A stretch of DNA of 64,000 nt, taken from NCBI GenBank assembly GCA_049903315.1, contig JBNGBT010000005.1, positions 1 through 64,000 of the forward strand, written 5' to 3'. Origin of the DNA: Candidatus Cloacimonadota bacterium. GTDB taxonomy: Bacteria > Cloacimonadota > Cloacimonadia > JGIOTU-2. The first letter of the stretch is position 1. The number at the start of each line of letters is the position of its first letter. Shown piece by piece: positions 1 through 64,000 of the stretch. The notes beneath the pieces were generated by a model. It was not told the DNA's origin. It worked only from the letters and a program-made list of their open reading frames with translations, and searched no databases. Both the position numbers and the translations under genes were made by a program.

Positions 1-2
1 CA

Positions 3-1064
3 AGCAGTGAACCTCTCGAACCTCTTAAGAGCACAATAGTGACAGGCACATCTGGATTTAATGCCGAACCTCAGAACCGTGATGATGTGATAATACAATA
101 TCAAAGCGGTTATGATGATAATGGTATTGGTACAGGTGCTGCATTTGATGCAATGTGTGCTGCCAGATTTACCTCAACTGAGTTAACTCCTTACTATGAC
201 ACTTATAATCTCACACAGGTGAATCTTCATATCAGAAGTGCAGACTTCACCCTGGTTGAACTTAAGGTCTGGGAAGGTGGTTCATTTGGTAACGCTGGAA
301 CAGAGGTTTACTCTCAGGACATCACAGCGAACATACTGATCGAACAATGGACGAACGTTGTTCTCACTACTCCAATACCACTTGTAAGTGGTAATGAATA
401 CTGGATTGGATACTCCATAACTGCAACTGCGGATCATCCTTGCAGTGTTGATGCTGGACCAGCGGTTGCTGGAAAAGGTGACTGGATGTTCTACAGTGGT
501 TCATGGATAGAGATAAGCACAGCCTATGCGCTTGATTACAACTGGTGTATCCAGGGTGTGGTCAGTCTTGGCTCAGCTCCATGGATAACTGTTGATCCGA
601 CATTCGGAACGATTGCTCCTGGTGGTTCTATGCAAATAGCTGTCATGTTTGATGCTACCGAACTTACGTACGGTGAAATCAAGACCGCTGACATCGAAAT
701 CATACCTACACCAGATGTGGGCTCAGTTATCGTTCCTGTGACACTTACAGCCACTGATATAGTCTCGAATGGCGAAGTACCTGTAATAGAGACCGCATTG
801 TATGCGAACTTCCCGAACCCAATGCTTCATTCTACAACCTTCAGCTTCAGTCTGAAAGAAAGATCTCATGTCAAACTGTCTGTTTACAACGTAAAAGGAC
901 AGTTGGTTGACGTCTTAGTCAATACTGAGATTGATCCGACACCTTCCTATAAGGTTGATTGGAATGGCACTGTGAACGGTAAGAGGCTTGCAAACGGTAT
1001 CTACTTCTACAAGCTTGAGACAAACAGCAAGACCTTCCTGAAAAAGATGATCTTGATGAAGTAA
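3..1064 (+). CDS. Secreted/surface protein with FlgD-Ig/T9SS type-A-like C-terminal domain (5'-truncated by window edge)
   Basis: Frame is open from position 3. C-terminus NFPNP...YNVKGQLV...WNG...LANGIYFYKL...KKMILMK. Followed by a terminator. Confidence 0.8.
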   Translation, partial: SSEPLEPLKSTIVTGTSGFNAEPQNRDDVIIQYQSGYDDNGIGTGAAFDAMCAARFTSTELTPYYDTYNLTQVNLHIRSADFTLVELKVWEGGSFGNAGTEVYSQDITANILIEQWTNVVLTTPIPLVSGNEYWIGYSITATADHPCSVDAGPAVAGKGDWMFYSGSWIEISTAYALDYNWCIQGVVSLGSAPWITVDPTFGTIAPGGSMQIAVMFDATELTYGEIKTADIEIIPTPDVGSVIVPVTLTATDIVSNGEVPVIETALYANFPNPMLHSTTFSFSLKERSHVKLSVYNVKGQLVDVLVNTEIDPTPSYKVDWNGTVNGKRLANGIYFYKLETNSKTFLKKMILMK

Positions 1065-1088
1065 CTCGCGTTGAAACTCATATAAATC

Positions 1089-1123
1089 AAGGGAAGAAGG
1101 TTCGCCTTCTTCCCTTTCTTTTT
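1089..1123 (+). terminator. Rho-independent terminator
   Basis: AAGGGAAGAAGG-TTCG-CCTTCTTCCCTT perfect stem followed by a T-rich tract. Confidence 0.9.
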
Positions 1124-1272
1124 ATTTATTAAATATAATAATTATTATTAATAAACATTCCTTATTAAAAGTAAGGTTTAAAAAACTTGACTCCACCTCC
1201 TTTTATTCCATGAAAGTAACAATTCATTAAATATTCAACGTCTAAAAATATGACGCTTTGAAAGGAGAAAAG

Positions 1273-4101
1273 ATGAAAAAGGTAATAACAGTTTTTGCTC
1301 TTCTGATACTTGTTACTGGTCTTGCGTTTGCAGAAAACCAAAAGATCATAGTACAAAATGTCAATGAGCAGCCTATTCTTTCCGGAACTGATTCACCAAT
1401 GGTTACACCTCCGGCAAAGAGTAGAGATTTAACTCAAATTTTCTATGAAGATTTTGAAACAGGAGCTCCTGATTGGACAGCATGGGATGCAACAGCAACC
1501 CCGCCGATGTGGCATATTGATACATATAATGCATATGGCGGCTCCGGTATGTCCTGGTGGATGGGCGATCCCGATGTAGGCACAAATGGTGGGTATCTTG
1601 ATCACTGGTATCAAGTCCTGGACACCCCTCCTATTCTGATTCCTGATCATGCGAAAAATGTTCTTAGTTTTCAGCAATTCCGCGCAATTGAAGCACTTGG
1701 TGTAAGTGGGAACTTCAATGGTTGGGATGGCTTAAATGTAAGAATTCGTCTTGCAACTGAAGAATATTCGGAAGCAGAAGTACTTACTGATTGCAATCCT
1801 GCTTATAACAGCACAAGCATGTACAGTTTTGGTTATGAACATGGTGAATGTCCATCAGGTATTCCCGGTATCCCCGGCTGGGGTGGTTCAACCTCTGGTT
1901 GGGAAGCAACATCAATTATTATTCCTCCCGCATGGAATGGCCAAAATGTAATAATCAGCTTTGCATTTGCTTCAGATCCTTCTTACAATACTGAAGATGA
2001 TCCGGCATTAATTGGTGTTTTTGTGGATAATATTGCACTTGGAAGTTTTTATAACACCGGTGATGATGCCACTGGCTTTGATATGTTCTCTAACGTACCA
2101 GAGGGCGGGCAGCTTTGGCACATTTACGATGATGCTGCAGCACCTTCACCCACTCATGCTGCCGGTTGTTTTGATGCAGGAACTGGATTTTATAATCCAA
2201 ATATGGATGACTATTATATTACCCCGGAATTTGATCTTCCTGCAAATGTAGATATTACTTGGGATATGTATGTACAAACAGATCTCGATGCTGGCGTATT
2301 CCCAGATTGTGACTATATTTATGTAGAAGTACGCCATGACGACGGCACAGGATGGAGTGCATGGTGGTCAGTAAGTAATCCTCTCGGAGATCCGGCTGGT
2401 AATAACTATGTATTCACAGGTAGCATTGCAGACTGGACACCTTTCTCTGCTGGTTGGTCCGGATACTCAGATATGTCAGTACTTGGTGGTATGACAGTTC
2501 AGTTCAGAGTTGGACTCCATTCAAATGCAGATCCCGTAACCACGTGGGGTTTCAATGTCGATAATTTCGAGGTTTTAGCTTCTCTGGATGTGTTACCTCC
2601 AACTAATCTCGTTGCCGACTATAACGAACAAACTGCTTTTGTTGACCTTGATTGGGACGCTCCAACAGGACTGGGTGGTGAAATGCAATGGGATGATGGA
2701 ACATTTGAAAATGCAATTTCATTCACAACCGGTTCCGGTATCATGGGTGCAACCTTCCCCGTTGGCGGACAGTGTCAAATCCTTGAATTCACAGTGTTTA
2801 GTGAAACCTTAGCCGGCCCTACGACAATTGGCGTGTATGAAAAAGAGGGGGCATCATATTCTTCAACTCCCACTTATACTATGCCAATTACAACTCAGGC
2901 AGGTGCTGCTGCTACATATGATGTATCAGGACAACATTGGGATGTACAAAATAGCTTTATTCTCGGGTATGAATGTTCTGCAACTGTAGATTGTGGATTA
3001 GATGAGACTACAGTTCCAAGCGAGCATAGTATGGTCAATACAGGTGGTGCTTGGGCAACATGGGCAAGCGTTGCAGCAGCAAATCAACTCCCTGATGGAG
3101 AATGGGGTATTCGCTGTGAGACAACATATGCAACAGTACCAGCTCCAGACAGTTACAATGTATATCGTGGATTAGAAAGTGGAAACTATGATGATACTCC
3201 TGTTGGAAATACTGTTGACACCTTATTTACCGATGAAACAGTTGAACCTGGTAATACATATTATTATGCAATAAAAGCAGTATATCCTGCTGGTGAAAGT
3301 CAATTCTCAAATGAAGCGTCCGCTTTTGTTGAGGTGGCGTCTGCTGTAGAATATGCATATGATGACGGTACTGCTGAAATGGGTTACCGTGCCGGTTCAC
3401 CTGCAAACTGTCTTGCAGTAAGGATCACTCCTGACCAATATCCTGTGAAACTTATCAGGATTAAATACTTCCTCACTGAAGTAAACCAGCAACTCATTGT
3501 GTATGCATGGGATGATGACGGTCCAGGCGGAATACCCGGAACCCAGCTTATTGATCCTATCTATATGATCCCTACGCAAAACCTGGTTGCCAATGATTGG
3601 AATGTAATCACCCTTCCGGATGATTCCAGATACGATATTGTTATCGAGAGTGGAGATTTCTATGTTGGTTGGTTCGAAGCTTCAAACAGCAGCCTGATCG
3701 GTGTCGATACAAACGGGCCATCCTATTTCAGAAGCTGGCAATATACCAGTGGATCATGGTTCGATTACAACATGGGTATCCCTCAGAATATGATGATACG
3801 TGCAGTTGTCGATACTAATGTTATTGTTGGCGTTGATGACGAACCTGTTACCGGAACCTATCTGCTTCAGAATTACCCAAATCCTGTAAAAGGTTCAACT
3901 CAGATTAAATATGGAATTCAGAATCATAACGGACCAGTTGAGATTGATATCTACAACATACTCGGTCAAAAAGTTGATTCTATACAGGGTGAAAAAGGTG
4001 TCGCAACCTGGAATCCTGGCGAACTTCCAAGCGGAATTTATTTCTATAAGCTTGAAACCGCTAATTTCACTCAGACACGTAAATTGTTACTGATCAAATA
4101 A
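1273..4101 (+). CDS. Large secreted multidomain protein (immune-inhibitor-A/MAM-like beta-sandwich repeats, FN3-like domain, C-terminal sorting domain)
   Basis: RBS AAAGGAG before ATG 1273. Signal peptide MKKVITVFALLILVTGLAFA. DFETG...W and (W/Y)DDGT.E repeats, FN3-like YNVYR...YYYAIKAVY, C-terminal NYPNP...SGIYFYKL. Confidence 0.75.
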   Translation: MKKVITVFALLILVTGLAFAENQKIIVQNVNEQPILSGTDSPMVTPPAKSRDLTQIFYEDFETGAPDWTAWDATATPPMWHIDTYNAYGGSGMSWWMGDPDVGTNGGYLDHWYQVLDTPPILIPDHAKNVLSFQQFRAIEALGVSGNFNGWDGLNVRIRLATEEYSEAEVLTDCNPAYNSTSMYSFGYEHGECPSGIPGIPGWGGSTSGWEATSIIIPPAWNGQNVIISFAFASDPSYNTEDDPALIGVFVDNIALGSFYNTGDDATGFDMFSNVPEGGQLWHIYDDAAAPSPTHAAGCFDAGTGFYNPNMDDYYITPEFDLPANVDITWDMYVQTDLDAGVFPDCDYIYVEVRHDDGTGWSAWWSVSNPLGDPAGNNYVFTGSIADWTPFSAGWSGYSDMSVLGGMTVQFRVGLHSNADPVTTWGFNVDNFEVLASLDVLPPTNLVADYNEQTAFVDLDWDAPTGLGGEMQWDDGTFENAISFTTGSGIMGATFPVGGQCQILEFTVFSETLAGPTTIGVYEKEGASYSSTPTYTMPITTQAGAAATYDVSGQHWDVQNSFILGYECSATVDCGLDETTVPSEHSMVNTGGAWATWASVAAANQLPDGEWGIRCETTYATVPAPDSYNVYRGLESGNYDDTPVGNTVDTLFTDETVEPGNTYYYAIKAVYPAGESQFSNEASAFVEVASAVEYAYDDGTAEMGYRAGSPANCLAVRITPDQYPVKLIRIKYFLTEVNQQLIVYAWDDDGPGGIPGTQLIDPIYMIPTQNLVANDWNVITLPDDSRYDIVIESGDFYVGWFEASNSSLIGVDTNGPSYFRSWQYTSGSWFDYNMGIPQNMMIRAVVDTNVIVGVDDEPVTGTYLLQNYPNPVKGSTQIKYGIQNHNGPVEIDIYNILGQKVDSIQGEKGVATWNPGELPSGIYFYKLETANFTQTRKLLLIK

Positions 4102-4122
4102 TAACCCTCTTAAGAATATAAT

Positions 4123-4158
4123 AAAGTCCCAATCGTTCATTCGGTTGGGACTTTTTTT
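4123..4158. terminator. Terminator between convergent genes (likely bidirectional)
   Basis: AAAGTCCCAATCG-TTCATT-CGGTTGGGACTTT followed by a T-run. Confidence 0.85.
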
Positions 4159-4173
4159 AATAAGATATAAGTT

Positions 4174-5724
4174 TTATTCTTCGGGTTCAGTTTTGACAAA
4201 TATTCGATGAAGATTTGTAATAAGTTTTGAGGGAGTGATCGCTGCCTCTTCATATTCATCAACCAGAATGTCCGCTACCTCTCCATGAATGAATGCGCCT
4301 ACGCGTGCAGCATCATACGGGGAAAAACTTTGTCCGAGTAACGATACAATAATTCCAGTGAGTACGTCACCGCTTCCCCCGGTTGACAAGCCGGGATTGC
4401 CTGTCACATTGAAGGTTATATTCCCGTCAGGATCTGCAATTATTGAAGTGCTTCCTTTAAGAAGAAGAGTAAGATTGTGATTATGGGTGAAATCAAGTAT
4501 ATATGACAGCAAATCGTTCTCGATCTCTTCAATGGTATGACCATTCAAGCGGGAAAATTCTTTTATATGAGGAGTAAAGATATAAGGTTTTCCTGCAAGC
4601 TGTTTCAAAGCAATTTTGTCTTTCTCGAATGCATTGATCGCATCTGCATCAATAATTGTCGGTTTATTGTTCCGTGCGAGAAATTCCCGCACGAACTCTG
4701 CGGTTTCTTCGTTCCTGGAAATGCCCGGTCCAATAGCTACTGCATCGCAAAATTCGACAAAATCAAGCACTTCATCAACTGCTTCGCGAGAAAAGGTCTG
4801 ATGCTTTGTCTCTGATACTCCTCGTGTCATCACTTCAAGCAGGCTGACCTCAAATACCGTGCCCAGACTTTTTGGATGAAGGAGAGTTATCAAACCTGAG
4901 CCCATTTCCAGCGCTGCTTCAGACGCCATAATACCTGCCCCAGTTAAGCCCGGCGAGCCGGCAATAATTGCAATTTTACCATAATCACCCTTATGGGTAT
5001 TTCTCATTCTATGCGGAAAGTAGTGAAGCACATCCGGCAAAATTTCTGCAATAGGGGGATTTTCTTCATAGGCAGATTCAGGTATGCCGATATCTACGAT
5101 ATACATTTCTCCGCAAAGGTCACGTCCGGGATAGAGCAAATGCCCGTATTTCATATTTGCCATTGTGATTGTAATGTCTGCATGGATCGCCACATTTGCA
5201 ACCGTTCCCTTTTCGGCATCAAGACCGGATGGTATATCAATTGCAACGATGATCTCATCTAGCTCATTAATGACCTCTATTAGATTTTTCCTATAGCCCG
5301 TGACTTTGCCCTTGAGTCCAACTCCGAAAAGTGCGTCAATGATTACATCAAAATCATAAAACTGATCGAGGATTTTATCAAGGTCTTCCTTACTGGAAAT
5401 GTACTGGAGCTCGCAATGCATTTTTTGAAGGATCGAGTGGTTCTTTTTTGCGAGAGGAGTAAATTTCTCTCTATCACCCACGACAAGACAACTCACGTCA
5501 AAGCCGTGGTTATAGAGCCATCGAGCAATGACCATCCCGTCTCCTCCGTTGTTGCCCGTACCACAGATAACTGCCACAGAGTCAGTATCTTCCAGCACTT
5601 CCATCTCTATGATTTCTGCACTCTTCTTACCTGCATTTTCCATTAAAATGATTGGTTCAATACCAAATTGCTCCTGCGCAGTTTTATCAAAATATCTCAT
5701 TTCTTTAGGACTTAATATATACAT
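4174..5724 (-). CDS. nnr: Bifunctional NAD(P)H-hydrate epimerase/dehydratase (YjeF family)
   Basis: LMENAG, CGTGNNGGDG, DALFGVG, DIPSG, then THKGDYG, AIGPG, DADA, TPH, TGGSGDVLTG motifs. Confidence 0.95.
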   Translation of the reverse strand: MYILSPKEMRYFDKTAQEQFGIEPIILMENAGKKSAEIIEMEVLEDTDSVAVICGTGNNGGDGMVIARWLYNHGFDVSCLVVGDREKFTPLAKKNHSILQKMHCELQYISSKEDLDKILDQFYDFDVIIDALFGVGLKGKVTGYRKNLIEVINELDEIIVAIDIPSGLDAEKGTVANVAIHADITITMANMKYGHLLYPGRDLCGEMYIVDIGIPESAYEENPPIAEILPDVLHYFPHRMRNTHKGDYGKIAIIAGSPGLTGAGIMASEAALEMGSGLITLLHPKSLGTVFEVSLLEVMTRGVSETKHQTFSREAVDEVLDFVEFCDAVAIGPGISRNEETAEFVREFLARNNKPTIIDADAINAFEKDKIALKQLAGKPYIFTPHIKEFSRLNGHTIEEIENDLLSYILDFTHNHNLTLLLKGSTSIIADPDGNITFNVTGNPGLSTGGSGDVLTGIIVSLLGQSFSPYDAARVGAFIHGEVADILVDEYEEAAITPSKLITNLHRIFVKTEPEE

Positions 5725-5731
5725 ATGTACC

Positions 5732-6940
5732 TCATTTATTCTTTTTTGTAAGCATTATTTCTATGGTAGTTCCTTCATCGGGTTCGCTCTTTGATACATA
5801 TATCTTACCATGATGGAACTCTTCAATGATCCTTTTTGTGAGGGCAAGACCTAGACCCCAACCGCGTTTTTTTGTCGTAAATCCTGTATCGAAGATCAGT
5901 TTCTGTGATTTTTTGGGTATACCGCAACCTTCATCTTTGATCTGAATATAGAATTTGTCACCCTTATCATACGTAATAATAAAAATATTCCCGGACTTTT
6001 CCTTCAATGCATCTATGGCATTTTTGATGAGATTTTCCAGAGCCCATTTGATGAGATCAGGATCAAAGCAGATGACCTTATCTTCTGCATGATTGATATA
6101 GTTAAGGTTGACCTGCTTTTTTGAGCGGGGAATGCGCTCGCGGAAATAATCTAGGATTTCGTGAATGGTTGCTTCGATATTTGCTTGCTTTATCTGAATG
6201 TCGGAACCAACTTTGCCAAACCTGGATGCAATCTTTTCAAGATGACGAACATCCTCTTTCATACTTTGAATGATATCTTCCATTTGTTGGATATCTTTGC
6301 ATCCCGCAGATTTTGATTTCAATACCTCCAGCCATCCGAGCAGGGATGTGATCGGCGTTCCAAACTGATGAGCCGTCTCTTTTGCCAGAGCCACCCACAG
6401 AGATTCTTTTTCCTGTTTTTTCATCAGTGAAAGACCTGAAATTCCTACAGCAATGAATAAAATAACAATGAAGAATTCAAGATAGGGCAGGAACTTCAGT
6501 CTTTTTATAGTATGGGAGGAGCTATATAAAATTTTAGAGATCACTTCCCCTGTTTGAGGTTCTTTGAGGAGTATAGATGTCTCATTCTTCTCCATATCAA
6601 AAGCGATTTCTCTTAATTTTTCCGGACTTATTTCTTCTTCAGAAGATTTTAATTCAAGATTTTTCCAATACTTTGGATTATTCTGCACATCCGTAACAAT
6701 AATCGGAAAGTTTATCTTTTGAATGACTTCAGTGAGAATAATTTCAAGTAGTTCACTCTCAATATTATCTCTTGTTGAAACCTCTGCAAACCTTCCATAT
6801 ATCTTTGGAAAAACCTCGAGTTCCTTGCGCACTTGATGAAGCAGGTTATTCGAGTAGATCACAAATGATAAGATAATAATGATGCTCCCGATAATAAAAT
6901 AGGACTTAATATAGGTCAGGTTTTTATTATTATTCTTCAT
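5732..6940 (-). CDS. Membrane sensor histidine kinase (no cognate regulator adjacent)
   Basis: Two TM segments. H-box AKETAHQFGTP, N-box ENLIKNAIDA, DEGCGI, FTTKKRGWGLGL. ATG 6940 preferred (AAGGA upstream). Confidence 0.9.
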   Translation of the reverse strand: MKNNNKNLTYIKSYFIIGSIIIILSFVIYSNNLLHQVRKELEVFPKIYGRFAEVSTRDNIESELLEIILTEVIQKINFPIIVTDVQNNPKYWKNLELKSSEEEISPEKLREIAFDMEKNETSILLKEPQTGEVISKILYSSSHTIKRLKFLPYLEFFIVILFIAVGISGLSLMKKQEKESLWVALAKETAHQFGTPITSLLGWLEVLKSKSAGCKDIQQMEDIIQSMKEDVRHLEKIASRFGKVGSDIQIKQANIEATIHEILDYFRERIPRSKKQVNLNYINHAEDKVICFDPDLIKWALENLIKNAIDALKEKSGNIFIITYDKGDKFYIQIKDEGCGIPKKSQKLIFDTGFTTKKRGWGLGLALTKRIIEEFHHGKIYVSKSEPDEGTTIEIMLTKKNK

Positions 6941-7697
6941 CCTTGTCCTTGGCTTTCTGCCAGTAAAATTCCATTTCATCAAGATCGGCAGAGAAAATTT
7001 TATCCTTGAGCTCCTCCTCGATGAAATTGAAACGTCTTATAAATTTCTTAATAGTTCTATCCAGTGCATATTCAGGATCAATTTCCAGACGCCGCGCAAG
7101 GTTGACCAGAGCAAAGAGAATATCACCTAGCTCATCCTTCATTTTCTCATGATCTTTGGATCTATATTCTTCTTCAAATTCCTTAATTTCTTCTTTGAGT
7201 TTATCAAATATCAGGTCAACTTTATCCCAGTCAAAGCCCACAGTTGCGGCTTTTGCCTGGATTCTCCGGGCTTTTATAAGTGAAGGAAGAGATATTGGGA
7301 GTCCTTCCAGAATTGATTTTCTACCTGTTTTCTCTTTTTTCTTTATCATTTCCCAGTTGTGCTCGACTTCTTCATGATCTTTTACAGATATATCTCCAAA
7401 AATATGCGGATGCCGCCTTTCCATTTTCTCATTTATTGAATTGAGAATGTCCTGTAAAGTGAAACGATCTTCTTCTTCAGCGATCTTTGCCTGGAATACT
7501 ATGTGAAGCAACAGGTCACCAAGTTCTTCTTTCATGTGCATATCATCTTTATGATCAATCGCTTCAGAGAGCTCATACACTTCTTCTATCATATGTGGAC
7601 GAAGTGTTTCGGGTGTTTGTAGCTTATCCCAGGGACAACCCTTTTCGGGATCGCGAAGTGTTTTCATGATCTTTACAAGTTCATCAAATTCTTTCAT
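6930..7697 (-). CDS. mazG: Nucleoside triphosphate pyrophosphohydrolase MazG
   Basis: LRDPEKGCPWD, EELGDLL, RRHPHIF, second domain DELGDILF. Confidence 0.95.
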   Translation of the reverse strand: MKEFDELVKIMKTLRDPEKGCPWDKLQTPETLRPHMIEEVYELSEAIDHKDDMHMKEELGDLLLHIVFQAKIAEEEDRFTLQDILNSINEKMERRHPHIFGDISVKDHEEVEHNWEMIKKKEKTGRKSILEGLPISLPSLIKARRIQAKAATVGFDWDKVDLIFDKLKEEIKEFEEEYRSKDHEKMKDELGDILFALVNLARRLEIDPEYALDRTIKKFIRRFNFIEEELKDKIFSADLDEMEFYWQKAKDKDEE

Positions 7698-8452
7698 TGA
7701 ATGCCCCAGATTCCTAAATAAAATTTAATAAGTTCATTACCGGTTATCATACTTACGAACATGGCAATGACTATGAATGATCCGAATGGAATTAATACAG
7801 TATGCCGAACTTTCGAAAAAGCATAGAGTATCATACCTATCACTGAACTGAGAAATATTGTCAAAAAAGTGAGCTTTAAACCTAAGGACAAACCGATCAA
7901 AGCTATCAGTTTTATATCTCCGCCACCCAACCCATCACGTTTGGTAATAACACGAAAAATAAAAGCAATCAAAATAAAAACTCCTGCGCCGAATGCAAGT
8001 CCAATGAGGGCATTCCAAAATCCAAGTCCATTGAAAAATGAAAAGATAACTGCGACAATAATCATCGGATATGTAATGATGTCAGGTATGATACGGTGAT
8101 GAAGATCGAGAAAAAAAATGAGAATTCCAGCGATTATTAAAAGGGAGAACTGAAAAAACAGAACTGAGAAGTGGAATTTCAGGAACAATAATATAAGCAA
8201 CAAAGGAGTAATAATCGGAATAATGAGCACATACAAGGGAATATTATTATTACAGTTCGAACACTTTCCCTTACATAGAATATATCCAATGATCGGGATT
8301 TGATGAATAAACCTGAGATGTAGGTTACAATTACTGCACTTTAACGAATGAAAAATGTTTTGTCTTTTAGGGTATTGCCAAATAATTCGGGTGCAGAGCC
8401 ATCCTATTATAATGCCTGCAAAAGCAAGTGTTAAAATCCAGATTTTCCACAT
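7694..8452 (-). CDS. pilD: Prepilin peptidase (A24)
   Basis: Two CxxC pairs (CSNC...KGKCSNC), D...IIPD, GLGGGDIKL, IPFG, multiple TM helices. Confidence 0.85.
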   Translation of the reverse strand: MWKIWILTLAFAGIIIGWLCTRIIWQYPKRQNIFHSLKCSNCNLHLRFIHQIPIIGYILCKGKCSNCNNNIPLYVLIIPIITPLLLILLFLKFHFSVLFFQFSLLIIAGILIFFLDLHHRIIPDIITYPMIIVAVIFSFFNGLGFWNALIGLAFGAGVFILIAFIFRVITKRDGLGGGDIKLIALIGLSLGLKLTFLTIFLSSVIGMILYAFSKVRHTVLIPFGSFIVIAMFVSMITGNELIKFYLGIWGIQ

Positions 8453-8461
8453 TCAAATCTT

Positions 8462-8884
8462 TTATCGAAATGTATGATAATAGGTCGGGAAGCTCTGGTA
8501 TTCGATACGAAATCTCAGATTCTCAGTAGGGGCATAATCGAGACTGAAGTTGGGCAGGATTTTGGTATTTTCATTTGAAACAAGTGGACTGCTTGAGCCA
8601 AATTTACCATAATTTACAAAGTTTAGGTCAAGAGCGAGTTTTAGTTTATCAGAGAGGGGAAGTGTGAAGCTATTGCAGAAATTGCTGAGATAATACGCAC
8701 TTTTCGTTCCGCTGTTATATGTTGTAGAAAAACTTATTGATTGACTCATTTTGAGGTTGTTAAGCGGTAATTTCGAGGGGAAAGAGAAAGAGGATGGTGC
8801 ATTTTGAGGTGGTGTAAGGTCTTGAGCACAAAGAATGCTCGAGCACAAAAGTATAAGAGCCGCACATAAAGAAATATATTTCAT
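8462..8884 (-). CDS. Secreted hypothetical protein
   Basis: RBS AGGAG, N-terminal signal peptide, in operon orientation. Confidence 0.7.
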   Translation of the reverse strand: MKYISLCAALILLCSSILCAQDLTPPQNAPSSFSFPSKLPLNNLKMSQSISFSTTYNSGTKSAYYLSNFCNSFTLPLSDKLKLALDLNFVNYGKFGSSSPLVSNENTKILPNFSLDYAPTENLRFRIEYQSFPTYYHTFR

Positions 8885-8907
8885 ATAATCTCCTAAAAAA
8901 TATTTTT

Positions 8908-9131
8908 ACCACGAAAGTCACGAAATACGCGAATGAACAGTTTGTCTTGTTCAAAAAAATATAAGCTTCTCATCTCTTTCTAAAACCCTCAGAGTCCAGA
9001 ATGAGCTTAGAAAACAATGCATTCTCAATCAAGGAATTTGTACGAGAATCGAGATAAAACACTGCTCTTTGATTCGAATAACTCATTTCACTGTAAATAA
9101 AATTTTTGTGATTTTCGTGTTTTTCGTGGTT
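8908..9131. mobile_element. MITE-like element with imperfect terminal inverted repeats (ACCACGAAA-NN-CACGAAA) enclosing a GxxExxY-like gene remnant
   Basis: Left arm ACCACGAAAGTCACGAAATACGCGAA (8908). The right arm reverse-complements to AACCACGAAAAACACGAAAATCACAAA (9131). Internal minus-strand peptide MNHEKHENHKNFIYSEMSYSNQRAVF. Confidence 0.55.
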
Positions 9132-9141
9132 CATTGTTGTA

Positions 9142-10443
9142 TTAAGGATAAATTCTGTAAAGCATTCGAGGGAAGGGGATAGCTTCTCTAATATGACGCA
9201 CACCCGCCATCCAGCCGATCAAGCGCTCCAACCCGACACCGAATCCGCTATGGGGAACAGAGCCGTATTTTCGTAAGTCAAGATACCATTGATAATCATC
9301 TAATGATATGTTATCTTCTTCCATTCTCTTTTTGAGTATGTGATAATCGTCTTCTCTTTGCGAACCACCGATTATCTCGCCAAATCCCTCTGGTGCTATA
9401 AGGTCTGAGCCAAGAGAAATTTCATGGTCTTGTGGATCTTCCTTCATATAAAATGCTTTGATATGTTTGGGCCATTTTTCGACAAAGATCGGCACATCGG
9501 AACCTTCAGCAAGAGCTTCTTCTTCCGGAGTGCCCATATCATCTCCAAAATGAATTTCTATTCCCTTTTGCTGTAGTGTTTCTATCATTTCTTTGTAGGA
9601 AATAATCTTGAAAGGAGCATCTGCTTTGTGTAGTGTTTCGACATCGCGTTCGAGTGTTTGCAGGTCTGTCAGATTGTTTTTCAGAACAGATCGAATGACA
9701 AATCTTATCAGATTTTCCTGTATTTTCATATTCTCTTTGTGCTCTACATAGGCAGCTTCCGCATCCATCATCCAGAATTCGGTAAGATGCTTGCGAGTTT
9801 TAGATTTTTCTGCACGGAACACAGGACCGAAATCATAGACTCTCCCCAAACTCATGATACCTGCTTCGAGATAAAGTTGACCCGATTGTGAAAGATATGC
9901 CTTGCCTTGATCAAAATAGGGGACTTCGAAAAGAGTAGTTGTTCCTTCGCATGCATTGGGTGTGAGAATTGGGGAATCAAACCTGAAAAAGCCATGTTTA
10001 TTCAAGTATTCACAAATTGCAAAATACACCGTATGCCGGATTTTCATAAGAGCATTTTGCTTACTGGATCGCAGCCAGAGATGCCGGTTTGAAAGCAGGA
10101 AATCTACGCCATGTTCTTTCTTGCCGATTGGATAATCTTCAGCTATATGTACGATTTTGATGTCTGTGAGTTGAAGCTCGTATTCACCCTCAATATTAGG
10201 ATGCTTCTTTGGAATACCGGTAATAATGATTGATGATTCAAGTGTTAGAGCTTTTACTTTTTCGAACTTCTCTTCACCAAGATCAGGTTTCCATGCAACT
10301 GCCTGCACTTCTCCAGTTCCGTCCCGAAAGATGATAAAGCGGAGTTTGCTGCTCGATTTTCTGTAGTTCCTGACCCAGCCCTGAAGGGTCACTTCTTTTC
10401 CAATATATTTTGAGAGGTCTTTTACAAATATTTTCTTAGCCAT
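9142..10443 (-). CDS. asnS: Asparagine--tRNA ligase
   Basis: OB-fold GWV...FRDGTG, RHLWLRS, YLSQSGQLYLEA, FRAEKSKTRKHLTEFWM, GEIIGGSQRE, PHSGFGVGLER. Confidence 0.97.
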   Translation of the reverse strand: MAKKIFVKDLSKYIGKEVTLQGWVRNYRKSSSKLRFIIFRDGTGEVQAVAWKPDLGEEKFEKVKALTLESSIIITGIPKKHPNIEGEYELQLTDIKIVHIAEDYPIGKKEHGVDFLLSNRHLWLRSSKQNALMKIRHTVYFAICEYLNKHGFFRFDSPILTPNACEGTTTLFEVPYFDQGKAYLSQSGQLYLEAGIMSLGRVYDFGPVFRAEKSKTRKHLTEFWMMDAEAAYVEHKENMKIQENLIRFVIRSVLKNNLTDLQTLERDVETLHKADAPFKIISYKEMIETLQQKGIEIHFGDDMGTPEEEALAEGSDVPIFVEKWPKHIKAFYMKEDPQDHEISLGSDLIAPEGFGEIIGGSQREDDYHILKKRMEEDNISLDDYQWYLDLRKYGSVPHSGFGVGLERLIGWMAGVRHIREAIPFPRMLYRIYP

Positions 10444-10445
10444 GT

Positions 10446-11432
10446 CTATTTCAAATCCATGTTTTTTCTATTTTGATCAATATCTTCCATTATTTTGTAG
10501 GCAACTTGCAGAGCTTGATAACCATCTTGAGCATTCACGATCGGGCGAATATCGGTTTTTATAGATTGAATAAAGCTCTCTATTTCAGCTTTGAGCGGTT
10601 CTTTTTCTATAATGGGAAGTTCTTCAGTTCTAAAAAGCTCAAAAATATTGGCATCGCGCTTTCCTGCCATGACATCTTTCATGATCTCATCAACTTGTGG
10701 GTTCTTTTGAACCACCCGCACTTTTTTATCCTGATAATCGAGGGAAATATACATATCTTTCTGGAAAAAACGTATTTTTCTTTCTCTCTTAAGGGATATC
10801 CTGCTCGATGTGATGTTTGCCAGTGCCCCATTCTCGAACTCGATCTTTGCATTTGCAATGTCGATATCGTTTGTAAGGATGGGTACACCTACTGCATTTA
10901 TTTCTTTTACTCTACTCTGTACGAGTGACAGGATAATATCAATATCATGGATCATAATATCATACACAACCGGAACATCACTGCCGCGTGGAGTGAATGG
11001 GGCAAGCCGGTTTGCTTCAATAAAGATTGGTTTGAGCAAAACAGATGAGAGTGCCATAATTGCAGGATTGAAACGCTCGATGTGTCCAACCTGGAATTTT
11101 ACTCCGCTTTTTTCAACAAGCTCAACGATCTTCCTGGCATCATCAAGGGTACTGCAGATGGGTTTTTCTACGAGCACATGCTTATTATGTTCAACGCAGT
11201 ATTTTGAATACTCATAATGCGATTGTGTGGGGCATGCAATGCTCAGCAGATCAGAATGTATGAGCAGTTCGTCGAGATTGTCATAAACCTGACAACCGTT
11301 TTTATCTGCAATCTCATGTGCCCGTTCTTTGTCTGTATCAAAAATACCAACGGATTCGATGTCCTGCAACTCGCTGTAAATCCTTGCATGGTGCTGTCCT
11401 AAGTGACCAACTCCGATAACGCCTGCTCTCAT
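10446..11432 (-). CDS. Gfo/Idh/MocA family oxidoreductase (possibly GnnA-like UDP-GlcNAc 3-dehydrogenase)
   Basis: GVIGVGHLG, HVLVEKP, GHIERFNPA, DIMIHDID. Confidence 0.9.
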   Translation of the reverse strand: MRAGVIGVGHLGQHHARIYSELQDIESVGIFDTDKERAHEIADKNGCQVYDNLDELLIHSDLLSIACPTQSHYEYSKYCVEHNKHVLVEKPICSTLDDARKIVELVEKSGVKFQVGHIERFNPAIMALSSVLLKPIFIEANRLAPFTPRGSDVPVVYDIMIHDIDIILSLVQSRVKEINAVGVPILTNDIDIANAKIEFENGALANITSSRISLKRERKIRFFQKDMYISLDYQDKKVRVVQKNPQVDEIMKDVMAGKRDANIFELFRTEELPIIEKEPLKAEIESFIQSIKTDIRPIVNAQDGYQALQVAYKIMEDIDQNRKNMDLK

Positions 11433-11737
11433 TTGTCATCCTTTGTATCTGTTTTCTCCGCATTCTTCTTTTTGCTGTAGGAAATCCCAAGATTAAACAC
11501 TGCATAGAGTATCAGAAGATAGGCAACGATTCTCATTAAAATTGTAATACCCATAATGAAGGTGCTGAAGATTATCTCATTAAGTATGAATATCACTGCG
11601 AAAAGTGCAAAAGCAATTCCTATCAGTAGCGGTGACTTATTTTGAGTTTCCCTGTATGCCCATAACCCAAGTGCGAAAATAATGGAGAATAGTAAAAAAT
11701 AAAAAATTGGAAGGATCGTAAAAAATATAGCTGCCAT
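11429..11737 (-). CDS. Small membrane protein (about 3 TM)
   Basis: Hydrophobic segments, RBS GGAG, ATGA overlap with the downstream gene. Confidence 0.7.
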   Translation of the reverse strand: MAAIFFTILPIFYFLLFSIIFALGLWAYRETQNKSPLLIGIAFALFAVIFILNEIIFSTFIMGITILMRIVAYLLILYAVFNLGISYSKKKNAEKTDTKDDK

Positions 11738-11969
11738 TATTTCTCCATATCTGTTTATAAACTTATTGAGATAAATGCATAGAGGTCAATTTGCTGTCAA
11801 TTATTTTGCTTTGAGAGTGAAACATAGAAATCTATATTATTCGAAATGTATGAAATAAAATGATACGAACTATTTTTTCACAACAGCATTTGCACCTAAA
11901 ACACTATTTTATTTGACAAATAAACCATCTTGCGAAATTGCTCATTCAGTTCAAATCAAGGAAAATGAA

Positions 11970-13490
11970 ATGATTGCTCAAGTACATGATTTTTTAAAAA
12001 AAATGATAAAGCTCTCTAAGCAAAAGACGGAGCTCCTGGATTTTGTACATGCCGTTCATAAGCTGTTTGCTGATGAGTTAAATATTCAGAAATCATTATT
12101 CATTCTTGCTATCGACAACTATTTTTTAAAAAGTTCATATAACGCAGAACAGGAAGAATATTGGGACATCCGTACGAATGAATTGCAGGATGAGGACAGG
12201 TTTTCCCGACTCGCAGATATTGTATTCAAAGAGATAAATTTTAAAAGCGATTCCGATATTAAGATCAAGATACAGGATCTTAATATGCCCGTAGGATACA
12301 TCATCGTTCGATCAATTGATGAGGGTAACGATCTGCTGGCGATATTGGAAGAGATAAAAGACTTCTTCTTTCTCATCTGCAAGTCAATCTATCGGCAATT
12401 ACAATTGCATGAAAGAGTGAAAGAATTGAGCTGTCTGCACAGCATCAGCAAAATTGCAGAGAATACAGATCTCAGTATTTCAGAATTTCTTACAGAGATT
12501 GTTCGTCTTCTCCCACCTGCTTTGCAATTTCCCGCACAAGCAAGTGCGCGCATTGTCTACAATGACCAATCATTCCAGACTGATACATTTACCGAGGGTG
12601 AGCGCTCACTAAACGCTCCTATAGTATTAGGCAAAACAAAAACCGGTTTTGTAGAAGTGAGTTATCCAAATGATTTTCAATTGCCGGACAGTTATTTATT
12701 TTTAAAAGAAGAAGAACATCTGATTAGCATCATCGCTCAGGAATTGAGTATTACACTGGAAAAGAAAAAAGCTGAAAAAGAAAGTCAGAACTTAGAGAAA
12801 CAGCTTCGCCATGCAGACAGACTCGCGACACTGGGGCAACTTTCTGCTGGTATCGCCCATGAGATCAATGAACCTCTTGCCGGAATTTTGGGATTGGCTC
12901 AATTGATGGAGAAAAATCAAAGTCTTGATGAGCAGGCTCAATCTGATTTGGAAAATATTGTCTCAGCATCATTACATGCGCGGGAAGTTGTAAAAAAATT
13001 GATGCTTTTTGCACGTCAAATGCCTTCTTCCCAAACCATTCTGAATTTGAATGAGGCTGTTAATAATGCTGTCTTTTTTTTGGAATCCCGCTGCCGCAAG
13101 AACTTAGTGAAGATCACACTCGATCTGAAAAAAGGTATACCAAGTATCAGAGCAGATTCTTCCCAGATCCACCAGGTACTCATTAACCTGATCGTAAATG
13201 CGCTGCAAGCTATGCCGGATGGTGGTATTATAAACCTCAGAACATATTTTGATGACGAACTTGTTTTTCTGGAATGCAGGGATAACGGGATTGGCATGAG
13301 CAAGAACATACTGAGTCAGATATTTAATCCTTTCTTCACAACAAAAAAAGTGAATGAAGGAACCGGTCTTGGATTATCAGTGGTGCATGGAATTATTTAC
13401 TCCCATGGCGGTGAAATAAAAGTGACCAGTCAACTGAACAAGGGAACAAAATTCTTGATAACATTTCCACACGCTTTAAAGGAAGGTTAA
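11970..13490 (+). CDS. Cytoplasmic NtrB-type sensor histidine kinase with GAF-like input domain
   Basis: AGIAHEINEPL, NLIVNALQAM, DNGIGM, FNPFFTTK, GTGLGL; no TM segments. ATG 11970 preferred over TTG 11913. Confidence 0.93.
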   Translation: MIAQVHDFLKKMIKLSKQKTELLDFVHAVHKLFADELNIQKSLFILAIDNYFLKSSYNAEQEEYWDIRTNELQDEDRFSRLADIVFKEINFKSDSDIKIKIQDLNMPVGYIIVRSIDEGNDLLAILEEIKDFFFLICKSIYRQLQLHERVKELSCLHSISKIAENTDLSISEFLTEIVRLLPPALQFPAQASARIVYNDQSFQTDTFTEGERSLNAPIVLGKTKTGFVEVSYPNDFQLPDSYLFLKEEEHLISIIAQELSITLEKKKAEKESQNLEKQLRHADRLATLGQLSAGIAHEINEPLAGILGLAQLMEKNQSLDEQAQSDLENIVSASLHAREVVKKLMLFARQMPSSQTILNLNEAVNNAVFFLESRCRKNLVKITLDLKKGIPSIRADSSQIHQVLINLIVNALQAMPDGGIINLRTYFDDELVFLECRDNGIGMSKNILSQIFNPFFTTKKVNEGTGLGLSVVHGIIYSHGGEIKVTSQLNKGTKFLITFPHALKEG

Positions 13491-13492
13491 TA

Positions 13493-14833
13493 ATGAAAAA
13501 TAAGAGAATTCTTGTTTTGGATGATTCAGATATAACCAGAGATGTGATAAAGCGAAATCTTGCTGCTCATGGTTATCAACTTTATACAGCTGGAAACTTT
13601 GATCTGGCGAAGGAAATACTTCAGGAAATCGAACCGGATCTGGTGATCACAGATTTAAAAATGCCAGACATCAGCGGATTGGATGTTATAACCTATATCA
13701 CTGAAAATTTCAAGAATGTCGAAATAATTGTTATCACTGGTTATCCTACCATTACCTCTGCTGTTGATGCTGTAAAACTTGGTGCTGATGATTATTTAAC
13801 AAAACCATTTACGGATGTAGAACTTTTAGCAGCAGTGAAGAAAGCATTGGAAAAACAGGATAATAAACGGGAATTTAACCGGGAAATCACTGATGGATTC
13901 GGAGAAAAATTCGGAATTATAGGCAGTTCTGAGAAGATGCTGGAAGTGTTTAAAACAATCAAAAAAGCTTCTGAAATAAACAGCACAGTAATGATTACCG
14001 GCGAGAGCGGAACCGGAAAAGAATTAGTGGCGCGAGCAATTCATTATACTGGCTTCAGGGGAGCGGCGTCTTTTGTTCCCATAAATTGCGGAGCAATACC
14101 GGAAACACTTTTAGAAAGCGAGTTGTTTGGCTATGTGAAAGGTGCTTTTACAGGTGCTCATACTACCCGTGATGGTTTTTTTAAAAGTGCCAATAAAGGC
14201 ACGATCTTTTTAGATGAGATATCTGAAACCTCTATGATGCTTCAAATCAAATTACTACGTGTGATCCAGGAAAAAGAAGTGTATATGGTAGGTTCCACTG
14301 AAGCTCAGAAAGTCGATGTCCGAATTCTGGTTGCATCCAATAAAGACTTATATGGATTAGTGAGATTGGGTAAGTTCAGAGAAGATCTTTTCTATCGTTT
14401 GAATGTTCTCACTATCAACATTCCTCCTCTAAGAGAACGGGGTACAGATATTTTCCAGCTCGCCAATTATTTTGCCAATAAATACGCAAGTGAATTCGAT
14501 AAGAAAATTCCATCCTTCAATGATGAAGTGCTGGATATATTAGGAAAGTATAACTGGCCCGGTAATGTGCGTGAATTGGAGAATCTTGTTCATCGCTTAG
14601 TGATAATGAATGAAGATGGAATAATCCGCAAAGCTGATCTGCCTGTTTTTATGAAATCCAGGATCAGCAATGTGAGTGATGTAAAAAGAACTCTGCAAGA
14701 AGTCGAAATCGAGCACATCAAAAATGTGCTGGAATATACAGACAATAATAAATCAAAAGCATCTGAAATTCTACATATCGATCGCAAAACTTTAAATAAT
14801 AAGCTCAATCAAGAAAATAAAAAAAATTCTTAA
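13493..14833 (+). CDS. Sigma-54-dependent response regulator (NtrC/AtoC family)
   Basis: Receiver domain (LDD...DLKMPD), GESGTGKE, GAFTGA, FLDEI, WPGNVREL, Fis-type HTH. Confidence 0.96.
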   Translation: MKNKRILVLDDSDITRDVIKRNLAAHGYQLYTAGNFDLAKEILQEIEPDLVITDLKMPDISGLDVITYITENFKNVEIIVITGYPTITSAVDAVKLGADDYLTKPFTDVELLAAVKKALEKQDNKREFNREITDGFGEKFGIIGSSEKMLEVFKTIKKASEINSTVMITGESGTGKELVARAIHYTGFRGAASFVPINCGAIPETLLESELFGYVKGAFTGAHTTRDGFFKSANKGTIFLDEISETSMMLQIKLLRVIQEKEVYMVGSTEAQKVDVRILVASNKDLYGLVRLGKFREDLFYRLNVLTINIPPLRERGTDIFQLANYFANKYASEFDKKIPSFNDEVLDILGKYNWPGNVRELENLVHRLVIMNEDGIIRKADLPVFMKSRISNVSDVKRTLQEVEIEHIKNVLEYTDNNKSKASEILHIDRKTLNNKLNQENKKNS

Positions 14834-14898
14834 ACAGAGCTAAATGCGTTTCATATTCTGACTTACAATACCTGAAGTCGCTGTGGAATTCTAGAAGT

Positions 14899-14917
14899 AT
14901 GGGGAAAATTTCCTCAT
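14899..14917. promoter_or_regulatory. Putative upstream activating sequence for the sigma-54 activator
   Basis: Near-palindrome ATGGGGAAAATTTCCTCAT about 130 bp upstream of the -24 element. Confidence 0.55.
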
Positions 14918-15045
14918 TTTTCAATTGTAATATTTTTTATATTCACTATCAATAAGTTACTTTTATCATTTATCATTTTATTTTACTGCAGTGTTATCAG
15001 GCATTTGCAGCTTTCGGATAACTAATTTTTTATTTTTCCATCTTT

Positions 15046-15061
15046 TGGCATAAAAATTGCA
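15046..15061 (+). promoter_or_regulatory. Sigma-54 (-24/-12) promoter of the gdh operon
   Basis: TGGCATAAAAATTGCA has GG and GC at canonical spacing, lies 42 nt upstream of the gdh ATG, and follows an NtrC-family gene. Confidence 0.85.
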
Positions 15062-15103
15062 AATAGACAAATCAAAAATGCAGAAAATTACAAAGGAGAA
15101 AAG

Positions 15104-16387
15104 ATGGAAAAGTCTTTCAATGCATTTAAAATGGCACAAGATCAGTTTGATGCAGTTGCCGACAAATTAGACCTGAATGAAGCTTCAAGAGAACTCTTGA
15201 GAACTCCAATGCGGGAATATCATTTTACTATTCCTGTGAAAATGGACGATGGAACCTCTAAAGTGTTCCGTGGATTTCGCATTCAACACAATGATGCCTT
15301 AGGACCATGCAAAGGTGGAATTCGCTTCCATCCACAAGAAACTGTTGATACAGTTCGCGCACTTTCCATGTGGATGACATGGAAAACATCTGTTGTTGAT
15401 ATTCCTCTTGGCGGAGGAAAGGGTGGAGTGATTTGCGATCCGCATAATCTATCAGCCAGAGAACAAGAGCAGATTTGCCGTGGTTGGATTCGCCAATTGC
15501 ATAAAAATGTGGGTCCGCTTCGTGATATTCCTGCTCCCGACGTGATGACGAATGGACAGCATATGTTGTGGATGTTGGACGAGTATGAAACGATTATGGG
15601 TGAAAAATATCCCGGGATGATAACCGGTAAACCAGTTGGTATGGGTGGTTCACTTGGCAGAACTGAAGCGACAGGTTATGGTGTTATCTTTACTGTTCGT
15701 GAAGCTCTGAAAGAAATGAATATAAACATCGAGGATACCACTGCTTCCTTCCAGGGATTCGGTAATGTTTCACAATATGCTATTAAATTGTATAACCAGC
15801 TCGGCGGTAAAGTGCTCTGCGTTTCCTGTTGGGATCAGCAGGATCAAACATCCTATGCTTTCTATAAAAAAGAAGGAATCAATATAGATGAACTTCTTAA
15901 TATCACAGACAGATTCGGTGGAATCAACAAAACAAAAGCTAAAGAGCTTGGTTATGAAATACTTCCGGGCGAGAAGTGGATTGAAATAGAGTGCGACATA
16001 TTGGTTCCTGCGGCTATGGAAAATCAGATAACTGGCGAAAATGTGAACAAGATCAGTTCAAAAGTAAAACTGGTTGCAGAAGGAGCTAATGGACCCACTA
16101 CACCGGAAGCTGACGAAGTACTCAAAGAGCGCGGCATTTTCATGATCCCGGATTTCCTGTGCAATGCAGGCGGAGTTACCTGCAGCTATTTCGAGCAGGT
16201 GCAATGCAATATGAATTATTTCTGGAGCAAAGATGAAGTTCTTGGAAAACTCGATTACAAAATGACTACTGCGTATCACAAGGTTTCTAAACTCGCAAGA
16301 GAAAAGAAAATATACATGCGTGACGCAGCTTATATGATCTCTGTCGACAGAGTAGTACGAGCCTCTGTTGCCAGAGGTTGGATATAG
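15104..16387 (+). CDS. gdhA: Glu/Leu/Phe/Val dehydrogenase (glutamate dehydrogenase)
   Basis: GPCKGGIRFHP, MTWK, GGGKGG, DIPAPDV, GRTEATGYG, QGFGNV, EGANGP, PDFLCNAGGV; RBS AAGGAG. Confidence 0.95.
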   Translation: MEKSFNAFKMAQDQFDAVADKLDLNEASRELLRTPMREYHFTIPVKMDDGTSKVFRGFRIQHNDALGPCKGGIRFHPQETVDTVRALSMWMTWKTSVVDIPLGGGKGGVICDPHNLSAREQEQICRGWIRQLHKNVGPLRDIPAPDVMTNGQHMLWMLDEYETIMGEKYPGMITGKPVGMGGSLGRTEATGYGVIFTVREALKEMNINIEDTTASFQGFGNVSQYAIKLYNQLGGKVLCVSCWDQQDQTSYAFYKKEGINIDELLNITDRFGGINKTKAKELGYEILPGEKWIEIECDILVPAAMENQITGENVNKISSKVKLVAEGANGPTTPEADEVLKERGIFMIPDFLCNAGGVTCSYFEQVQCNMNYFWSKDEVLGKLDYKMTTAYHKVSKLAREKKIYMRDAAYMISVDRVVRASVARGWI

Positions 16388-16401
16388 AGAAATATCCTCC
16401 G

Positions 16402-16429
16402 TAAAGGGCAGATTCACGTCTGCCCTTTA
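16402..16429. other. Intergenic hairpin after gdhA (no U-tract)
   Basis: TAAAGGGCAGA-TTCACG-TCTGCCCTTTA perfect 11-bp stem. Confidence 0.7.
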
Positions 16430-16451
16430 GATATTATTAAAAGGAAATGCA

Positions 16452-18197
16452 ATGAAAAGCGGACAAAAATTTCAGCGGGAGACCGGATTCTTTCATGATG
16501 GTTTTACCTATATCGGAACAGGCTTTCCGGGTGGTAAAGCCTCAGGTTTGGCTTTATCGCAAAATATTTTGAAGAAACACTTCCCTGAAGGTGATATTGC
16601 TGGAATGCAGGTTAATATACCACACACAACCGTATTGCTGAGTGGAGTGTTCGATCAATTTATGAAGGAAAATGATCTCTATGAAATTTCTCTCTCAGAT
16701 GCTTCCGATGAAGAAATTGCAATCAGTTTTATAAATTCTTCTTTTGGTGGCTTATATACCGGGGATCTATACTCTTTGATCTCAAATGTCGATAAGCCAC
16801 TCGCAGTACGTTCCTCAAGCATTTGCGAAGATTCATTGAACGAACCGTTTGCCGGATTTTATGAAACAAAAATGGTGGCAAATAATCAGGTAAGCATCAC
16901 AGATAAATATAATGCTTTGGTCAATGCCATCAAATATGTGTATGCTTCACTTTTCTTTAAGCAGTCTAAGAAATATTTTCAAACCATTAATCGCGATATC
17001 AGTGATGAAAAGATGGCTGTTATTATTCAAGAAGTTGTGGGTGATCAGCATGGAGATTTTTTCTATCCATACATTTCAGGTGTACTGAAATCCTACAATT
17101 TCTATCCTTCAGAGCAGATTGAACCGGATGCAGGTTTTGCTGCATTGGCTTTTGGCTTGGGTAAAACGATCGTTGACGGCTCAAGTTGCTGGAGCTACTG
17201 TCCGCGCTATCCCCGCACTCCTCAACCATTCAATAATATGAAAGACCTATTGAATAATACCCAAAAAGAATATTGGGCTGTGAACCTGGGAAAGATCAAT
17301 AATTACAATCCTGTGGCGGAAACTGAATACCTGGCATTAAATTCTATCTTCGATATCAAAGACAAAAAATTACTCAGACATATCTGTTCCACTTATGACC
17401 ATGCGAATGACCGCCTTATTATGGGTGTGCAGAATTATGGTGCTCCTGTCTTGGATTTTGCTCCTATTTTACGGGCTGAAACTTTGCCTTTGAATACTGT
17501 GATCTCCGAGATAATTAAAGCATGTGAGGAAGAAACAAACAGCAAAGTAGAAATTGAATTTGCAATATCTTTGGGAACAACAAATAATCCCCAACCACGA
17601 TTTGGTTTCCTGCAACTTCGACCAATAAATATTTCAAATGAGATTATCGATTTGCCGAAAATTGCAGATAATACAGATGAATTGCTGCTTTTTTCAAGAA
17701 ATGTAATGGGAAACGGGAAATCGAATGACATTTTTGATATTGTGTACATTCGTCCGGAGAATTTCGAAATTCAGTACACAAATCAGATAGCTGCTGATAT
17801 CTCTGAATTTAATGCACTTTTTACTGCGAATAAACGTAAATATCTGTTGATCGGATTTGGAAGGTGGGGTACATCTGACCCATGGTGTGGAATCCCGGTG
17901 CAATGGCCGCAGATCTCGAATGCGAAAATAATTGTTGAAACAGTACTGCCAAACATGAGAGCAGATTTCAGCCAGGGCGCACACTTCTTCCACAACATGA
18001 CTGCACATAATGTATTCTACTTCTCTGTTGATAAGGAAGACGCCAAAAACCTTGACTGGAATTGGATTCAGCATCAGAAAACAATTAACGAAACGAAATT
18101 CGTGAAGCATGTAAGATTAAAGCGAAATCTGACCGTGCTGGTTGACGGCAGACACAGCAACGGTGCTATATTTAAGAATGAAGATATAAAACAATGA
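16452..18197 (+). CDS. PEP/pyruvate-binding (PPDK N-terminal ATP-grasp) domain protein
   Basis: GGKASGL, LAVRSSS..ED...FAG.YET, MAVIIQEVVG, GLG, EIEFA...LQLRP; no C-terminal PEP-utiliser barrel. Confidence 0.85.
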   Translation: MKSGQKFQRETGFFHDGFTYIGTGFPGGKASGLALSQNILKKHFPEGDIAGMQVNIPHTTVLLSGVFDQFMKENDLYEISLSDASDEEIAISFINSSFGGLYTGDLYSLISNVDKPLAVRSSSICEDSLNEPFAGFYETKMVANNQVSITDKYNALVNAIKYVYASLFFKQSKKYFQTINRDISDEKMAVIIQEVVGDQHGDFFYPYISGVLKSYNFYPSEQIEPDAGFAALAFGLGKTIVDGSSCWSYCPRYPRTPQPFNNMKDLLNNTQKEYWAVNLGKINNYNPVAETEYLALNSIFDIKDKKLLRHICSTYDHANDRLIMGVQNYGAPVLDFAPILRAETLPLNTVISEIIKACEEETNSKVEIEFAISLGTTNNPQPRFGFLQLRPINISNEIIDLPKIADNTDELLLFSRNVMGNGKSNDIFDIVYIRPENFEIQYTNQIAADISEFNALFTANKRKYLLIGFGRWGTSDPWCGIPVQWPQISNAKIIVETVLPNMRADFSQGAHFFHNMTAHNVFYFSVDKEDAKNLDWNWIQHQKTINETKFVKHVRLKRNLTVLVDGRHSNGAIFKNEDIKQ

Positions 18198-21100
18198 ACA
18201 CAATTGAAGAAAATCCTAATACATTAATAGAAAGCCTGAAAGAAAGACAAAAAGAGCTTAATTGTATTCATGGGCTGGAAAGCATTTTAGCCGATTTCGA
18301 TCAACCTCTGGAGAAAATATTTAGGGAGATCTTAGATATTCTTCCTCACGGCTGGCAATTTCCCGACCTCTGTTTTGCCGAAATAGAATATTATGATAAG
18401 GTGTATAAAAATTCAAAATCACTCAACACAGAATATGTACAGAAGTCTCCTTTACACAAAAACAATATTCGATTTGGAGAGATTCGGATCTACTATTCCG
18501 ATGTTCCGCCTGAGCTTCATCATGATCCTTTTCTCAAAGAAGAATACTCTCTTTTAAACACTGTTGCAAGCATCCTGGCTTCCTATCTCGCAGTGCGTTC
18601 ATACAGGGAAACCGCACCCATCTCAGCGCATCGTGGTGAATGGAAAGTTATCATCAATATGTTGCAAAAGACGGATATTAAGCTTTTTTTGCGCATAGCC
18701 AGAAAGCTGCTGAATCTCCTTTATCAAAAAGGAATCGGAGAAGTGAAATCGATCTATGCATCATTCGGAGCTACTACCCGTGGCTCTGAAATTGAGTTAA
18801 GCCAGGAAATCAATGTTCCACTGAAGAAAAAAGATTATAAAGATACAATCAAGTTAAGTGATCAGATATTCGAAATTGCCGAAAAACATTTTGCCGACGA
18901 AGAATTAATGGATTATATCCGCAAGTGGATGCAGGAAGATAAATTGAACTTTTTGGTCATCTCTCTGGAAAGTAAGGATACAAACCTCTCCGAACTCCAA
19001 GATGCCATTTTCCATTATAATAATCAGGATATTGATAAAGAAAGTCTCTCGCCGTTTGCTTACATGAATGTAAAAGTGCTACTCATTCAGAAGTTGTTCA
19101 CCAATCAGCTTGAATTCATTAATGTTGCGAAGAATTATATTGAAGTTGATGATTTTTATGAAGTATTGCAGCATACGATCTTTCCAAGCAATTCACATGG
19201 AAAACTGGGTGGAAAAAGTACTGGTCTTTTCTTTGCCAATAATATTGTGAAACGCGAAGCTGATGAAGATTTCGCGAAATACATTAAAACACCACAAACC
19301 TGGTATATTACTTCCGATGCGATGCTTCACTTCCTTCATTATAATAATTTGGAAGAAATCGTAGAACAGAAATACAAGGATATTGAGAGTGTTCGGGCTG
19401 AATATGGCAATATTATCCAGATGTTTAAAAATTCCCATTTCCCGCACGAGATTTCAAAAGGATTATCTCAATTCCTGGATGTTTTGGGTGACAAGCCGAT
19501 CATCGTGCGAAGTTCTTCTCTTCTTGAAGACAGCTATGGCGCTGCTTTTTCCGGTAAGTATAAAAGTCTTTTCCTGGCTAATCAGGGAAATAAGCAGGAG
19601 CGATTGAATGCTTTGGAGGACGCCATTGCAGAAGTATACGCTTCCATCGTAGGACCTGATCCGATTGAGTACCGTAAGGAACGCGGTCTTCTTGATTTTA
19701 AGGAAGAAATGGCAATTCTTATACAGGAAGTAGTTGGAACGAAATGCGGGAAATACTTTTTCCCTGCTTTTGCTGGAGTTGCTTTTTCTAATAACGAATT
19801 CCGTTGGTCTTCCCGAATAAAACGAGATGATGGACTTGTACGAATGGTTCCTGGATTGGGAACACGTGCTGTGGACAGATTGAGCAATGATTATCCTGTT
19901 CTAGCATCTCCCGGAAAACCGGGTATCAGGGTTAATGCAACGACCGAAGAAATATTAAAATGCAGTCCTAAGAATATCGATCTGATCAACCTGGAAACGA
20001 ATTCATTTGAATCATTGCCAATCCGAGAAGTTATAAGGGATTGCAAAGAACAATTTCCTCTTTACCGGCAACTGTTCTCAGTTTATGAAGATAACGAGCT
20101 CATCGAAAAATCCGGCTTCAATATCGATTTTGAAAACGATGACTTAATCGTCACATTCAATGGTTTGATCAACAATACTCCTTTCTTGAAAAGGATTAAT
20201 AAGATTCTTGAGATATTGAAAGAAAAGTTGGGTACTCCGGTAGATGTGGAATTCGCAGTGAAAGATGACGACTTTTATCTTCTACAATGCCGTCCTCAGA
20301 GTTTTTCTAAAACTGATAATCCGCAACCTATTCCTCAGGATATTCCCGACAACGATATCCTATTTTCCGCGCATAAATATATTTCGAATGGGTTTGTCCC
20401 GGAGATTTCTTACATGGTTTATGTGGATCCTGAAAAATACAGCGATCTCCATACTATTGATGAGCTGCACAAAGTAGGGCGTTGTATCGGAAGGTTGAAT
20501 CTGTTACTTCCAAAAAAGAAATTTATCCTGCTAGGACCCGGACGATGGGGGAGTAAGGGAGATATAAAATTGGGCGTGAACGTCACCTATTCAGACATTA
20601 ATAAAACAGCTGTTCTCATCGAAATAGCGAAAGAAAAGGGGAATTATGTTCCCGATCTATCCTTTGGCACACATTTCTTCCAGGATTTAGTAGAAGCACA
20701 AATTCGTTATATTCCACTCTATCCTGATGAAGAGGGTAATATATTCAATAAAAATTTTTTCAGGTTTTCAAAAAATATCCTACCCGATCTTGTGCCTGAC
20801 TTTATGGATTTGCAGGATTGTGTTAAGGTTATTGATATTTCTGCAGAAACTGATGGTAAAATTCTGAAGATATTCATGAATGCTGATCTGGATGAAGCAA
20901 TCGGGTACGTAGGAATGCCAGGTATAAGCCGGGACTACGTCTCTTATCAGCCCGAGAGTTATGATAAAAGTGCTGATAATTATTGGTTCTGGCGTATGCA
21001 AGTATGCGAGTTCCTGGCGCAAAATATTGAAGCAGAGAAGCTTGGCGTAGAAGCCCTTTATGTTTTCGGAAGCGTGAAAAACGCTAATGCAGGTCCAGCG

Positions 21101-21343
21101 AGTGATATCGACCTGCTGATTCACTTCAGGGGAAATGAGATGCAGAGAAAAGAACTTATTGCATGGTTGGATGGCTGGAGTTTGTCATTGGATTATTCAA
21201 ACTATCTTAAAACAGGTTATAAAACCGGGGGACTTTTAGATGTACATATCATCACTGATGAGGATATCGAGAATAAAACCAGTTTTGCTCTCAAGATCAA
21301 TGCTGTGACCGATGCAGCAAGAAAACTGGATATGAGGAAATGA
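18194..21343 (+). CDS. GAF-like + PPDK N-terminal ATP-grasp + C-terminal Pol-beta nucleotidyltransferase fusion protein
   Basis: N-terminal ERQKELNC...LPHGWQFP...FLKEE. Core GGKSTGL, IVRSSSLLED...FSGKY, MAILIQEVVG, DVEFA...LQCRP. C-terminal LYVFGSVKNANAGPASDIDLLI. Confidence 0.85.
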   Translation: MNTIEENPNTLIESLKERQKELNCIHGLESILADFDQPLEKIFREILDILPHGWQFPDLCFAEIEYYDKVYKNSKSLNTEYVQKSPLHKNNIRFGEIRIYYSDVPPELHHDPFLKEEYSLLNTVASILASYLAVRSYRETAPISAHRGEWKVIINMLQKTDIKLFLRIARKLLNLLYQKGIGEVKSIYASFGATTRGSEIELSQEINVPLKKKDYKDTIKLSDQIFEIAEKHFADEELMDYIRKWMQEDKLNFLVISLESKDTNLSELQDAIFHYNNQDIDKESLSPFAYMNVKVLLIQKLFTNQLEFINVAKNYIEVDDFYEVLQHTIFPSNSHGKLGGKSTGLFFANNIVKREADEDFAKYIKTPQTWYITSDAMLHFLHYNNLEEIVEQKYKDIESVRAEYGNIIQMFKNSHFPHEISKGLSQFLDVLGDKPIIVRSSSLLEDSYGAAFSGKYKSLFLANQGNKQERLNALEDAIAEVYASIVGPDPIEYRKERGLLDFKEEMAILIQEVVGTKCGKYFFPAFAGVAFSNNEFRWSSRIKRDDGLVRMVPGLGTRAVDRLSNDYPVLASPGKPGIRVNATTEEILKCSPKNIDLINLETNSFESLPIREVIRDCKEQFPLYRQLFSVYEDNELIEKSGFNIDFENDDLIVTFNGLINNTPFLKRINKILEILKEKLGTPVDVEFAVKDDDFYLLQCRPQSFSKTDNPQPIPQDIPDNDILFSAHKYISNGFVPEISYMVYVDPEKYSDLHTIDELHKVGRCIGRLNLLLPKKKFILLGPGRWGSKGDIKLGVNVTYSDINKTAVLIEIAKEKGNYVPDLSFGTHFFQDLVEAQIRYIPLYPDEEGNIFNKNFFRFSKNILPDLVPDFMDLQDCVKVIDISAETDGKILKIFMNADLDEAIGYVGMPGISRDYVSYQPESYDKSADNYWFWRMQVCEFLAQNIEAEKLGVEALYVFGSVKNANAGPASDIDLLIHFRGNEMQRKELIAWLDGWSLSLDYSNYLKTGYKTGGLLDVHIITDEDIENKTSFALKINAVTDAARKLDMRK

Positions 21344-22203
21344 CCGCTGCACTATTCACCAGTGATTTGCATGGTTCCAAAAAGAAGTATGATTTTCTCT
21401 TTGATAAAATTCTCGCAATAAGACCAGCCGCTGTTTTTCTAGGGGGAGATTTGATGGGATTTAGCGCGAAAGGGCGAAACGAAGCACTTCCCACAGGTGA
21501 GGATTTTTTATATGATTACCTTGCAATGAATCTCAAAAAAATCAGTGATGAACTGAAAGATAAATATCCTGCTATTTTTGTGATCCTGGGAAATGATGAT
21601 CCTAAAATTCATAAAGCCGCATTACTTGATATTTCTACAACTGGTCTCATCAGTTATGTAAATGAAAGAACAGTGAAATTCCATGAATATACAGTGATTG
21701 GCTATTCGTATGTACCGCCCACCCCGTTTTTAAATAAGGATTGGGAAAAATATGATGTATCCCGCTTTGTGGATGTTGGTTGTGTGTCTCCGGAAGAAGG
21801 CTATCGCAGTATTCCGGTTTCAGAACATGAGCTGCGATTTTTCACAATAAAACGTGATCTGAACAGACTTTTTACTAATGCTGATCTTTCAAAAACCATT
21901 TGTTTGTTTCATTCACCTCCTTACAATACAAAGCTTGATCGTGCTGCACTTGACGGTGTGAGTGTTGATCACGCACCAGTGGATGTTCATGTGGGAAGTA
22001 TTGCTATCAAAGAATTCATTCTTACGAGATCTCCCTACATCACTTTACATGGTCATATTCATGAATCTTCGAGAATTACTGGCAGTTGGATGGAAAAAAT
22101 CGGAGATACAATCTGCTTTCAGGGAGCAACAGAGCGAGATAAAAACGGCATCATCCTGTTTGACTTAGATGATCCGAAAAATGCTGAGATGCTGAGAGTT
22201 TAA
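21340..22203 (+). CDS. Calcineurin-like metallophosphoesterase
   Basis: SDLHG, GGDL, GNDD, HSPP, HGHIHE; ATGA overlap with the upstream gene. Confidence 0.9.
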   Translation: MTAALFTSDLHGSKKKYDFLFDKILAIRPAAVFLGGDLMGFSAKGRNEALPTGEDFLYDYLAMNLKKISDELKDKYPAIFVILGNDDPKIHKAALLDISTTGLISYVNERTVKFHEYTVIGYSYVPPTPFLNKDWEKYDVSRFVDVGCVSPEEGYRSIPVSEHELRFFTIKRDLNRLFTNADLSKTICLFHSPPYNTKLDRAALDGVSVDHAPVDVHVGSIAIKEFILTRSPYITLHGHIHESSRITGSWMEKIGDTICFQGATERDKNGIILFDLDDPKNAEMLRV

Positions 22204-22231
22204 GCAAATTTATACAGATAGTGGTTGCTGG

Positions 22232-22963
22232 TTAATAAAAATCCCTATTCCTCTCCAACTCAAAAAATATCGTATTTGCAGCAATGGTGATCGCTGCGGT
22301 CTCTGCACGTAAGATATGATTTCCTAAAGATACAATTTGAGCTGAATGCTCTTTTGCAAAATTCACTTCTTTCTCCTCAAAACCGCCTTCCGGACCAACG
22401 ATCAGACAGATATCCTTCTTTGCATTAAGAAGCACCTCCTGAAGATTTTGCTCATTTTCTTCTTCCCATGCGAGAACCGGCATGTATTCGCGAGATAATT
22501 TCTTTAGTAATTCATTGAAATTAAGAGGGTTATGAATTTCTGGGAGATGTGTGGAATCGCACTGCTTGATCGCAGCCACTGCAATTTTCTGGAGTCTTTC
22601 GAACTGGTTGGCAGATAGGGATGTTTTTACATTTCTATGTGCAAAGAAAGGAAAAAATTCATACACACCAAGCTCAGTGCATTTTTCAATGATAAATTCA
22701 TTATGTTGCTTTAAAAGAGAGAATGCCAGTGCAATGTGCGGACGTGATTTCTCTTTTTTTGTAATCTGCTCTACCTGCAGGATCATTTCGTGAGATGAAA
22801 AATTTTTTATCCTGCATTCTGTAAGCAATCCCTTGCCATTTGTTGTGTGAAGGGAATCTCCGACTTTCTTTCGTAATGTATTCTTTACATGCTTAAATTC
22901 TGTGTCTGACAGAATAATCTCCTTTGAAGTATCTGTAAGATCAGGTGTGTAGAAAATTGGCAT
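22232..22963 (-). CDS. rsmE: 16S rRNA m3U1498 methyltransferase
   Basis: H...LR, EKCTELGV, AAIKQC, VGPEGGF, LGNHILRAETA; follows dnaJ. Confidence 0.95.
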   Translation of the reverse strand: MPIFYTPDLTDTSKEIILSDTEFKHVKNTLRKKVGDSLHTTNGKGLLTECRIKNFSSHEMILQVEQITKKEKSRPHIALAFSLLKQHNEFIIEKCTELGVYEFFPFFAHRNVKTSLSANQFERLQKIAVAAIKQCDSTHLPEIHNPLNFNELLKKLSREYMPVLAWEEENEQNLQEVLLNAKKDICLIVGPEGGFEEKEVNFAKEHSAQIVSLGNHILRAETAAITIAANTIFFELERNRDFY

Positions 22964-22978
22964 ATAGGTTAAATAAAA

Positions 22979-24142
22979 TTATACAAAATAGTCTTTGATC
23001 TTATCAAAAAATGATTTTCCGGGCTTCAAATCTCTCTTTTGATCAAAAGGTGCGATCTTACTGTATAATTCCTTTTCCTCGCTGGATATTTTGTTGGGAA
23101 TTACCACAATTATTTTCACATACAGATCACCTTTTCGAGTACTGTTCAGGTGGGGTAAGCCCTGTCCGCGCAATCTGAAAACTTTGCCTGATTGTGTACC
23201 TGATGGTATCTTCATTTTAGCGTGACCTTTAAGTGTGGGGACTTCAAGAGTATTGCCAAGGACTGCATCCGATACAGTGATTGGAAATGTGCAAATGAGA
23301 TCCTGTCCGTCCCTGTCAAAAAGGTCGTTTTTCTTTTCTTTGATATAAACCAGTATATCACCGGCAGGACCGCCCTGTTTGCCTGCGTGTCCCTGTCCTC
23401 GGAGTTTCAGATATTGTCCGTCTGAGACACCTGCAGGAATATCGACTTTGATAGTTTTTACAGAGGAAATTCTGCCATCGCCATTACATTTTGTGCACTT
23501 ATTCTGGATACTTTGACCAGTTCCATTACATGCAGGACAGGTCGTGATCGTTGACATCTGCCCGAAGAATGATTGACGTACTTGTTTGACTCTTCCAGAG
23601 CCGCCGCACTGCTGGCAGGTCGCAACTTTTCCATCAGCTGATCCGGTTCCATGACATGCATCACATGTTTGCTTGATGTTGACTTTGAGCCTCTTGGTTA
23701 CGCCCTTTGCTATTTCTTCTAAAGTGAGAGAAAGGGATATCTTGAGATCACCGCCGCGATTAACTGTGTGCTGCCGAGGTTGACCCCCAAAACCAAATCC
23801 TCCTCCACCTCCACCAAAGAAGGTTTCAAAAATACTGCCGACATCTCCAAAGATGTCTGAAAAGTCATTCGCATGAGTGAAATTATCCCATGTAAAGCCG
23901 CCGCTGCCAAATGAGCCTTCAACTCCTGCATGACCGAACTGATCGTACTTTTTGCGCTTATCTTCATCACTCAAAACTTCGTAGGCTTCAGATGCTTCTT
24001 TAAATTTTTCTTCAGCTTCCTTATCATCTTTATTCTTATCAGGATGATATTTCAATGCCAGCTTTCTATACGCACTTTTAATATCGCTTTGTGAAGCGCT
24101 TTTTTCAACACCGAGTACTTCGTAGTAATCTCTCTTTGCCAT
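22979..24142 (-). CDS. dnaJ: Chaperone DnaJ
   Basis: [16 protein letters not shown] region, four CxxCxGxG repeats. Confidence 0.98.
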
Positions 24143-24170
24143 ATTCTGTTGCAACCTTCTTTATTGATAC

Positions 24171-24202
24171 GCACGGGAACCGCGAGAGTGCAATCCCCGT
24201 GC
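24171..24202. other. Intergenic stem-loop between dnaK and dnaJ
   Basis: GCACGGG...CCCGTGC inverted repeat. Confidence 0.55.
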
Positions 24203-24218
24203 ATAATGTTATTTGGAT

Positions 24219-26174
24219 TTATTTATTTTCTTCGTCATCAACAACTTCGAAATCAGCATCTACTGCGTCATCATCAGGTTGTTCCTGTTGTGTTTGCTGC
24301 TCTTGCTGTCCGGCTTGTTCCTGTCCGGCTGCCTGTTCTTGCTGCTGTTCCTTTTGCTGATTCATAGTTTCCTGATATACTATCTCGCCGAGTTTCTGAG
24401 CTTTTTGCTCGAAATCCGCTTTTGCCTGTTTTAGCACCTCGACATCTTGCGAATCGAGTTTTTCTTTTGCTACTTTGATCGCTTCTTCAATCTCTGCTTT
24501 GTCATTATCTTTCAGTTTTTCACCGTATTCTTTAAGAGATTTTTCTGTGCTGAATATCATTGTATCAAGGTGGTTTCGAAGTTCTACTAGCTCTTTGAAT
24601 TTCTGATCTTCCTGTGCATGTTCTTCAGCTTCTTTGACCATTTTTTCGATCTCATCTTCTGAGAGTGCGCCGGCTTTATCAATCTTTATCTGTTGCTTTT
24701 TGCCGGTTCCTTTATCCACTGCAGAAACATGAAGTATACCGTTTGCATCAATGTCAAACGTCACTTCGATCTGAGGAAGTCCACGTGGTGCAGGAGGTAT
24801 GCCGACAAGGTCAAACCTGCCGAGTGTCCTGTTTTGAGCAGCCATGTCACGTTCACCTTGCAGCACATTAATGGAAACCGCAGTTTGATTATCCGCCGCA
24901 GTTGAGAATATCTGGCTTTTCTTCACAGGTATTGTTGTATTTCTTTCGATGAGTTTGGTCATCACGCCGCCAAGTGTCTCGATACCGAGAGAAAGGGGAG
25001 TGACGTCAAGAAGGAGAATATCTTTCAAATCTTCATCACCGGAAAGAATTCCACCCTGTATTGATGCGCCGATAGCGACGACTTCATCAGGATTCACGCT
25101 TCTGTTTGGCTCTTTTTTAAAGTAATTCTTCACCGCTTCCTGAACAGCAGGAACTCGTGTCGAGCCACCAACAAGAATAACCTCGTCAATTTCTGATATA
25201 TCTATTTTAGCATCTTTTACTGCAGATTTACAGGGTGTGATGCTTCTTTCAATAAGATCATCAATCATCCTGTTGAATTCAGATCGGGAGAGATTCAAAG
25301 AAAGGTGTTTCGGACCGCTGTTATCAGCAGTGATATAAGGCAGATTGATGTTTGTGGACTGAGTTCCGCTTAGTTCAATCTTTGCTTTTTCAGCAGCTTC
25401 ACGAATTCTCTGCATTGCCATAGGATCTTTTGAAATATCGATGCCGTCGCTCTTTTTGAATTCACTCACGACCCAATCAATGATCTTTTTATCAAAATCA
25501 TCACCACCGAGGTGTGTGTCTCCATTAGTCGAAAGCACTTCAACCACTCCTTCACCTATCTCAAGGATAGAGATATCAAAGGTGCCGCCACCGAAGTCAT
25601 ACACTGCGATTTTTTCATCTTTTTTCTTCTCGAGTCCATAAGCAAGTGCTGCTGCAGTTGGCTCATTTATGATACGAGCTACTTCCAGCCCTGCAATTTT
25701 GCCGGCATCTTTTGTTGCCTGTCTTTGAGCATCATTGAAGTATGCTGGCACTGTGATGACAGCTTTTTCTACCTTAGTTCCAAGATATTCTTCTGCAGTT
25801 TCCTTCATTTTTTTGAGAATGAATGCGGATATTTCCTGCGGGCTGTAGTCCTTTTTCTGATTGGGGATCTCGATCTCAACTTCACCTTTACTGTTGCCTT
25901 TGATCTTGAAACTTACTTCAGATTCTTCATTTTTTACTTCGTTCACTTTTCGTCCCATGAAACGTTTTACCGAGTAAACCGTATTCTGGGGATTCGTTAC
26001 TAATTGATGTTTTGCTAACTGACCAACCAGTATTTCGCCATCTTTTGTGAAACCAACCACGGACGGGGTTGTCCTTCCACCTTCAGAGTTTGGAATAACA
26101 GTGGGTTTTCCACCTTCCATGACAGCGACACAACTATTGGTTGTTCCTAAGTCTATTCCTATTATTTTACTCAT
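24219..26174 (-). CDS. dnaK: Chaperone DnaK
   Basis: [44 protein letters not shown]-rich C-terminal tail. Confidence 0.99.
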
Positions 26175-26203
26175 TGTTATACTCCTTGTTTTTTATTAAA
26201 ACA

Positions 26204-26830
26204 TTATTTTTCATTTTTTTTATTTTTCTTATGAGAATTAATCTCGATTTTCTCATCTTCATCTTCGAAAGTTTCCTGATCTTCATCGATATATTCTTCT
26301 GGAGCCTTTGCCACTGCAACACGTGCAGGACGAAGTACTTTATCATTAAGGATATAACCGCTTTGAATACAATCGAAGATAATATTATCGTCAAAACCTT
26401 CTTTCGGAGTGCAAATGATTGCCTGGTGATATTGAGGATCGAATTCTTCGCCCACAGCGTGTATGCGCCTTAGTCCGTATTTTTTCAGTATGTCTTTGAG
26501 CTGATCGTGAACCATGACAATACCTTTGCGGAAGTTTTCCGGAACCTGGTCTGTATCAGCAGATTTCATTGCCATTTCGAGATGTTCGTACACATTGATG
26601 AGCTCCAGGATAAGATCTTTATTGGCATTTTTTATCCAATCGATCCTGTCTTTTTCATTTCGTCTGCGGAAGTTCTCGAATTCTGCTGCTGCCCTTAACC
26701 ATCGGTCTTTATATGAGGTTGCTTCTTCTTTCAAAGTTTCAATTTCTTCTTCTAAAGTATTGATAAAATCCTGTTCCTGTTCTTGTTTCATATCCTGTTC
26801 CATATCTTTATCCTGTTTCTTTTTAGGCAT
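26204..26830 (-). CDS. grpE: Nucleotide exchange factor GrpE
   Basis: LRAAAEFENFRRR, GEEFDPQYHQA, GY...VLRPARVAV; between hrcA and dnaK. Confidence 0.96.
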   Translation of the reverse strand: MPKKKQDKDMEQDMKQEQEQDFINTLEEEIETLKEEATSYKDRWLRAAAEFENFRRRNEKDRIDWIKNANKDLILELINVYEHLEMAMKSADTDQVPENFRKGIVMVHDQLKDILKKYGLRRIHAVGEEFDPQYHQAIICTPKEGFDDNIIFDCIQSGYILNDKVLRPARVAVAKAPEEYIDEDQETFEDEDEKIEINSHKKNKKNEK

Positions 26831-26929
26831 TTATTTCTCCTGATTTATAAATTTATTTTTTCTCGATTCTCGAGTTTTTCGCCTGCAACGGCGTAGCGAA
26901 GCGAAGACGTGTGTTTCACCATTTTTTTC

Positions 26930-28003
26930 TCATACCGCACGGAAGGGCATGACCGTTCCCTTTGTCGTCATTTCTGTGATCATGCGTGAGGCAAAGCAGA
27001 TCATTGGAATGTTTTCACGATAATCCATACGTTTCGTTCCGAGAATTCCTATAAAACCCGGTAGGTCCATCACACGGTATCTTCCAAAAATGAGTACGAG
27101 ATCTTTATATTCATTACCTTTGATCTCATCACCCATAAGGATCGTGTAATCTTCTGTAGCATACTGCTGAAATATTGTAAGGAAATCCTTCTTGTTATCT
27201 ATGATCTTGAGCAGTTGCACGATCTTTTCCTGTGAATTGAATTCCGGCTGATTTATAAAACCGACCTCTCCTTCAAAGCGAATATTATATTGCTTCACTT
27301 GCTGGATTATTTTTCTTATTTCTGACAAGATATCCTTCAGAAAAGCTTCTTTCTGAGTATCCAAAATGAGGTCATCAAAAGCAATTTTCTCGATCTTGTG
27401 AATGGGTTTACCTGAAATTCTTGTATTGATATAGCGATTCAGTGCATTTATTTGAGCGTCGGAGAGTGAATAGGTGTTATGAAGAGTGAAGGTTCTTTCA
27501 ATACCGCCTTCCAGGTTCACGACAATGAGGAGCTTATTGCCCTCGATCTTGAATATTTGAAGAGAGTGCAGTATTCCAAGTGAATAATCGGGCTCTGCAA
27601 TGATGCTGAGTTGACCGGATATCTGCGCAAGGAATCTATGCACAGCACTGAGCATTCGATCGAGACTCTGATAATTTTCAGATAGAAGTTGCTGCATCAG
27701 TTTTATTTTTTGATCAGGAATACTCTTATCAAAATCAATAATATCATTTATATAGAATTTATATCCTTTTTCAGTAGGCATCCTGCCAGCTGATGTATGG
27801 AGTTGCTCTATATATCCTTTTTCTGCAAGTACAGCCATTTCGTTACGTATCGTTGCAGAACTCAGATCGAAATCATAGTCGTTTGCAAGAACTTTTGAGC
27901 CGACTGCTTGTGCATTTTTCAGGTATTCAAGAATAATAGCCCGAAGCAGTTTTTTCTGTCGTTCCGATAAAGAAATTTCAACTTGATCTATATTATTTTG
28001 CAT
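26930..28003 (-). CDS. hrcA: Heat-inducible transcription repressor HrcA
   Basis: LSERQ, VGSK, SSATIRNEM, HTSAGRMPT.KGY, GILG.KRMDY. Confidence 0.96.
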   Translation of the reverse strand: MQNNIDQVEISLSERQKKLLRAIILEYLKNAQAVGSKVLANDYDFDLSSATIRNEMAVLAEKGYIEQLHTSAGRMPTEKGYKFYINDIIDFDKSIPDQKIKLMQQLLSENYQSLDRMLSAVHRFLAQISGQLSIIAEPDYSLGILHSLQIFKIEGNKLLIVVNLEGGIERTFTLHNTYSLSDAQINALNRYINTRISGKPIHKIEKIAFDDLILDTQKEAFLKDILSEIRKIIQQVKQYNIRFEGEVGFINQPEFNSQEKIVQLLKIIDNKKDFLTIFQQYATEDYTILMGDEIKGNEYKDLVLIFGRYRVMDLPGFIGILGTKRMDYRENIPMICFASRMITEMTTKGTVMPFRAV

Positions 28004-28019
28004 GATTATTTATCCGATT

Positions 28020-28046
28020 TTAGCACTTCTTTTCCAAGAGTGCTAA
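28020..28046 (-). promoter_or_regulatory. CIRCE operator
   Basis: Minus strand TTAGCACTC-N9-AAGTGCTAA (one mismatch to consensus), 16 nt upstream of hrcA; TTGACA -35 box at 28079-28084. Confidence 0.93.
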
Positions 28047-28138
28047 TTTTATCTAAAATGTAGGTCGATCACGCATTATGTCAAAATATTAATTGGTAAT
28101 TTTCTATGTATAAATAAACTTAACCACAAAACACTTAA

Positions 28139-28322
28139 AACCACGAAATTCACGAAAAAGACGAAAGCGGAACTTAAAAAAAATTCAAAAAATATCCTCA
28201 AATGATGAAGCAGGAATTCTTCTTAGTTACAAAGTATTTTATTGAATCATGTTAATCAGCGTTTTCACTGTCACGAGGGAATGAAATTAAGCTGTATTTT
28301 TATTTTCGAGTTTTTCGTGGTT
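28139..28322. mobile_element. Second MITE-like element with ACCACGAAA-type terminal inverted repeats
   Basis: Left arm AACCACGAAATTCACGAAAAAGACGAAA; right arm TTTTCGAGTTTTTCGTGGTT. Confidence 0.5.
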
Positions 28323-28411
28323 TATTATATTTCTCCTAACAGTATTTTAAGCGTAGAAAAAAATCTAAAAAATTGACATAGTTTGTGAGCGTTTTCGAAC
28401 ATTCACCCTGT

Positions 28412-30655
28412 ATGAAATTGGGCATATCGCTGATTATTTTCAGCATAATAATAAATATAAATCTATTCGCAGAAATTCCTGCTGGATACTACAATTCTGC
28501 ATCAGGTCTCACTGGCACTGACCTAAAAAATGCACTCCACGATATCATTGATAATAATACAAATACAAACTATGATGCTTCATCAACCGGTGCACGCGGA
28601 CAGATGTATGCGTATTTTGATAATCACAGCAACACCGTTACATGCTTTTATACTGGCTATGCTGTAGCTCATGCAGAGGGAACATATACTGCTCCTGATG
28701 GTATTAACTGCGAACATACTTTTTGCCAGAGCTGGTTCCAAGGAATTCCAGAGCAAGCAATCGCAAAGGCAGATGTTCATCATCTGTTTCCTGTAGAAGC
28801 AGGAGTGAATTCTTCCCGCAGTAATTACCCCATGGATAATGTTAATAGTATTTCACATACATATCACGTGGCTGGAGATTATACCAGCTATCTTGGAACA
28901 AATACATTAGGCGCAACCGTTTTTGAACCGGCTGATGTTCATAAAGGCGATGCTGCCAGGGCTATGCTCTATTTCTCTGTCCGATATCAAATGGATCTTA
29001 CACAAGGTGATGTGGATATGCTTGCCACGCTCATCCAATGGCATACGAATGATCCCATCAGTACTGAGGAAATTAACAGAAATGATGATATCTACGATTA
29101 TCAGGGTAACAGAAATCCCTTTATAGATGTACCGGATTATGTTGGGGATATTTGGGGAGGGAGTCCTTCAGATATTACCCCGCCTATTATTCAAAATATT
29201 TTTGTGGAATCAAGTACAGAGTTATATATTCATTTCTCCGAATCGGTTGATGAAACAACGGCAGAGGCCACTACGAACTATTCGATTGATGATGGCATTG
29301 GAAATCCTATAAATGCAGTTCGCGGAGTCAGTGGTAATAACTCCATTGTGTCCCTTACAGTTTCTTCTCTTACGAGGGGAATTACATATAATCTTACCGT
29401 CAACAATGTAAAAGACCTGCATGATAACACGATTGAAGCTGGTTCTCAGAGAAAATTCCAGGTGCTGGCAGCTGGAGATATAGTTCTTCTTGGGGTAAAC
29501 ACCTCTGATCCTGATGATTTTACTATACTTACGACAGTTGATATACTTAATGGGACACAGGTTACATTTACTGATAATGGATGGCTCAACACAGGTTCTT
29601 TTCGTGCTGGAGAAGGGTGGATGGAATATCTGGTTCCTGATGATATGCCTGCAGGAACCATTATAAATTATATAAAGAATGAAGATTCGGGAGATTTCAT
29701 TAATAAAACCGGCGACCTTCTTTTTTCAACAAATGGAGAGCAACTTCTGATCTTCCAGGGTGATTCGAGCACTCCGCTTTTTGTGTATGGATTAAATATA
29801 GAAGGTAATGCGGTTTGGCAGGCTACTGCTACAAGCTCGAATACTTCAGCTTTACCTACCGGTTTGACAAATGGCACTACTGCATGCGCAGTACAAGAAT
29901 CGAACAATGTAAAATATTTTGGAAGTACCAGTTTTAGTTCAAGAGCAGAATGTCTTTCCACCGTGAGTAATGCATCAAATTGGTCGGGGAGTGAAACCCC
30001 ATATGATCTCACTACATTTTCTGATTTCACTCTTCCTATAGAACTTAGTTCCTTTACTGCTCAATATATGAATAATGTGCCTACCATTTACTGGTCAACC
30101 CAATCCGAAACAGACAATCTTGGATGGTTACTCTATCGTAATGAAGAAAATGACTTTTCTACCGCGCTCTGTATTTCTGACTTGATACCCGGACATGGGT
30201 CATCAGCCCAAATGCATTCATATTTATATCAAGACACTGAAGTGATTCTACAATCAATGTATTATTACTGGCTGGAGAGTATTGATTACAGCGGAACAGT
30301 TCATCATTACGATAGAGTTGCACAACTTTTTATTCCTGAAATTACTGTTCCAAATCATAATATTACTCCACCTGTTTTGTATGATGTCCAGGCACAGCCT
30401 AATCCCTTTTCTGAAAGTACAAAAATCTCATTTGTATTGAAAGAAGCGGGTTTTGTGAGTGTGAGGATATTCAATCTGAAAGGTGAGTTAGTAAATGAAT
30501 TGCATTCAAAATTTGTGAATGCAGACGACCATGCATCTTTTTCCTGGAAAGGAAAAGATAAAAATGGAAGATCTCTTGCGAATGGGTTATATCTGTATTC
30601 ATTACATATTAATGATAAATTATATACGACAAAGCAAATTGTTCTTTTTAAATAA
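28412..30655 (+). CDS. Secreted endonuclease I family nuclease with Ig-like domains and FlgD-Ig/T9SS-like C-terminal domain
   Basis: Signal peptide. IPAGYY...LH.II, NCEHTFCQSWF, DVHHLFP...NSSRSNYP, FEPAD.HKGDAARAMLYFSVRY, RND.IY..QGNRNPFID. C-terminal PNPF...LANGLYLY. Confidence 0.9.
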   Translation: MKLGISLIIFSIIININLFAEIPAGYYNSASGLTGTDLKNALHDIIDNNTNTNYDASSTGARGQMYAYFDNHSNTVTCFYTGYAVAHAEGTYTAPDGINCEHTFCQSWFQGIPEQAIAKADVHHLFPVEAGVNSSRSNYPMDNVNSISHTYHVAGDYTSYLGTNTLGATVFEPADVHKGDAARAMLYFSVRYQMDLTQGDVDMLATLIQWHTNDPISTEEINRNDDIYDYQGNRNPFIDVPDYVGDIWGGSPSDITPPIIQNIFVESSTELYIHFSESVDETTAEATTNYSIDDGIGNPINAVRGVSGNNSIVSLTVSSLTRGITYNLTVNNVKDLHDNTIEAGSQRKFQVLAAGDIVLLGVNTSDPDDFTILTTVDILNGTQVTFTDNGWLNTGSFRAGEGWMEYLVPDDMPAGTIINYIKNEDSGDFINKTGDLLFSTNGEQLLIFQGDSSTPLFVYGLNIEGNAVWQATATSSNTSALPTGLTNGTTACAVQESNNVKYFGSTSFSSRAECLSTVSNASNWSGSETPYDLTTFSDFTLPIELSSFTAQYMNNVPTIYWSTQSETDNLGWLLYRNEENDFSTALCISDLIPGHGSSAQMHSYLYQDTEVILQSMYYYWLESIDYSGTVHHYDRVAQLFIPEITVPNHNITPPVLYDVQAQPNPFSESTKISFVLKEAGFVSVRIFNLKGELVNELHSKFVNADDHASFSWKGKDKNGRSLANGLYLYSLHINDKLYTTKQIVLFK

Positions 30656-30707
30656 ATACAGTGGTTTGATGCTAAACGAAACGCTTGAGCTCGTGATCGC
30701 AAATAAG

Positions 30708-30930
30708 TTGTTGCTCTGATCCGTCAACTTGCGGAGAAGAGTCTATTTAATAAATTATGAGCATTATTTCTGAAAAATTGCTATCAACTATAGTAAATGG
30801 ATTCTTCACTGCGTTCAGAATGACAAATTTTTAAAACACGCTTGTCATTCTGAGCGAAACGAAGTGGAGAGAAGAATCTGTTATTATAATACGAGCACTT
30901 ACACTGAGAATTTACCCTCAACTATTAAAA
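30708..30930. repeat. REP/REPIN-like tandem repeat cluster (GTCATTCTGA...GAAGAATCT family)
   Basis: Degenerate copy 30708-30744, inverted copy GATTCTTCACTGCGTTCAGAATGAC 30800-30824, copy 30842-30879, plus two similar spacers of about 55 nt. Confidence 0.7.
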
Positions 30931-31049
30931 GAGTCCATATTTCATAACCGGCAAAAAAAAATGGATGAGAAACAATAAAAAACTTTACACGATTTTACAC
31001 AGTCTTTATCTACAATTAACATTTTTAATATATAAATGTTTGAGTATAT

Positions 31050-31514
31050 ATGAATAAGAAAATATTAGTTCGCATCATTGCAGGCAGCAAATCCGATATG
31101 CCTTATGTTGAGCAAACGCAGCAGGTACTCGAAGACTTTGGCGTACCTTACGATATGCATATCGCTTCTGCACATAGAAATCCGGAAAAAACTGAAAAAC
31201 TTACCAAAGATGCGGAAAAGAATGGGGTTCAGGTAATTATTGCACTTGCTGGTATGGCTGCCGCTCTCCCTGGTATTATTGCTGCTATGACGACTATCCC
31301 TGTGATTGGAGTTCCCCTTCCCGGCTCTGCATTGAATGGCATTGATTCTCTCTACTCCATTGTACAGATGCCTTCGGGTATCCCGGTTGCAGGTGTGGGC
31401 ATAGGCAATTCCGGTGCAAAAAATGCTGCTTACCTTGCAGTCTCGATTTTAAGTTTACATGATGTGAAGTATAAGGAAAAAATAAAAAATTACAGATCTA
31501 GTTGGAACGACTAG
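31050..31514 (+). CDS. purE: N5-CAIR mutase
   Basis: GSKSD, SAHRNP, AGMAAALPG, PVIGVP, DSLYSIVQMPSGIPVA, NAA. Confidence 0.96.
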   Translation: MNKKILVRIIAGSKSDMPYVEQTQQVLEDFGVPYDMHIASAHRNPEKTEKLTKDAEKNGVQVIIALAGMAAALPGIIAAMTTIPVIGVPLPGSALNGIDSLYSIVQMPSGIPVAGVGIGNSGAKNAAYLAVSILSLHDVKYKEKIKNYRSSWND

Positions 31515-31543
31515 TCCAGTTAAAACAACTGGAAAGGAGAAAG

Positions 31544-34039
31544 ATGAAGAAAGTGATAACTATTATGGGATTTATTATGATTTTTATGGTTAGTTTGGTG
31601 TGGGGACAAAGTTCCCCTGGTGATATCGCATTTATTGCATATAACGCTGATGGTGGTGATGATTTTGCTTTTGTTACACTTGTAAATATACCGGCAAGTG
31701 CAACAATATATTTTACTGATAATGAATGGAATGGAACAGCATTTGCCGATCTTAATGAAGGAGAGATAGAATGGACAAATGGAGGTACCCAACTAGATGC
31801 AGGTTCTGTTGTTGTTTTTACTGATCCAATTAATGGTGGAGGTTCAGTAAATGTTGGATCTCATACTGGTAATGGCTGGAATCTTGGCGCTAGTGATGAA
31901 TGGATTTATGCTCTTATAGAAGCTCCAGCTACCTCTTATGGAACACCTCCCACGTTTTTAGCTGCAATGGCAAGTGATGCAGGTTCAGGGTGGCTTACTG
32001 GAACTGGATTGACAGAAGGTACAAACGCAATTGACTTTAACGATGATAATGATGGATACAAGTACACAGGATCAAGATCCGGAGAAGCAAGTTTTGAAGA
32101 TTATTTACCATTAATAATAAATGCTTCAAACTGGCAGATTGAAACAAGCGATGGAGAGTTAATATTACCAATTTCCACTACTGCATTTACTGAAACAGGT
32201 GGCGGCACTCCTTCGATAACACTTAGTGAATCATCATTAACTGGATTTTCATATTACGTAGGTAGCGGTCCTTCTGCTGAACAAACATTCACTGCTCAAG
32301 GAAGTGATTTAACAGCAAATATTTCTATAGCTGCTACTACTAATTATGAAATATCTACAGGAAGCGGCGGATCCTTCGTTGCCACAAATCCAATAATCCT
32401 AACACAAAGTGGTGGATCAGTTGCAGAAACGACAATATATGTTAGATTAAAATCTGGCTTAAGTGCAGGCGAATATAATAGTGAAGATATCTCAGCCACA
32501 TCAACAGATGCGTCTACTAGAACAGTTACATGTAGCGGAGAAGTATATAAACTTGAACCTACTAATCATGTAACTTCCTTCACTGCTACCGCTGATGGTT
32601 TTAACAAAATAGATTTATCATGGACAGAAAATGATGGTGCCGTCGTTCCTGATGGATACCTTATAAAAGCAAGTACTTCTGATAATGTTTCCAATCCTTC
32701 CGATGGAACACCTGTTTTTGATAATACAACCATTGGTAATGATAGTGGAGCAAAGAATATATCTCATGGGACAACAGCTTATGAATGGACGGGATTGACA
32801 GCAGAAAGCACTTATTATTTTAAAATTTATCCTTATACTAATTCAGGTTCAGTTATTAATTATAAAACTGATGGAACTGTACCGAGTGCAAATGCAACAA
32901 CTGATCCAATGCCCGAAATCCCAGATATTCTAATTTCAGAAGTAGCAGATCCATCTGATGTTGCCAATGCAAAGTTTGTAGAATTATATAATGCAAGTGG
33001 TTCTGGAATAACATTCGATACTGATTGGTTTATATGTAGACAATCTAATGGTGATTCGTGGTCTGATGTGGAATTAATAGGAACAATATCAGCTGGTGGA
33101 ACTTTTGTTATCGCATATAACCAAGGTACTTATGAATCAACTTATCCTTCTCCTGCTGATCAATATAGCGGTTCTATAAGTGGTAATGGAGATGATGGAT
33201 ATTTCTTGTATTATGGTTCTGGTCATGCAACCGGCACATTAATTGATGCATATGGAGTTATTGATCAAGACGGTACTAGCCAAGATTGGGAATATACTGA
33301 TGGACATGCAGTAAGAAATGCTGGTGTAACAGAACCTAACTCTACATGGACTTCATCCGAATGGACAATCACTTCAGCAACTGCAGCGCAATGCACTCCA
33401 GGTATTTCAACCCTCCCTGTCACCCTCTCCACCTTCACTGCTCAATATCTCAACAGCAAACCAACTCTCTATTGGCAGACGCAGTCTGAAGAAGACAACA
33501 TGGGTTGGTTTATTTATAGAAATACAATTGAAGATTTCACTTCAGCAGAGAAAATTTCTGGCATGATACAGGGACATGGCACAACTACGCAGCCGCAATC
33601 CTATATTTACGAGGATGCAGAACAACTTCAGGTTGAGCAGACGTATTTCTACTGGCTCGAGAGTGTGGATTACAGTGGAACGATCCATCATTTTGATATG
33701 GTTGCCAACGTCACTATTCCTCATACGAACGATCCCGGACAGAATATAACTCCTCCTGTTGCCTACGAAATTACTGCAGATCCCAACCCCTTCTCACAGA
33801 CAACCGAAATCACTTTTGCAATGAGTCAAACCAGTTTAGTTGATGTTGCTATCTATAATCTGAAAGGTCAGCTGGTAAAATCATTTGATACTGTAATGAC
33901 CAATGCAGATGAAGATGTGAGCTTCCAATGGAATGGTAAGGATGACTCCGGCAAATCACTTTCCAATGGCGTGTATTTGTATTCAGTAAAAGTTAATGGC
34001 AAGGACTATGCCACCAAGCAGTTGATATTAATGAAATAA
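31544..34039 (+). CDS. Secreted protein with FN3-like and lamin-tail domains and FlgD-Ig/T9SS-like C-terminal domain
   Basis: RBS AAAGGAG and signal peptide. GL...STYYFKIYPY (FN3), ILISEVAD...FVELYN (lamin tail), LPVTLSTFTA, PNPF...WNGKDDSGK.LSNGVYLY. Confidence 0.85.
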   Translation: MKKVITIMGFIMIFMVSLVWGQSSPGDIAFIAYNADGGDDFAFVTLVNIPASATIYFTDNEWNGTAFADLNEGEIEWTNGGTQLDAGSVVVFTDPINGGGSVNVGSHTGNGWNLGASDEWIYALIEAPATSYGTPPTFLAAMASDAGSGWLTGTGLTEGTNAIDFNDDNDGYKYTGSRSGEASFEDYLPLIINASNWQIETSDGELILPISTTAFTETGGGTPSITLSESSLTGFSYYVGSGPSAEQTFTAQGSDLTANISIAATTNYEISTGSGGSFVATNPIILTQSGGSVAETTIYVRLKSGLSAGEYNSEDISATSTDASTRTVTCSGEVYKLEPTNHVTSFTATADGFNKIDLSWTENDGAVVPDGYLIKASTSDNVSNPSDGTPVFDNTTIGNDSGAKNISHGTTAYEWTGLTAESTYYFKIYPYTNSGSVINYKTDGTVPSANATTDPMPEIPDILISEVADPSDVANAKFVELYNASGSGITFDTDWFICRQSNGDSWSDVELIGTISAGGTFVIAYNQGTYESTYPSPADQYSGSISGNGDDGYFLYYGSGHATGTLIDAYGVIDQDGTSQDWEYTDGHAVRNAGVTEPNSTWTSSEWTITSATAAQCTPGISTLPVTLSTFTAQYLNSKPTLYWQTQSEEDNMGWFIYRNTIEDFTSAEKISGMIQGHGTTTQPQSYIYEDAEQLQVEQTYFYWLESVDYSGTIHHFDMVANVTIPHTNDPGQNITPPVAYEITADPNPFSQTTEITFAMSQTSLVDVAIYNLKGQLVKSFDTVMTNADEDVSFQWNGKDDSGKSLSNGVYLYSVKVNGKDYATKQLILMK

Positions 34040-34095
34040 ATGTATTAAATTCTCGTTCCTATCCGCCAGCTGGTTGATGGGAATGCATAATTATC

Positions 34096-34122
34096 GGGGC
34101 TGATTGGATTCAGCCCTTTTTT
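34096..34122 (+). terminator. Rho-independent terminator
   Basis: GGGGCTGA-TTGGAT-TCAGCCCT followed by a T-run. Confidence 0.8.
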
Positions 34123-34169
34123 ATTTGGGAATTTGAAACTTGAAACTTGAAATTGGGAAAAAGAAAATG

Positions 34170-34280
34170 GCTCACGGATTTACACTGATCAACACTGATT
34201 CATAAAAAATTATAAAGAAGAGAATATATTGAATTCTTAATCTGTTTTCATTGGTGAAAATTCGTGTTAATTCGTGGTTA
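34170..34280. repeat. Decamer-periodic inverted repeat element (CACGGATTTA/CACTGAT type)
   Basis: GCTCACGGATTTACACTGATCAACACTGATT ... ATTGGTGAAAATTCGTGTTAATTCGTGGTTA; related single arms at 40311-40351 and 56157-56220. Confidence 0.55.
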
Positions 34281-34324
34281 ACAATCTTAATCTGAGTTCT
34301 ATTACAAGGAGTAAATAATTGGTC

Positions 34325-35275
34325 TTATCTATTCCCCTTAAAAGGTTTCTGTTTCTTAAAATCGGGCACGAAATTATCCTTATCTTTTAACGATTTGAAA
34401 TCCTGGGGATACTGCACCAGTATATTTGTAAATCCCAAACTCAAAGCATGTTCATAAACTTCCTCAAATTCTTCGAGAGTAATTCGTCTTTTTAAGAACT
34501 GAATGCTAGCAGTCTTGTCCATTTTCAATCGTTCAGGCGGGTAATACTGTGACATCAAACTGATCGGGATTTCTCTCCCAAATTCGATAAAGAGAGTTGA
34601 GAGTACATTCTTCGAGTTCTGCACCTGTTCCGGTAAAATAAGGTGGCGGACAAGCACACCTCTTGATGCAATCTGCTTGTTCTCTGTGAAAGAATCGAGA
34701 AATCCTTTTTGCCGAACCATCTCGATAAGTGATTCAAGAGCTTTATCAGGATAATCCTCCGCATGAGAGAGCTCTTTTGCCAGTTCTCTGTCGGCATATT
34801 TGAAGTCAGGCATGTAGATGTCAGCATAATCTTCAAGATTTTTAACTGACTCTGTTTTCTGATATCCAGACATATTATAGAGAATTGGAAGTGAGAGATT
34901 CCTTTGTCTGAGCAGTTCAACGATTTTTATAGTATGAGGCAAAAAATGATCAGGCGTAACGAAGTTCACATTATGAATATCATAGGATAGAACAAGTTTT
35001 TCAAGTTCGTCAACAACCTGCGTGCATGTGTAAAAATTTCCCATTCCTTCAAAAGATATTTGATAATTCTGGCAGTAGCAACACTTGAGAGAGCATCCCG
35101 TGAAGAAGATAGTCCCAGATCCATTTGTGCCAGAGATAGGGGGCTCTTCACCAAAATGTGCACTGATGCTCGAAATGCGAAACTGGCTTGTTTCCCCACA
35201 ATAACCTGTTTGGTCCTGTGTGCGGTCAATATTGCACTCACGAGGACAAAGTGAGCAATTTGTATAATTATTCAT
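34325..35275 (-). CDS. Radical SAM protein, PflX family
   Basis: CSLCPREC, HFGEEPPISG..GSGTIFFTGC...C.YCQN, VNFVTP, YMPDFKY, VRHLILP, MSQY.P. Confidence 0.9.
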   Translation of the reverse strand: MNNYTNCSLCPRECNIDRTQDQTGYCGETSQFRISSISAHFGEEPPISGTNGSGTIFFTGCSLKCCYCQNYQISFEGMGNFYTCTQVVDELEKLVLSYDIHNVNFVTPDHFLPHTIKIVELLRQRNLSLPILYNMSGYQKTESVKNLEDYADIYMPDFKYADRELAKELSHAEDYPDKALESLIEMVRQKGFLDSFTENKQIASRGVLVRHLILPEQVQNSKNVLSTLFIEFGREIPISLMSQYYPPERLKMDKTASIQFLKRRITLEEFEEVYEHALSLGFTNILVQYPQDFKSLKDKDNFVPDFKKQKPFKGNR

Positions 35276-35316
35276 ACGATTTAGAGTATATCAGTTCATT
35301 ATATGTTCAACTAAAC

Positions 35317-35341
35317 CACCCTTCGAGAACCTCAGGGTGAC
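35317..35341. repeat. Single REP-like hairpin
   Basis: CACCCTTCGAGAACCTCAGGGTGAC; shares the TTC-N6-YTCAG-NN-TGAC frame with the 30800 repeat. Confidence 0.5.
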
Positions 35342-35362
35342 AATAGATTTATAGGAAATAAA

Positions 35363-35839
35363 TTATAGATTCTTGATCTTCTCGATAATATCAGTTGTAG
35401 ATTTTCCTTCGATGAATTGTAAGCTTCTTACTTCTCCACCTTGCCCGAGTACAATATCACTTCCCACAATATCTTCAACAGCCCAGTCACCGCCTTTTAC
35501 GAGGATATCCGGTTGGATCATTTTGATGAGTTCATAAGGTGTATCTTCATCAAAAATGCACACATAATCCACAGATTTAAGATTGTCGAGTACTACTGCA
35601 CGATCCTGTTCATAGTTTATAGGACGGTCAATGCCCTTAAGTCTTTGCACTGAATCATCGCTGTTCAAACCGATGATGAGGATATCTCCACATTTTTTTG
35701 CTTTATTCAAGTATTCAACATGACCTCTATGTATGAGGTCAAAGCATCCATTGGTGAATACAATTTTCATGTCAGATTCGTGCAAATTACCTGATATTTC
35801 GGTGATTTCTTCTCTTGTAGCGATCATGATTCGTTCCAT
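35363..35839 (-). CDS. rfaE2: D-glycero-beta-D-manno-heptose 1-phosphate adenylyltransferase
   Basis: VFTNGCFDLIHRGH, GLNSDDSV.RLKG..RP, FDEDTP, LVKGGDW, STT.II (start may be 35827). Confidence 0.95.
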   Translation of the reverse strand: MERIMIATREEITEISGNLHESDMKIVFTNGCFDLIHRGHVEYLNKAKKCGDILIIGLNSDDSVQRLKGIDRPINYEQDRAVVLDNLKSVDYVCIFDEDTPYELIKMIQPDILVKGGDWAVEDIVGSDIVLGQGGEVRSLQFIEGKSTTDIIEKIKNL

Positions 35840-36819
35840 TCTCTAAAAGAGCGCAGGATTTCCTTTGGTGAAGCAGTTGCAGCTCCAACTTTTCCACACA
35901 CAACACCTGCAGCATGGTTTGCGATTATTGATGCTGTCTTGATATCGCAGTTCGCTGTTATGGCAAGCATAAGAGTGCTGATGACAGTATCTCCAGCACC
36001 GGACACATCATACACTTCCTGGGAAAATGTGGGTATCTGCCAGCTTTGGTTTTGATCATCACAGATAAACATACCTTTTGAACCGAGTGTGATCACAACG
36101 TATTTGCAACTCAATTTGTCCATGAGTTTCTGCGCAACGATCTTCAGGTCTTCATCAGATTTGATCTCATATTGCAGATTCTTTTCAGCTTCATTTTTGT
36201 TTGGTTTGAAAAAAGTAATATTTTTGTATTCGAAGAAATTTTTTGCTTTCGGATCGACACCGATGAATTTGTCATGTGTTTGCGCAAGAGAAGTGAAAAG
36301 ATGAATGAGGTCTTTTGTGAGTAAACCTTTATTATAATCCTGAAGTATTATGCCATCGATCAAAGGAATAATTTTTTGTGCATATTTTTCAATTTCGTGA
36401 AACACTTCGCCATCTATTTCATCATCCTTCTCGAAATCGATACGCACAAGCTGCTGATTGCGTGCGATCACTCGTGTTTTTTGGGTTGTGGGACGGAGAG
36501 AGTTGGAAAATATACCCTCATCAGAAATGTTGTTATCTCGGAATATCTGCCGTAATTGATTACCACTCTGGTCATCTCCAACCGTTCCTATAATGAAGGG
36601 TTCAGCCCCTAGTGCTTTTATATTCTGAGCAACATTTGCAGCACCACCGGGACCAAATTTTTCCTTATCAACCTTCACGACCTGTACTGGTGCTTCCGGT
36701 GAAATTCGATCAACGTCTCCAATGATGTAATGATCGAGCATGAGATCGCCGACTACCAAAATCTTTTTTGATTGAATCTTTGTTAAGATATCTTTGAGTT
36801 TTTGTTCATCAATATGCAT
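35824..36819 (-). CDS. rfaE1: D-glycero-beta-D-manno-heptose-7-phosphate kinase
   Basis: GDLMLD, RISPEAPV, GGAANVA, DYNKG, DVSGAGDTV. Confidence 0.95.
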   Translation of the reverse strand: MHIDEQKLKDILTKIQSKKILVVGDLMLDHYIIGDVDRISPEAPVQVVKVDKEKFGPGGAANVAQNIKALGAEPFIIGTVGDDQSGNQLRQIFRDNNISDEGIFSNSLRPTTQKTRVIARNQQLVRIDFEKDDEIDGEVFHEIEKYAQKIIPLIDGIILQDYNKGLLTKDLIHLFTSLAQTHDKFIGVDPKAKNFFEYKNITFFKPNKNEAEKNLQYEIKSDEDLKIVAQKLMDKLSCKYVVITLGSKGMFICDDQNQSWQIPTFSQEVYDVSGAGDTVISTLMLAITANCDIKTASIIANHAAGVVCGKVGAATASPKEILRSFREWNES

Positions 36820-36820
36820 A

Positions 36821-38203
36821 TTACTCCTTTAAATGGATGGGATAATTCCCATCAAAGCAAGCAAAACAAAATTCTTTATCATCTTTTATCAGACTTTTCA
36901 GATCAGGCACAGTAAGATAGCGAAGAGAATCCGCCTGGAGAAAAGCTGCAATGTCTTCGACGGTTTTATGGTTTGCAATAAGTTCTTCCATAGTAGGCGT
37001 GTCTATTCCGTAATAGCAGGAATATTTTACCATCGGAGAACCAATTCGCACGTGTACTTCTTTTGCACCATGTTCGCGAACCATTTTTACGATTTTTTTC
37101 AGCGTGGTACCCCGCACAATAGAATCATCTATCAAAGTGACCTTTTTCCCTTCGAGAAAACCAGGGAGGGGATTGAATTTTTGACTCACATTCTCATCAC
37201 GAATAGTCTGTTCCGGTGCAATAAAGGTACGCCCCACATAGTGATTTCGAATAAGCCCAAAGCTGAAATCAATGCCGAGTTCTTTAGCATAACCCAGGGC
37301 AATGAAATTACTCGAGTCAGGTACGGGCATGACAACATCGGTTATGATATCTTCTTTTTCTGCAAGTTTTTGACCGAGTTTTTCCCGAAAAGTATACACT
37401 GCATTATCGTAAACAATACTGTCTGGACGGGAGAAATAGATAAGCTCAAATATGCAATGTGCAGTATGTTTTCTGCTTCTGAATTCATCAGGATCAAGTT
37501 GGATTGATTCCATTCCTTTTTCACTTACATGAATGATCTCACACGGTGAGACTTCTTTTTTGAATTGAGCCTGAATAATATCTATGCAGCAGGATTCCGA
37601 TGCGAATGCATAGGTTCCATCATCAAGCTCACCAAAAATGAATGGTCTGTTAGCGTGGGGATCACGAAATGCATACAGTTCATCTTTGACAAGCATGACA
37701 GTAGAATAAGATCCCTGAAAATGTTCCATAAGATGTTTAATTGAATCAACAATTGAGAGTCCCTGCTTCTCGTGAAAATATGCAATATATTTCAAGATAA
37801 GTTCACCGTCATTTTGTGATTCAAAAAAGACTCCTTTTGCTTCCAGGATCTCGCGCAGTTCTTTATAATTTACTATATCCCCGTTACTTGCAAGAGCAAA
37901 CATTGGTCCGGAGAGATTGTTCAATAAATGCGGTTGGGCATTTCCGATATCTGAAGAACCTTGAGTAGGATAACGGACATGACCTATTGCAACGTGAGAA
38001 GGAATCTGTGTAAGTACACCTTCATTAAAAACTTCTTTCACAAGCCCCATTTGTTTTATGAGCTGTAATTTCTCGCCGTCGAAATACGTAATTCCACAGC
38101 TTTCCTGTCCGCGATGCTGAGCAGCAAAAAGTCCAAGGACTGCGAGATGTGAAGCAGTTTCAAGTTGCTTATCTTTTTGATATATTCCTATGATTCCGCA
38201 CAT
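36821..38203 (-). CDS. purF: Amidophosphoribosyltransferase
   Basis: N-terminal CG, QHRGQES, GHVRYPT, CIFE.IYFSRPDS, PVPDS, DDSIVRGTT, CYYGID, CFACFDG.YP. Confidence 0.97.
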   Translation of the reverse strand: MCGIIGIYQKDKQLETASHLAVLGLFAAQHRGQESCGITYFDGEKLQLIKQMGLVKEVFNEGVLTQIPSHVAIGHVRYPTQGSSDIGNAQPHLLNNLSGPMFALASNGDIVNYKELREILEAKGVFFESQNDGELILKYIAYFHEKQGLSIVDSIKHLMEHFQGSYSTVMLVKDELYAFRDPHANRPFIFGELDDGTYAFASESCCIDIIQAQFKKEVSPCEIIHVSEKGMESIQLDPDEFRSRKHTAHCIFELIYFSRPDSIVYDNAVYTFREKLGQKLAEKEDIITDVVMPVPDSSNFIALGYAKELGIDFSFGLIRNHYVGRTFIAPEQTIRDENVSQKFNPLPGFLEGKKVTLIDDSIVRGTTLKKIVKMVREHGAKEVHVRIGSPMVKYSCYYGIDTPTMEELIANHKTVEDIAAFLQADSLRYLTVPDLKSLIKDDKEFCFACFDGNYPIHLKE

Positions 38204-38212
38204 ATTATTAAG

Positions 38213-38884
38213 TTACTTCTTTTTTCGGAAAGATACTTTCGATTCTTCACCTTTTCGCAGGCGAGTAATATTTTCTTTATGACGATATATTATCAAAATT
38301 GCAATACAGGTTGTGAGAATGAGCAGTGGAATTTCCTTAAAATCGGGGATATTTCGTATGAGTTCAACGACCCAGAAACAAAAGACTGCACAAAGGGAAG
38401 CAAGAGAAATATAGCGTGATAGTGCTGCAATTAATAGGAATACTCCAGCAGAAATAAGCAATGGGATTGGGAGCAGACTCATCAATACACCTCCCCCTGT
38501 TGCAATACCTTTTCCACCCTTGAATCTCAGAAAAACCGGGTATACATGCCCGATGATCGCAACTAATCCGATCGCAACGATAGCAATCTGATAAGTTTGT
38601 GGATTTGTATAATCAAGGCAGGGATTAAAACCAAAAATTGTATGTTCGCATGATTGCGCAAGGAGGAGTTTGCCAATTTCGACTGCAAAAAATCCCTTAA
38701 AAAAATCAAAAATTAAAGAAATAATACCTGGAACAACTCCAAGAGTTCTCAGAACATTTGTAGCACCTGTGCTTTTGCTGCCATGTTCCCGAATATCAAT
38801 TTTTTTGATTATTTTACCCAGAATAAATCCGCTGGGAATTGCTCCAAGAAAATAGGAAATGAGTAAGGCAATAAATAAAATCAC
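38213..38884 (-). CDS. plsY: Glycerol-3-phosphate acyltransferase PlsY
   Basis: YFLGAIP, DIREHGS..TGATN..R, GHVYPVF..FKGGKGIAT, RHKENI.RL..G.E. Confidence 0.95.
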   Translation of the reverse strand: MILFIALLISYFLGAIPSGFILGKIIKKIDIREHGSKSTGATNVLRTLGVVPGIISLIFDFFKGFFAVEIGKLLLAQSCEHTIFGFNPCLDYTNPQTYQIAIVAIGLVAIIGHVYPVFLRFKGGKGIATGGGVLMSLLPIPLLISAGVFLLIAALSRYISLASLCAVFCFWVVELIRNIPDFKEIPLLILTTCIAILIIYRHKENITRLRKGEESKVSFRKKK

Positions 38885-40200
38885 GATTTATCCTTAAACT
38901 TTAATTTAATTGTGATGCCGTCGAAACCGAATTCGTCTCTGATCTGATTCTGGATGAATCTTTTATAATTTTCTGTGATCAGTGTGGCATTATTCATTGA
39001 GAAAAGGAAAAGTGGGGGATTGGTATCGACCTGCGATGCAAAATAGAATTTCACTCGTTTGTGGGATGTATGAGTAGGAGGATTTTGCGCAATGATCTTT
39101 TGAAGAAATGTATTCATTTCATGTGTAGGGATGCGCTTCTTTCTCTGTTGATTCACATAAAGTATAAGGTCAAGGAGTTTGGTAACACGCTGTCCCGATT
39201 TCGCAGAAATAAAAATAAGAGGAGCATAGCTTGCATAATTCACACTATAACGAATTTCCTCTTCGTATTTTTTTGCAGTTTTATGATCTTTCTCGATCAC
39301 ATCCCACTTATTAAATACAAGAATAATAGCTTTGAACTGGGACTGAGCATATTCAATAATCCTCTTATCCTGTACTGAGATCTCTTCTTGAGCATCCAGA
39401 AGAACAAGTACGATATCAGCATCGTCAATGCTGCGGAGACTTCGCAAGTTGCTGAAATACTCAATGCCAAATTTCACCCTGCTTTTTCTGCGCAATCCCG
39501 CTGTATCTATGATAGTCAAATCGTAATCCTTATATTTGAAATTGAGGTGCACAGAATCACGAGTTGTGCCGGGGATGTCCGTTACAATTACAGCATTTTG
39601 TCCTATGATCTTGTTAACTAATGAAGATTTTCCTACATTTGGCTTTCCGACCACTGCAATCTTGATGGTATCTTCTTTGAACTGTTCCTTCATTTCTTCA
39701 AGGGTTGGTAATCTATTTACGATCTGATCTTGAAGTTCTGAGAAATTTCTTCCGCCAAGTGCAGAAATTCCAATGGGTTCACCATATCCAAGGTTCATGA
39801 ACTCAAATATTTCAAGTTCCTCTTTTTCATTATCAACTTTATTTACAGTGAAGATGACTTTATCCTGAACAGGGAAAAGCATTTGTGCGATTTGCTGGTC
39901 ATAATCCGTTATCCCGTTCTTGCAATCTGCCACAAACACTATCAGATCTGCTTCTTCAATCGCAAGCTCTGCCTGCGCCTTGATGGACTGTGTCATAGTA
40001 TCATTTGTACTTGGCACGATCCCGCCGGTGTCAACTACAATAAAAGGATAACCATTCCACTCGGTTTGGTAATATTTTCTATCCCTGGTAACTCCGGATT
40101 CCTCATCAACGATCGCAAGTTTCCTCTTCACCATCCTGTTAAAAATGGTTGATTTGCCCACATTCGGGCGTCCTACTATTGCAACTATGGGTATAGACAT
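38881..40200 (-). CDS. der: Ribosome biogenesis GTPase Der
   Basis: Tandem G domains GRPNVGKS/DTGG/NKVD and GKPNVGKS/DTAG/NKWD. Confidence 0.98.
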   Translation of the reverse strand: MSIPIVAIVGRPNVGKSTIFNRMVKRKLAIVDEESGVTRDRKYYQTEWNGYPFIVVDTGGIVPSTNDTMTQSIKAQAELAIEEADLIVFVADCKNGITDYDQQIAQMLFPVQDKVIFTVNKVDNEKEELEIFEFMNLGYGEPIGISALGGRNFSELQDQIVNRLPTLEEMKEQFKEDTIKIAVVGKPNVGKSSLVNKIIGQNAVIVTDIPGTTRDSVHLNFKYKDYDLTIIDTAGLRRKSRVKFGIEYFSNLRSLRSIDDADIVLVLLDAQEEISVQDKRIIEYAQSQFKAIILVFNKWDVIEKDHKTAKKYEEEIRYSVNYASYAPLIFISAKSGQRVTKLLDLILYVNQQRKKRIPTHEMNTFLQKIIAQNPPTHTSHKRVKFYFASQVDTNPPLFLFSMNNATLITENYKRFIQNQIRDEFGFDGITIKLKFKDKS

Positions 40201-40427
40201 AATTTATTAAAATACAGTGGGATTTTCAGGGAAAAGCTTGTCAAATATTTCGTGGATTGAGCGCGAATCATACAGATAAATATTTATAAATGAGTGTAGT
40301 AGAGGAGGAAATGGAACACTGATTAGCACTGATTGGGCTGATTAACGATGATTAAATACAAAGAAAAATGAAAATTTTTTCTGCCTTCTAAGACGTAGAG
40401 TAACTGAGATTTATGAATGAAACTAAC

Positions 40428-41747
40428 TTATTTGAGATTCGCAAGGCAATTATCGCACTCATGATGGGAACAGAACAGGTAAAAGAGTTGGATCATTCCC
40501 TGTTGCATCTGTAAGTTGATGCGGAAACGAATGCCGTCTTTCAGAAGAGTGTGCATATAATGGGTAATGTAATTATCTGATAGTTTCGGGAGTTCGCCAT
40601 ACACTGTAGCGATCACTTTCTGCAATGTGTCATAATGCAACGTTTCTGCATAGACATAGCATATCGGCAAAATAATATTTGAGAAAATATCCCTGCTTCG
40701 GGATGAACCGATCGACGGATGATCCGCTTCACTTAATAAGCTTGAAAACTCTTCTTCGATTTTCCGAGCATCAATTTTCTGTGTATCTCCATAACTAAAA
40801 AGTGCAATGATCGAGTTGATGAGATTTCCTTGCTCAAGAGCGGTGTAAAGAAAAGGTGCAATTTGCCAGAGTCTGTACACTGGATGATTTTGTGGACGGC
40901 AACGGAAGAAATTCCACTCATCTTTGTGGAGTGTAGGGTAAGATTTTGCATGAAAACGAGAATGAATTCTATCAAATCGCTTTAGAAGTTTTTCTTCAAT
41001 GAAAGTGAAATTATACTCATGCAGATCAAGTCCGCAGGTTAAAAGAAGTATGCAAAAGATATCTTCGAAACCTTTTAACTCGTTCATGAATGTTTTCAAT
41101 TTTTGAAATGGAAGCAGCTTTGCCAGCTTAAAAAACGGCATTTTGTTCTTTCCGTATCCAAGTGCTTCGATTATTCCTTCATAGAGGATCTGGTTGAAAT
41201 CTGAGTTGTATAGTTCAGCGGAAAAGCGTTTACTCTTCTTTAAAAAGCGCTCCTTACCCAGTTTGAGAAGTATATTCTTAAGAAGATCAGGATTGTGCAA
41301 ATCCTTTACCAGAAGGCATTCGATCGTTTTTTGCTGAGAGGTGTCGAAAGGTTTTTGTCCATATCGTTTCCATAGTTTGTCTATCTGCTGATCCAGATTG
41401 GGCTGGAGTTCGAGGATAGGTATTTTACTGCCGTTTTCTGTGATAGTAAATTCAGCATTTTGCTCATTTGAAAAGACGACGTGAAGAATGACGTTGTTAT
41501 AATTTTTATCCTCATGATGATTGTGAGCTTTCCAATCATATTCATGTGTATGTATCTCGACATCCCCTTGCAGCTTTTTCCCGTCAAATAGAATGATGCT
41601 ATTCACAAAATCAGGTCCGGCATCAGTATTCCATTTGCCCTGAAAAAGTATCTTTAGTTTAGATCCTGCTACAGTTATTATGCTATCTTTAAGATGCTGT
41701 TCATCCCAGATATGATACAAAAAATTTTCTGCAATATTTTTTTTCAT
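40428..41747 (-). CDS. DUF2851 family protein
   Basis: E.FLYHIW, N.DAGPDF, GDVEIH, W..H.H..D.NY.NVILHVV, RPQNHP, QQG.IQL...FC....C..C; RBS AGAGGG before ATG 41747. Confidence 0.85.
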   Translation of the reverse strand: MKKNIAENFLYHIWDEQHLKDSIITVAGSKLKILFQGKWNTDAGPDFVNSIILFDGKKLQGDVEIHTHEYDWKAHNHHEDKNYNNVILHVVFSNEQNAEFTITENGSKIPILELQPNLDQQIDKLWKRYGQKPFDTSQQKTIECLLVKDLHNPDLLKNILLKLGKERFLKKSKRFSAELYNSDFNQILYEGIIEALGYGKNKMPFFKLAKLLPFQKLKTFMNELKGFEDIFCILLLTCGLDLHEYNFTFIEEKLLKRFDRIHSRFHAKSYPTLHKDEWNFFRCRPQNHPVYRLWQIAPFLYTALEQGNLINSIIALFSYGDTQKIDARKIEEEFSSLLSEADHPSIGSSRSRDIFSNIILPICYVYAETLHYDTLQKVIATVYGELPKLSDNYITHYMHTLLKDGIRFRINLQMQQGMIQLFYLFCSHHECDNCLANLK

Positions 41748-41901
41748 GTGTCCCTCTTGATGATAATTGGATAGAAAAAAGTAATATTTATTTGTCAATT
41801 TTCTTGTAATGAATATATTTTTTTCAGTAAAATTTGACACAAGATTTGTAATGTACAAATTAGTCGATAATTACAGAAAAAAATCCATCCATGGAGGCCT
41901 C

Positions 41902-42183
41902 ATGACCAAAGCCGATTTAATTCAGGCAATTTCTCAGGAAACGGGAATTATATTAAAGGATACTAAAATTATCGTTGATGCACTCTTGGATAATATAAAG
42001 ATCAGTATGATCAATGGAGAGCACATAGAACTTAGAGGATTTGGTACCTTTAAAAATAAAGTACGTAAATCGCGCATCGCACGTAATCCCAACACAAAGG
42101 ACCTTGTTCATCTTCCAGAACGAGTGGTTCCCACCTTTAAGTTTTCAAAATTCTTTATTGACGAAGTAATGGATAACAACTAA
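41902..42183 (+). CDS. hup: HU/IHF family DNA-binding protein
   Basis: MTKADL, IELRGFGTF, ARNP.T, P.FK; RBS GGAGG. Confidence 0.93.
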   Translation: MTKADLIQAISQETGIILKDTKIIVDALLDNIKISMINGEHIELRGFGTFKNKVRKSRIARNPNTKDLVHLPERVVPTFKFSKFFIDEVMDNN

Positions 42184-42199
42184 TCATTTTGGAGATTCA

Positions 42200-42289
42200 A
42201 TGCCCTGCGGGAAAAAAAGAAAAAAAGCTAAAATCAATAAGCATAAACGTAAAAAAAGATTAAAAAAGAACCGTCATAAAAAGAAATAA
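42200..42289 (+). CDS. 29-aa basic protein, bS22/mS38 (AURKAIP1/COX24-like) ribosomal protein
   Basis: Manual translation MPCGKKRKKAKINKHKRKKRLKKNRHKKK; RBS GGAG; below the ORF-track length cutoff. Confidence 0.85.
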   Translation: MPCGKKRKKAKINKHKRKKRLKKNRHKKK

Positions 42290-42341
42290 TGATGCTTTGC
42301 TGGTTTAAATAGCACACGCATCTAAAATTGGAGTACGGTAT

Positions 42342-42539
42342 ATGTACAAAATATTAGCGAAACTCAGTGCTATTGCTGCAGCTATATTATTACTTCTTGG
42401 AATAATAGATAAGATATTCTTTCCACACAGCAATATCCTTTTACAGCATGAGAACTATTTCATTGCTGCAAACCCATTCATTTTGTTTGGGATATTCTTC
42501 CTTGTCGCATCTTATATGAAGTCTAGGAATAAAGAATAG
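42342..42539 (+). CDS. Small 2-TM membrane protein
   Basis: RBS GGAG; two hydrophobic segments. Confidence 0.6.
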   Translation: MYKILAKLSAIAAAILLLLGIIDKIFFPHSNILLQHENYFIAANPFILFGIFFLVASYMKSRNKE

Positions 42540-42577
42540 TATAATAGTTCGTCTCATCACATTCACTCAAAATAAAA

Positions 42578-42654
42578 TGGTCGGGATGGCCGGATTTGAA
42601 CCGGCGACTTCTTCGTCCCGAACGAAGCGCGCTACCGGGCTGCGCTACATCCCG
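42578..42654 (-). tRNA. tRNA-Pro(CGG)
   Basis: Reverse complement CGGGATGTAGCGCAGCCCGGTAGCGCGCTTCGTTCGGGACGAAGAAGTCGCCGGTTCAAATCCGGCCATCCCGACCA folds as a cloverleaf; anticodon CGG; CCA encoded. Confidence 0.97.
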
Positions 42655-42750
42655 ACTGGGAATCAAAACCTTAGTATGAGAATCATCTGTCAAGAAAAAG
42701 CAATGCCACGCCATTCATACACGGTTGAGAGAAAAGAGTGCGAGTTTTCA

Positions 42751-42778
42751 TTGACAAATATTACTAGCAGGATAGAAT
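42751..42778 (+). promoter_or_regulatory. Sigma-70-type promoter for the lon operon
   Basis: TTGACA-N16-TAGAAT, 31 nt upstream of the lon ATG. Confidence 0.6.
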
Positions 42779-42809
42779 TTATTGTAAATAATTTAGGTTT
42801 TATGTATAT

Positions 42810-45158
42810 ATGACAGAAAAAATATTGAAAGAACAAGAAAATACACTTCCGATAATTCCCACTAGAAATATTGTGATCTTTCCTCAAATGATCGTACCTC
42901 TGGTCATCGGAAGAACGCATTCTATCAAAGCAACTGAAGAAGCATACGGAAAGAACAAAATAATTTTTTGTGTTGCACAGAAATCTCCTGATACACAAAA
43001 ACCTCAGCAAGAGGATATGTACGATATGGGAGTGGTCTGCCAGATCTTACAAATTTTAAAAATGCCTGACGCAACCATTCGAATTCTTGTTGAGGGATTG
43101 CAGCGTGCTAAGATAGAGGAGCTGTATTATTCTGATGATTATATGAGTGCAAAACTCGATCTCATACCCAAAGAAACTTTGAAAGAAACCTCGGAGAATA
43201 TAGCGTTACTACAAACATTGGCACATGATTTCAAAGAATATGGAAAACTAAGCAGAAACTTCTCCGATGATGTGCTTATCACCTATGAGAATCTAAAATC
43301 AATGGACGACAAGGTCGATTTTATTGCATCGAATATCGACCTCGATCTGGAAGTGAAGCAAAAGCTTCTTGAACTCAATCTCATGGAACGTATCTTCGAT
43401 TTGATCGAATACATCTCCAAGGAACTGGAGATTTTAAAGATCCGCAAGAAAATCGCAGGTGAGGTAAGAAGTAAGCTGACAAAAAGCCAGAAGGAATATT
43501 TTCTCAACCAGGAGCTGAAAGCGATCCAGAAGGAGCTTGGTTTTTCCGAAGATCAGAACGTAGAAGTACGTGAGCTTGAAAAAAAGATTCGTAAACTTCA
43601 GCTTACTGAGGAAGCAAAAGAGAAAACCGAATATGAACTGAACAAACTGCGTAGAACCAATCCCATTTCACCCGAATACTCAGTTTCATTAAACTATCTT
43701 AACTGGCTCACCGATTTACCGTGGAATAATCCTAAAAAGGGACGGTTTGACCTCGCAGAAACAGAAAAAATTCTTGATGAAGATCATTACGGTTTGAAAA
43801 AGATCAAAGAGCGCATTGTCGAATATCTTGCAGTACTCAAAATGGTCAAAAAAGTAAAAGGTCAAATATTATGTTTTGTCGGTCCGCCGGGTGTTGGAAA
43901 AACATCGCTGGGACAATCAATTGCACGAGCACTGAACCGAAAGTTCGTACGTCTTTCTCTCGGCGGGGTGCGCGATGAAGCAGAAATTCGAGGGCACAGA
44001 AAAACATATATTGGCGCAATGCCGGGAATAATCATCCAGGCAATGAAGCGCGTCAGCACAAAGAATCCTGTGATAATGCTCGATGAAGTCGATAAAATGA
44101 GCATGGATTTCCGTGGAGATCCTTCTGCTGCATTGCTGGAAGTGCTCGATCCGGAACAGAATTATGAATTCCATGATCATTATATTGAGATTGGATACGA
44201 TCTCTCGCAGGTGCTTTTTATAACCACTGCGAACAATCTTTTTTCGATTCCTCCTGCGCTTCAGGATAGAATGGAAGTTATTACACTGCCGGGATATACT
44301 GAACTTGAAAAGTGCCGGATTGCAGAGGGATTTCTTCTTCCAAAACAGGTGGAGAAACATGGTTTCAACCATAAGATTACAGTAGAATTTTCTGATAATG
44401 CCTTACTTAAAATAATAAGAAATTATACTCGTGAAGCAGGTGTCCGCAACCTCGAAAGAAATATTTCTTCGATTCTTCGAAAAATTGTGCGAGAATATCT
44501 AAAAGATAAAAAAAATAATTCCTATAAAGTGAATGAATCCAGTATCAGAAAATATCTTGGTGTAGAGAAATATCTCTACTCAGATGTAAAGAAAGAAGAT
44601 AATGTTGGCGTGGCAAACGGACTCGCATGGACTTCTGTGGGTGGTGTTCTCTTACAGGTAGAAGCCGTTGTTCTGGAAGGAAAAGGCAATCTTTCTCTCA
44701 CCGGAAAACTTGGCGACGTTATGAAAGAGTCAGCAAGCGCTGCACTGAGTTATGCCAGAGCTCATTATGCAGATTTCGGAATTAAAAAGGAGTTTTATAA
44801 AACGAAAGATCTCCACATCCATGTTCCCGAAGGTGCGATCCCCAAAGATGGTCCTTCGGCAGGGATAACTATCGCGACTGCAATTATATCAGCGCTTTCA
44901 AAAAGAAAAGTGCGCGTGGATTACGCAATGACAGGTGAGATCACTCTCATGGGAGACGTGCTGCCGATTGGCGGATTGGAAGAGAAACTGGTTGCTGCTC
45001 AACGTGCAAAAATAAAAAATATAATTATTCCGCAAAAAAACTTTAGAGAATTGACGGAAATTCCGAAACAGATTAAAAAGGGATTAAATATTATATCAGT
45101 CGCAACAATGGATGAGGTGCTCGAGCATGCATTACATAAGGATACAGGTGTTGAATAG
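42810..45158 (+). CDS. lon: ATP-dependent protease La
   Basis: DHYGL..IKERI, GPPGVGKTS, LDEVDK, PKDGPSAG, MTGEITL, K..AA. Confidence 0.98.
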   Translation: MTEKILKEQENTLPIIPTRNIVIFPQMIVPLVIGRTHSIKATEEAYGKNKIIFCVAQKSPDTQKPQQEDMYDMGVVCQILQILKMPDATIRILVEGLQRAKIEELYYSDDYMSAKLDLIPKETLKETSENIALLQTLAHDFKEYGKLSRNFSDDVLITYENLKSMDDKVDFIASNIDLDLEVKQKLLELNLMERIFDLIEYISKELEILKIRKKIAGEVRSKLTKSQKEYFLNQELKAIQKELGFSEDQNVEVRELEKKIRKLQLTEEAKEKTEYELNKLRRTNPISPEYSVSLNYLNWLTDLPWNNPKKGRFDLAETEKILDEDHYGLKKIKERIVEYLAVLKMVKKVKGQILCFVGPPGVGKTSLGQSIARALNRKFVRLSLGGVRDEAEIRGHRKTYIGAMPGIIIQAMKRVSTKNPVIMLDEVDKMSMDFRGDPSAALLEVLDPEQNYEFHDHYIEIGYDLSQVLFITTANNLFSIPPALQDRMEVITLPGYTELEKCRIAEGFLLPKQVEKHGFNHKITVEFSDNALLKIIRNYTREAGVRNLERNISSILRKIVREYLKDKKNNSYKVNESSIRKYLGVEKYLYSDVKKEDNVGVANGLAWTSVGGVLLQVEAVVLEGKGNLSLTGKLGDVMKESASAALSYARAHYADFGIKKEFYKTKDLHIHVPEGAIPKDGPSAGITIATAIISALSKRKVRVDYAMTGEITLMGDVLPIGGLEEKLVAAQRAKIKNIIIPQKNFRELTEIPKQIKKGLNIISVATMDEVLEHALHKDTGVE

Positions 45159-45392
45159 ATGGATTTTGAAATAGTCTCAAGAACAAAAATAGAAGGAAAT
45201 TCTGAGGAACTCGTATTGAAAACTGAGAAAAACAATCTGCAGCTTCTCGGATATATACTTGAAACGGTCGAAGGAATGTGCCATTACACCACTGTAGATA
45301 ATGAAGAAACATTGCTCAAAATCGTTTATACACTTGATTTCAAAGAAGATGTTGACCGAGTTTTACAGTCACTCAAGGAACATAAGAATTAA
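45159..45392 (+). CDS. DUF4911-like small protein
   Basis: YILE..EG....TTVD pattern; starts immediately after the lon stop. Confidence 0.65.
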   Translation: MDFEIVSRTKIEGNSEELVLKTEKNNLQLLGYILETVEGMCHYTTVDNEETLLKIVYTLDFKEDVDRVLQSLKEHKN

Positions 45393-45410
45393 GACTAATT
45401 CTTCCGCTTG

Positions 45411-45765
45411 ATGGATCTCAATAATAAAATTGCACAATTAATTGCGGGAAATGTCAGGATCGCCGCTCAGATTAACACTCATATCGAAAATCAGAATACA
45501 GTACAAGAAATTATATCACATGATCCAGGATCATCAAAAATTGCAGCAGGAAAATAAGATGCTTCACGTAAGACACTGGGCACATATCAAGAATGAGGTC
45601 ATATACAATTTGCAGCAACCAATACACTCTCATATTAAAAAAATTGTTGTCTCCGACCACGAAATTGAAGATCTGATTGATGATGTATTTGACAATAAAT
45701 CCGACCCTTTGACAATATCACTTTCATTGATTGAAAAATCCCAAAATAATTCAGAAACGGAGTGA
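45411..45765 (+). pseudogene. meaB: Internally deleted MeaB/ArgK GTPase remnant
   Basis: From ATG 45411, MDLNNKIAQLIAGNVRIAAQINTHIEN resembles the MeaB N-terminus. In another frame, KLYHMIQDHQK...IEDLIDDVFDNKSDPLTIS resembles the MeaB C-terminus. No P-loop lies between them. Confidence 0.55.
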
Positions 45766-47000
45766 ACATGAAGCTTTGCGTGTTCGAAGATAGTTCGTGG
45801 GATCATTTCCTACCTCTTACATATACGAGAGCTTATTTTGATTTGAAATGCGGAATTCTAAAACTCAGGCATAAGATCTCGCGCTTTTATCCTGATGATG
45901 AGAAATATTTGATCCTGCGTGAAGAGCTTAAGCAATTATATATATCTCGATATCCTGAATATAAAATCAATCATTTTGAAAAGGGAGAGTATCTTTTCAT
46001 TAACGGCAGGCTGCTTTTCGATGAAATGATGAAGCAAGAACTTGATTCTCTCGAATTGGAAACTGGACTCTTCAACGATGATGCTTGCATTGCTGCAAGA
46101 GTTCTCATTGGACATGAAGGAGATATTTCAACAGAGCACCTGCCCAAAATATTTTCCAAACTGAAGAAAATAGATACGAAAATACAACCAATTCAATATA
46201 TCTGGGAATTGGTTGCAAAAAATGAGGAGCAAATAGCTCTCGATTATAAATTTTTGATAAAAAACAAGATAAGTCAGCATTTGCAGGACGGAACATTCCA
46301 TATGATGAACTTCTCTGAAATATTCTTTGGAGAAGACGTCATAATTGAACCGGGAGTCGTGCTCGATGCAACCAATGGGCCGATCATGATAGATGATGAT
46401 GCACAAATTATGGCAAATGCAGTTATCAAAGGTCCTGTGTATGTAGGTAAAGGAAGTACAGTAAAAGTCGGAGCCAAAATTTATGAAGGCACTTCTATCG
46501 GAAAAGTATGCAAGGTCGGCGGTGAAGTCGAGGGAACAATATTTCAGGCGTTCTCAAATAAACAGCATGAAGGATTCCTCGGTCATTCATATATTGGCGA
46601 GTGGGTGAACATCGGTGCAGATGCGAATAACAGCGACTTGAAAAATAATTATAATCATGTGAAAACTTTTTATTATCCGCTAAGAAATTTTAAAGATACC
46701 GGTTCACAATTTTTCGGCGCTGTTTTTGCAGATCATGTCAAAACCGGCATCAACACAACTTTCAATACAGGTATTGTTATCGGAGTTGGGTGCAATCTCT
46801 ACTCATCTTTGCTTTTCAGTGGATTTATTCCGTCTTTCAGTATTGGAAGCGCGAACAGAATGGGGGAATATCATCTGAAAAAGATGCTCCAAACTGCAGA
46901 AATCGTAAAATCAAGAAGAGGGCTTGAACTCACGGATGACGAAAAAACAATTTTGGAGAGTTGTTACAAAAGATCGGCATCTCTCAGAAAAATATTTTAA
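45762..47000 (+). CDS. GlmU-like putative sugar nucleotidyltransferase with hexapeptide repeats
   Basis: FED....FLPLTYTR...DL.CGI, FINGR, hexapeptide region, KVGGEVE, NKQHEGFLGHSYIGEWVNIGA...NSDLKN. Confidence 0.85.
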   Translation: MNMKLCVFEDSSWDHFLPLTYTRAYFDLKCGILKLRHKISRFYPDDEKYLILREELKQLYISRYPEYKINHFEKGEYLFINGRLLFDEMMKQELDSLELETGLFNDDACIAARVLIGHEGDISTEHLPKIFSKLKKIDTKIQPIQYIWELVAKNEEQIALDYKFLIKNKISQHLQDGTFHMMNFSEIFFGEDVIIEPGVVLDATNGPIMIDDDAQIMANAVIKGPVYVGKGSTVKVGAKIYEGTSIGKVCKVGGEVEGTIFQAFSNKQHEGFLGHSYIGEWVNIGADANNSDLKNNYNHVKTFYYPLRNFKDTGSQFFGAVFADHVKTGINTTFNTGIVIGVGCNLYSSLLFSGFIPSFSIGSANRMGEYHLKKMLQTAEIVKSRRGLELTDDEKTILESCYKRSASLRKIF

Positions 47001-47015
47001 AAGGTTTTATACATA

Positions 47016-47885
47016 ATGAACGGATTAATAGAAGTTAAATTCAAACAAGACGAAAAACGGTATTACGAAAATACTCATGATATCGAATTGAGAAAAGGTT
47101 TGTACGTGATTGTTGAAGCGGAAAAGGGCGCAGACATGGGTTATGTGGGTAATTACCCGCTTGAAAAAGAGAAACTCAATCTTCCCGAATCCTATGAGAT
47201 AAGAAAAATTATCCGCATTGCGAGTGAGGATGATGTCGAAAAGATGAACCGCATTCATGAAAAAGAAGAAGATGCCAAGAATAAATTTCTCGATGCGCTC
47301 AAAGAGCAACCCTTTGAAATGGACCTTGTAGATGTCGAATACCAGTATGACGGCAACAAACTCACTTTTTATTTCATGGCAGAAACAAGAGTAGACTTCC
47401 GGGATTTCCTGAAAGTGCTCGCGCGGATATTCCGAACTCGTATTGAACTCCGCCAGATCAATGAGCGTCAGGAAATTAAACGACTCGGAGGTGTGGGTCC
47501 TTGCGGCAGAGAGTTGTGCTGCAAAAATCTCGATCTCAATTTTGACCGTGTCACCATCCAGATGGCTAAAGACCAGAATGTGAGTGTGACCTCATCTAAA
47601 ATGTGCGGACTGTGCGGAAAACTCCTGTGCTGCCTCGCCTATGAAGAAGAATTTTATAAGGAAGAAGCAGAGAAATATCCGGAAATTGGTGAAGAGATAT
47701 TCTATAACGATAAGAAAATGAGGGTAGGAAAAAATAATTATCTTACTTACAGAATTGAACTGAGAGATGAGAACGGCGTGCTAACAACTATTAGTTTTGA
47801 TGATTATCTTGAGCAAAAAATTAAAAAGAAAAGGGCTAAATTTCAAGCAAAAAAGAACAAGAGAACCAAAGATGAACAACATTAA
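47016..47885 (+). CDS. ricT: PSP1/RicT (YaaT) family protein
   Basis: RVDFR, RTRIELRQI, GG.GPCGRELCC, MAKDQ, G.CGKL.CCL.YE. Confidence 0.92.
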   Translation: MNGLIEVKFKQDEKRYYENTHDIELRKGLYVIVEAEKGADMGYVGNYPLEKEKLNLPESYEIRKIIRIASEDDVEKMNRIHEKEEDAKNKFLDALKEQPFEMDLVDVEYQYDGNKLTFYFMAETRVDFRDFLKVLARIFRTRIELRQINERQEIKRLGGVGPCGRELCCKNLDLNFDRVTIQMAKDQNVSVTSSKMCGLCGKLLCCLAYEEEFYKEEAEKYPEIGEEIFYNDKKMRVGKNNYLTYRIELRDENGVLTTISFDDYLEQKIKKKRAKFQAKKNKRTKDEQH

Positions 47886-48666
47886 ATCAATCGCATTAGA
47901 GCTCTGGCCTCTGGATGAAAAATCGAACTCCAGATGTAATGGAGCTCACCAGATATGCCTTCAGTGTGCGGTGTGCGGGTATAAAAATAAGAGCTATTCT
48001 CTCATCGATGAAGTGCCCACACAGCAAGAACTTGCCCGATATATCGATCATACAAATCTCAAACCGGATGCGACAAATGTAGAGATCGTGAGACTGTGCC
48101 AGGAAGCACGTACTTTTGATTTTGCATCTGTGTGTGTAAATCCTTATAATGTGAAACTTGCAAAAAGAGAAATGGACAAACGCGTCGTGTGTTCTGTTAT
48201 CGGATTTCCACTCGGAGCTAATGTCACGCATACAAAATTAGAAGAAACGAAACTCGCTCTTAAACAGGGTGCAACCGAGTGTGATATGGTCCTGAATATT
48301 GCCGAGCTTAAAGAACAAGGGTACAATTATATCCTCACCGAAATCGAGAAGATCGCAGAACTCTGCCACGAGCACGGTGCGAAGTTGAAGGTCATTCTTG
48401 AAACGTGCCTGCTCAATGAAAGAGATAAGATCGTTGCATGCCTGATCGCAAAAAAAGCTGGAGCTGATTTTGTAAAAACTTCGACCGGTTTCTCTAAATC
48501 AGGCGCAACAGTCGAAGATATTATGCTGATGCGAACCGTTGTCGGAGATTATATGGGAGTGAAAGCATCAGGCGGAATTCGAGATACTGAAAAAGCTTTG
48601 GAAATGATCGCAGCCGGAGCTAACCGTATCGGAGCGAGCGCAAGTCTTGCAATTATCGGAGTGTAA
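47872..48666 (+). CDS. deoC: Deoxyribose-phosphate aldolase with Cys-rich N-terminal extension
   Basis: IDHT.LKPDAT, SVCVNP, VIGFPLGA, LKVILET, ADFVKTSTGF, VKASGGIR, RIGAS; ATG 47872 preferred. Confidence 0.95.
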   Translation: MNNIKSIALELWPLDEKSNSRCNGAHQICLQCAVCGYKNKSYSLIDEVPTQQELARYIDHTNLKPDATNVEIVRLCQEARTFDFASVCVNPYNVKLAKREMDKRVVCSVIGFPLGANVTHTKLEETKLALKQGATECDMVLNIAELKEQGYNYILTEIEKIAELCHEHGAKLKVILETCLLNERDKIVACLIAKKAGADFVKTSTGFSKSGATVEDIMLMRTVVGDYMGVKASGGIRDTEKALEMIAAGANRIGASASLAIIGV

Positions 48667-50073
48667 TTGAGAGTAATACTCGCTGGCTATAATATTGATG
48701 TTTCCCAGCTTCGTTCTACAAAAACACAGTCTACACCTGAGACAATTTCTGCTGCCTATGCGCGTATAAGCAGATCAAAGAAATCTGTGGATGAGCTTCG
48801 AAAAGAAGCAGTCCTCGATGTAGAAAAAGCAAGAAGATCAAACAAAAGTATCGTTTTCGAAATGGGGCACAGCTCCGTTGCCGAACACGCTGTATTTAAC
48901 TTTGATGTCATCGGTATTTCCCGTTATCTTACAGAATTTGTTCAACGAACACGACTGGCTTCCTTTACGGAAAAATCACAACGCTATGTGACTCTGGACG
49001 GAGATTATGTTGTTCCTGAAGAAATTCAGAATAATGCACAAGTAGTAAAGCAATTTCAAGATACAATCCAATTACAGAATGAAACATATCTCTTACTTTT
49101 TGATAAGCTGAAATCCTATTTCCAACAAACGACTACGCTTTCCAAAAAAGAGATTGAAGGTCGAGTAAAAGAGGATGCGCGGTATGTACTTTCTATGGCA
49201 ACACAAACTCAGATGGGCATGACGCTGAATGCACGGAGTTTGGAGCATTTACTCAAGAGGTTGAACGCACTTCCTCTCATCGAAGCAAAAAATCTCGCAG
49301 ACAGTTTGTATGAACAGGTTAAAGAAATTGCACCTTCACTTATACGCTACATCGAGCCGTCCGAATATGATCGGAGAAAATATAGATCGGAAGTTGCTCC
49401 CGGTTTCGAAAAACAGATTGAGAAGTGCACTCTTTTATCCTCTCCTGAACATGCAGATGAGAAAATTATTGCAGGTTTGCTTTTCCGCTCGACAGGATCA
49501 GATTACAATACTATTTTTGAAGATGTGAGACGTATGAGCACGCAGGAAAAAGAAGAAATTCTTCACCAATATTTGAATGATATCACCTGCCATGATTCCC
49601 TGCCGCGCGAGTTTGAATTACTGGATCTGATGTTCCAGGTAAATATCAGTTCATCATGCTTTGCGCAGCTTAAAAGGCATAGGATTGCCACGATTATTTC
49701 AAGCGATTATAGTCCGAAATTTGGATATACAATTCCAAAAAGTATAGATGAAATTGGTCAAAAAGAAATCTTTCAGAAGGTTATGAAAGAGTCAGAAAAA
49801 ACATATGATCTTCTCGCAGAATATTATCCTGGAGTAAGAAATTATATCCTGACAAATGCCCATCATAAAGTTGTTTTATTCAAATGCAATTTGCGAGAAC
49901 TGTGTCACTTTGCACGGTTGCGTCAGGATGCACATGCACAGTGGGATATTCGGGAGCTTGCTCAAAATATCATTGAAAAAGTAAAGCAGGCAGCGCCACT
50001 CACTTCGCTAATCATCTGTGGAAAAGACACGTTTGCTGAACATAAAGAAGAAATAGCACGCAGAAAACACTGA
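48667..50073 (+). CDS. thyX: FAD-dependent thymidylate synthase, tandem-domain form
   Basis: GHSSVAEH, RTRLASFTEKSQRY, EDARY, second domain QLKRHR and LR...HAQWDIR; TTG start. Confidence 0.88.
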   Translation: MRVILAGYNIDVSQLRSTKTQSTPETISAAYARISRSKKSVDELRKEAVLDVEKARRSNKSIVFEMGHSSVAEHAVFNFDVIGISRYLTEFVQRTRLASFTEKSQRYVTLDGDYVVPEEIQNNAQVVKQFQDTIQLQNETYLLLFDKLKSYFQQTTTLSKKEIEGRVKEDARYVLSMATQTQMGMTLNARSLEHLLKRLNALPLIEAKNLADSLYEQVKEIAPSLIRYIEPSEYDRRKYRSEVAPGFEKQIEKCTLLSSPEHADEKIIAGLLFRSTGSDYNTIFEDVRRMSTQEKEEILHQYLNDITCHDSLPREFELLDLMFQVNISSSCFAQLKRHRIATIISSDYSPKFGYTIPKSIDEIGQKEIFQKVMKESEKTYDLLAEYYPGVRNYILTNAHHKVVLFKCNLRELCHFARLRQDAHAQWDIRELAQNIIEKVKQAAPLTSLIICGKDTFAEHKEEIARRKH

Positions 50074-50106
50074 TCGTACTGATTATCGCAGATAGAAATT
50101 AAAATT

Positions 50107-50164
50107 GTAGCGCAAGATCCCGACCTGTCAAGGCGAAGTGAGGCGAAGACTGATCTTGCGATTA
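50107..50164. repeat. GTAG-type REP hairpin interrupted by an insert of about 28 nt
   Basis: GTAGCGCAAGATC...GATCTTGCG arms enclose CCTGTCAAGGCGAAGTGAGGCGAAGAC, which recurs at 26882. Confidence 0.55.
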
Positions 50165-50453
50165 TAAGATGGAGAGGAACCGGAAAAATTTGACATAAAA
50201 AAATAATTAAAGTAGTAAAGATATAAATAAGGAGTTCATAATGAATAAAAGGCAAAGGAAAAGAAAAACTAATACATACATTAATAAGTGTAAAAATAAA
50301 GTAATTCTATAATATCCTCTCTATAATTATTCCCGATTAGAGAGGTTCTCTTTATGATTATGGTATTGGAATAAGAAATTAGAATAAGAATGGGATGTTG
50401 AAGTTGAGGGAATTGTTCTTATCAATCTTTGAAATTAGTAAAAGGAATGTAGT

Positions 50454-51479
50454 ATGAAAAAAAACATGATTCTATATGTAATTATTGGATTATTTATTAT
50501 AGCATCGCTTGTTCTTACAGGTTGTGATGAAAATGTGTATATACCATATTATAAGGATTGCATGTACGTTGTTGATAAGGATGGAAGTAATTTAAATATA
50601 TTATTAAAAGAAACTGTATATATTATGAGATTAATACCAAATACAAACAAAATTCTTTACATTACATCTGATTCATTATTATGCACGATTGATTATGAGA
50701 CAGAGAAGATCGATACAATATTTACTAATCATATGACATATACAATAATATCAAAAAATGGGGAGAAATTAGTATTCAAAAAAGAAGTAAATGGAAATTA
50801 TGAGTTATTTATGTCTAATGTAGATGGGACAAATGTTATACAATTAACGGATTTACCAGGAATAGAAAAGGACTATTATTCATTTTCTTTTGATTCTGAA
50901 AAGATAGTATTTATATCGGAAAAAAAAGATAGTAAAACCTTTTACACGCTTTGTGTTCTTGATCTTTTATTAAATGAAATAACAACATTATTAACAACGG
51001 AAGATTATATGTTAACCTATCCGATATTTTCTCCGGATGGTGAAAAGATATACTATATTCAAGAACACAATAATACTTATCATTTTTCGAGTCTGCATGT
51101 AATGGATAAGAATGGAACACATCTGTATGAATTCGGAGATGATTATGTGACCTGGAGAAAACCTTTATACATTACTCCTGATGGAGAAAAAATTGTATAT
51201 TTATCATATGATTCGCTTCGCATTGTTAATAATGACGATTCGGAAAATGTAGGTATTGTAAAGTGTGACGGTTATACATTATCAAACGATGGAATGAAAA
51301 TTGCATATAGCAGATCATCCGGTTCAATTTATATAATCAATTTGGATGGAAGTGGAAATAGAAGAATATTTTCATACTTAGCTGATTCCAATCCGATTTT
51401 TTTACTTCACGGTGAAAAATTAGCATTTGAAGGGCACTATGAAATAAACAATGCAAAAGATAATTTAATAACAAATTAA
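50454..51479 (+). CDS. TolB/PD40-like beta-propeller lipoprotein
   Basis: Lipobox LVLTGC; repeated (F)SPDGEKI.Y, DG.N, NLDGSG units; AT-rich coding sequence. Confidence 0.8.
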   Translation: MKKNMILYVIIGLFIIASLVLTGCDENVYIPYYKDCMYVVDKDGSNLNILLKETVYIMRLIPNTNKILYITSDSLLCTIDYETEKIDTIFTNHMTYTIISKNGEKLVFKKEVNGNYELFMSNVDGTNVIQLTDLPGIEKDYYSFSFDSEKIVFISEKKDSKTFYTLCVLDLLLNEITTLLTTEDYMLTYPIFSPDGEKIYYIQEHNNTYHFSSLHVMDKNGTHLYEFGDDYVTWRKPLYITPDGEKIVYLSYDSLRIVNNDDSENVGIVKCDGYTLSNDGMKIAYSRSSGSIYIINLDGSGNRRIFSYLADSNPIFLLHGEKLAFEGHYEINNAKDNLITN

Positions 51480-51493
51480 GACAAGGAGTTTGA

Positions 51494-51973
51494 ATGAAAA
51501 AGAAGATTGTTATATTGATTCTAATTATATTAGTATTTACGGGCATAACATTTAGTCAAATTGGGACAAAGATTCCATCAGGGAAGTTACCTGATAAAGA
51601 AGGTGGTCTTTTGCCATGGCAGAACTCAGGTTGTATATCTAAATTAGGTGAAGATGAAAGAATACATGTTAATAAAATTATAAACGTCGAAACTGATTTG
51701 GACACAATACCCGGAAACGGAGTAAACAGTAAAATTCAATATATAATTGATAATAAGTCTATTAATGATACTATATTGTTATATTTCCCTTCCGGTGAAT
51801 ATAATTTTGGAGATACCTTGAAAATATTTCAAAATATAACTCATCCGGATCCACAAAAAAGAAAGCTTGTAAGTAACGGATATAAGCCACGTTTCTCAAA
51901 TGATGGAACAAAGATCGTGTTTCCCGGGCAATATCAGATAAATAAAGGAAGTAAAAACTATATTACCGATTAA
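51494..51973 (+). pseudogene. Chimeric/truncated ORF: start of a secreted beta-helix (pectate-lyase-3-like) protein fused to a TolB-like C-terminus
   Basis: Signal peptide, IQ.IID...LYFPSGEY.F..TL.I..NIT, then PRFSNDGTKIVFPGQYQINKGSKNYITD, similar to the end of the upstream gene. Confidence 0.5.
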
Positions 51974-52067
51974 TATCCCATATATAGACAATGTGACTCA
52001 CCAATTCATAAAACTTCATCAGAAAAATTGACAACAAATTCTCAATAAAAATTTGCTATTACAAATA

Positions 52068-52652
52068 ATGACGCAAAAAAAATACTTCCCGATAATCGTT
52101 TCATCTCCTTCAGGAGCCGGTAAAAACAGCGTGTGCGACGCCGTTGTAGAAAAATGCACCGATGTTGTATATTCAATTTCTTATACAACAAGACCTATTC
52201 GCACAACCGAGCAGGATGGAGTAGATTATCATTTTGTGACAGAAGAAAAATTTAAGAAAATGATCGACAAGGATGCTTTTCTTGAATGGGCTCAGTATCT
52301 TGGTCACTATTATGGGACGAGTAAAAAGATGGTTGAAGAGACAATAAACAGGAAAATGTTTATAATTCTTGCAATCGAGACAAAGGGCGCACTTCAATTC
52401 ATGAAGAGAAGACCGGATACGCTCTCAATTTTTATTTTTCCTCCAAGCATGAAAGAGCTTGAAAGGCGTCTGAGAAATAGAAAAACCGATGCACCTGATG
52501 TGATCGAAACAAGATTGAATAATGCAAGGCACGAAATCGCTGACTCAGTATATTATGATCGTTTTGTGATAAACGATGATATTGACCGTGTGAGCGATGA
52601 AGTAATAAAAATGATACATAAAAAAAGCGAAGGAAAAGATATATATGGATAG
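52068..52652 (+). CDS. gmk: Guanylate kinase
   Basis: SSPSGAGK, SISYTTR..R..E.DGVDYHFV, FLEWA...G.YYGT, PPS..EL.RRL..R. Confidence 0.95.
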   Translation: MTQKKYFPIIVSSPSGAGKNSVCDAVVEKCTDVVYSISYTTRPIRTTEQDGVDYHFVTEEKFKKMIDKDAFLEWAQYLGHYYGTSKKMVEETINRKMFIILAIETKGALQFMKRRPDTLSIFIFPPSMKELERRLRNRKTDAPDVIETRLNNARHEIADSVYYDRFVINDDIDRVSDEVIKMIHKKSEGKDIYG

Positions 52653-52884
52653 TAAATTAATGCAAAAGTTCATAGAAGAAAACAACTGCACATTTCTTTA
52701 TTTAATTCTTGCAAATGAAGAATTGGAGCGGATTTCCAAACTTCCATTTCAAATTCAAAAGAATTTTGACAAAAAGCTGACAACCATTGCGTTAGATCAT
52801 GTTGCAGATGATGAAATTCCGGATTATTTTGTTCCGGAAGAAGAAAAAACCGAAGGCAAAATGCAGGATATTATAGACGAATAG
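52645..52884 (+). CDS. Probable divergent RNA polymerase omega subunit
   Basis: Overlaps gmk (canonical gmk-rpoZ order); 79 aa; KKLTTIALDHVADDEI resembles omega KPxxxALxEIxxGxI. Confidence 0.5.
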   Translation: MDSKLMQKFIEENNCTFLYLILANEELERISKLPFQIQKNFDKKLTTIALDHVADDEIPDYFVPEEEKTEGKMQDIIDE

Positions 52885-52894
52885 GATCTATGCA

Positions 52895-53548
52895 TTGAAC
52901 GCGATCTCGGAAGCCCGGCTTAGAAAAATTGAATTACTTAAACTCTCAGGAATACATGAAATTCTCTTGCAGGAAACAGAACCTTTTTCAAAGGAGAACT
53001 ACCTGCACCAATTTGAAGCCGAGTATAAGGATTGTGTAAACTGCACATTAGCTCAAACACGCAATAAGCTTGTGTGGGGTGGAGGAAATGCAGAAGCCGA
53101 TATCGTCTTTATCGGGGAAGGACCGGGTGAGCAGGAAGACCGGCAGGGTGTGCCTTTTGTGGGAAAAGCAGGGCAGCTCCTCACCAAAATGCTCGCTGCT
53201 ATCGATATTTCCAGAGAAGACGTGTATATTACAAATATCGTGAAATGCAGACCTCCCGGAAATAGAAATCCCAAGGAAGATGAGATTGAAGCATGCATGC
53301 CGTACCTGGAATTCCAGCTTTCGATCATACAACCGAAAATTATCTGTGCACTTGGCAAAGTGGCAGGAAATACACTCCTGCAGAACGATGACACATTAAC
53401 AAAAATGAGACAGAAGTTCTTTCCTTGTCTATCTTCAAAACTGATGGTGACCTACCATCCCTCAGCTCTCCTTCATAATCCTGATTGGAAACGTCCTGCA
53501 TGGGAAGATCTGAAAATGCTCAAACGAGAATATGCTGAAATGAGATAA
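52895..53548 (+). CDS. Uracil-DNA glycosylase family 4
   Basis: C..C.L...R, GEGPG..ED.QG.PFVGKAG, NIVKCRPP.NR, TYHPS. Confidence 0.95.
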   Translation: MNAISEARLRKIELLKLSGIHEILLQETEPFSKENYLHQFEAEYKDCVNCTLAQTRNKLVWGGGNAEADIVFIGEGPGEQEDRQGVPFVGKAGQLLTKMLAAIDISREDVYITNIVKCRPPGNRNPKEDEIEACMPYLEFQLSIIQPKIICALGKVAGNTLLQNDDTLTKMRQKFFPCLSSKLMVTYHPSALLHNPDWKRPAWEDLKMLKREYAEMR

Positions 53549-53550
53549 AT

Positions 53551-54924
53551 ATGGCTGACAATATTACAGACAGAACAGCAAATAACCAGGATTCGGTCCG
53601 GGTTCCGCCACACGATCTGAATGCCGAAGGAGCAGTACTCAGCGCTATGCTTCTGGAAGAATGGGCTACTGCGCGCGGTCTGGAACTTCTTCGTGAAGAC
53701 TATTTCTACAAAAGCGCACACAAGTATATTTTCAGGGCAATCCAGGAACTTTTCAACAAAAATATCGAAATCGATCTCATTACTATTATTGATGAACTAA
53801 AAAAGAAGGATGTGTTTGAAAAGATAGGCGGCACTGCGTATCTCACAGATATTCAGGACATTGTCTCATCGAGCGCAAACCTGGAAACTCATGCACAGCT
53901 TGTGATTGAAAAAGCAACATTGCGAAGTCTGATCCATACTGCATCCTCGATCATAGAAGAGTGCTACGGCACAGGGCAGGACAGCAAGGAAATCGTCGAG
54001 CACGCTGAAAAAAAGATCTTCAATGTCACTCAAAGTATGATCAAGGAGGGATTTGAAAAAGCTTTTGATATTGTCTCTCCTACTATAAAGAAGATCGATG
54101 AGATCGCAAAACGCAAAACAAAGATCGTGGGTGTGGCAACTGGCTTTAATGAGCTGGATAGGATAACAGGCGGTTTTCAATCCGGGCAATTCATTGTTGT
54201 TGCTGCTCGTCCAAGTATGGGAAAAACAGCGCTCGCACTGAACATTGCTCATCATGCTGCAGTTTTCCAGGATAAAAGAGTTGGGATTTTCAGTCTGGAA
54301 ATGGATAAAGAAACCCTCATCATGCGTATGCTTAGCTCCGGTTCTGATGTGTCCCTGCATTCTATGCTTCACGGGTATGGAATGGATAAAGATAAAATTA
54401 TGAACCTGACAAGGCACGCTGATAAGATCGCAGAAGCGCCCATTTTTATTGATGACCGCGGAAGCAATACCATGAACGATATCCGTTCAAAAGCTCGTCG
54501 GCTCAAATTCGAAGAAGGGCTCGATCTTCTTATTATTGATTATATGCAGCTATTACTTCCCGTTGCTTCGCGCCAGTCCCGTCAGCAGGAGATCTCAGAA
54601 ATCTCTCGTTCTATCAAGATACTCGCAAAGGAGCTGGAAGTTCCTATTATTGCAGTTTCTCAGCTCAGCCGGGGACCGGAAACCCGGCAGGATAAAATGC
54701 CGCAACTTGCAGACTTACGTGAATCCGGTGCAATCGAACAGGATGCAGACCTTGTTTTACTTATTTACAGGGAAGAGTATTACAAGAAGGAAGAAGCGGA
54801 GAATCCCGGCATCGCAGTCATTGATGTGGCAAAGAACAGAAATGGTCCGCAGGGCAGGATGAATCTCAAGTTCATCGGACCTTACACGCGTTTTGAAAAT
54901 ATAGATAATCAATCGTTCGCATAA
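53551..54924 (+). CDS. dnaB: Replicative DNA helicase
   Basis: PPH...AE.AVL, AARPSMGKT, FSLEM, IDYMQL, SQLSR, DLRESGAIEQDAD, KNRNGP; no intein. Confidence 0.98.
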   Translation: MADNITDRTANNQDSVRVPPHDLNAEGAVLSAMLLEEWATARGLELLREDYFYKSAHKYIFRAIQELFNKNIEIDLITIIDELKKKDVFEKIGGTAYLTDIQDIVSSSANLETHAQLVIEKATLRSLIHTASSIIEECYGTGQDSKEIVEHAEKKIFNVTQSMIKEGFEKAFDIVSPTIKKIDEIAKRKTKIVGVATGFNELDRITGGFQSGQFIVVAARPSMGKTALALNIAHHAAVFQDKRVGIFSLEMDKETLIMRMLSSGSDVSLHSMLHGYGMDKDKIMNLTRHADKIAEAPIFIDDRGSNTMNDIRSKARRLKFEEGLDLLIIDYMQLLLPVASRQSRQQEISEISRSIKILAKELEVPIIAVSQLSRGPETRQDKMPQLADLRESGAIEQDADLVLLIYREEYYKKEEAENPGIAVIDVAKNRNGPQGRMNLKFIGPYTRFENIDNQSFA

Positions 54925-55706
54925 TGCACATTCTCACATATCCGATTTCCTCGATTGGAAGGATCATCATCCGGACAGTTCAGGATATTGGCAGATATTT
55001 TATTTTCTTAGGATTAACTGTTAAGAGTTTCGGCAAAGTAGGGAAAAGGTTTCATCTCATATTTGCACAGATGCAGAAGATGGGAGTCGAATCCCTTCCT
55101 TTAATTGCGATCACCTCAGCTTTTACCGGCATGGTCACTGCAGTGCAGGCAACATATCAGACAGGCGGCATCCTTCCATACCGTTATCTAGGAGCGATGA
55201 TCACGAAATCTACAATGATCGAGCTTGCACCTGTACTTACTGCGCTTGTTATGGCTGGGAAGATCGGCGCATCACTTGCTGCGGAACTCGGCACCATGCG
55301 CGTCACCGATCAGATCGATGCGTTGGAAGTGCTTGCAATAAATCCTTATGACTATCTTGTGGTTCCACGTATTATTTCAGGAATAGTCATGCTGCCTGTG
55401 CTCACAGTATTTGCAAATCTGTTTGGCATTCTTTCAGGATATCTTGTCTCTGTTTCATTATATCATGTAACAACTGCAGAATTTCTCAGCGGTATCAGAT
55501 CATTTTTTATTCCTGTTGATTTTTGGAGCGGTATTATTAAGGCAGTTGCATTTGGCATGATCATCACATCAGTGGGTTGTTTCCAGGGATTTTTTGCCCG
55601 TGGCGGTGCAGAAGGCGTGGGAAGAGTAACCACTCGTGCTGTCGTGATCTCATCAATTTTGATATTGGTTACCGATTTCATCGTTGCTGCAGTGATATTC
55701 GGATAA
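54924..55706 (+). CDS. mlaE: MlaE family ABC permease
   Basis: ELAPVLTA, AELGTMRVTDQIDAL, LVVPR, GAEGVG..TT.AVV. Confidence 0.93.
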   Translation: MHILTYPISSIGRIIIRTVQDIGRYFIFLGLTVKSFGKVGKRFHLIFAQMQKMGVESLPLIAITSAFTGMVTAVQATYQTGGILPYRYLGAMITKSTMIELAPVLTALVMAGKIGASLAAELGTMRVTDQIDALEVLAINPYDYLVVPRIISGIVMLPVLTVFANLFGILSGYLVSVSLYHVTTAEFLSGIRSFFIPVDFWSGIIKAVAFGMIITSVGCFQGFFARGGAEGVGRVTTRAVVISSILILVTDFIVAAVIFG

Positions 55707-56179
55707 TGTCATTTCATATCGTTCTTTACGAACCTGAAATACCTTCAAATACAGGAAATATCGGCAGATTATGCGTCGGAACACATGCAAAACTGCACCT
55801 GATCAAACCAATGAAATTTCTTCTCAACGATAAATATCTCAAACGAGCCGGACTTGATTATTGGAATAAACTTGATCTTGAAATTCATGATTCGTGGGCA
55901 GATTTCCAAAAGAAATATGAGAATGCACGAAAGTATTATTTTACTACAAAAGCACAGAAATCCTATACCGATATTTCATTTCATGATGGGGATTTTCTGA
56001 TCTTTGGACCGGAAACAAGAGGATTGCCGGAATCGATGTTAAAGAATAATTGGGACAATGCTTACACGATCCCGATGACCAAAGATATTCGATCAATCAA
56101 TTTGAGTAACAGCGTCGCCATTGTGCTGTATGAGGCAGTAAGGCAGGTGGGGATTGATGGAACGCAGATCCGCCGGTAG
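55706..56179 (+). CDS. trmL: tRNA (cytidine(34)-2'-O)-methyltransferase
   Basis: PEIP.NTGNIGRLC, KRAGLDYW, FGPETRGLP, IPM...RSINLSN; ATG 55706 overlaps the mlaE stop. Confidence 0.95.
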   Translation: MSFHIVLYEPEIPSNTGNIGRLCVGTHAKLHLIKPMKFLLNDKYLKRAGLDYWNKLDLEIHDSWADFQKKYENARKYYFTTKAQKSYTDISFHDGDFLIFGPETRGLPESMLKNNWDNAYTIPMTKDIRSINLSNSVAIVLYEAVRQVGIDGTQIRR

Positions 56180-56276
56180 GCGGACAAGTAAAATGCTGAC
56201 TAAGCTGATACACGCTGATTTATATAAGAAAATTTACTCTAAGTATAAATAAAGTGTTAAAGGGAGAGAGGTAAAA

Positions 56277-56340
56277 TGGTCTGGGCGAGAAGATTCGAAC
56301 TTCCGACCTTCCCGATCAATCGGGACGCGCTAATCGGGCT
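56277..56340 (-). pseudogene. Partial tRNA-Pro copy with the anticodon arm replaced by a palindrome
   Basis: Reverse complement AGCCCGATTAGCGCG-TCCCGATTGATCGGGA-AGGTCGGAAGTTCGAATCTTCTCGCCCAGACCA matches tRNA-Pro(TGG) except for the anticodon arm and 2 substitutions; the 5' acceptor strand is absent. Confidence 0.85.
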
Positions 56341-56348
56341 ATGTTAAG

Positions 56349-56594
56349 TTATTTTTGAGAATTGATGAGTGAGAAAATAAACTTTTTACTTTTTTTGGAT
56401 TTGATGAAGTATTCTTTTTTCATTGCCTCAGAGCGTGTAGTGAAGGATTCTTTATAAACCAATTTCCAAGGGCTACGATGTTTGGTATATGTAGATTGAT
56501 CGGAATTATGCTCGTGGATTCTTCTTTGAAGTTTGTTTGTTGTTCCTATGTAGAATGAGTTCTTCTCATTCTGTAAAATATAAACATAAACCAT
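56349..56594 (-). CDS. Stand-alone GIY-YIG nuclease (YhbQ/SLX1-like)
   Basis: YVYIL, FYIGTT, RRI.EHN, YTK.R.PWKLVY.E, EA.K.E..IK. Confidence 0.92.
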   Translation of the reverse strand: MVYVYILQNEKNSFYIGTTNKLQRRIHEHNSDQSTYTKHRSPWKLVYKESFTTRSEAMKKEYFIKSKKSKKFIFSLINSQK

Positions 56595-56609
56595 AATTTT
56601 CCTATAAAA

Positions 56610-56687
56610 TGGTCGGGGCGAGAAGATTCGAACTTCCGACCTCCTGGTCCCAAACCAGGCGCGCTAACCGGGCTGCGCTACGCCCCG
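56610..56687 (-). tRNA. tRNA-Pro(TGG)
   Basis: Reverse complement CGGGGCGTAGCGCAGCCCGGTTAGCGCGCCTGGTTTGGGACCAGGAGGTCGGAAGTTCGAATCTTCTCGCCCCGACCA folds as a cloverleaf; anticodon TGG. Confidence 0.97.
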
Positions 56688-56755
56688 ACGTGGAGAGAGA
56701 TTTTTATGCTTGTATTTTTTTGTCAAATTAGATAAATAAAATTAAATATAAGGAA

Positions 56756-57265
56756 TTATTCTTCTAATTCAAACTTCCAGGCACAATAGAATGTATCGGG
56801 ATGTTTATCTGGAGGACAGACAATACAGGTTGTTTTAATACGTGCATCAATCGTTTTGGCAAATTCGCCGTACTCTACAATTCCCACACTTTTGCAGGGA
56901 AAATCTGGTAACCCTTTTTTCGTTCTGGCATATTGAACACGGCAGTGGTTCATTTGGAAGAGGAAAGAATTTTCCGTTTCTTCGCTAATACTCTGAATAT
57001 TTAATCTACTGTATAATCTGAAAGAAAGAGCTTTTTTTAAACCTTCCAAACCACTGTTTTCGGGAATGTTATGTCTCTTCATTATTCGTTTTGCTTCGAT
57101 CTTTGTAAAAGCTCTCCAGGCTTCGATATCGAGTTCAATCGCTTTTTCCAAACCGAAATTCTTTTCCACCTGCTGGAACCATAAGCCATCGTGCGCTAAC
57201 CAGTTCTTGGCAAAATCATCCAGCATACCAATCAGCTGCTTCCGAGATAGATTATCTAAATCCAT
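56756..57265 (-). CDS. DUF6125-like protein
   Basis: KNWLAHDGLWF, CRVQ.AR..KGL..FPCK.VG..EY..FA..ID, C..CPPD.HP..FYCAW.F. Confidence 0.75.
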   Translation of the reverse strand: MDLDNLSRKQLIGMLDDFAKNWLAHDGLWFQQVEKNFGLEKAIELDIEAWRAFTKIEAKRIMKRHNIPENSGLEGLKKALSFRLYSRLNIQSISEETENSFLFQMNHCRVQYARTKKGLPDFPCKSVGIVEYGEFAKTIDARIKTTCIVCPPDKHPDTFYCAWKFELEE

Positions 57266-57622
57266 TCACTTCTCCCAAAGAAAAATATCTTTTTAGAATG
57301 CAGTTTTTCTATAGGTTTTGTGTCAATAAAAAAACTAAATCAAAGCTATTATAATAAGGTGAAAATGATTTGATTCGTAGTAAAAATGAAGCAGAAATAT
57401 TTCCAGACTTCTTTTCATTTTATCTGATTCCATCTATGCCGAATCGTATCACATACTTTGAGAGAAGATTGATATAACAAGGATTGCAACTGTATAGATA
57501 TTATCCGTTTTCAGTCCTCCTTCCTCACTTTTCCTTTCAAATCGCATAATTATTCCTATTTATTGACATAATAAGGGAAAAAACTAAGAAAAAGTAAATT
57601 ACTCATCTATCAAGGAGCATAT

Positions 57623-57913
57623 ATGGATAAGAAAAAAGTGGATGAATTCAAAGTGAAGGGCGAAGAACTTCTTGGAAAAGTGAAAGAGATCATTCATGAA
57701 GGCAATATCCGAAAAATCATTATTAAGAATGATAACGGTAAAACCTATCTTGAAATTCCCGTAACGATCGGTGTGGTCGGCTTGGTTTTAGCTCCCGTAT
57801 GGGTAGCGATCGGTGCACTTGCAGCGCTTGCATCCCATTTTACAATTCAGGTGATCAAAAAAGAGGTTAAAGCGAAACCCGAAGAAAAAGAAGTTCCAGC
57901 CAAGAAGAAGTAA
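57623..57913 (+). CDS. DUF4342 family protein
   Basis: KVKEIIHEGNIRKIIIK...LEIPVTIG; RBS AAGGAG. Confidence 0.85.
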   Translation: MDKKKVDEFKVKGEELLGKVKEIIHEGNIRKIIIKNDNGKTYLEIPVTIGVVGLVLAPVWVAIGALAALASHFTIQVIKKEVKAKPEEKEVPAKKK

Positions 57914-57934
57914 GCAACTTTGAAACGCGAGAAT

Positions 57935-57967
57935 AGGGTTCCTGAAATACGGAACCCTTTATCTTTT
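57935..57967 (+). terminator. Rho-independent terminator
   Basis: AGGGTTCC-TGAAATAC-GGAACCCT followed by a T-rich tail. Confidence 0.7.
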
Positions 57968-57995
57968 ATTTCAGAATTTTAAAGAGAACGAACAC

Positions 57996-59882
57996 GTGGA
58001 ACTGAGTTACATGAAGATGCAGATCTTTGAGATAGGTCTGCTCATTCTCGCTGCTTACATTGGCGGCATGATCGCCCGTAAGCTGAAGATCGGGGAGGTT
58101 ATCGGGCAAATTTTCGGTGGTATTCTGGTCGGACCGCATTTTCTGGAGCTCGTACACAAATTTTTAATGAATCATGAGGGACTCAAGCAGATATTTTTTT
58201 TCAAACCCATTTATCATTTCTATGCTACGACATTTCCTGAATATGCAAACATCCTGGAGAGCTACCACTTCTTTGTCTTCCTTTTTCTCGGTTTGATCGC
58301 TTTCTCAATAGGTGAAGAGCTTCACCTTGACCGAATCAAAGAAGTGGGTGCAAAAGCAGCAATCATCTGCGTAATACAAGGACTTCTCACATGGGCTTTG
58401 CTTTTTCTCGGGTTCCGGTTCATATTCCATTTTGATGTGATTCTTTCTCTTATTCTCGGCTCGATCGGTATTGCCACTGCGCCGGCACTCACATTCCTGC
58501 TTATGAATAAACTCCGTATAGAAGGCACGTTGCGGAAAGTGCTCGCTAATGTGATCGTGCTGGATAATATAATGGAGGTTGTGTTCTTTTCTGTGTTCCT
58601 CAGCATTGGCATTGTTTTGAGCAAAGGGCAGAATCTATCATCTCTTTCCATCACTGGTCATGTGCTCAAGGATCTCCTTCTTGCGATTCTTATTGGAGCT
58701 GTGATTTTCTTTGTACTGAAGCTCGCAATAAAAAAGCGATTGCCAGAAGAAATTGATTTTGCCGAATCCGATTCTTTTCTTTCAACAGTACTCTCAGAGC
58801 ATCCCACTCCATCAGTAGAGATACTTCTTATTATTTTGGGAGTAGTATCTATCGGTGTTGCAATTGCCATTCATTTCAATCTTCCTTTCCTGATAACAGC
58901 AGTTGTTGCCGGGCTTCTCATTTCCAATTTTCATTCCCACGCAATTTTTGATTCACTTAAGATAGAAAATGTCATGCCCATTATGAACCTGCTCTTCTTT
59001 GCGATCATTGGTGCAAGTGTCAGGTTGGAGAGTTTCTCAAGACAGACAATAATTTTTGTGATCGCATATCTTATACTCAGAACACTTGGCAAACTATTTG
59101 GTAACTGGATAGGTTGTAAACTCACAAAACAAGACCCCAAAATTACCGCAAGTTTGCCCAAACTCATGCTTCCTCAGGCGGGTGTGGCAGCGGTTGAGAC
59201 AATTCTCGTAGCTGCAATGTTGAAAGGTCACGGTGGAGGGATCATTTTTGATACGATCATTCCTGCCTTGGTCGTATTTGAACTCGTAGGTGCATGGCTG
59301 TCTGAGAGGACGCTCGTGAAGTGGAGGAACTGGACAGTAGGCGAGCGGGAAGCACTTCTCACAAAAGAGGATGCTTCTAATGAATTTTCACTTTTTAATC
59401 TTATACAAGATCGAGTAACCGAGATGATGGCAGCAACGCGGGAGCAAGCCGTGTTTGAGTTATCGCAGATATTTGTAAAGGAACATCTGGTTCCTGAGAC
59501 GAAGATTATCACGGATGCAGTACTCGAGCGGGAGAAGCTTGCCAGTACGGCAATTGGGAGAGGTATTGCCCTTCCACATTGCAGGATTTCTTCAATAAAC
59601 ACCACAAAAGTTGCATGTGGGTTACTCCGAAATCCAGTAAACTGGGATACCCCAGACAATCAACCTGTTGATCTCATATTTCTGATCATTACTCCAGATA
59701 GGTTCCCCGAACAGCATCTACAAGCAATCAAAGCGATCAGTATTGCATTGCAAACACTGCATTTCAAGGAATCTTTAAAGCAGGCGATTACTAAGAAGCA
59801 GGTGAGAGCATTTCTTCAAAAACTTTCTATTCAAGAGAACAAAACTCAGCAAGGAAACACTGTTATTATATATGAGAACTAG
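57996..59882 (+). CDS. Cation:proton antiporter fused to a C-terminal PTS EIIA(Ntr/Fru)-like domain
   Basis: About 12 TM segments with G...GGILVGP, ATAPA, PQAGVA; C-terminal EREKLASTAIGRGIALPH...W..PD..PVDLIFL (start may be ATG 58011). Confidence 0.88.
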   Translation: MELSYMKMQIFEIGLLILAAYIGGMIARKLKIGEVIGQIFGGILVGPHFLELVHKFLMNHEGLKQIFFFKPIYHFYATTFPEYANILESYHFFVFLFLGLIAFSIGEELHLDRIKEVGAKAAIICVIQGLLTWALLFLGFRFIFHFDVILSLILGSIGIATAPALTFLLMNKLRIEGTLRKVLANVIVLDNIMEVVFFSVFLSIGIVLSKGQNLSSLSITGHVLKDLLLAILIGAVIFFVLKLAIKKRLPEEIDFAESDSFLSTVLSEHPTPSVEILLIILGVVSIGVAIAIHFNLPFLITAVVAGLLISNFHSHAIFDSLKIENVMPIMNLLFFAIIGASVRLESFSRQTIIFVIAYLILRTLGKLFGNWIGCKLTKQDPKITASLPKLMLPQAGVAAVETILVAAMLKGHGGGIIFDTIIPALVVFELVGAWLSERTLVKWRNWTVGEREALLTKEDASNEFSLFNLIQDRVTEMMAATREQAVFELSQIFVKEHLVPETKIITDAVLEREKLASTAIGRGIALPHCRISSINTTKVACGLLRNPVNWDTPDNQPVDLIFLIITPDRFPEQHLQAIKAISIALQTLHFKESLKQAITKKQVRAFLQKLSIQENKTQQGNTVIIYEN

Positions 59883-60101
59883 AAATATTTATCGTTAACA
59901 AAATTCTTGACATTTTAAACCTCTTTTAAGAAACAAAATTAATCTTATTGCAATTCAAATCAGGGAAAGAATGTGAGTCTTATTAGTTCATCTCATGTTG
60001 TCCCTCTGAATCAGAAACTCCAAGGGTAGCTGAAGATTAGAAATCGATTTACGCTCAATACGAGCAAAACCTGTAAACGAATAAAACCCATTGGAGGTTC
60101 C

Positions 60102-62285
60102 ATGAAGAAATTTATTCTTATAATTTTACTTTTTACGATTCCATGTTTATTACATGCCCAGAGTATTATCGACTTGGTTACACCAAACGTAGCTTTTCCA
60201 GGTCAGAATTTCGAAGTTAATATCATCGTACCAGAAGATTTTATTGTGTATGGACAGGATATCTGGTGCTGGATTGAAGCAAGTACAATGAATTGTGATT
60301 GTACATCTATTAATTCTCCCGAGCAGCGGGTTGTAGTTGCAGATTTTGCCTTGCCATATTTTTTCCCAGAAGAGGAATGTGAAATAATCGTATATTCTGA
60401 TGAAAAACCAGATGCTAGCATAACCTTTTACGTTGTTCCTCAATATGAATGCCCTTCAATATTGTTTATAGAACCGGACCATGCTATTCAAGGCGAAACA
60501 GTTGACCTTACAATTTCTACACAAAATGCACAATCTGACGATCCTAATGTGAAATTGATACATGGAACTGACGTGATTGAAGCAACCTCTGTACAACAAA
60601 CTGGACCTGATGAATTTGAGGCAACAGTTGATATTCCTGATGATATTACACCTGCAGACTGGCTGGTAGTTCTCTCTAATTTGTCCGGGTCTGGAGGTGA
60701 GGAATGGAATGTAAATAATGAAGTCGCAGTATATTCAAGTGCAACAGGAGATTTAACCGGGGAAGTATTTAAGGCAGGATCAAGTAATCCGATTGAAGGT
60801 GCCACAGTGACTTGTACATATAAGTCAACACAAACAAATTCATCTGGTTCATACAGTATTAATGATGTGCCAATCGGCGAGCATCAAATTAGTTGTATGG
60901 CGTGGGGGTATGATGGATACGTTGATTTTGTGACAATTATATTGGATGATGTAACTTCATATGATTTTAACCTCAATTGGGGGACCTGTGATCCAGATCC
61001 AGCAATAATTTATAAACATGTTCCACCTGATGGGTATGAAACCGGATATATATTTTGTAATAATACAGGGACAAGAGATGTTAATTATTCAGCCCAATGT
61101 GTCTTTGATGAAGATGAGGGTAAGAATTTCGGCGACCTTCTTTTCAGCTTTGATGCAACAGCGACTACAGGATCAACGAAACTATTTGGTATAAATACCG
61201 ATGGTTCATATTTTTATCTGGCTGATTATGATATATCTGAATTTTATAAGTTAGATTTTGATGGAACATTAATAAATTCATTTTCAATCCCTGGCGTGTC
61301 TGAAATTCGAGGGCTTGCATACGATGGAACATATTTCTATGGAGGAAAAAGAGAGATGTATTTTTGGGAAATGGATTTCGACACACAATCTCTGATCAGT
61401 ACAACCAATACCTTGATGCAAATAAGAGCAATGACCTATGATCCGGTAAATGATGGTTTCTGGGTGAATAATGTTACAACTGATCTGCGATTAATTAACA
61501 GGATTGGAATGCAGCAAGACATCATTCCTTCTCCAGGGTATATGATGGGAGTCGCTTATGACGGATTCTCTGATGGTGGTCCATATTTGTGGTGCTTCAG
61601 AGGTGTAAATGGTCCAGTTCAGGATTGTTGGATAGAGCAAATAGATATTGCAACAGGGACACCTACAGGTGTTGAAATACAGGTCAATGATGATCTTGGA
61701 GATGGCTATGCGAGTGGATTATTCTGTAGCGATCAGATCATTCCAGGAAAGGTTGTGCTTGGTGGTATTATTTCGCAGGCTACAAAGGATGTTGTATTCG
61801 GGTACGAGATAAAATCTGATGATTGGGCTATGATCACAGAAAATGCAACAGGAACTATTCCCGCTGGAGGTTCGATTGGCATGACAATCGAACTCAATGC
61901 AACAGGCATGGAAGTGGGTGAAGAGCACCATTGTGATATAGTAATTGAACATGATGGAAGCGACAGCACTGATGTAATTGTCCCTATAACGATGATCGTG
62001 AGTTATGATGTTGATGATCCCCCAACCTCACAAACGTTATGCGCACAACATTGTCCAAATCCTGCTGCAAGTTCTGTTGAAATTAGCTATTTTGTGCCCC
62101 ACATGCATGAGGGAGAAGAAATCCCGATATGTATCTACAATATTCGAGGACAACTCATCGATTCTGTTCAAGGAAGAGATGGACGTGCAATCTGGAATAC
62201 AAAGCACATCACTTCGGGTATTTACTTCTACAAAATTGAAAAAGAAAATATTGAATTAGTAAGAAAGATGCTCATCATTAAATAA
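60102..62285 (+). CDS. Secreted protein with carboxypeptidase-regulatory-like and beta-propeller domains and C-terminal sorting domain
   Basis: RBS GGAGG and signal peptide. G.V....PIEGATV...T...G.Y, repeated G.AYDG, C-terminal PNP...YNIRGQLI...SGIYFYKI. Confidence 0.8.
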   Translation: MKKFILIILLFTIPCLLHAQSIIDLVTPNVAFPGQNFEVNIIVPEDFIVYGQDIWCWIEASTMNCDCTSINSPEQRVVVADFALPYFFPEEECEIIVYSDEKPDASITFYVVPQYECPSILFIEPDHAIQGETVDLTISTQNAQSDDPNVKLIHGTDVIEATSVQQTGPDEFEATVDIPDDITPADWLVVLSNLSGSGGEEWNVNNEVAVYSSATGDLTGEVFKAGSSNPIEGATVTCTYKSTQTNSSGSYSINDVPIGEHQISCMAWGYDGYVDFVTIILDDVTSYDFNLNWGTCDPDPAIIYKHVPPDGYETGYIFCNNTGTRDVNYSAQCVFDEDEGKNFGDLLFSFDATATTGSTKLFGINTDGSYFYLADYDISEFYKLDFDGTLINSFSIPGVSEIRGLAYDGTYFYGGKREMYFWEMDFDTQSLISTTNTLMQIRAMTYDPVNDGFWVNNVTTDLRLINRIGMQQDIIPSPGYMMGVAYDGFSDGGPYLWCFRGVNGPVQDCWIEQIDIATGTPTGVEIQVNDDLGDGYASGLFCSDQIIPGKVVLGGIISQATKDVVFGYEIKSDDWAMITENATGTIPAGGSIGMTIELNATGMEVGEEHHCDIVIEHDGSDSTDVIVPITMIVSYDVDDPPTSQTLCAQHCPNPAASSVEISYFVPHMHEGEEIPICIYNIRGQLIDSVQGRDGRAIWNTKHITSGIYFYKIEKENIELVRKMLIIK

Positions 62286-62457
62286 GGCATTTTTATAATA
62301 GTATAAAAATAATTGAGAGAGGGAATTATGAGTAAATGTTGTTTGTTGAGAATTATAACATATTCTTCTACAATCCGATAAAAATTTCGGAAATATTTTA
62401 AACCATTTTACTCGATAACCATCATATGAAGAAAGCAAAATTTCTCAAGGAGAATCA

Positions 62458-63291
62458 ATGAAAAATATCCTTCAAATCACAGTTATACTCATGATGGTTT
62501 TTAGCTTTTCTTCCTGTCAAAGTCAGGAACTTACGAGTATTTATATTTCGTCAGAACGAGTTGTAGATGGGTATGTAGATGAGTGGCAAGACAATGATAT
62601 GACGTTTCTTGAAAAACAGGATGTGTTGGTTGGCGCGGTTAATGATGACGAGTATCTTTATATTAGTTTCTATTCAACTTCACGAGAGCGGGCAATGCAG
62701 CTTATGCAGTCTGGTTTTACGATATGGCTGAATGCAAAAGGAAAGAAAAAGGATTTTGGAATACACTACCCAATCAGAAATATCGAGGGTATGGCGATGC
62801 AAAAATCTGACAGAGGTTTTGACAAGCAGCCCAGAGAAGAAAAATCTTCAACGGATAATGCCAAACCCGATTTCATGGAAAAGGTGGATAAGAATCTTGT
62901 GATCATCGATGGGAAAGATGAGAAAGAATACAAGAGAGAGTATCTGCAAGATATTGAGGTGGCATATACCTTCAATAGAGAAATGTTTATTTACGAATTA
63001 AAAATACCTCTTATTGCAGAGGAGCATAAATATTCTGTTGAACCGACTGATAAAAAAGTGATATATGTATGCTTTGAAACCGATGAAGTTGAAAGACCTC
63101 AAAGACCCTCAGGTGGTCGCGGTCCGGGACAGGGTGGACCTCCTTCAGGTGGAATGGATGATAGACCACAAGGCGGACCCGGCAGCGGACATGAGAATCC
63201 CATGGGCGGTGAAATCCAGGAAATGCCCTCACAGTTTGAAATATGGATGAAAATTCAGTTGGGAACATCAACTGAGTTAGAGAATGAATAA
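62458..63291 (+). CDS. Hypothetical lipoprotein with Gly/Pro-rich C-terminal region
   Basis: RBS AAGGAG; lipobox FSFSSC; VDG..DEW, ND.EYLYI, YELKIPL. Confidence 0.75.
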   Translation: MKNILQITVILMMVFSFSSCQSQELTSIYISSERVVDGYVDEWQDNDMTFLEKQDVLVGAVNDDEYLYISFYSTSRERAMQLMQSGFTIWLNAKGKKKDFGIHYPIRNIEGMAMQKSDRGFDKQPREEKSSTDNAKPDFMEKVDKNLVIIDGKDEKEYKREYLQDIEVAYTFNREMFIYELKIPLIAEEHKYSVEPTDKKVIYVCFETDEVERPQRPSGGRGPGQGGPPSGGMDDRPQGGPGSGHENPMGGEIQEMPSQFEIWMKIQLGTSTELENE

Positions 63292-63321
63292 ATAATTGAA
63301 TGACACAATTTTGGAGATAAA

Positions 63322-64000
63322 ATGAAAAAGATAATAATAATCATACTCATAATAGTAGCTCTCGCTGTCGGTGCATATTTTCTCTTGTTTATAAATGCAT
63401 CGAATGGCGATGTAATCTTTCAATACGCATCCCTGGAAAAGGGTAATATTGAAGAACTGGTTTCCTGCACAGGTACTCTCGAATTTCTGGGAGCTGTCGA
63501 GGTAGGCACAGAGCTCTCCGGCACGGTCACTGAGGTACTCGTTGATTATAATGATGATGTTAAGGAAGATCAAATATTGGCAGTACTCGACACGACTAAG
63601 ATCGTGTATGAAGTGCGAAATGCACAAGCAGCGTTTGCAAATTCTGAAGCTCAATATAAGCTTGCGAAAAGAAAATATGAGGATGACAAAAAGCTCTTTG
63701 AGCAGAATTATATTTCCGATCTGGATTTATTAACTTCCGAAACGAGTTATAAACAAGCGTATGCATCCTATGTATCAGCAGAAATAAATCTGGAAAAAGC
63801 TCAAACCAATTTGAATAAATATTCCATCATTCGCTCGCCAATAAACGGCAAAGTGATCGACAGATCTGTGGAAGAGGGACAAACTGTTGCAGCAAGTTTA
63901 TCAGCACCTGTCCTCTTCACAATTGCAGAAGATCTTTCCCGGATGGAGATTCATGCACTTGTCGATGAAAGTGATATTGGGCTTATTGATGAGGGACAGA
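63322..64000 (+). CDS. Efflux periplasmic adaptor subunit (MacA/HlyD family), 3'-truncated by window edge
   Basis: Manual translation MKKIIIIILII...VSCTGTL...VEVGTELSGTV..V.VDYND.VK..Q.LA.LD...IRSPINGKVI.R.VEEGQTVAASL.AP.LF.IA.DL; RBS GGAG. Confidence 0.9.
   Translation, partial: MKKIIIIILIIVALAVGAYFLLFINASNGDVIFQYASLEKGNIEELVSCTGTLEFLGAVEVGTELSGTVTEVLVDYNDDVKEDQILAVLDTTKIVYEVRNAQAAFANSEAQYKLAKRKYEDDKKLFEQNYISDLDLLTSETSYKQAYASYVSAEINLEKAQTNLNKYSIIRSPINGKVIDRSVEEGQTVAASLSAPVLFTIAEDLSRMEIHALVDESDIGLIDEGQ

Follow-up and report, generated by a model that had tools for sequence, protein, structure and literature searches.

Dikinase-like proteins linked to glutamate dehydrogenase in Candidatus Cloacimonadota: a candidate ATP-driven module of enzyme control

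A gene cluster of Candidatus Cloacimonadota encodes a glutamate dehydrogenase (GDH) of a distinct clade, followed by two proteins, A and B, in which the ATP-grasp domain of pyruvate phosphate dikinase (PPDK_N) is joined to a C-terminal domain with a conserved histidine. It is proposed, with roughly even confidence, that B is a dikinase-type histidine autokinase which uses ATP, is gated by a signal and controls GDH post-translationally with the help of A, a paralogue that has no sensor, and that the nucleotidyltransferase (NTase) domain of B and a metallophosphoesterase constitute a separate, optional writer/eraser layer.

Results

Organization of the gene cluster

ORF calling on the window, i.e. 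the whole stretch of 64,000 nucleotides that was analyzed, recovered all six co-oriented genes of an earlier sequence-only reading in the order given there: sensor histidine kinase (HK), NtrC-type regulator, GDH, A, B and phosphoesterase (Table 1). The ATGA start/stop overlaps that it had described are likewise present at 18194-18197 (A/B) and 21340-21343 (B/phosphoesterase). The first start codon of the 525-aa HK ORF is a TTG at 11913, and an ATG at 11970 has AAGGA 7 nt upstream.

Table 1. Features of the gene cluster (positions in the window)
Feature	Position	Strand	Evidence and remarks
Sensor histidine kinase (HK)	11970..13490 (long ORF from 11913)	+	Soluble; HisKA and HATPase_c by Pfam; optional part
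NtrC/AtoC-type sigma-54 activator	13493..14833	+	Pfam REC, Sigma54_activat, HTH_8; AAA+ with GAFTGA, Fis HTH; optional part
Palindrome TGGGGAAAATTTCCTCA	14900..14916	+	Likely activator-binding enhancer, ~145 nt 5' of the promoter
Sigma-54 -24/-12 promoter element TGGCATAAAAATTGCA	15046..15061	+	Pattern match and conservation
Glutamate dehydrogenase (GDH)	15104..16387	+	Pfam ELFV_dehydrog; family-II-type, distinct clade; core part
Perfect 10-bp hairpin, gdh-A gap	16403..16428	+	Sequence; may be a partial terminator or mRNA stabilizer
Protein A, 581 aa	16452..18197	+	PPDK_N 27-397; swivel-fold domain 408-577 with His511; without sensor or barrel; optional part
Protein B, 1049 aa	18194..21343	+	GAF-like, helical middle, PPDK_N, His domain, NTase
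Metallophosphoesterase	21340..22203	+	Pfam Metallophos; calcineurin-like; partner of the NTase domain

Protein B is co-inherited with a distinct clade of glutamate dehydrogenase

GDH could be aligned end to end with the GDHs of Thermococcales (E 1e-129), and it keeps the glutamate-binding residues and the GxGxx Rossmann motif, which places it in family II (archaeal type). The regions of K70, K94, K106, D146 and S361, residues which we take to be catalytic or glutamate-binding, are conserved within the clade. A clade-specific insertion with an invariant Trp243 follows the second Rossmann strand, at the cofactor-binding loop. Identity within the clade is 59-96% and other matches reach at most 53%; the monophyly of the clade within family II rests on these identities, the family-II rows of a quick tree being all from the clade.

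The sequence-only reading had suggested a survey of gdh in the neighborhood of A/B homologs, and for B this linkage was confirmed. Among 151 genomes of Cloacimonadota, which as related genomes are not independent, clade GDH was found in 34, all of which (34/34) encode B. Conversely, B was present in 35 genomes, 34 of them with clade GDH, the exception being a decayed locus. In a second phylum (145 genomes, again not independent), B accompanies 28/28 clade GDHs, and clade GDH accompanies 28/28 B proteins that bear a GAF domain. In metagenomes, GDH was identified in 32/32 B loci with more than 2.2 kb of upstream sequence; 7 further loci were too short. Seven fetched loci have gdh immediately 5' of B and lack A, and 17 proteins are A-B fusions; A is an optional part, which some genomes encode as a fusion with B. 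Twelve genomes without clade GDH have a B-like paralogue that is GAF-less but keeps its motifs intact, and gdh was near this paralogue in 0/10 fetched loci. Gene linkage of this kind is a sign of shared function and carries neither direction nor chemistry.

Proteins A and B combine an ATP-grasp domain with a probable phospho-histidine carrier domain

PPDK_N (PF01326) was identified above the Pfam cut-off in A (27-397) and in B (337-716). In B it is preceded by a GAF-like domain (8-140) and a helical middle region (~143-325), and followed by a swivel-type His domain (~720-905) and the NTase domain (~929-1049). The core of B consists of GAF, middle region, PPDK_N and His domain, and the NTase is optional. 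The ATP-grasp residues K29, R120, E369, Q388 and R390 of A and K341, R439, E686, Q698 and R700 of B are conserved in the family and match those of the PPDK encoded in the same genome.

The C-terminal domains of A and B share a histidine (His511 and His827, respectively), which is kept in 281/284 domains, and carry a family-specific GRWG loop. In an AlphaFold model of A408-577 (pLDDT 95), this histidine opens a helix that follows a strand and a loop. When the model was compared with 48,161 chains, ranks 1, 2, 3, 5, 6 and 8 were phospho-His swivel domains. The PPDK carrier 2fm4 matched with Z 7.4 (rmsd 3.3, 114 aligned), and a pyruvate-kinase C-domain (7.2), PPDK (6.7), RPH (6.5) and enzyme I (6.3 and 6.0) were also found; these matches to the model, which was made of A, cover the whole domain with moderate Z < 8, a range in which common arrangements can score. 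In a second structural comparison the top 12 of 992 were all of the phospho-His swivel type, and the His domains of EI/EI-Ntr are among the structural matches. An element-wise reading of the secondary structure puts the histidine of A and B at the position of His485 in the PPDK of the same genome. Foldseek with the same model returned nothing at E <= 0.001, with PPDK at ranks 4, 10 and 17. Sequence comparisons yielded no Pfam match to PF00391 (PPDK His domain) in A or B, an hhalign probability of 0.2 for homology to swivel domains, and no matches in a PDB profile search; our own profile alignment to swivel domains gave Z -1.4 and 0.7 against shuffles, and neither it nor the hhalign alignment placed His on His. 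From the structural model, the shared C-terminal domain is probably a phospho-histidine carrier domain. The sequence-only reading had implied that A and B lack the His swivel, a view that the modeled fold does not bear out.

The absence of a pyruvate/PEP barrel, which had also been proposed, was borne out: none was found in A or B by Pfam or NCBIfam, A ends at the His domain and B at the NTase. In the PDB, A and B match RPH and PEP synthase best, rather than PPDK. The GAF domain assigned earlier to B is homologous to the GAF-like domain of HK (residues ~165-282 of the 525-aa ORF), and the nearest named Atlas clusters to the N-terminus of B are GAF clusters at 0.86-0.89, which is at the level of a lead. 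A special kinship between the two GAF domains was rejected, because three other signaling proteins of the genome are equally similar. A single-sequence fold of B had a pLDDT of 35, too low for use, and a complex prediction of B143-905 with GDH172-395 gave a score of 0.00, which is uninformative about binding.

The nucleotidyltransferase domain and the phosphoesterase are likely a separate pair

Pfam NTP_transf_2 was identified in B at 948-991, within a Pol-beta/MNT-type domain. At least 90% of the 119 B sequences keep its motifs G959 S960, D971 D973 and D1016, which assigns the domain to the MNT type; the MntA model matched with E 2e-5, below the cut-off. No HEPN domain was found in the six proteins and the constant neighbor of the NTase is the metallophosphoesterase, a composition different from that of MNT-HEPN toxin-antitoxin systems. 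In the phosphoesterase, the motifs DxH, GD, GNDD, H and HxHE are conserved in 53 sequences; phmmer found no relative with a solved structure.

The NTase domain was present in 41/41 and 10/10 genomes with the phosphoesterase in two surveys. A phosphoesterase ortholog was found in 0/13 genomes with an NTase-less B, all 13 of which retain clade GDH, and 7 genomes have NTase and phosphoesterase without clade GDH or B. A stand-alone pair of a GAF-NTase and the phosphoesterase was seen at loci L157 and L158. An NTase-bearing B without a phosphoesterase match occurred in two genomes, G165 (frameshifted) and G268 (fragmented). The co-occurrence of A/B homologs with the phosphoesterase, the other half of the survey proposed earlier, thus holds for NTase-bearing B and fails for NTase-less B. 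The phosphoesterase tracks the NTase domain rather than GDH, likely as one half of a separate, optional pair, and their co-inheritance suggests a writer and an eraser. This pairing retains one part of the earlier proposal of a writer and eraser acting on GDH; the other part, GDH as the target, is weakened by the separability of the pair from GDH in the 13 and 7 genomes.

A putative sigma-54 promoter precedes gdh in Cloacimonadota

The window has one exact match to the sigma-54 pattern, against 0.14 expected, and it is the promoter previously noted upstream of gdhA. Since 12 of 100 shuffled windows also had at least one match, the pattern match by itself is weak, but its TGG...GC core is unvarying in 13/13 aligned upstream regions. 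The palindrome is recognizable in 12 of these 13 and is lost in L002. rpoN was found in the same genome, and all features of a sigma-54-dependent operon are present, namely the -24/-12 element, the upstream palindrome, a GAFTGA activator and rpoN. From gene adjacency, the NtrC-type regulator is presumed to be the activator of this promoter. The strict pattern was found in 8 of 43 upstream regions of clade GDH, every one from Cloacimonadota, and the conserved motifs support sigma-54 control of the operon within this phylum, to which the claim is limited. Of six long loci from Cloacimonadota (L171-L176), 4 have HK adjoining, and HK is rare among metagenome loci; HK and regulator are optional parts of the module.

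In two lake metatranscriptomes, contigs of a related strain, mostly 85-95% alike, extend over the genes of GDH, A, B and phosphoesterase; one contig bridges A and B, and HK and regulator are nearly uncovered. As these are contigs only, could derive from DNA and in one case enter the next gene, no transcript structure is claimed.

Relatives of B carry other sensor-type domains and occur at nitrogen loci

The N-termini of the family are GAF, REC or other sensor-type domains. A second branch, a REC-bearing paralogue, adjoins an unrelated family-I gdhA in the genome that encodes A and B, in Parabacteroides distasonis and in Phocaeicola; in the latter two, both Bacteroidales, it has gdh genes on one side or on both. 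This branch is beside gdh in about 10 of 16 long loci, a Prevotella locus (L179) being one where it is not. A third family member lies within an amtB-PII-glnA cluster. No PII match was found in the genome that encodes A and B (96% complete).

Discussion

The proposed mechanism starts from the ATP-site residues and the one histidine that are conserved in A and B. The domain that bears this histidine is predicted to be a swivel carrier like those of PPDK and enzyme I, and by the chemistry of PPDK, RPH and VadK, ATP would be converted to AMP, Pi and phospho-His. Since A and B likely keep the His carrier, phosphoryl transfer is the default chemistry. Neither protein has a substrate domain, so the acceptor would be in trans, and the co-inheritance with B makes the clade GDH a candidate, which might receive the phosphoryl group or be bound in a way that depends on phosphorylation. 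A nitrogen/carbon signal, in the form of a small molecule, may gate the reaction through the GAF-like domain. The NTase would attach a nucleotidyl group and the phosphoesterase would strip it off; the target may be a protein, either a kinase of the A/B family or a GDH, or else a small messenger. In Cloacimonadota, conserved DNA motifs support a further step, in which the HK/NtrC pair would activate gdh-A-B-phosphoesterase via the sigma-54 promoter.

Alternatively, A and B could be small-molecule dikinases that phosphorylate or activate a metabolite (a 2-oxoacid, glutamate or nicotinamide cofactor) used by the clade GDH. GDH and B are mutually dependent, the insertion of the clade GDH lies at the cofactor-binding loop, the helical middle region of B could bind a substrate, and RPH and PigC/RedH, the best PDB and NCBIfam matches, apply the same two domains to small molecules. 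However, A is too small for any substrate domain, the N-termini of the family are of sensor types, the sister branch pairs with an ordinary family-I NADP-GDH, and the clade GDH retains its glutamate-binding residues; this explanation is considered unlikely. The flow might also be reversed, with GDH as the subunit through which kinase B senses glutamate, 2-oxoglutarate or NAD(H), and B would then phosphorylate other nitrogen proteins such as glutamine synthetase, receiver domains or the NtrC-type regulator. GDHs with a regulator role are known in Bacillus, the dependence observed here is nearly symmetric (GDH with 34/35 B and 28/28 GAF-bearing B), relatives of B are fused to receiver domains or clustered with amtB/PII/glnA, and the genome that encodes A and B lacks a PII match. 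Against this, B has a GAF-like sensor of its own, and the neighboring regulator, missing from most loci, is paired with a canonical kinase, which leaves a quite low probability.

GlnD and GlnE control nitrogen enzymes by reversible nucleotidylation. The conserved catalytic motifs of the NTase, its strict pairing with the phosphoesterase and the presence of all parts in a single operon would be in line with a similar switch, in which the NTase nucleotidylates GDH, the phosphoesterase reverses this and the ATP-grasp domains act as sensors. Like GlnD/GlnE, B and the phosphoesterase combine a putative writer of Pol-beta fold with a dedicated putative eraser at the locus of a nitrogen enzyme, but the NTase is minimal, the eraser is calcineurin-like instead of an HD or second NT domain, and ACT is absent. 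B gave NTP_transf_2/Polbeta matches only, none to the GlnD/GlnE models of NCBIfam, and does not have their domain architecture. Since NTase and phosphoesterase are dispensable for the link with GDH (13 genomes) and persist without the clade GDH (7 genomes), GDH nucleotidylation of the GlnD/GlnE type is not the core of the module, and such a switch is distinctly improbable. That A and B are ordinary PEP synthases or PPDKs, perhaps with a barrel in trans, which the sequence-only reading had already rejected, would agree with their database label 'pyruvate, water dikinase' and with the ATP-grasp and His domains, yet can practically be dismissed, as there is no barrel in A, B or their neighborhoods, NCBIfam scores are 34 and 62 against a 740-bit cut-off, and a complete 906-aa PPDK is encoded elsewhere in the genome.

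For the preferred reading, B as a histidine autokinase acting on GDH, a close precedent is VadK (Rv1127c), a PPDK-derived regulatory histidine (di)kinase with PPDK_N and His domain and no pyruvate barrel, which autophosphorylates on His with Mg-ATP and regulates metabolic enzymes (PMC13400623). The terms 'glutamate dehydrogenase' and 'Bacteroid-' have 0 occurrences in that paper (PMC13400623). A and B resemble VadK in combining PPDK_N and His domain and in missing the barrel, and histidine kinase activity is predicted for them from the modeled fold. VadK has a recognizable PPDK His domain and no fused sensor, whereas the swivel domain of A and B has diverged past sequence recognition; GAF/REC inputs, paralogue pairs, fusions, the GDH partner and the NTase/phosphoesterase layer also set A and B apart from VadK. 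With PEP synthase, PPDK and RPH, A and B share the ATP-grasp with catalytic K, R, E, Q and R and the predicted swivel His carrier. The His domain is C-terminal to the ATP-grasp as in RPH, but the central substrate domain of RPH is missing. Enzyme I-Ntr of the nitrogen PTS consists of GAF, phospho-His and PEP barrel domains. B is similar in its GAF input, predicted swivel phospho-His carrier and nitrogen context, but differs in having an ATP-grasp, with ATP as the putative phosphoryl source, instead of PEP via a barrel; no NPr/EIIA genes were found in the A/B loci.

A broader reading is offered only tentatively and may well go too far: A/B modules could form an undescribed class of bacterial nitrogen signaling, parallel to enzyme I-Ntr but driven by ATP, whose dikinases, gated by GAF or receiver domains, autophosphorylate a cryptic His of the swivel domain and switch GDH directly, with reversible nucleotidylation as a second layer and the receiver branch as the trans-acting GdhA factor of gut Bacteroidales. 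Baggio and Morrison reportedly found in 1996 that one or more trans-acting genes downstream of gdhA in Bacteroides thetaiotaomicron affect GDH activity. As proposed here, GDH activity there depends on neighboring gene(s), but that GDH is of family I and not of the clade of the gene at 15104-16387.

Literature searches, which covered mainly openly accessible papers, returned no paper on the GDH-A-B module. If the proposal is true, thousands of proteins annotated as 'PEP synthase' or 'pyruvate,water dikinase' would be regulators (6873 matches among 8000 scored candidates), and metabolic reconstructions of anaerobes, among them Cloacimonadota, Ignavibacteria, Zixibacteria, Krumholzibacteria, Calditrichaceae and Bacteroidota, would be altered. 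The principle seen in VadK, of a dikinase that has become a protein regulator, would then also apply to a central nitrogen enzyme under the control of sensor-gated proteins, and the proposal would provide a mechanism of post-translational GDH control where PII is absent. The neighboring gene that affects Bacteroides GdhA in trans would become a question addressable in culturable gut bacteria. The split of the module yields two minimal two-protein systems, GDH with the B core and NTase with phosphoesterase.

Domain composition of A and B

A (581 aa) and B (1049 aa) share 28% identity across PPDK_N and a C-terminal domain of ∼170 residues. The ATP-site motifs of the full-length PPDK of the source genome were found in both proteins and are conserved across 102 sequences of the B type and 82 of the A type. 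The C-terminal domain has no Pfam name. Its GRWG loop is accompanied by the motif SxGxHFF, the His of which is present in 281 of 284 domains. A confident model of this domain (pLDDT 95), built from 140 sequences, was compared with 48,161 chains, and six of the top eight matches were phospho-His swivel domains (PPDK, pyruvate kinase, rifampin phosphotransferase, enzyme I), the best with Z 7.4 and rmsd 3.3 over 114 residues and all with Z under 8. In a second structural comparison the top 12 of 992 were also of this type. Foldseek with the model returned nothing significant and three sequence tests for swivel homology all failed. The conserved His opens a helix after a strand and a loop, as does His485 of the PPDK, in a register set by reading and without superposition. 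The domain is predicted to adopt the swivel fold and, judging from the ATP-site motifs and the swivel-type model with its conserved His, A and B most likely hold two of the three PPDK parts, with only the barrel absent.

B further has a GAF-like domain at its start (a lead-level match), then a middle region made of helices and, with its motifs intact, a minimal Pol-beta NTase. The GAF-like domain, which the source genome also encodes in the HK and in three further signalling proteins, starts with ERxKELxC with a conserved Cys and has no name in Pfam. It was seen in kinases and a diguanylate cyclase (source-genome contigs C33, C44 and C69), with up to four copies in long family members (P0173). 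Since 17 of 20 long homologues examined were A-B fusions, A and B likely act together where both occur.

The same architecture, a PPDK ATP part and a His part without barrel, is that of VadK, a protein that phosphorylates itself on His and binds to methylcitrate-cycle enzymes (PMC13400623). By analogy, the module may work like VadK. By their defining features it belongs to none of PEP synthase, GlnD/GlnE and enzyme I-Ntr, the last of which is similar in layout. No published description was found in a search of the openly accessible literature. The module is real, conserved and, within that literature, undescribed, and its kind has only recently become known.

Operon layout and promoter

All six ORFs read from the sequence (HK, NtrC-type regulator, gdh, A, B and phosphoesterase) were recovered in place on the plus strand, with the named Pfam domains and ATGA overlaps at the A/B and B/phosphoesterase junctions. 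The operon has the GC content of the window, and close relatives are Cloacimonadota. The sigma-54 promoter proposed before gdh was also confirmed: the site is exact, all 13 aligned upstream regions share its TGG and GC without change, and the genome encodes sigma-54. The neighbouring NtrC-type protein is presumably its activator. Downstream of the gdh stop codon, a perfect hairpin of 10 bp could keep the level of A/B below that of GDH. The window also contains an ordinary convergent heat-shock cluster.

Features of the locus, of the coupled NTases and of further family members
Feature	Position	Remarks
Palindrome	14900-14916	recognisable in 12/13 aligned upstream regions
Sigma-54 site	15046-15061	sole exact match within window
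Hairpin	16403-16428	
GAF-like domain of B	18194-18613	
rsmE, dnaJ, dnaK, grpE, hrcA	22232-28003	minus strand
GAF-NTase, 314-323 aa, coupled to phosphoesterase	L157:6645-7589, L158:2328-3272, L160:6825-7796	internally deleted B derivatives
NTase alone, 127 aa, coupled to phosphoesterase	L159:3567-3953, L162:6683-7066	internally deleted B derivatives
Second family member of source genome	L016 (G000:C2:34000-53000) 7108-12316	987-aa REC-REC-DUF5752-PPDK_N-His, then 255-aa Pol-beta NTase (opposite strand), then family-I gdhA
871-aa family member, different N-terminal domain	L189:5430-8045	in amtB, PII, glnA, flotillin, glnA, glutamate-synthase-like cluster

Co-inheritance of clade GDH and B

The data establish conservation, gene order and co-inheritance for the module. 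Among 151 Cloacimonadota genomes, B orthologues were found in 35 and the clade GDH (at least 70% identity) in 34, all of which have B; the lone B without it lies in a decayed locus with A reduced to a 221-residue remnant. A second phylum, represented by 145 genomes, has 28 clade GDHs, every one accompanied by B (one seen only in a fetched locus), and 28 GAF-bearing B, every one with a clade GDH (one frameshifted). These counts come from related genomes, in which kin are not independent. Of 80 metagenome loci, the best 80 of 608 by likeness to the His domain of A, 39 contained B, and the clade GDH was present in all 32 B loci with over 2.2 kb upstream. The neighbourhood survey suggested by the sequence-only reading thus bore out the tie between gdh and B. 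Seven fetched loci have no A between gdh and B, and HK/RR adjoins in four of six long Cloacimonadota loci and is rare elsewhere.

Three gdh-B loci (L190, L191, L192) adjoin NuoG/NuoF-like genes and a conserved 510-530-aa gene, which looks like an FMN glutamate-synthase-type protein and had no NCBIfam match at 1e-10; in L191, two degenerate paralogue ORFs lie further downstream.

Co-occurrence of phosphoesterase and NTase

The phosphoesterase was found in 41 Cloacimonadota genomes: 34 of the 35 with B (in the remaining one a contig end cuts the locus) and seven without B or clade GDH. In all seven a stand-alone GAF-NTase (three) or NTase (four, one frameshifted) lies directly upstream. Such couples (L157-L160 and L162) would be a natural minimal writer/eraser pair. 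Six B genomes retain the phosphoesterase elsewhere on the chromosome. In the second phylum, a phosphoesterase orthologue is present in 10 genomes, the same 10 that have full-length NTase-bearing B, and in none of the 13 with NTase-less B, all of which keep GDH; G169 and G262 (contig ends) and G189 (frameshift) are excluded from this count. In G165 and G268 the NTase is present and no phosphoesterase match was found. Of 26 metagenome loci with enough sequence after NTase-bearing B, 16 have the phosphoesterase there, in 14 cases on the other strand. The distribution of the phosphoesterase matches that of the NTase, not that of GDH, which indicates two modules, a GDH-dikinase core and an NTase-phosphoesterase pair.

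Proposed mechanism

The clade GDH can be aligned over its full length with Thermococcales GDHs and keeps the catalytic motifs. An insertion specific to the clade lies beside the cofactor loop; it contains an invariant Trp243 and is a candidate site for docking or modification. The source genome further encodes a family-I GDH and two glutamine synthetases, and no match to PII (PF00543) was found in this 96% complete genome.

The most likely mechanism, to which we give about an even chance, is one in which B, together with A, would be a His autokinase that is gated by a sensor, works by dikinase chemistry and controls the clade GDH post-translationally. A reversible nucleotidylation step on a putative target would be added by the NTase and phosphoesterase, and HK/NtrC would add transcriptional control in Cloacimonadota. 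Autophosphorylation, acceptor, signal and direction of action are what we infer here.

A small-molecule dikinase coupled to GDH is unlikely. Somewhat less probable is that GDH is the sensor subunit of the kinase. Direct nucleotidylation of GDH ranks marginally lower still; the NTase is missing from 13 genomes that keep GDH and B. An ordinary PEP synthase, dismissed from the sequence, is highly improbable with the barrel absent, but the loss of the His swivel implied in that dismissal was not confirmed, as the C-terminal model matches phospho-His swivel domains best.

The wider family

In the source genome, Parabacteroides distasonis and Phocaeicola massiliensis, a REC-REC-DUF5752-PPDK_N-His paralogue adjoins family-I gdhA. 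A Prevotella record does not show this arrangement, and gdh is present in about 10 of 16 long loci with such a paralogue. A GAF-less B-like paralogue occurs in 12 genomes that lack a clade GDH, which counts against a GDH-only role, and no gdh was found near 10 fetched loci of such paralogues. From the gdhA and amtB-PII-glnA neighbours on the one hand and these gdh-less paralogues on the other, the links of the family to nitrogen enzymes are recurrent, but not exclusive. The GAF-less paralogues (L180-L188, L197) are 770-aa proteins with intact ATP and His motifs in housekeeping or CHASE2-type contexts.

GDH of B. fragilis is reversibly inactivated by ammonium. In a study of trans-acting gene(s) downstream of gdhA in Bacteroides thetaiotaomicron the active segment was reportedly ∼3 kb, the size of the REC-bearing paralogue. 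In the source genome, a GltD/NuoG-like, NuoF-like and NuoE-like oxidoreductase cluster follows the family-I gdhA on the other strand (L016).
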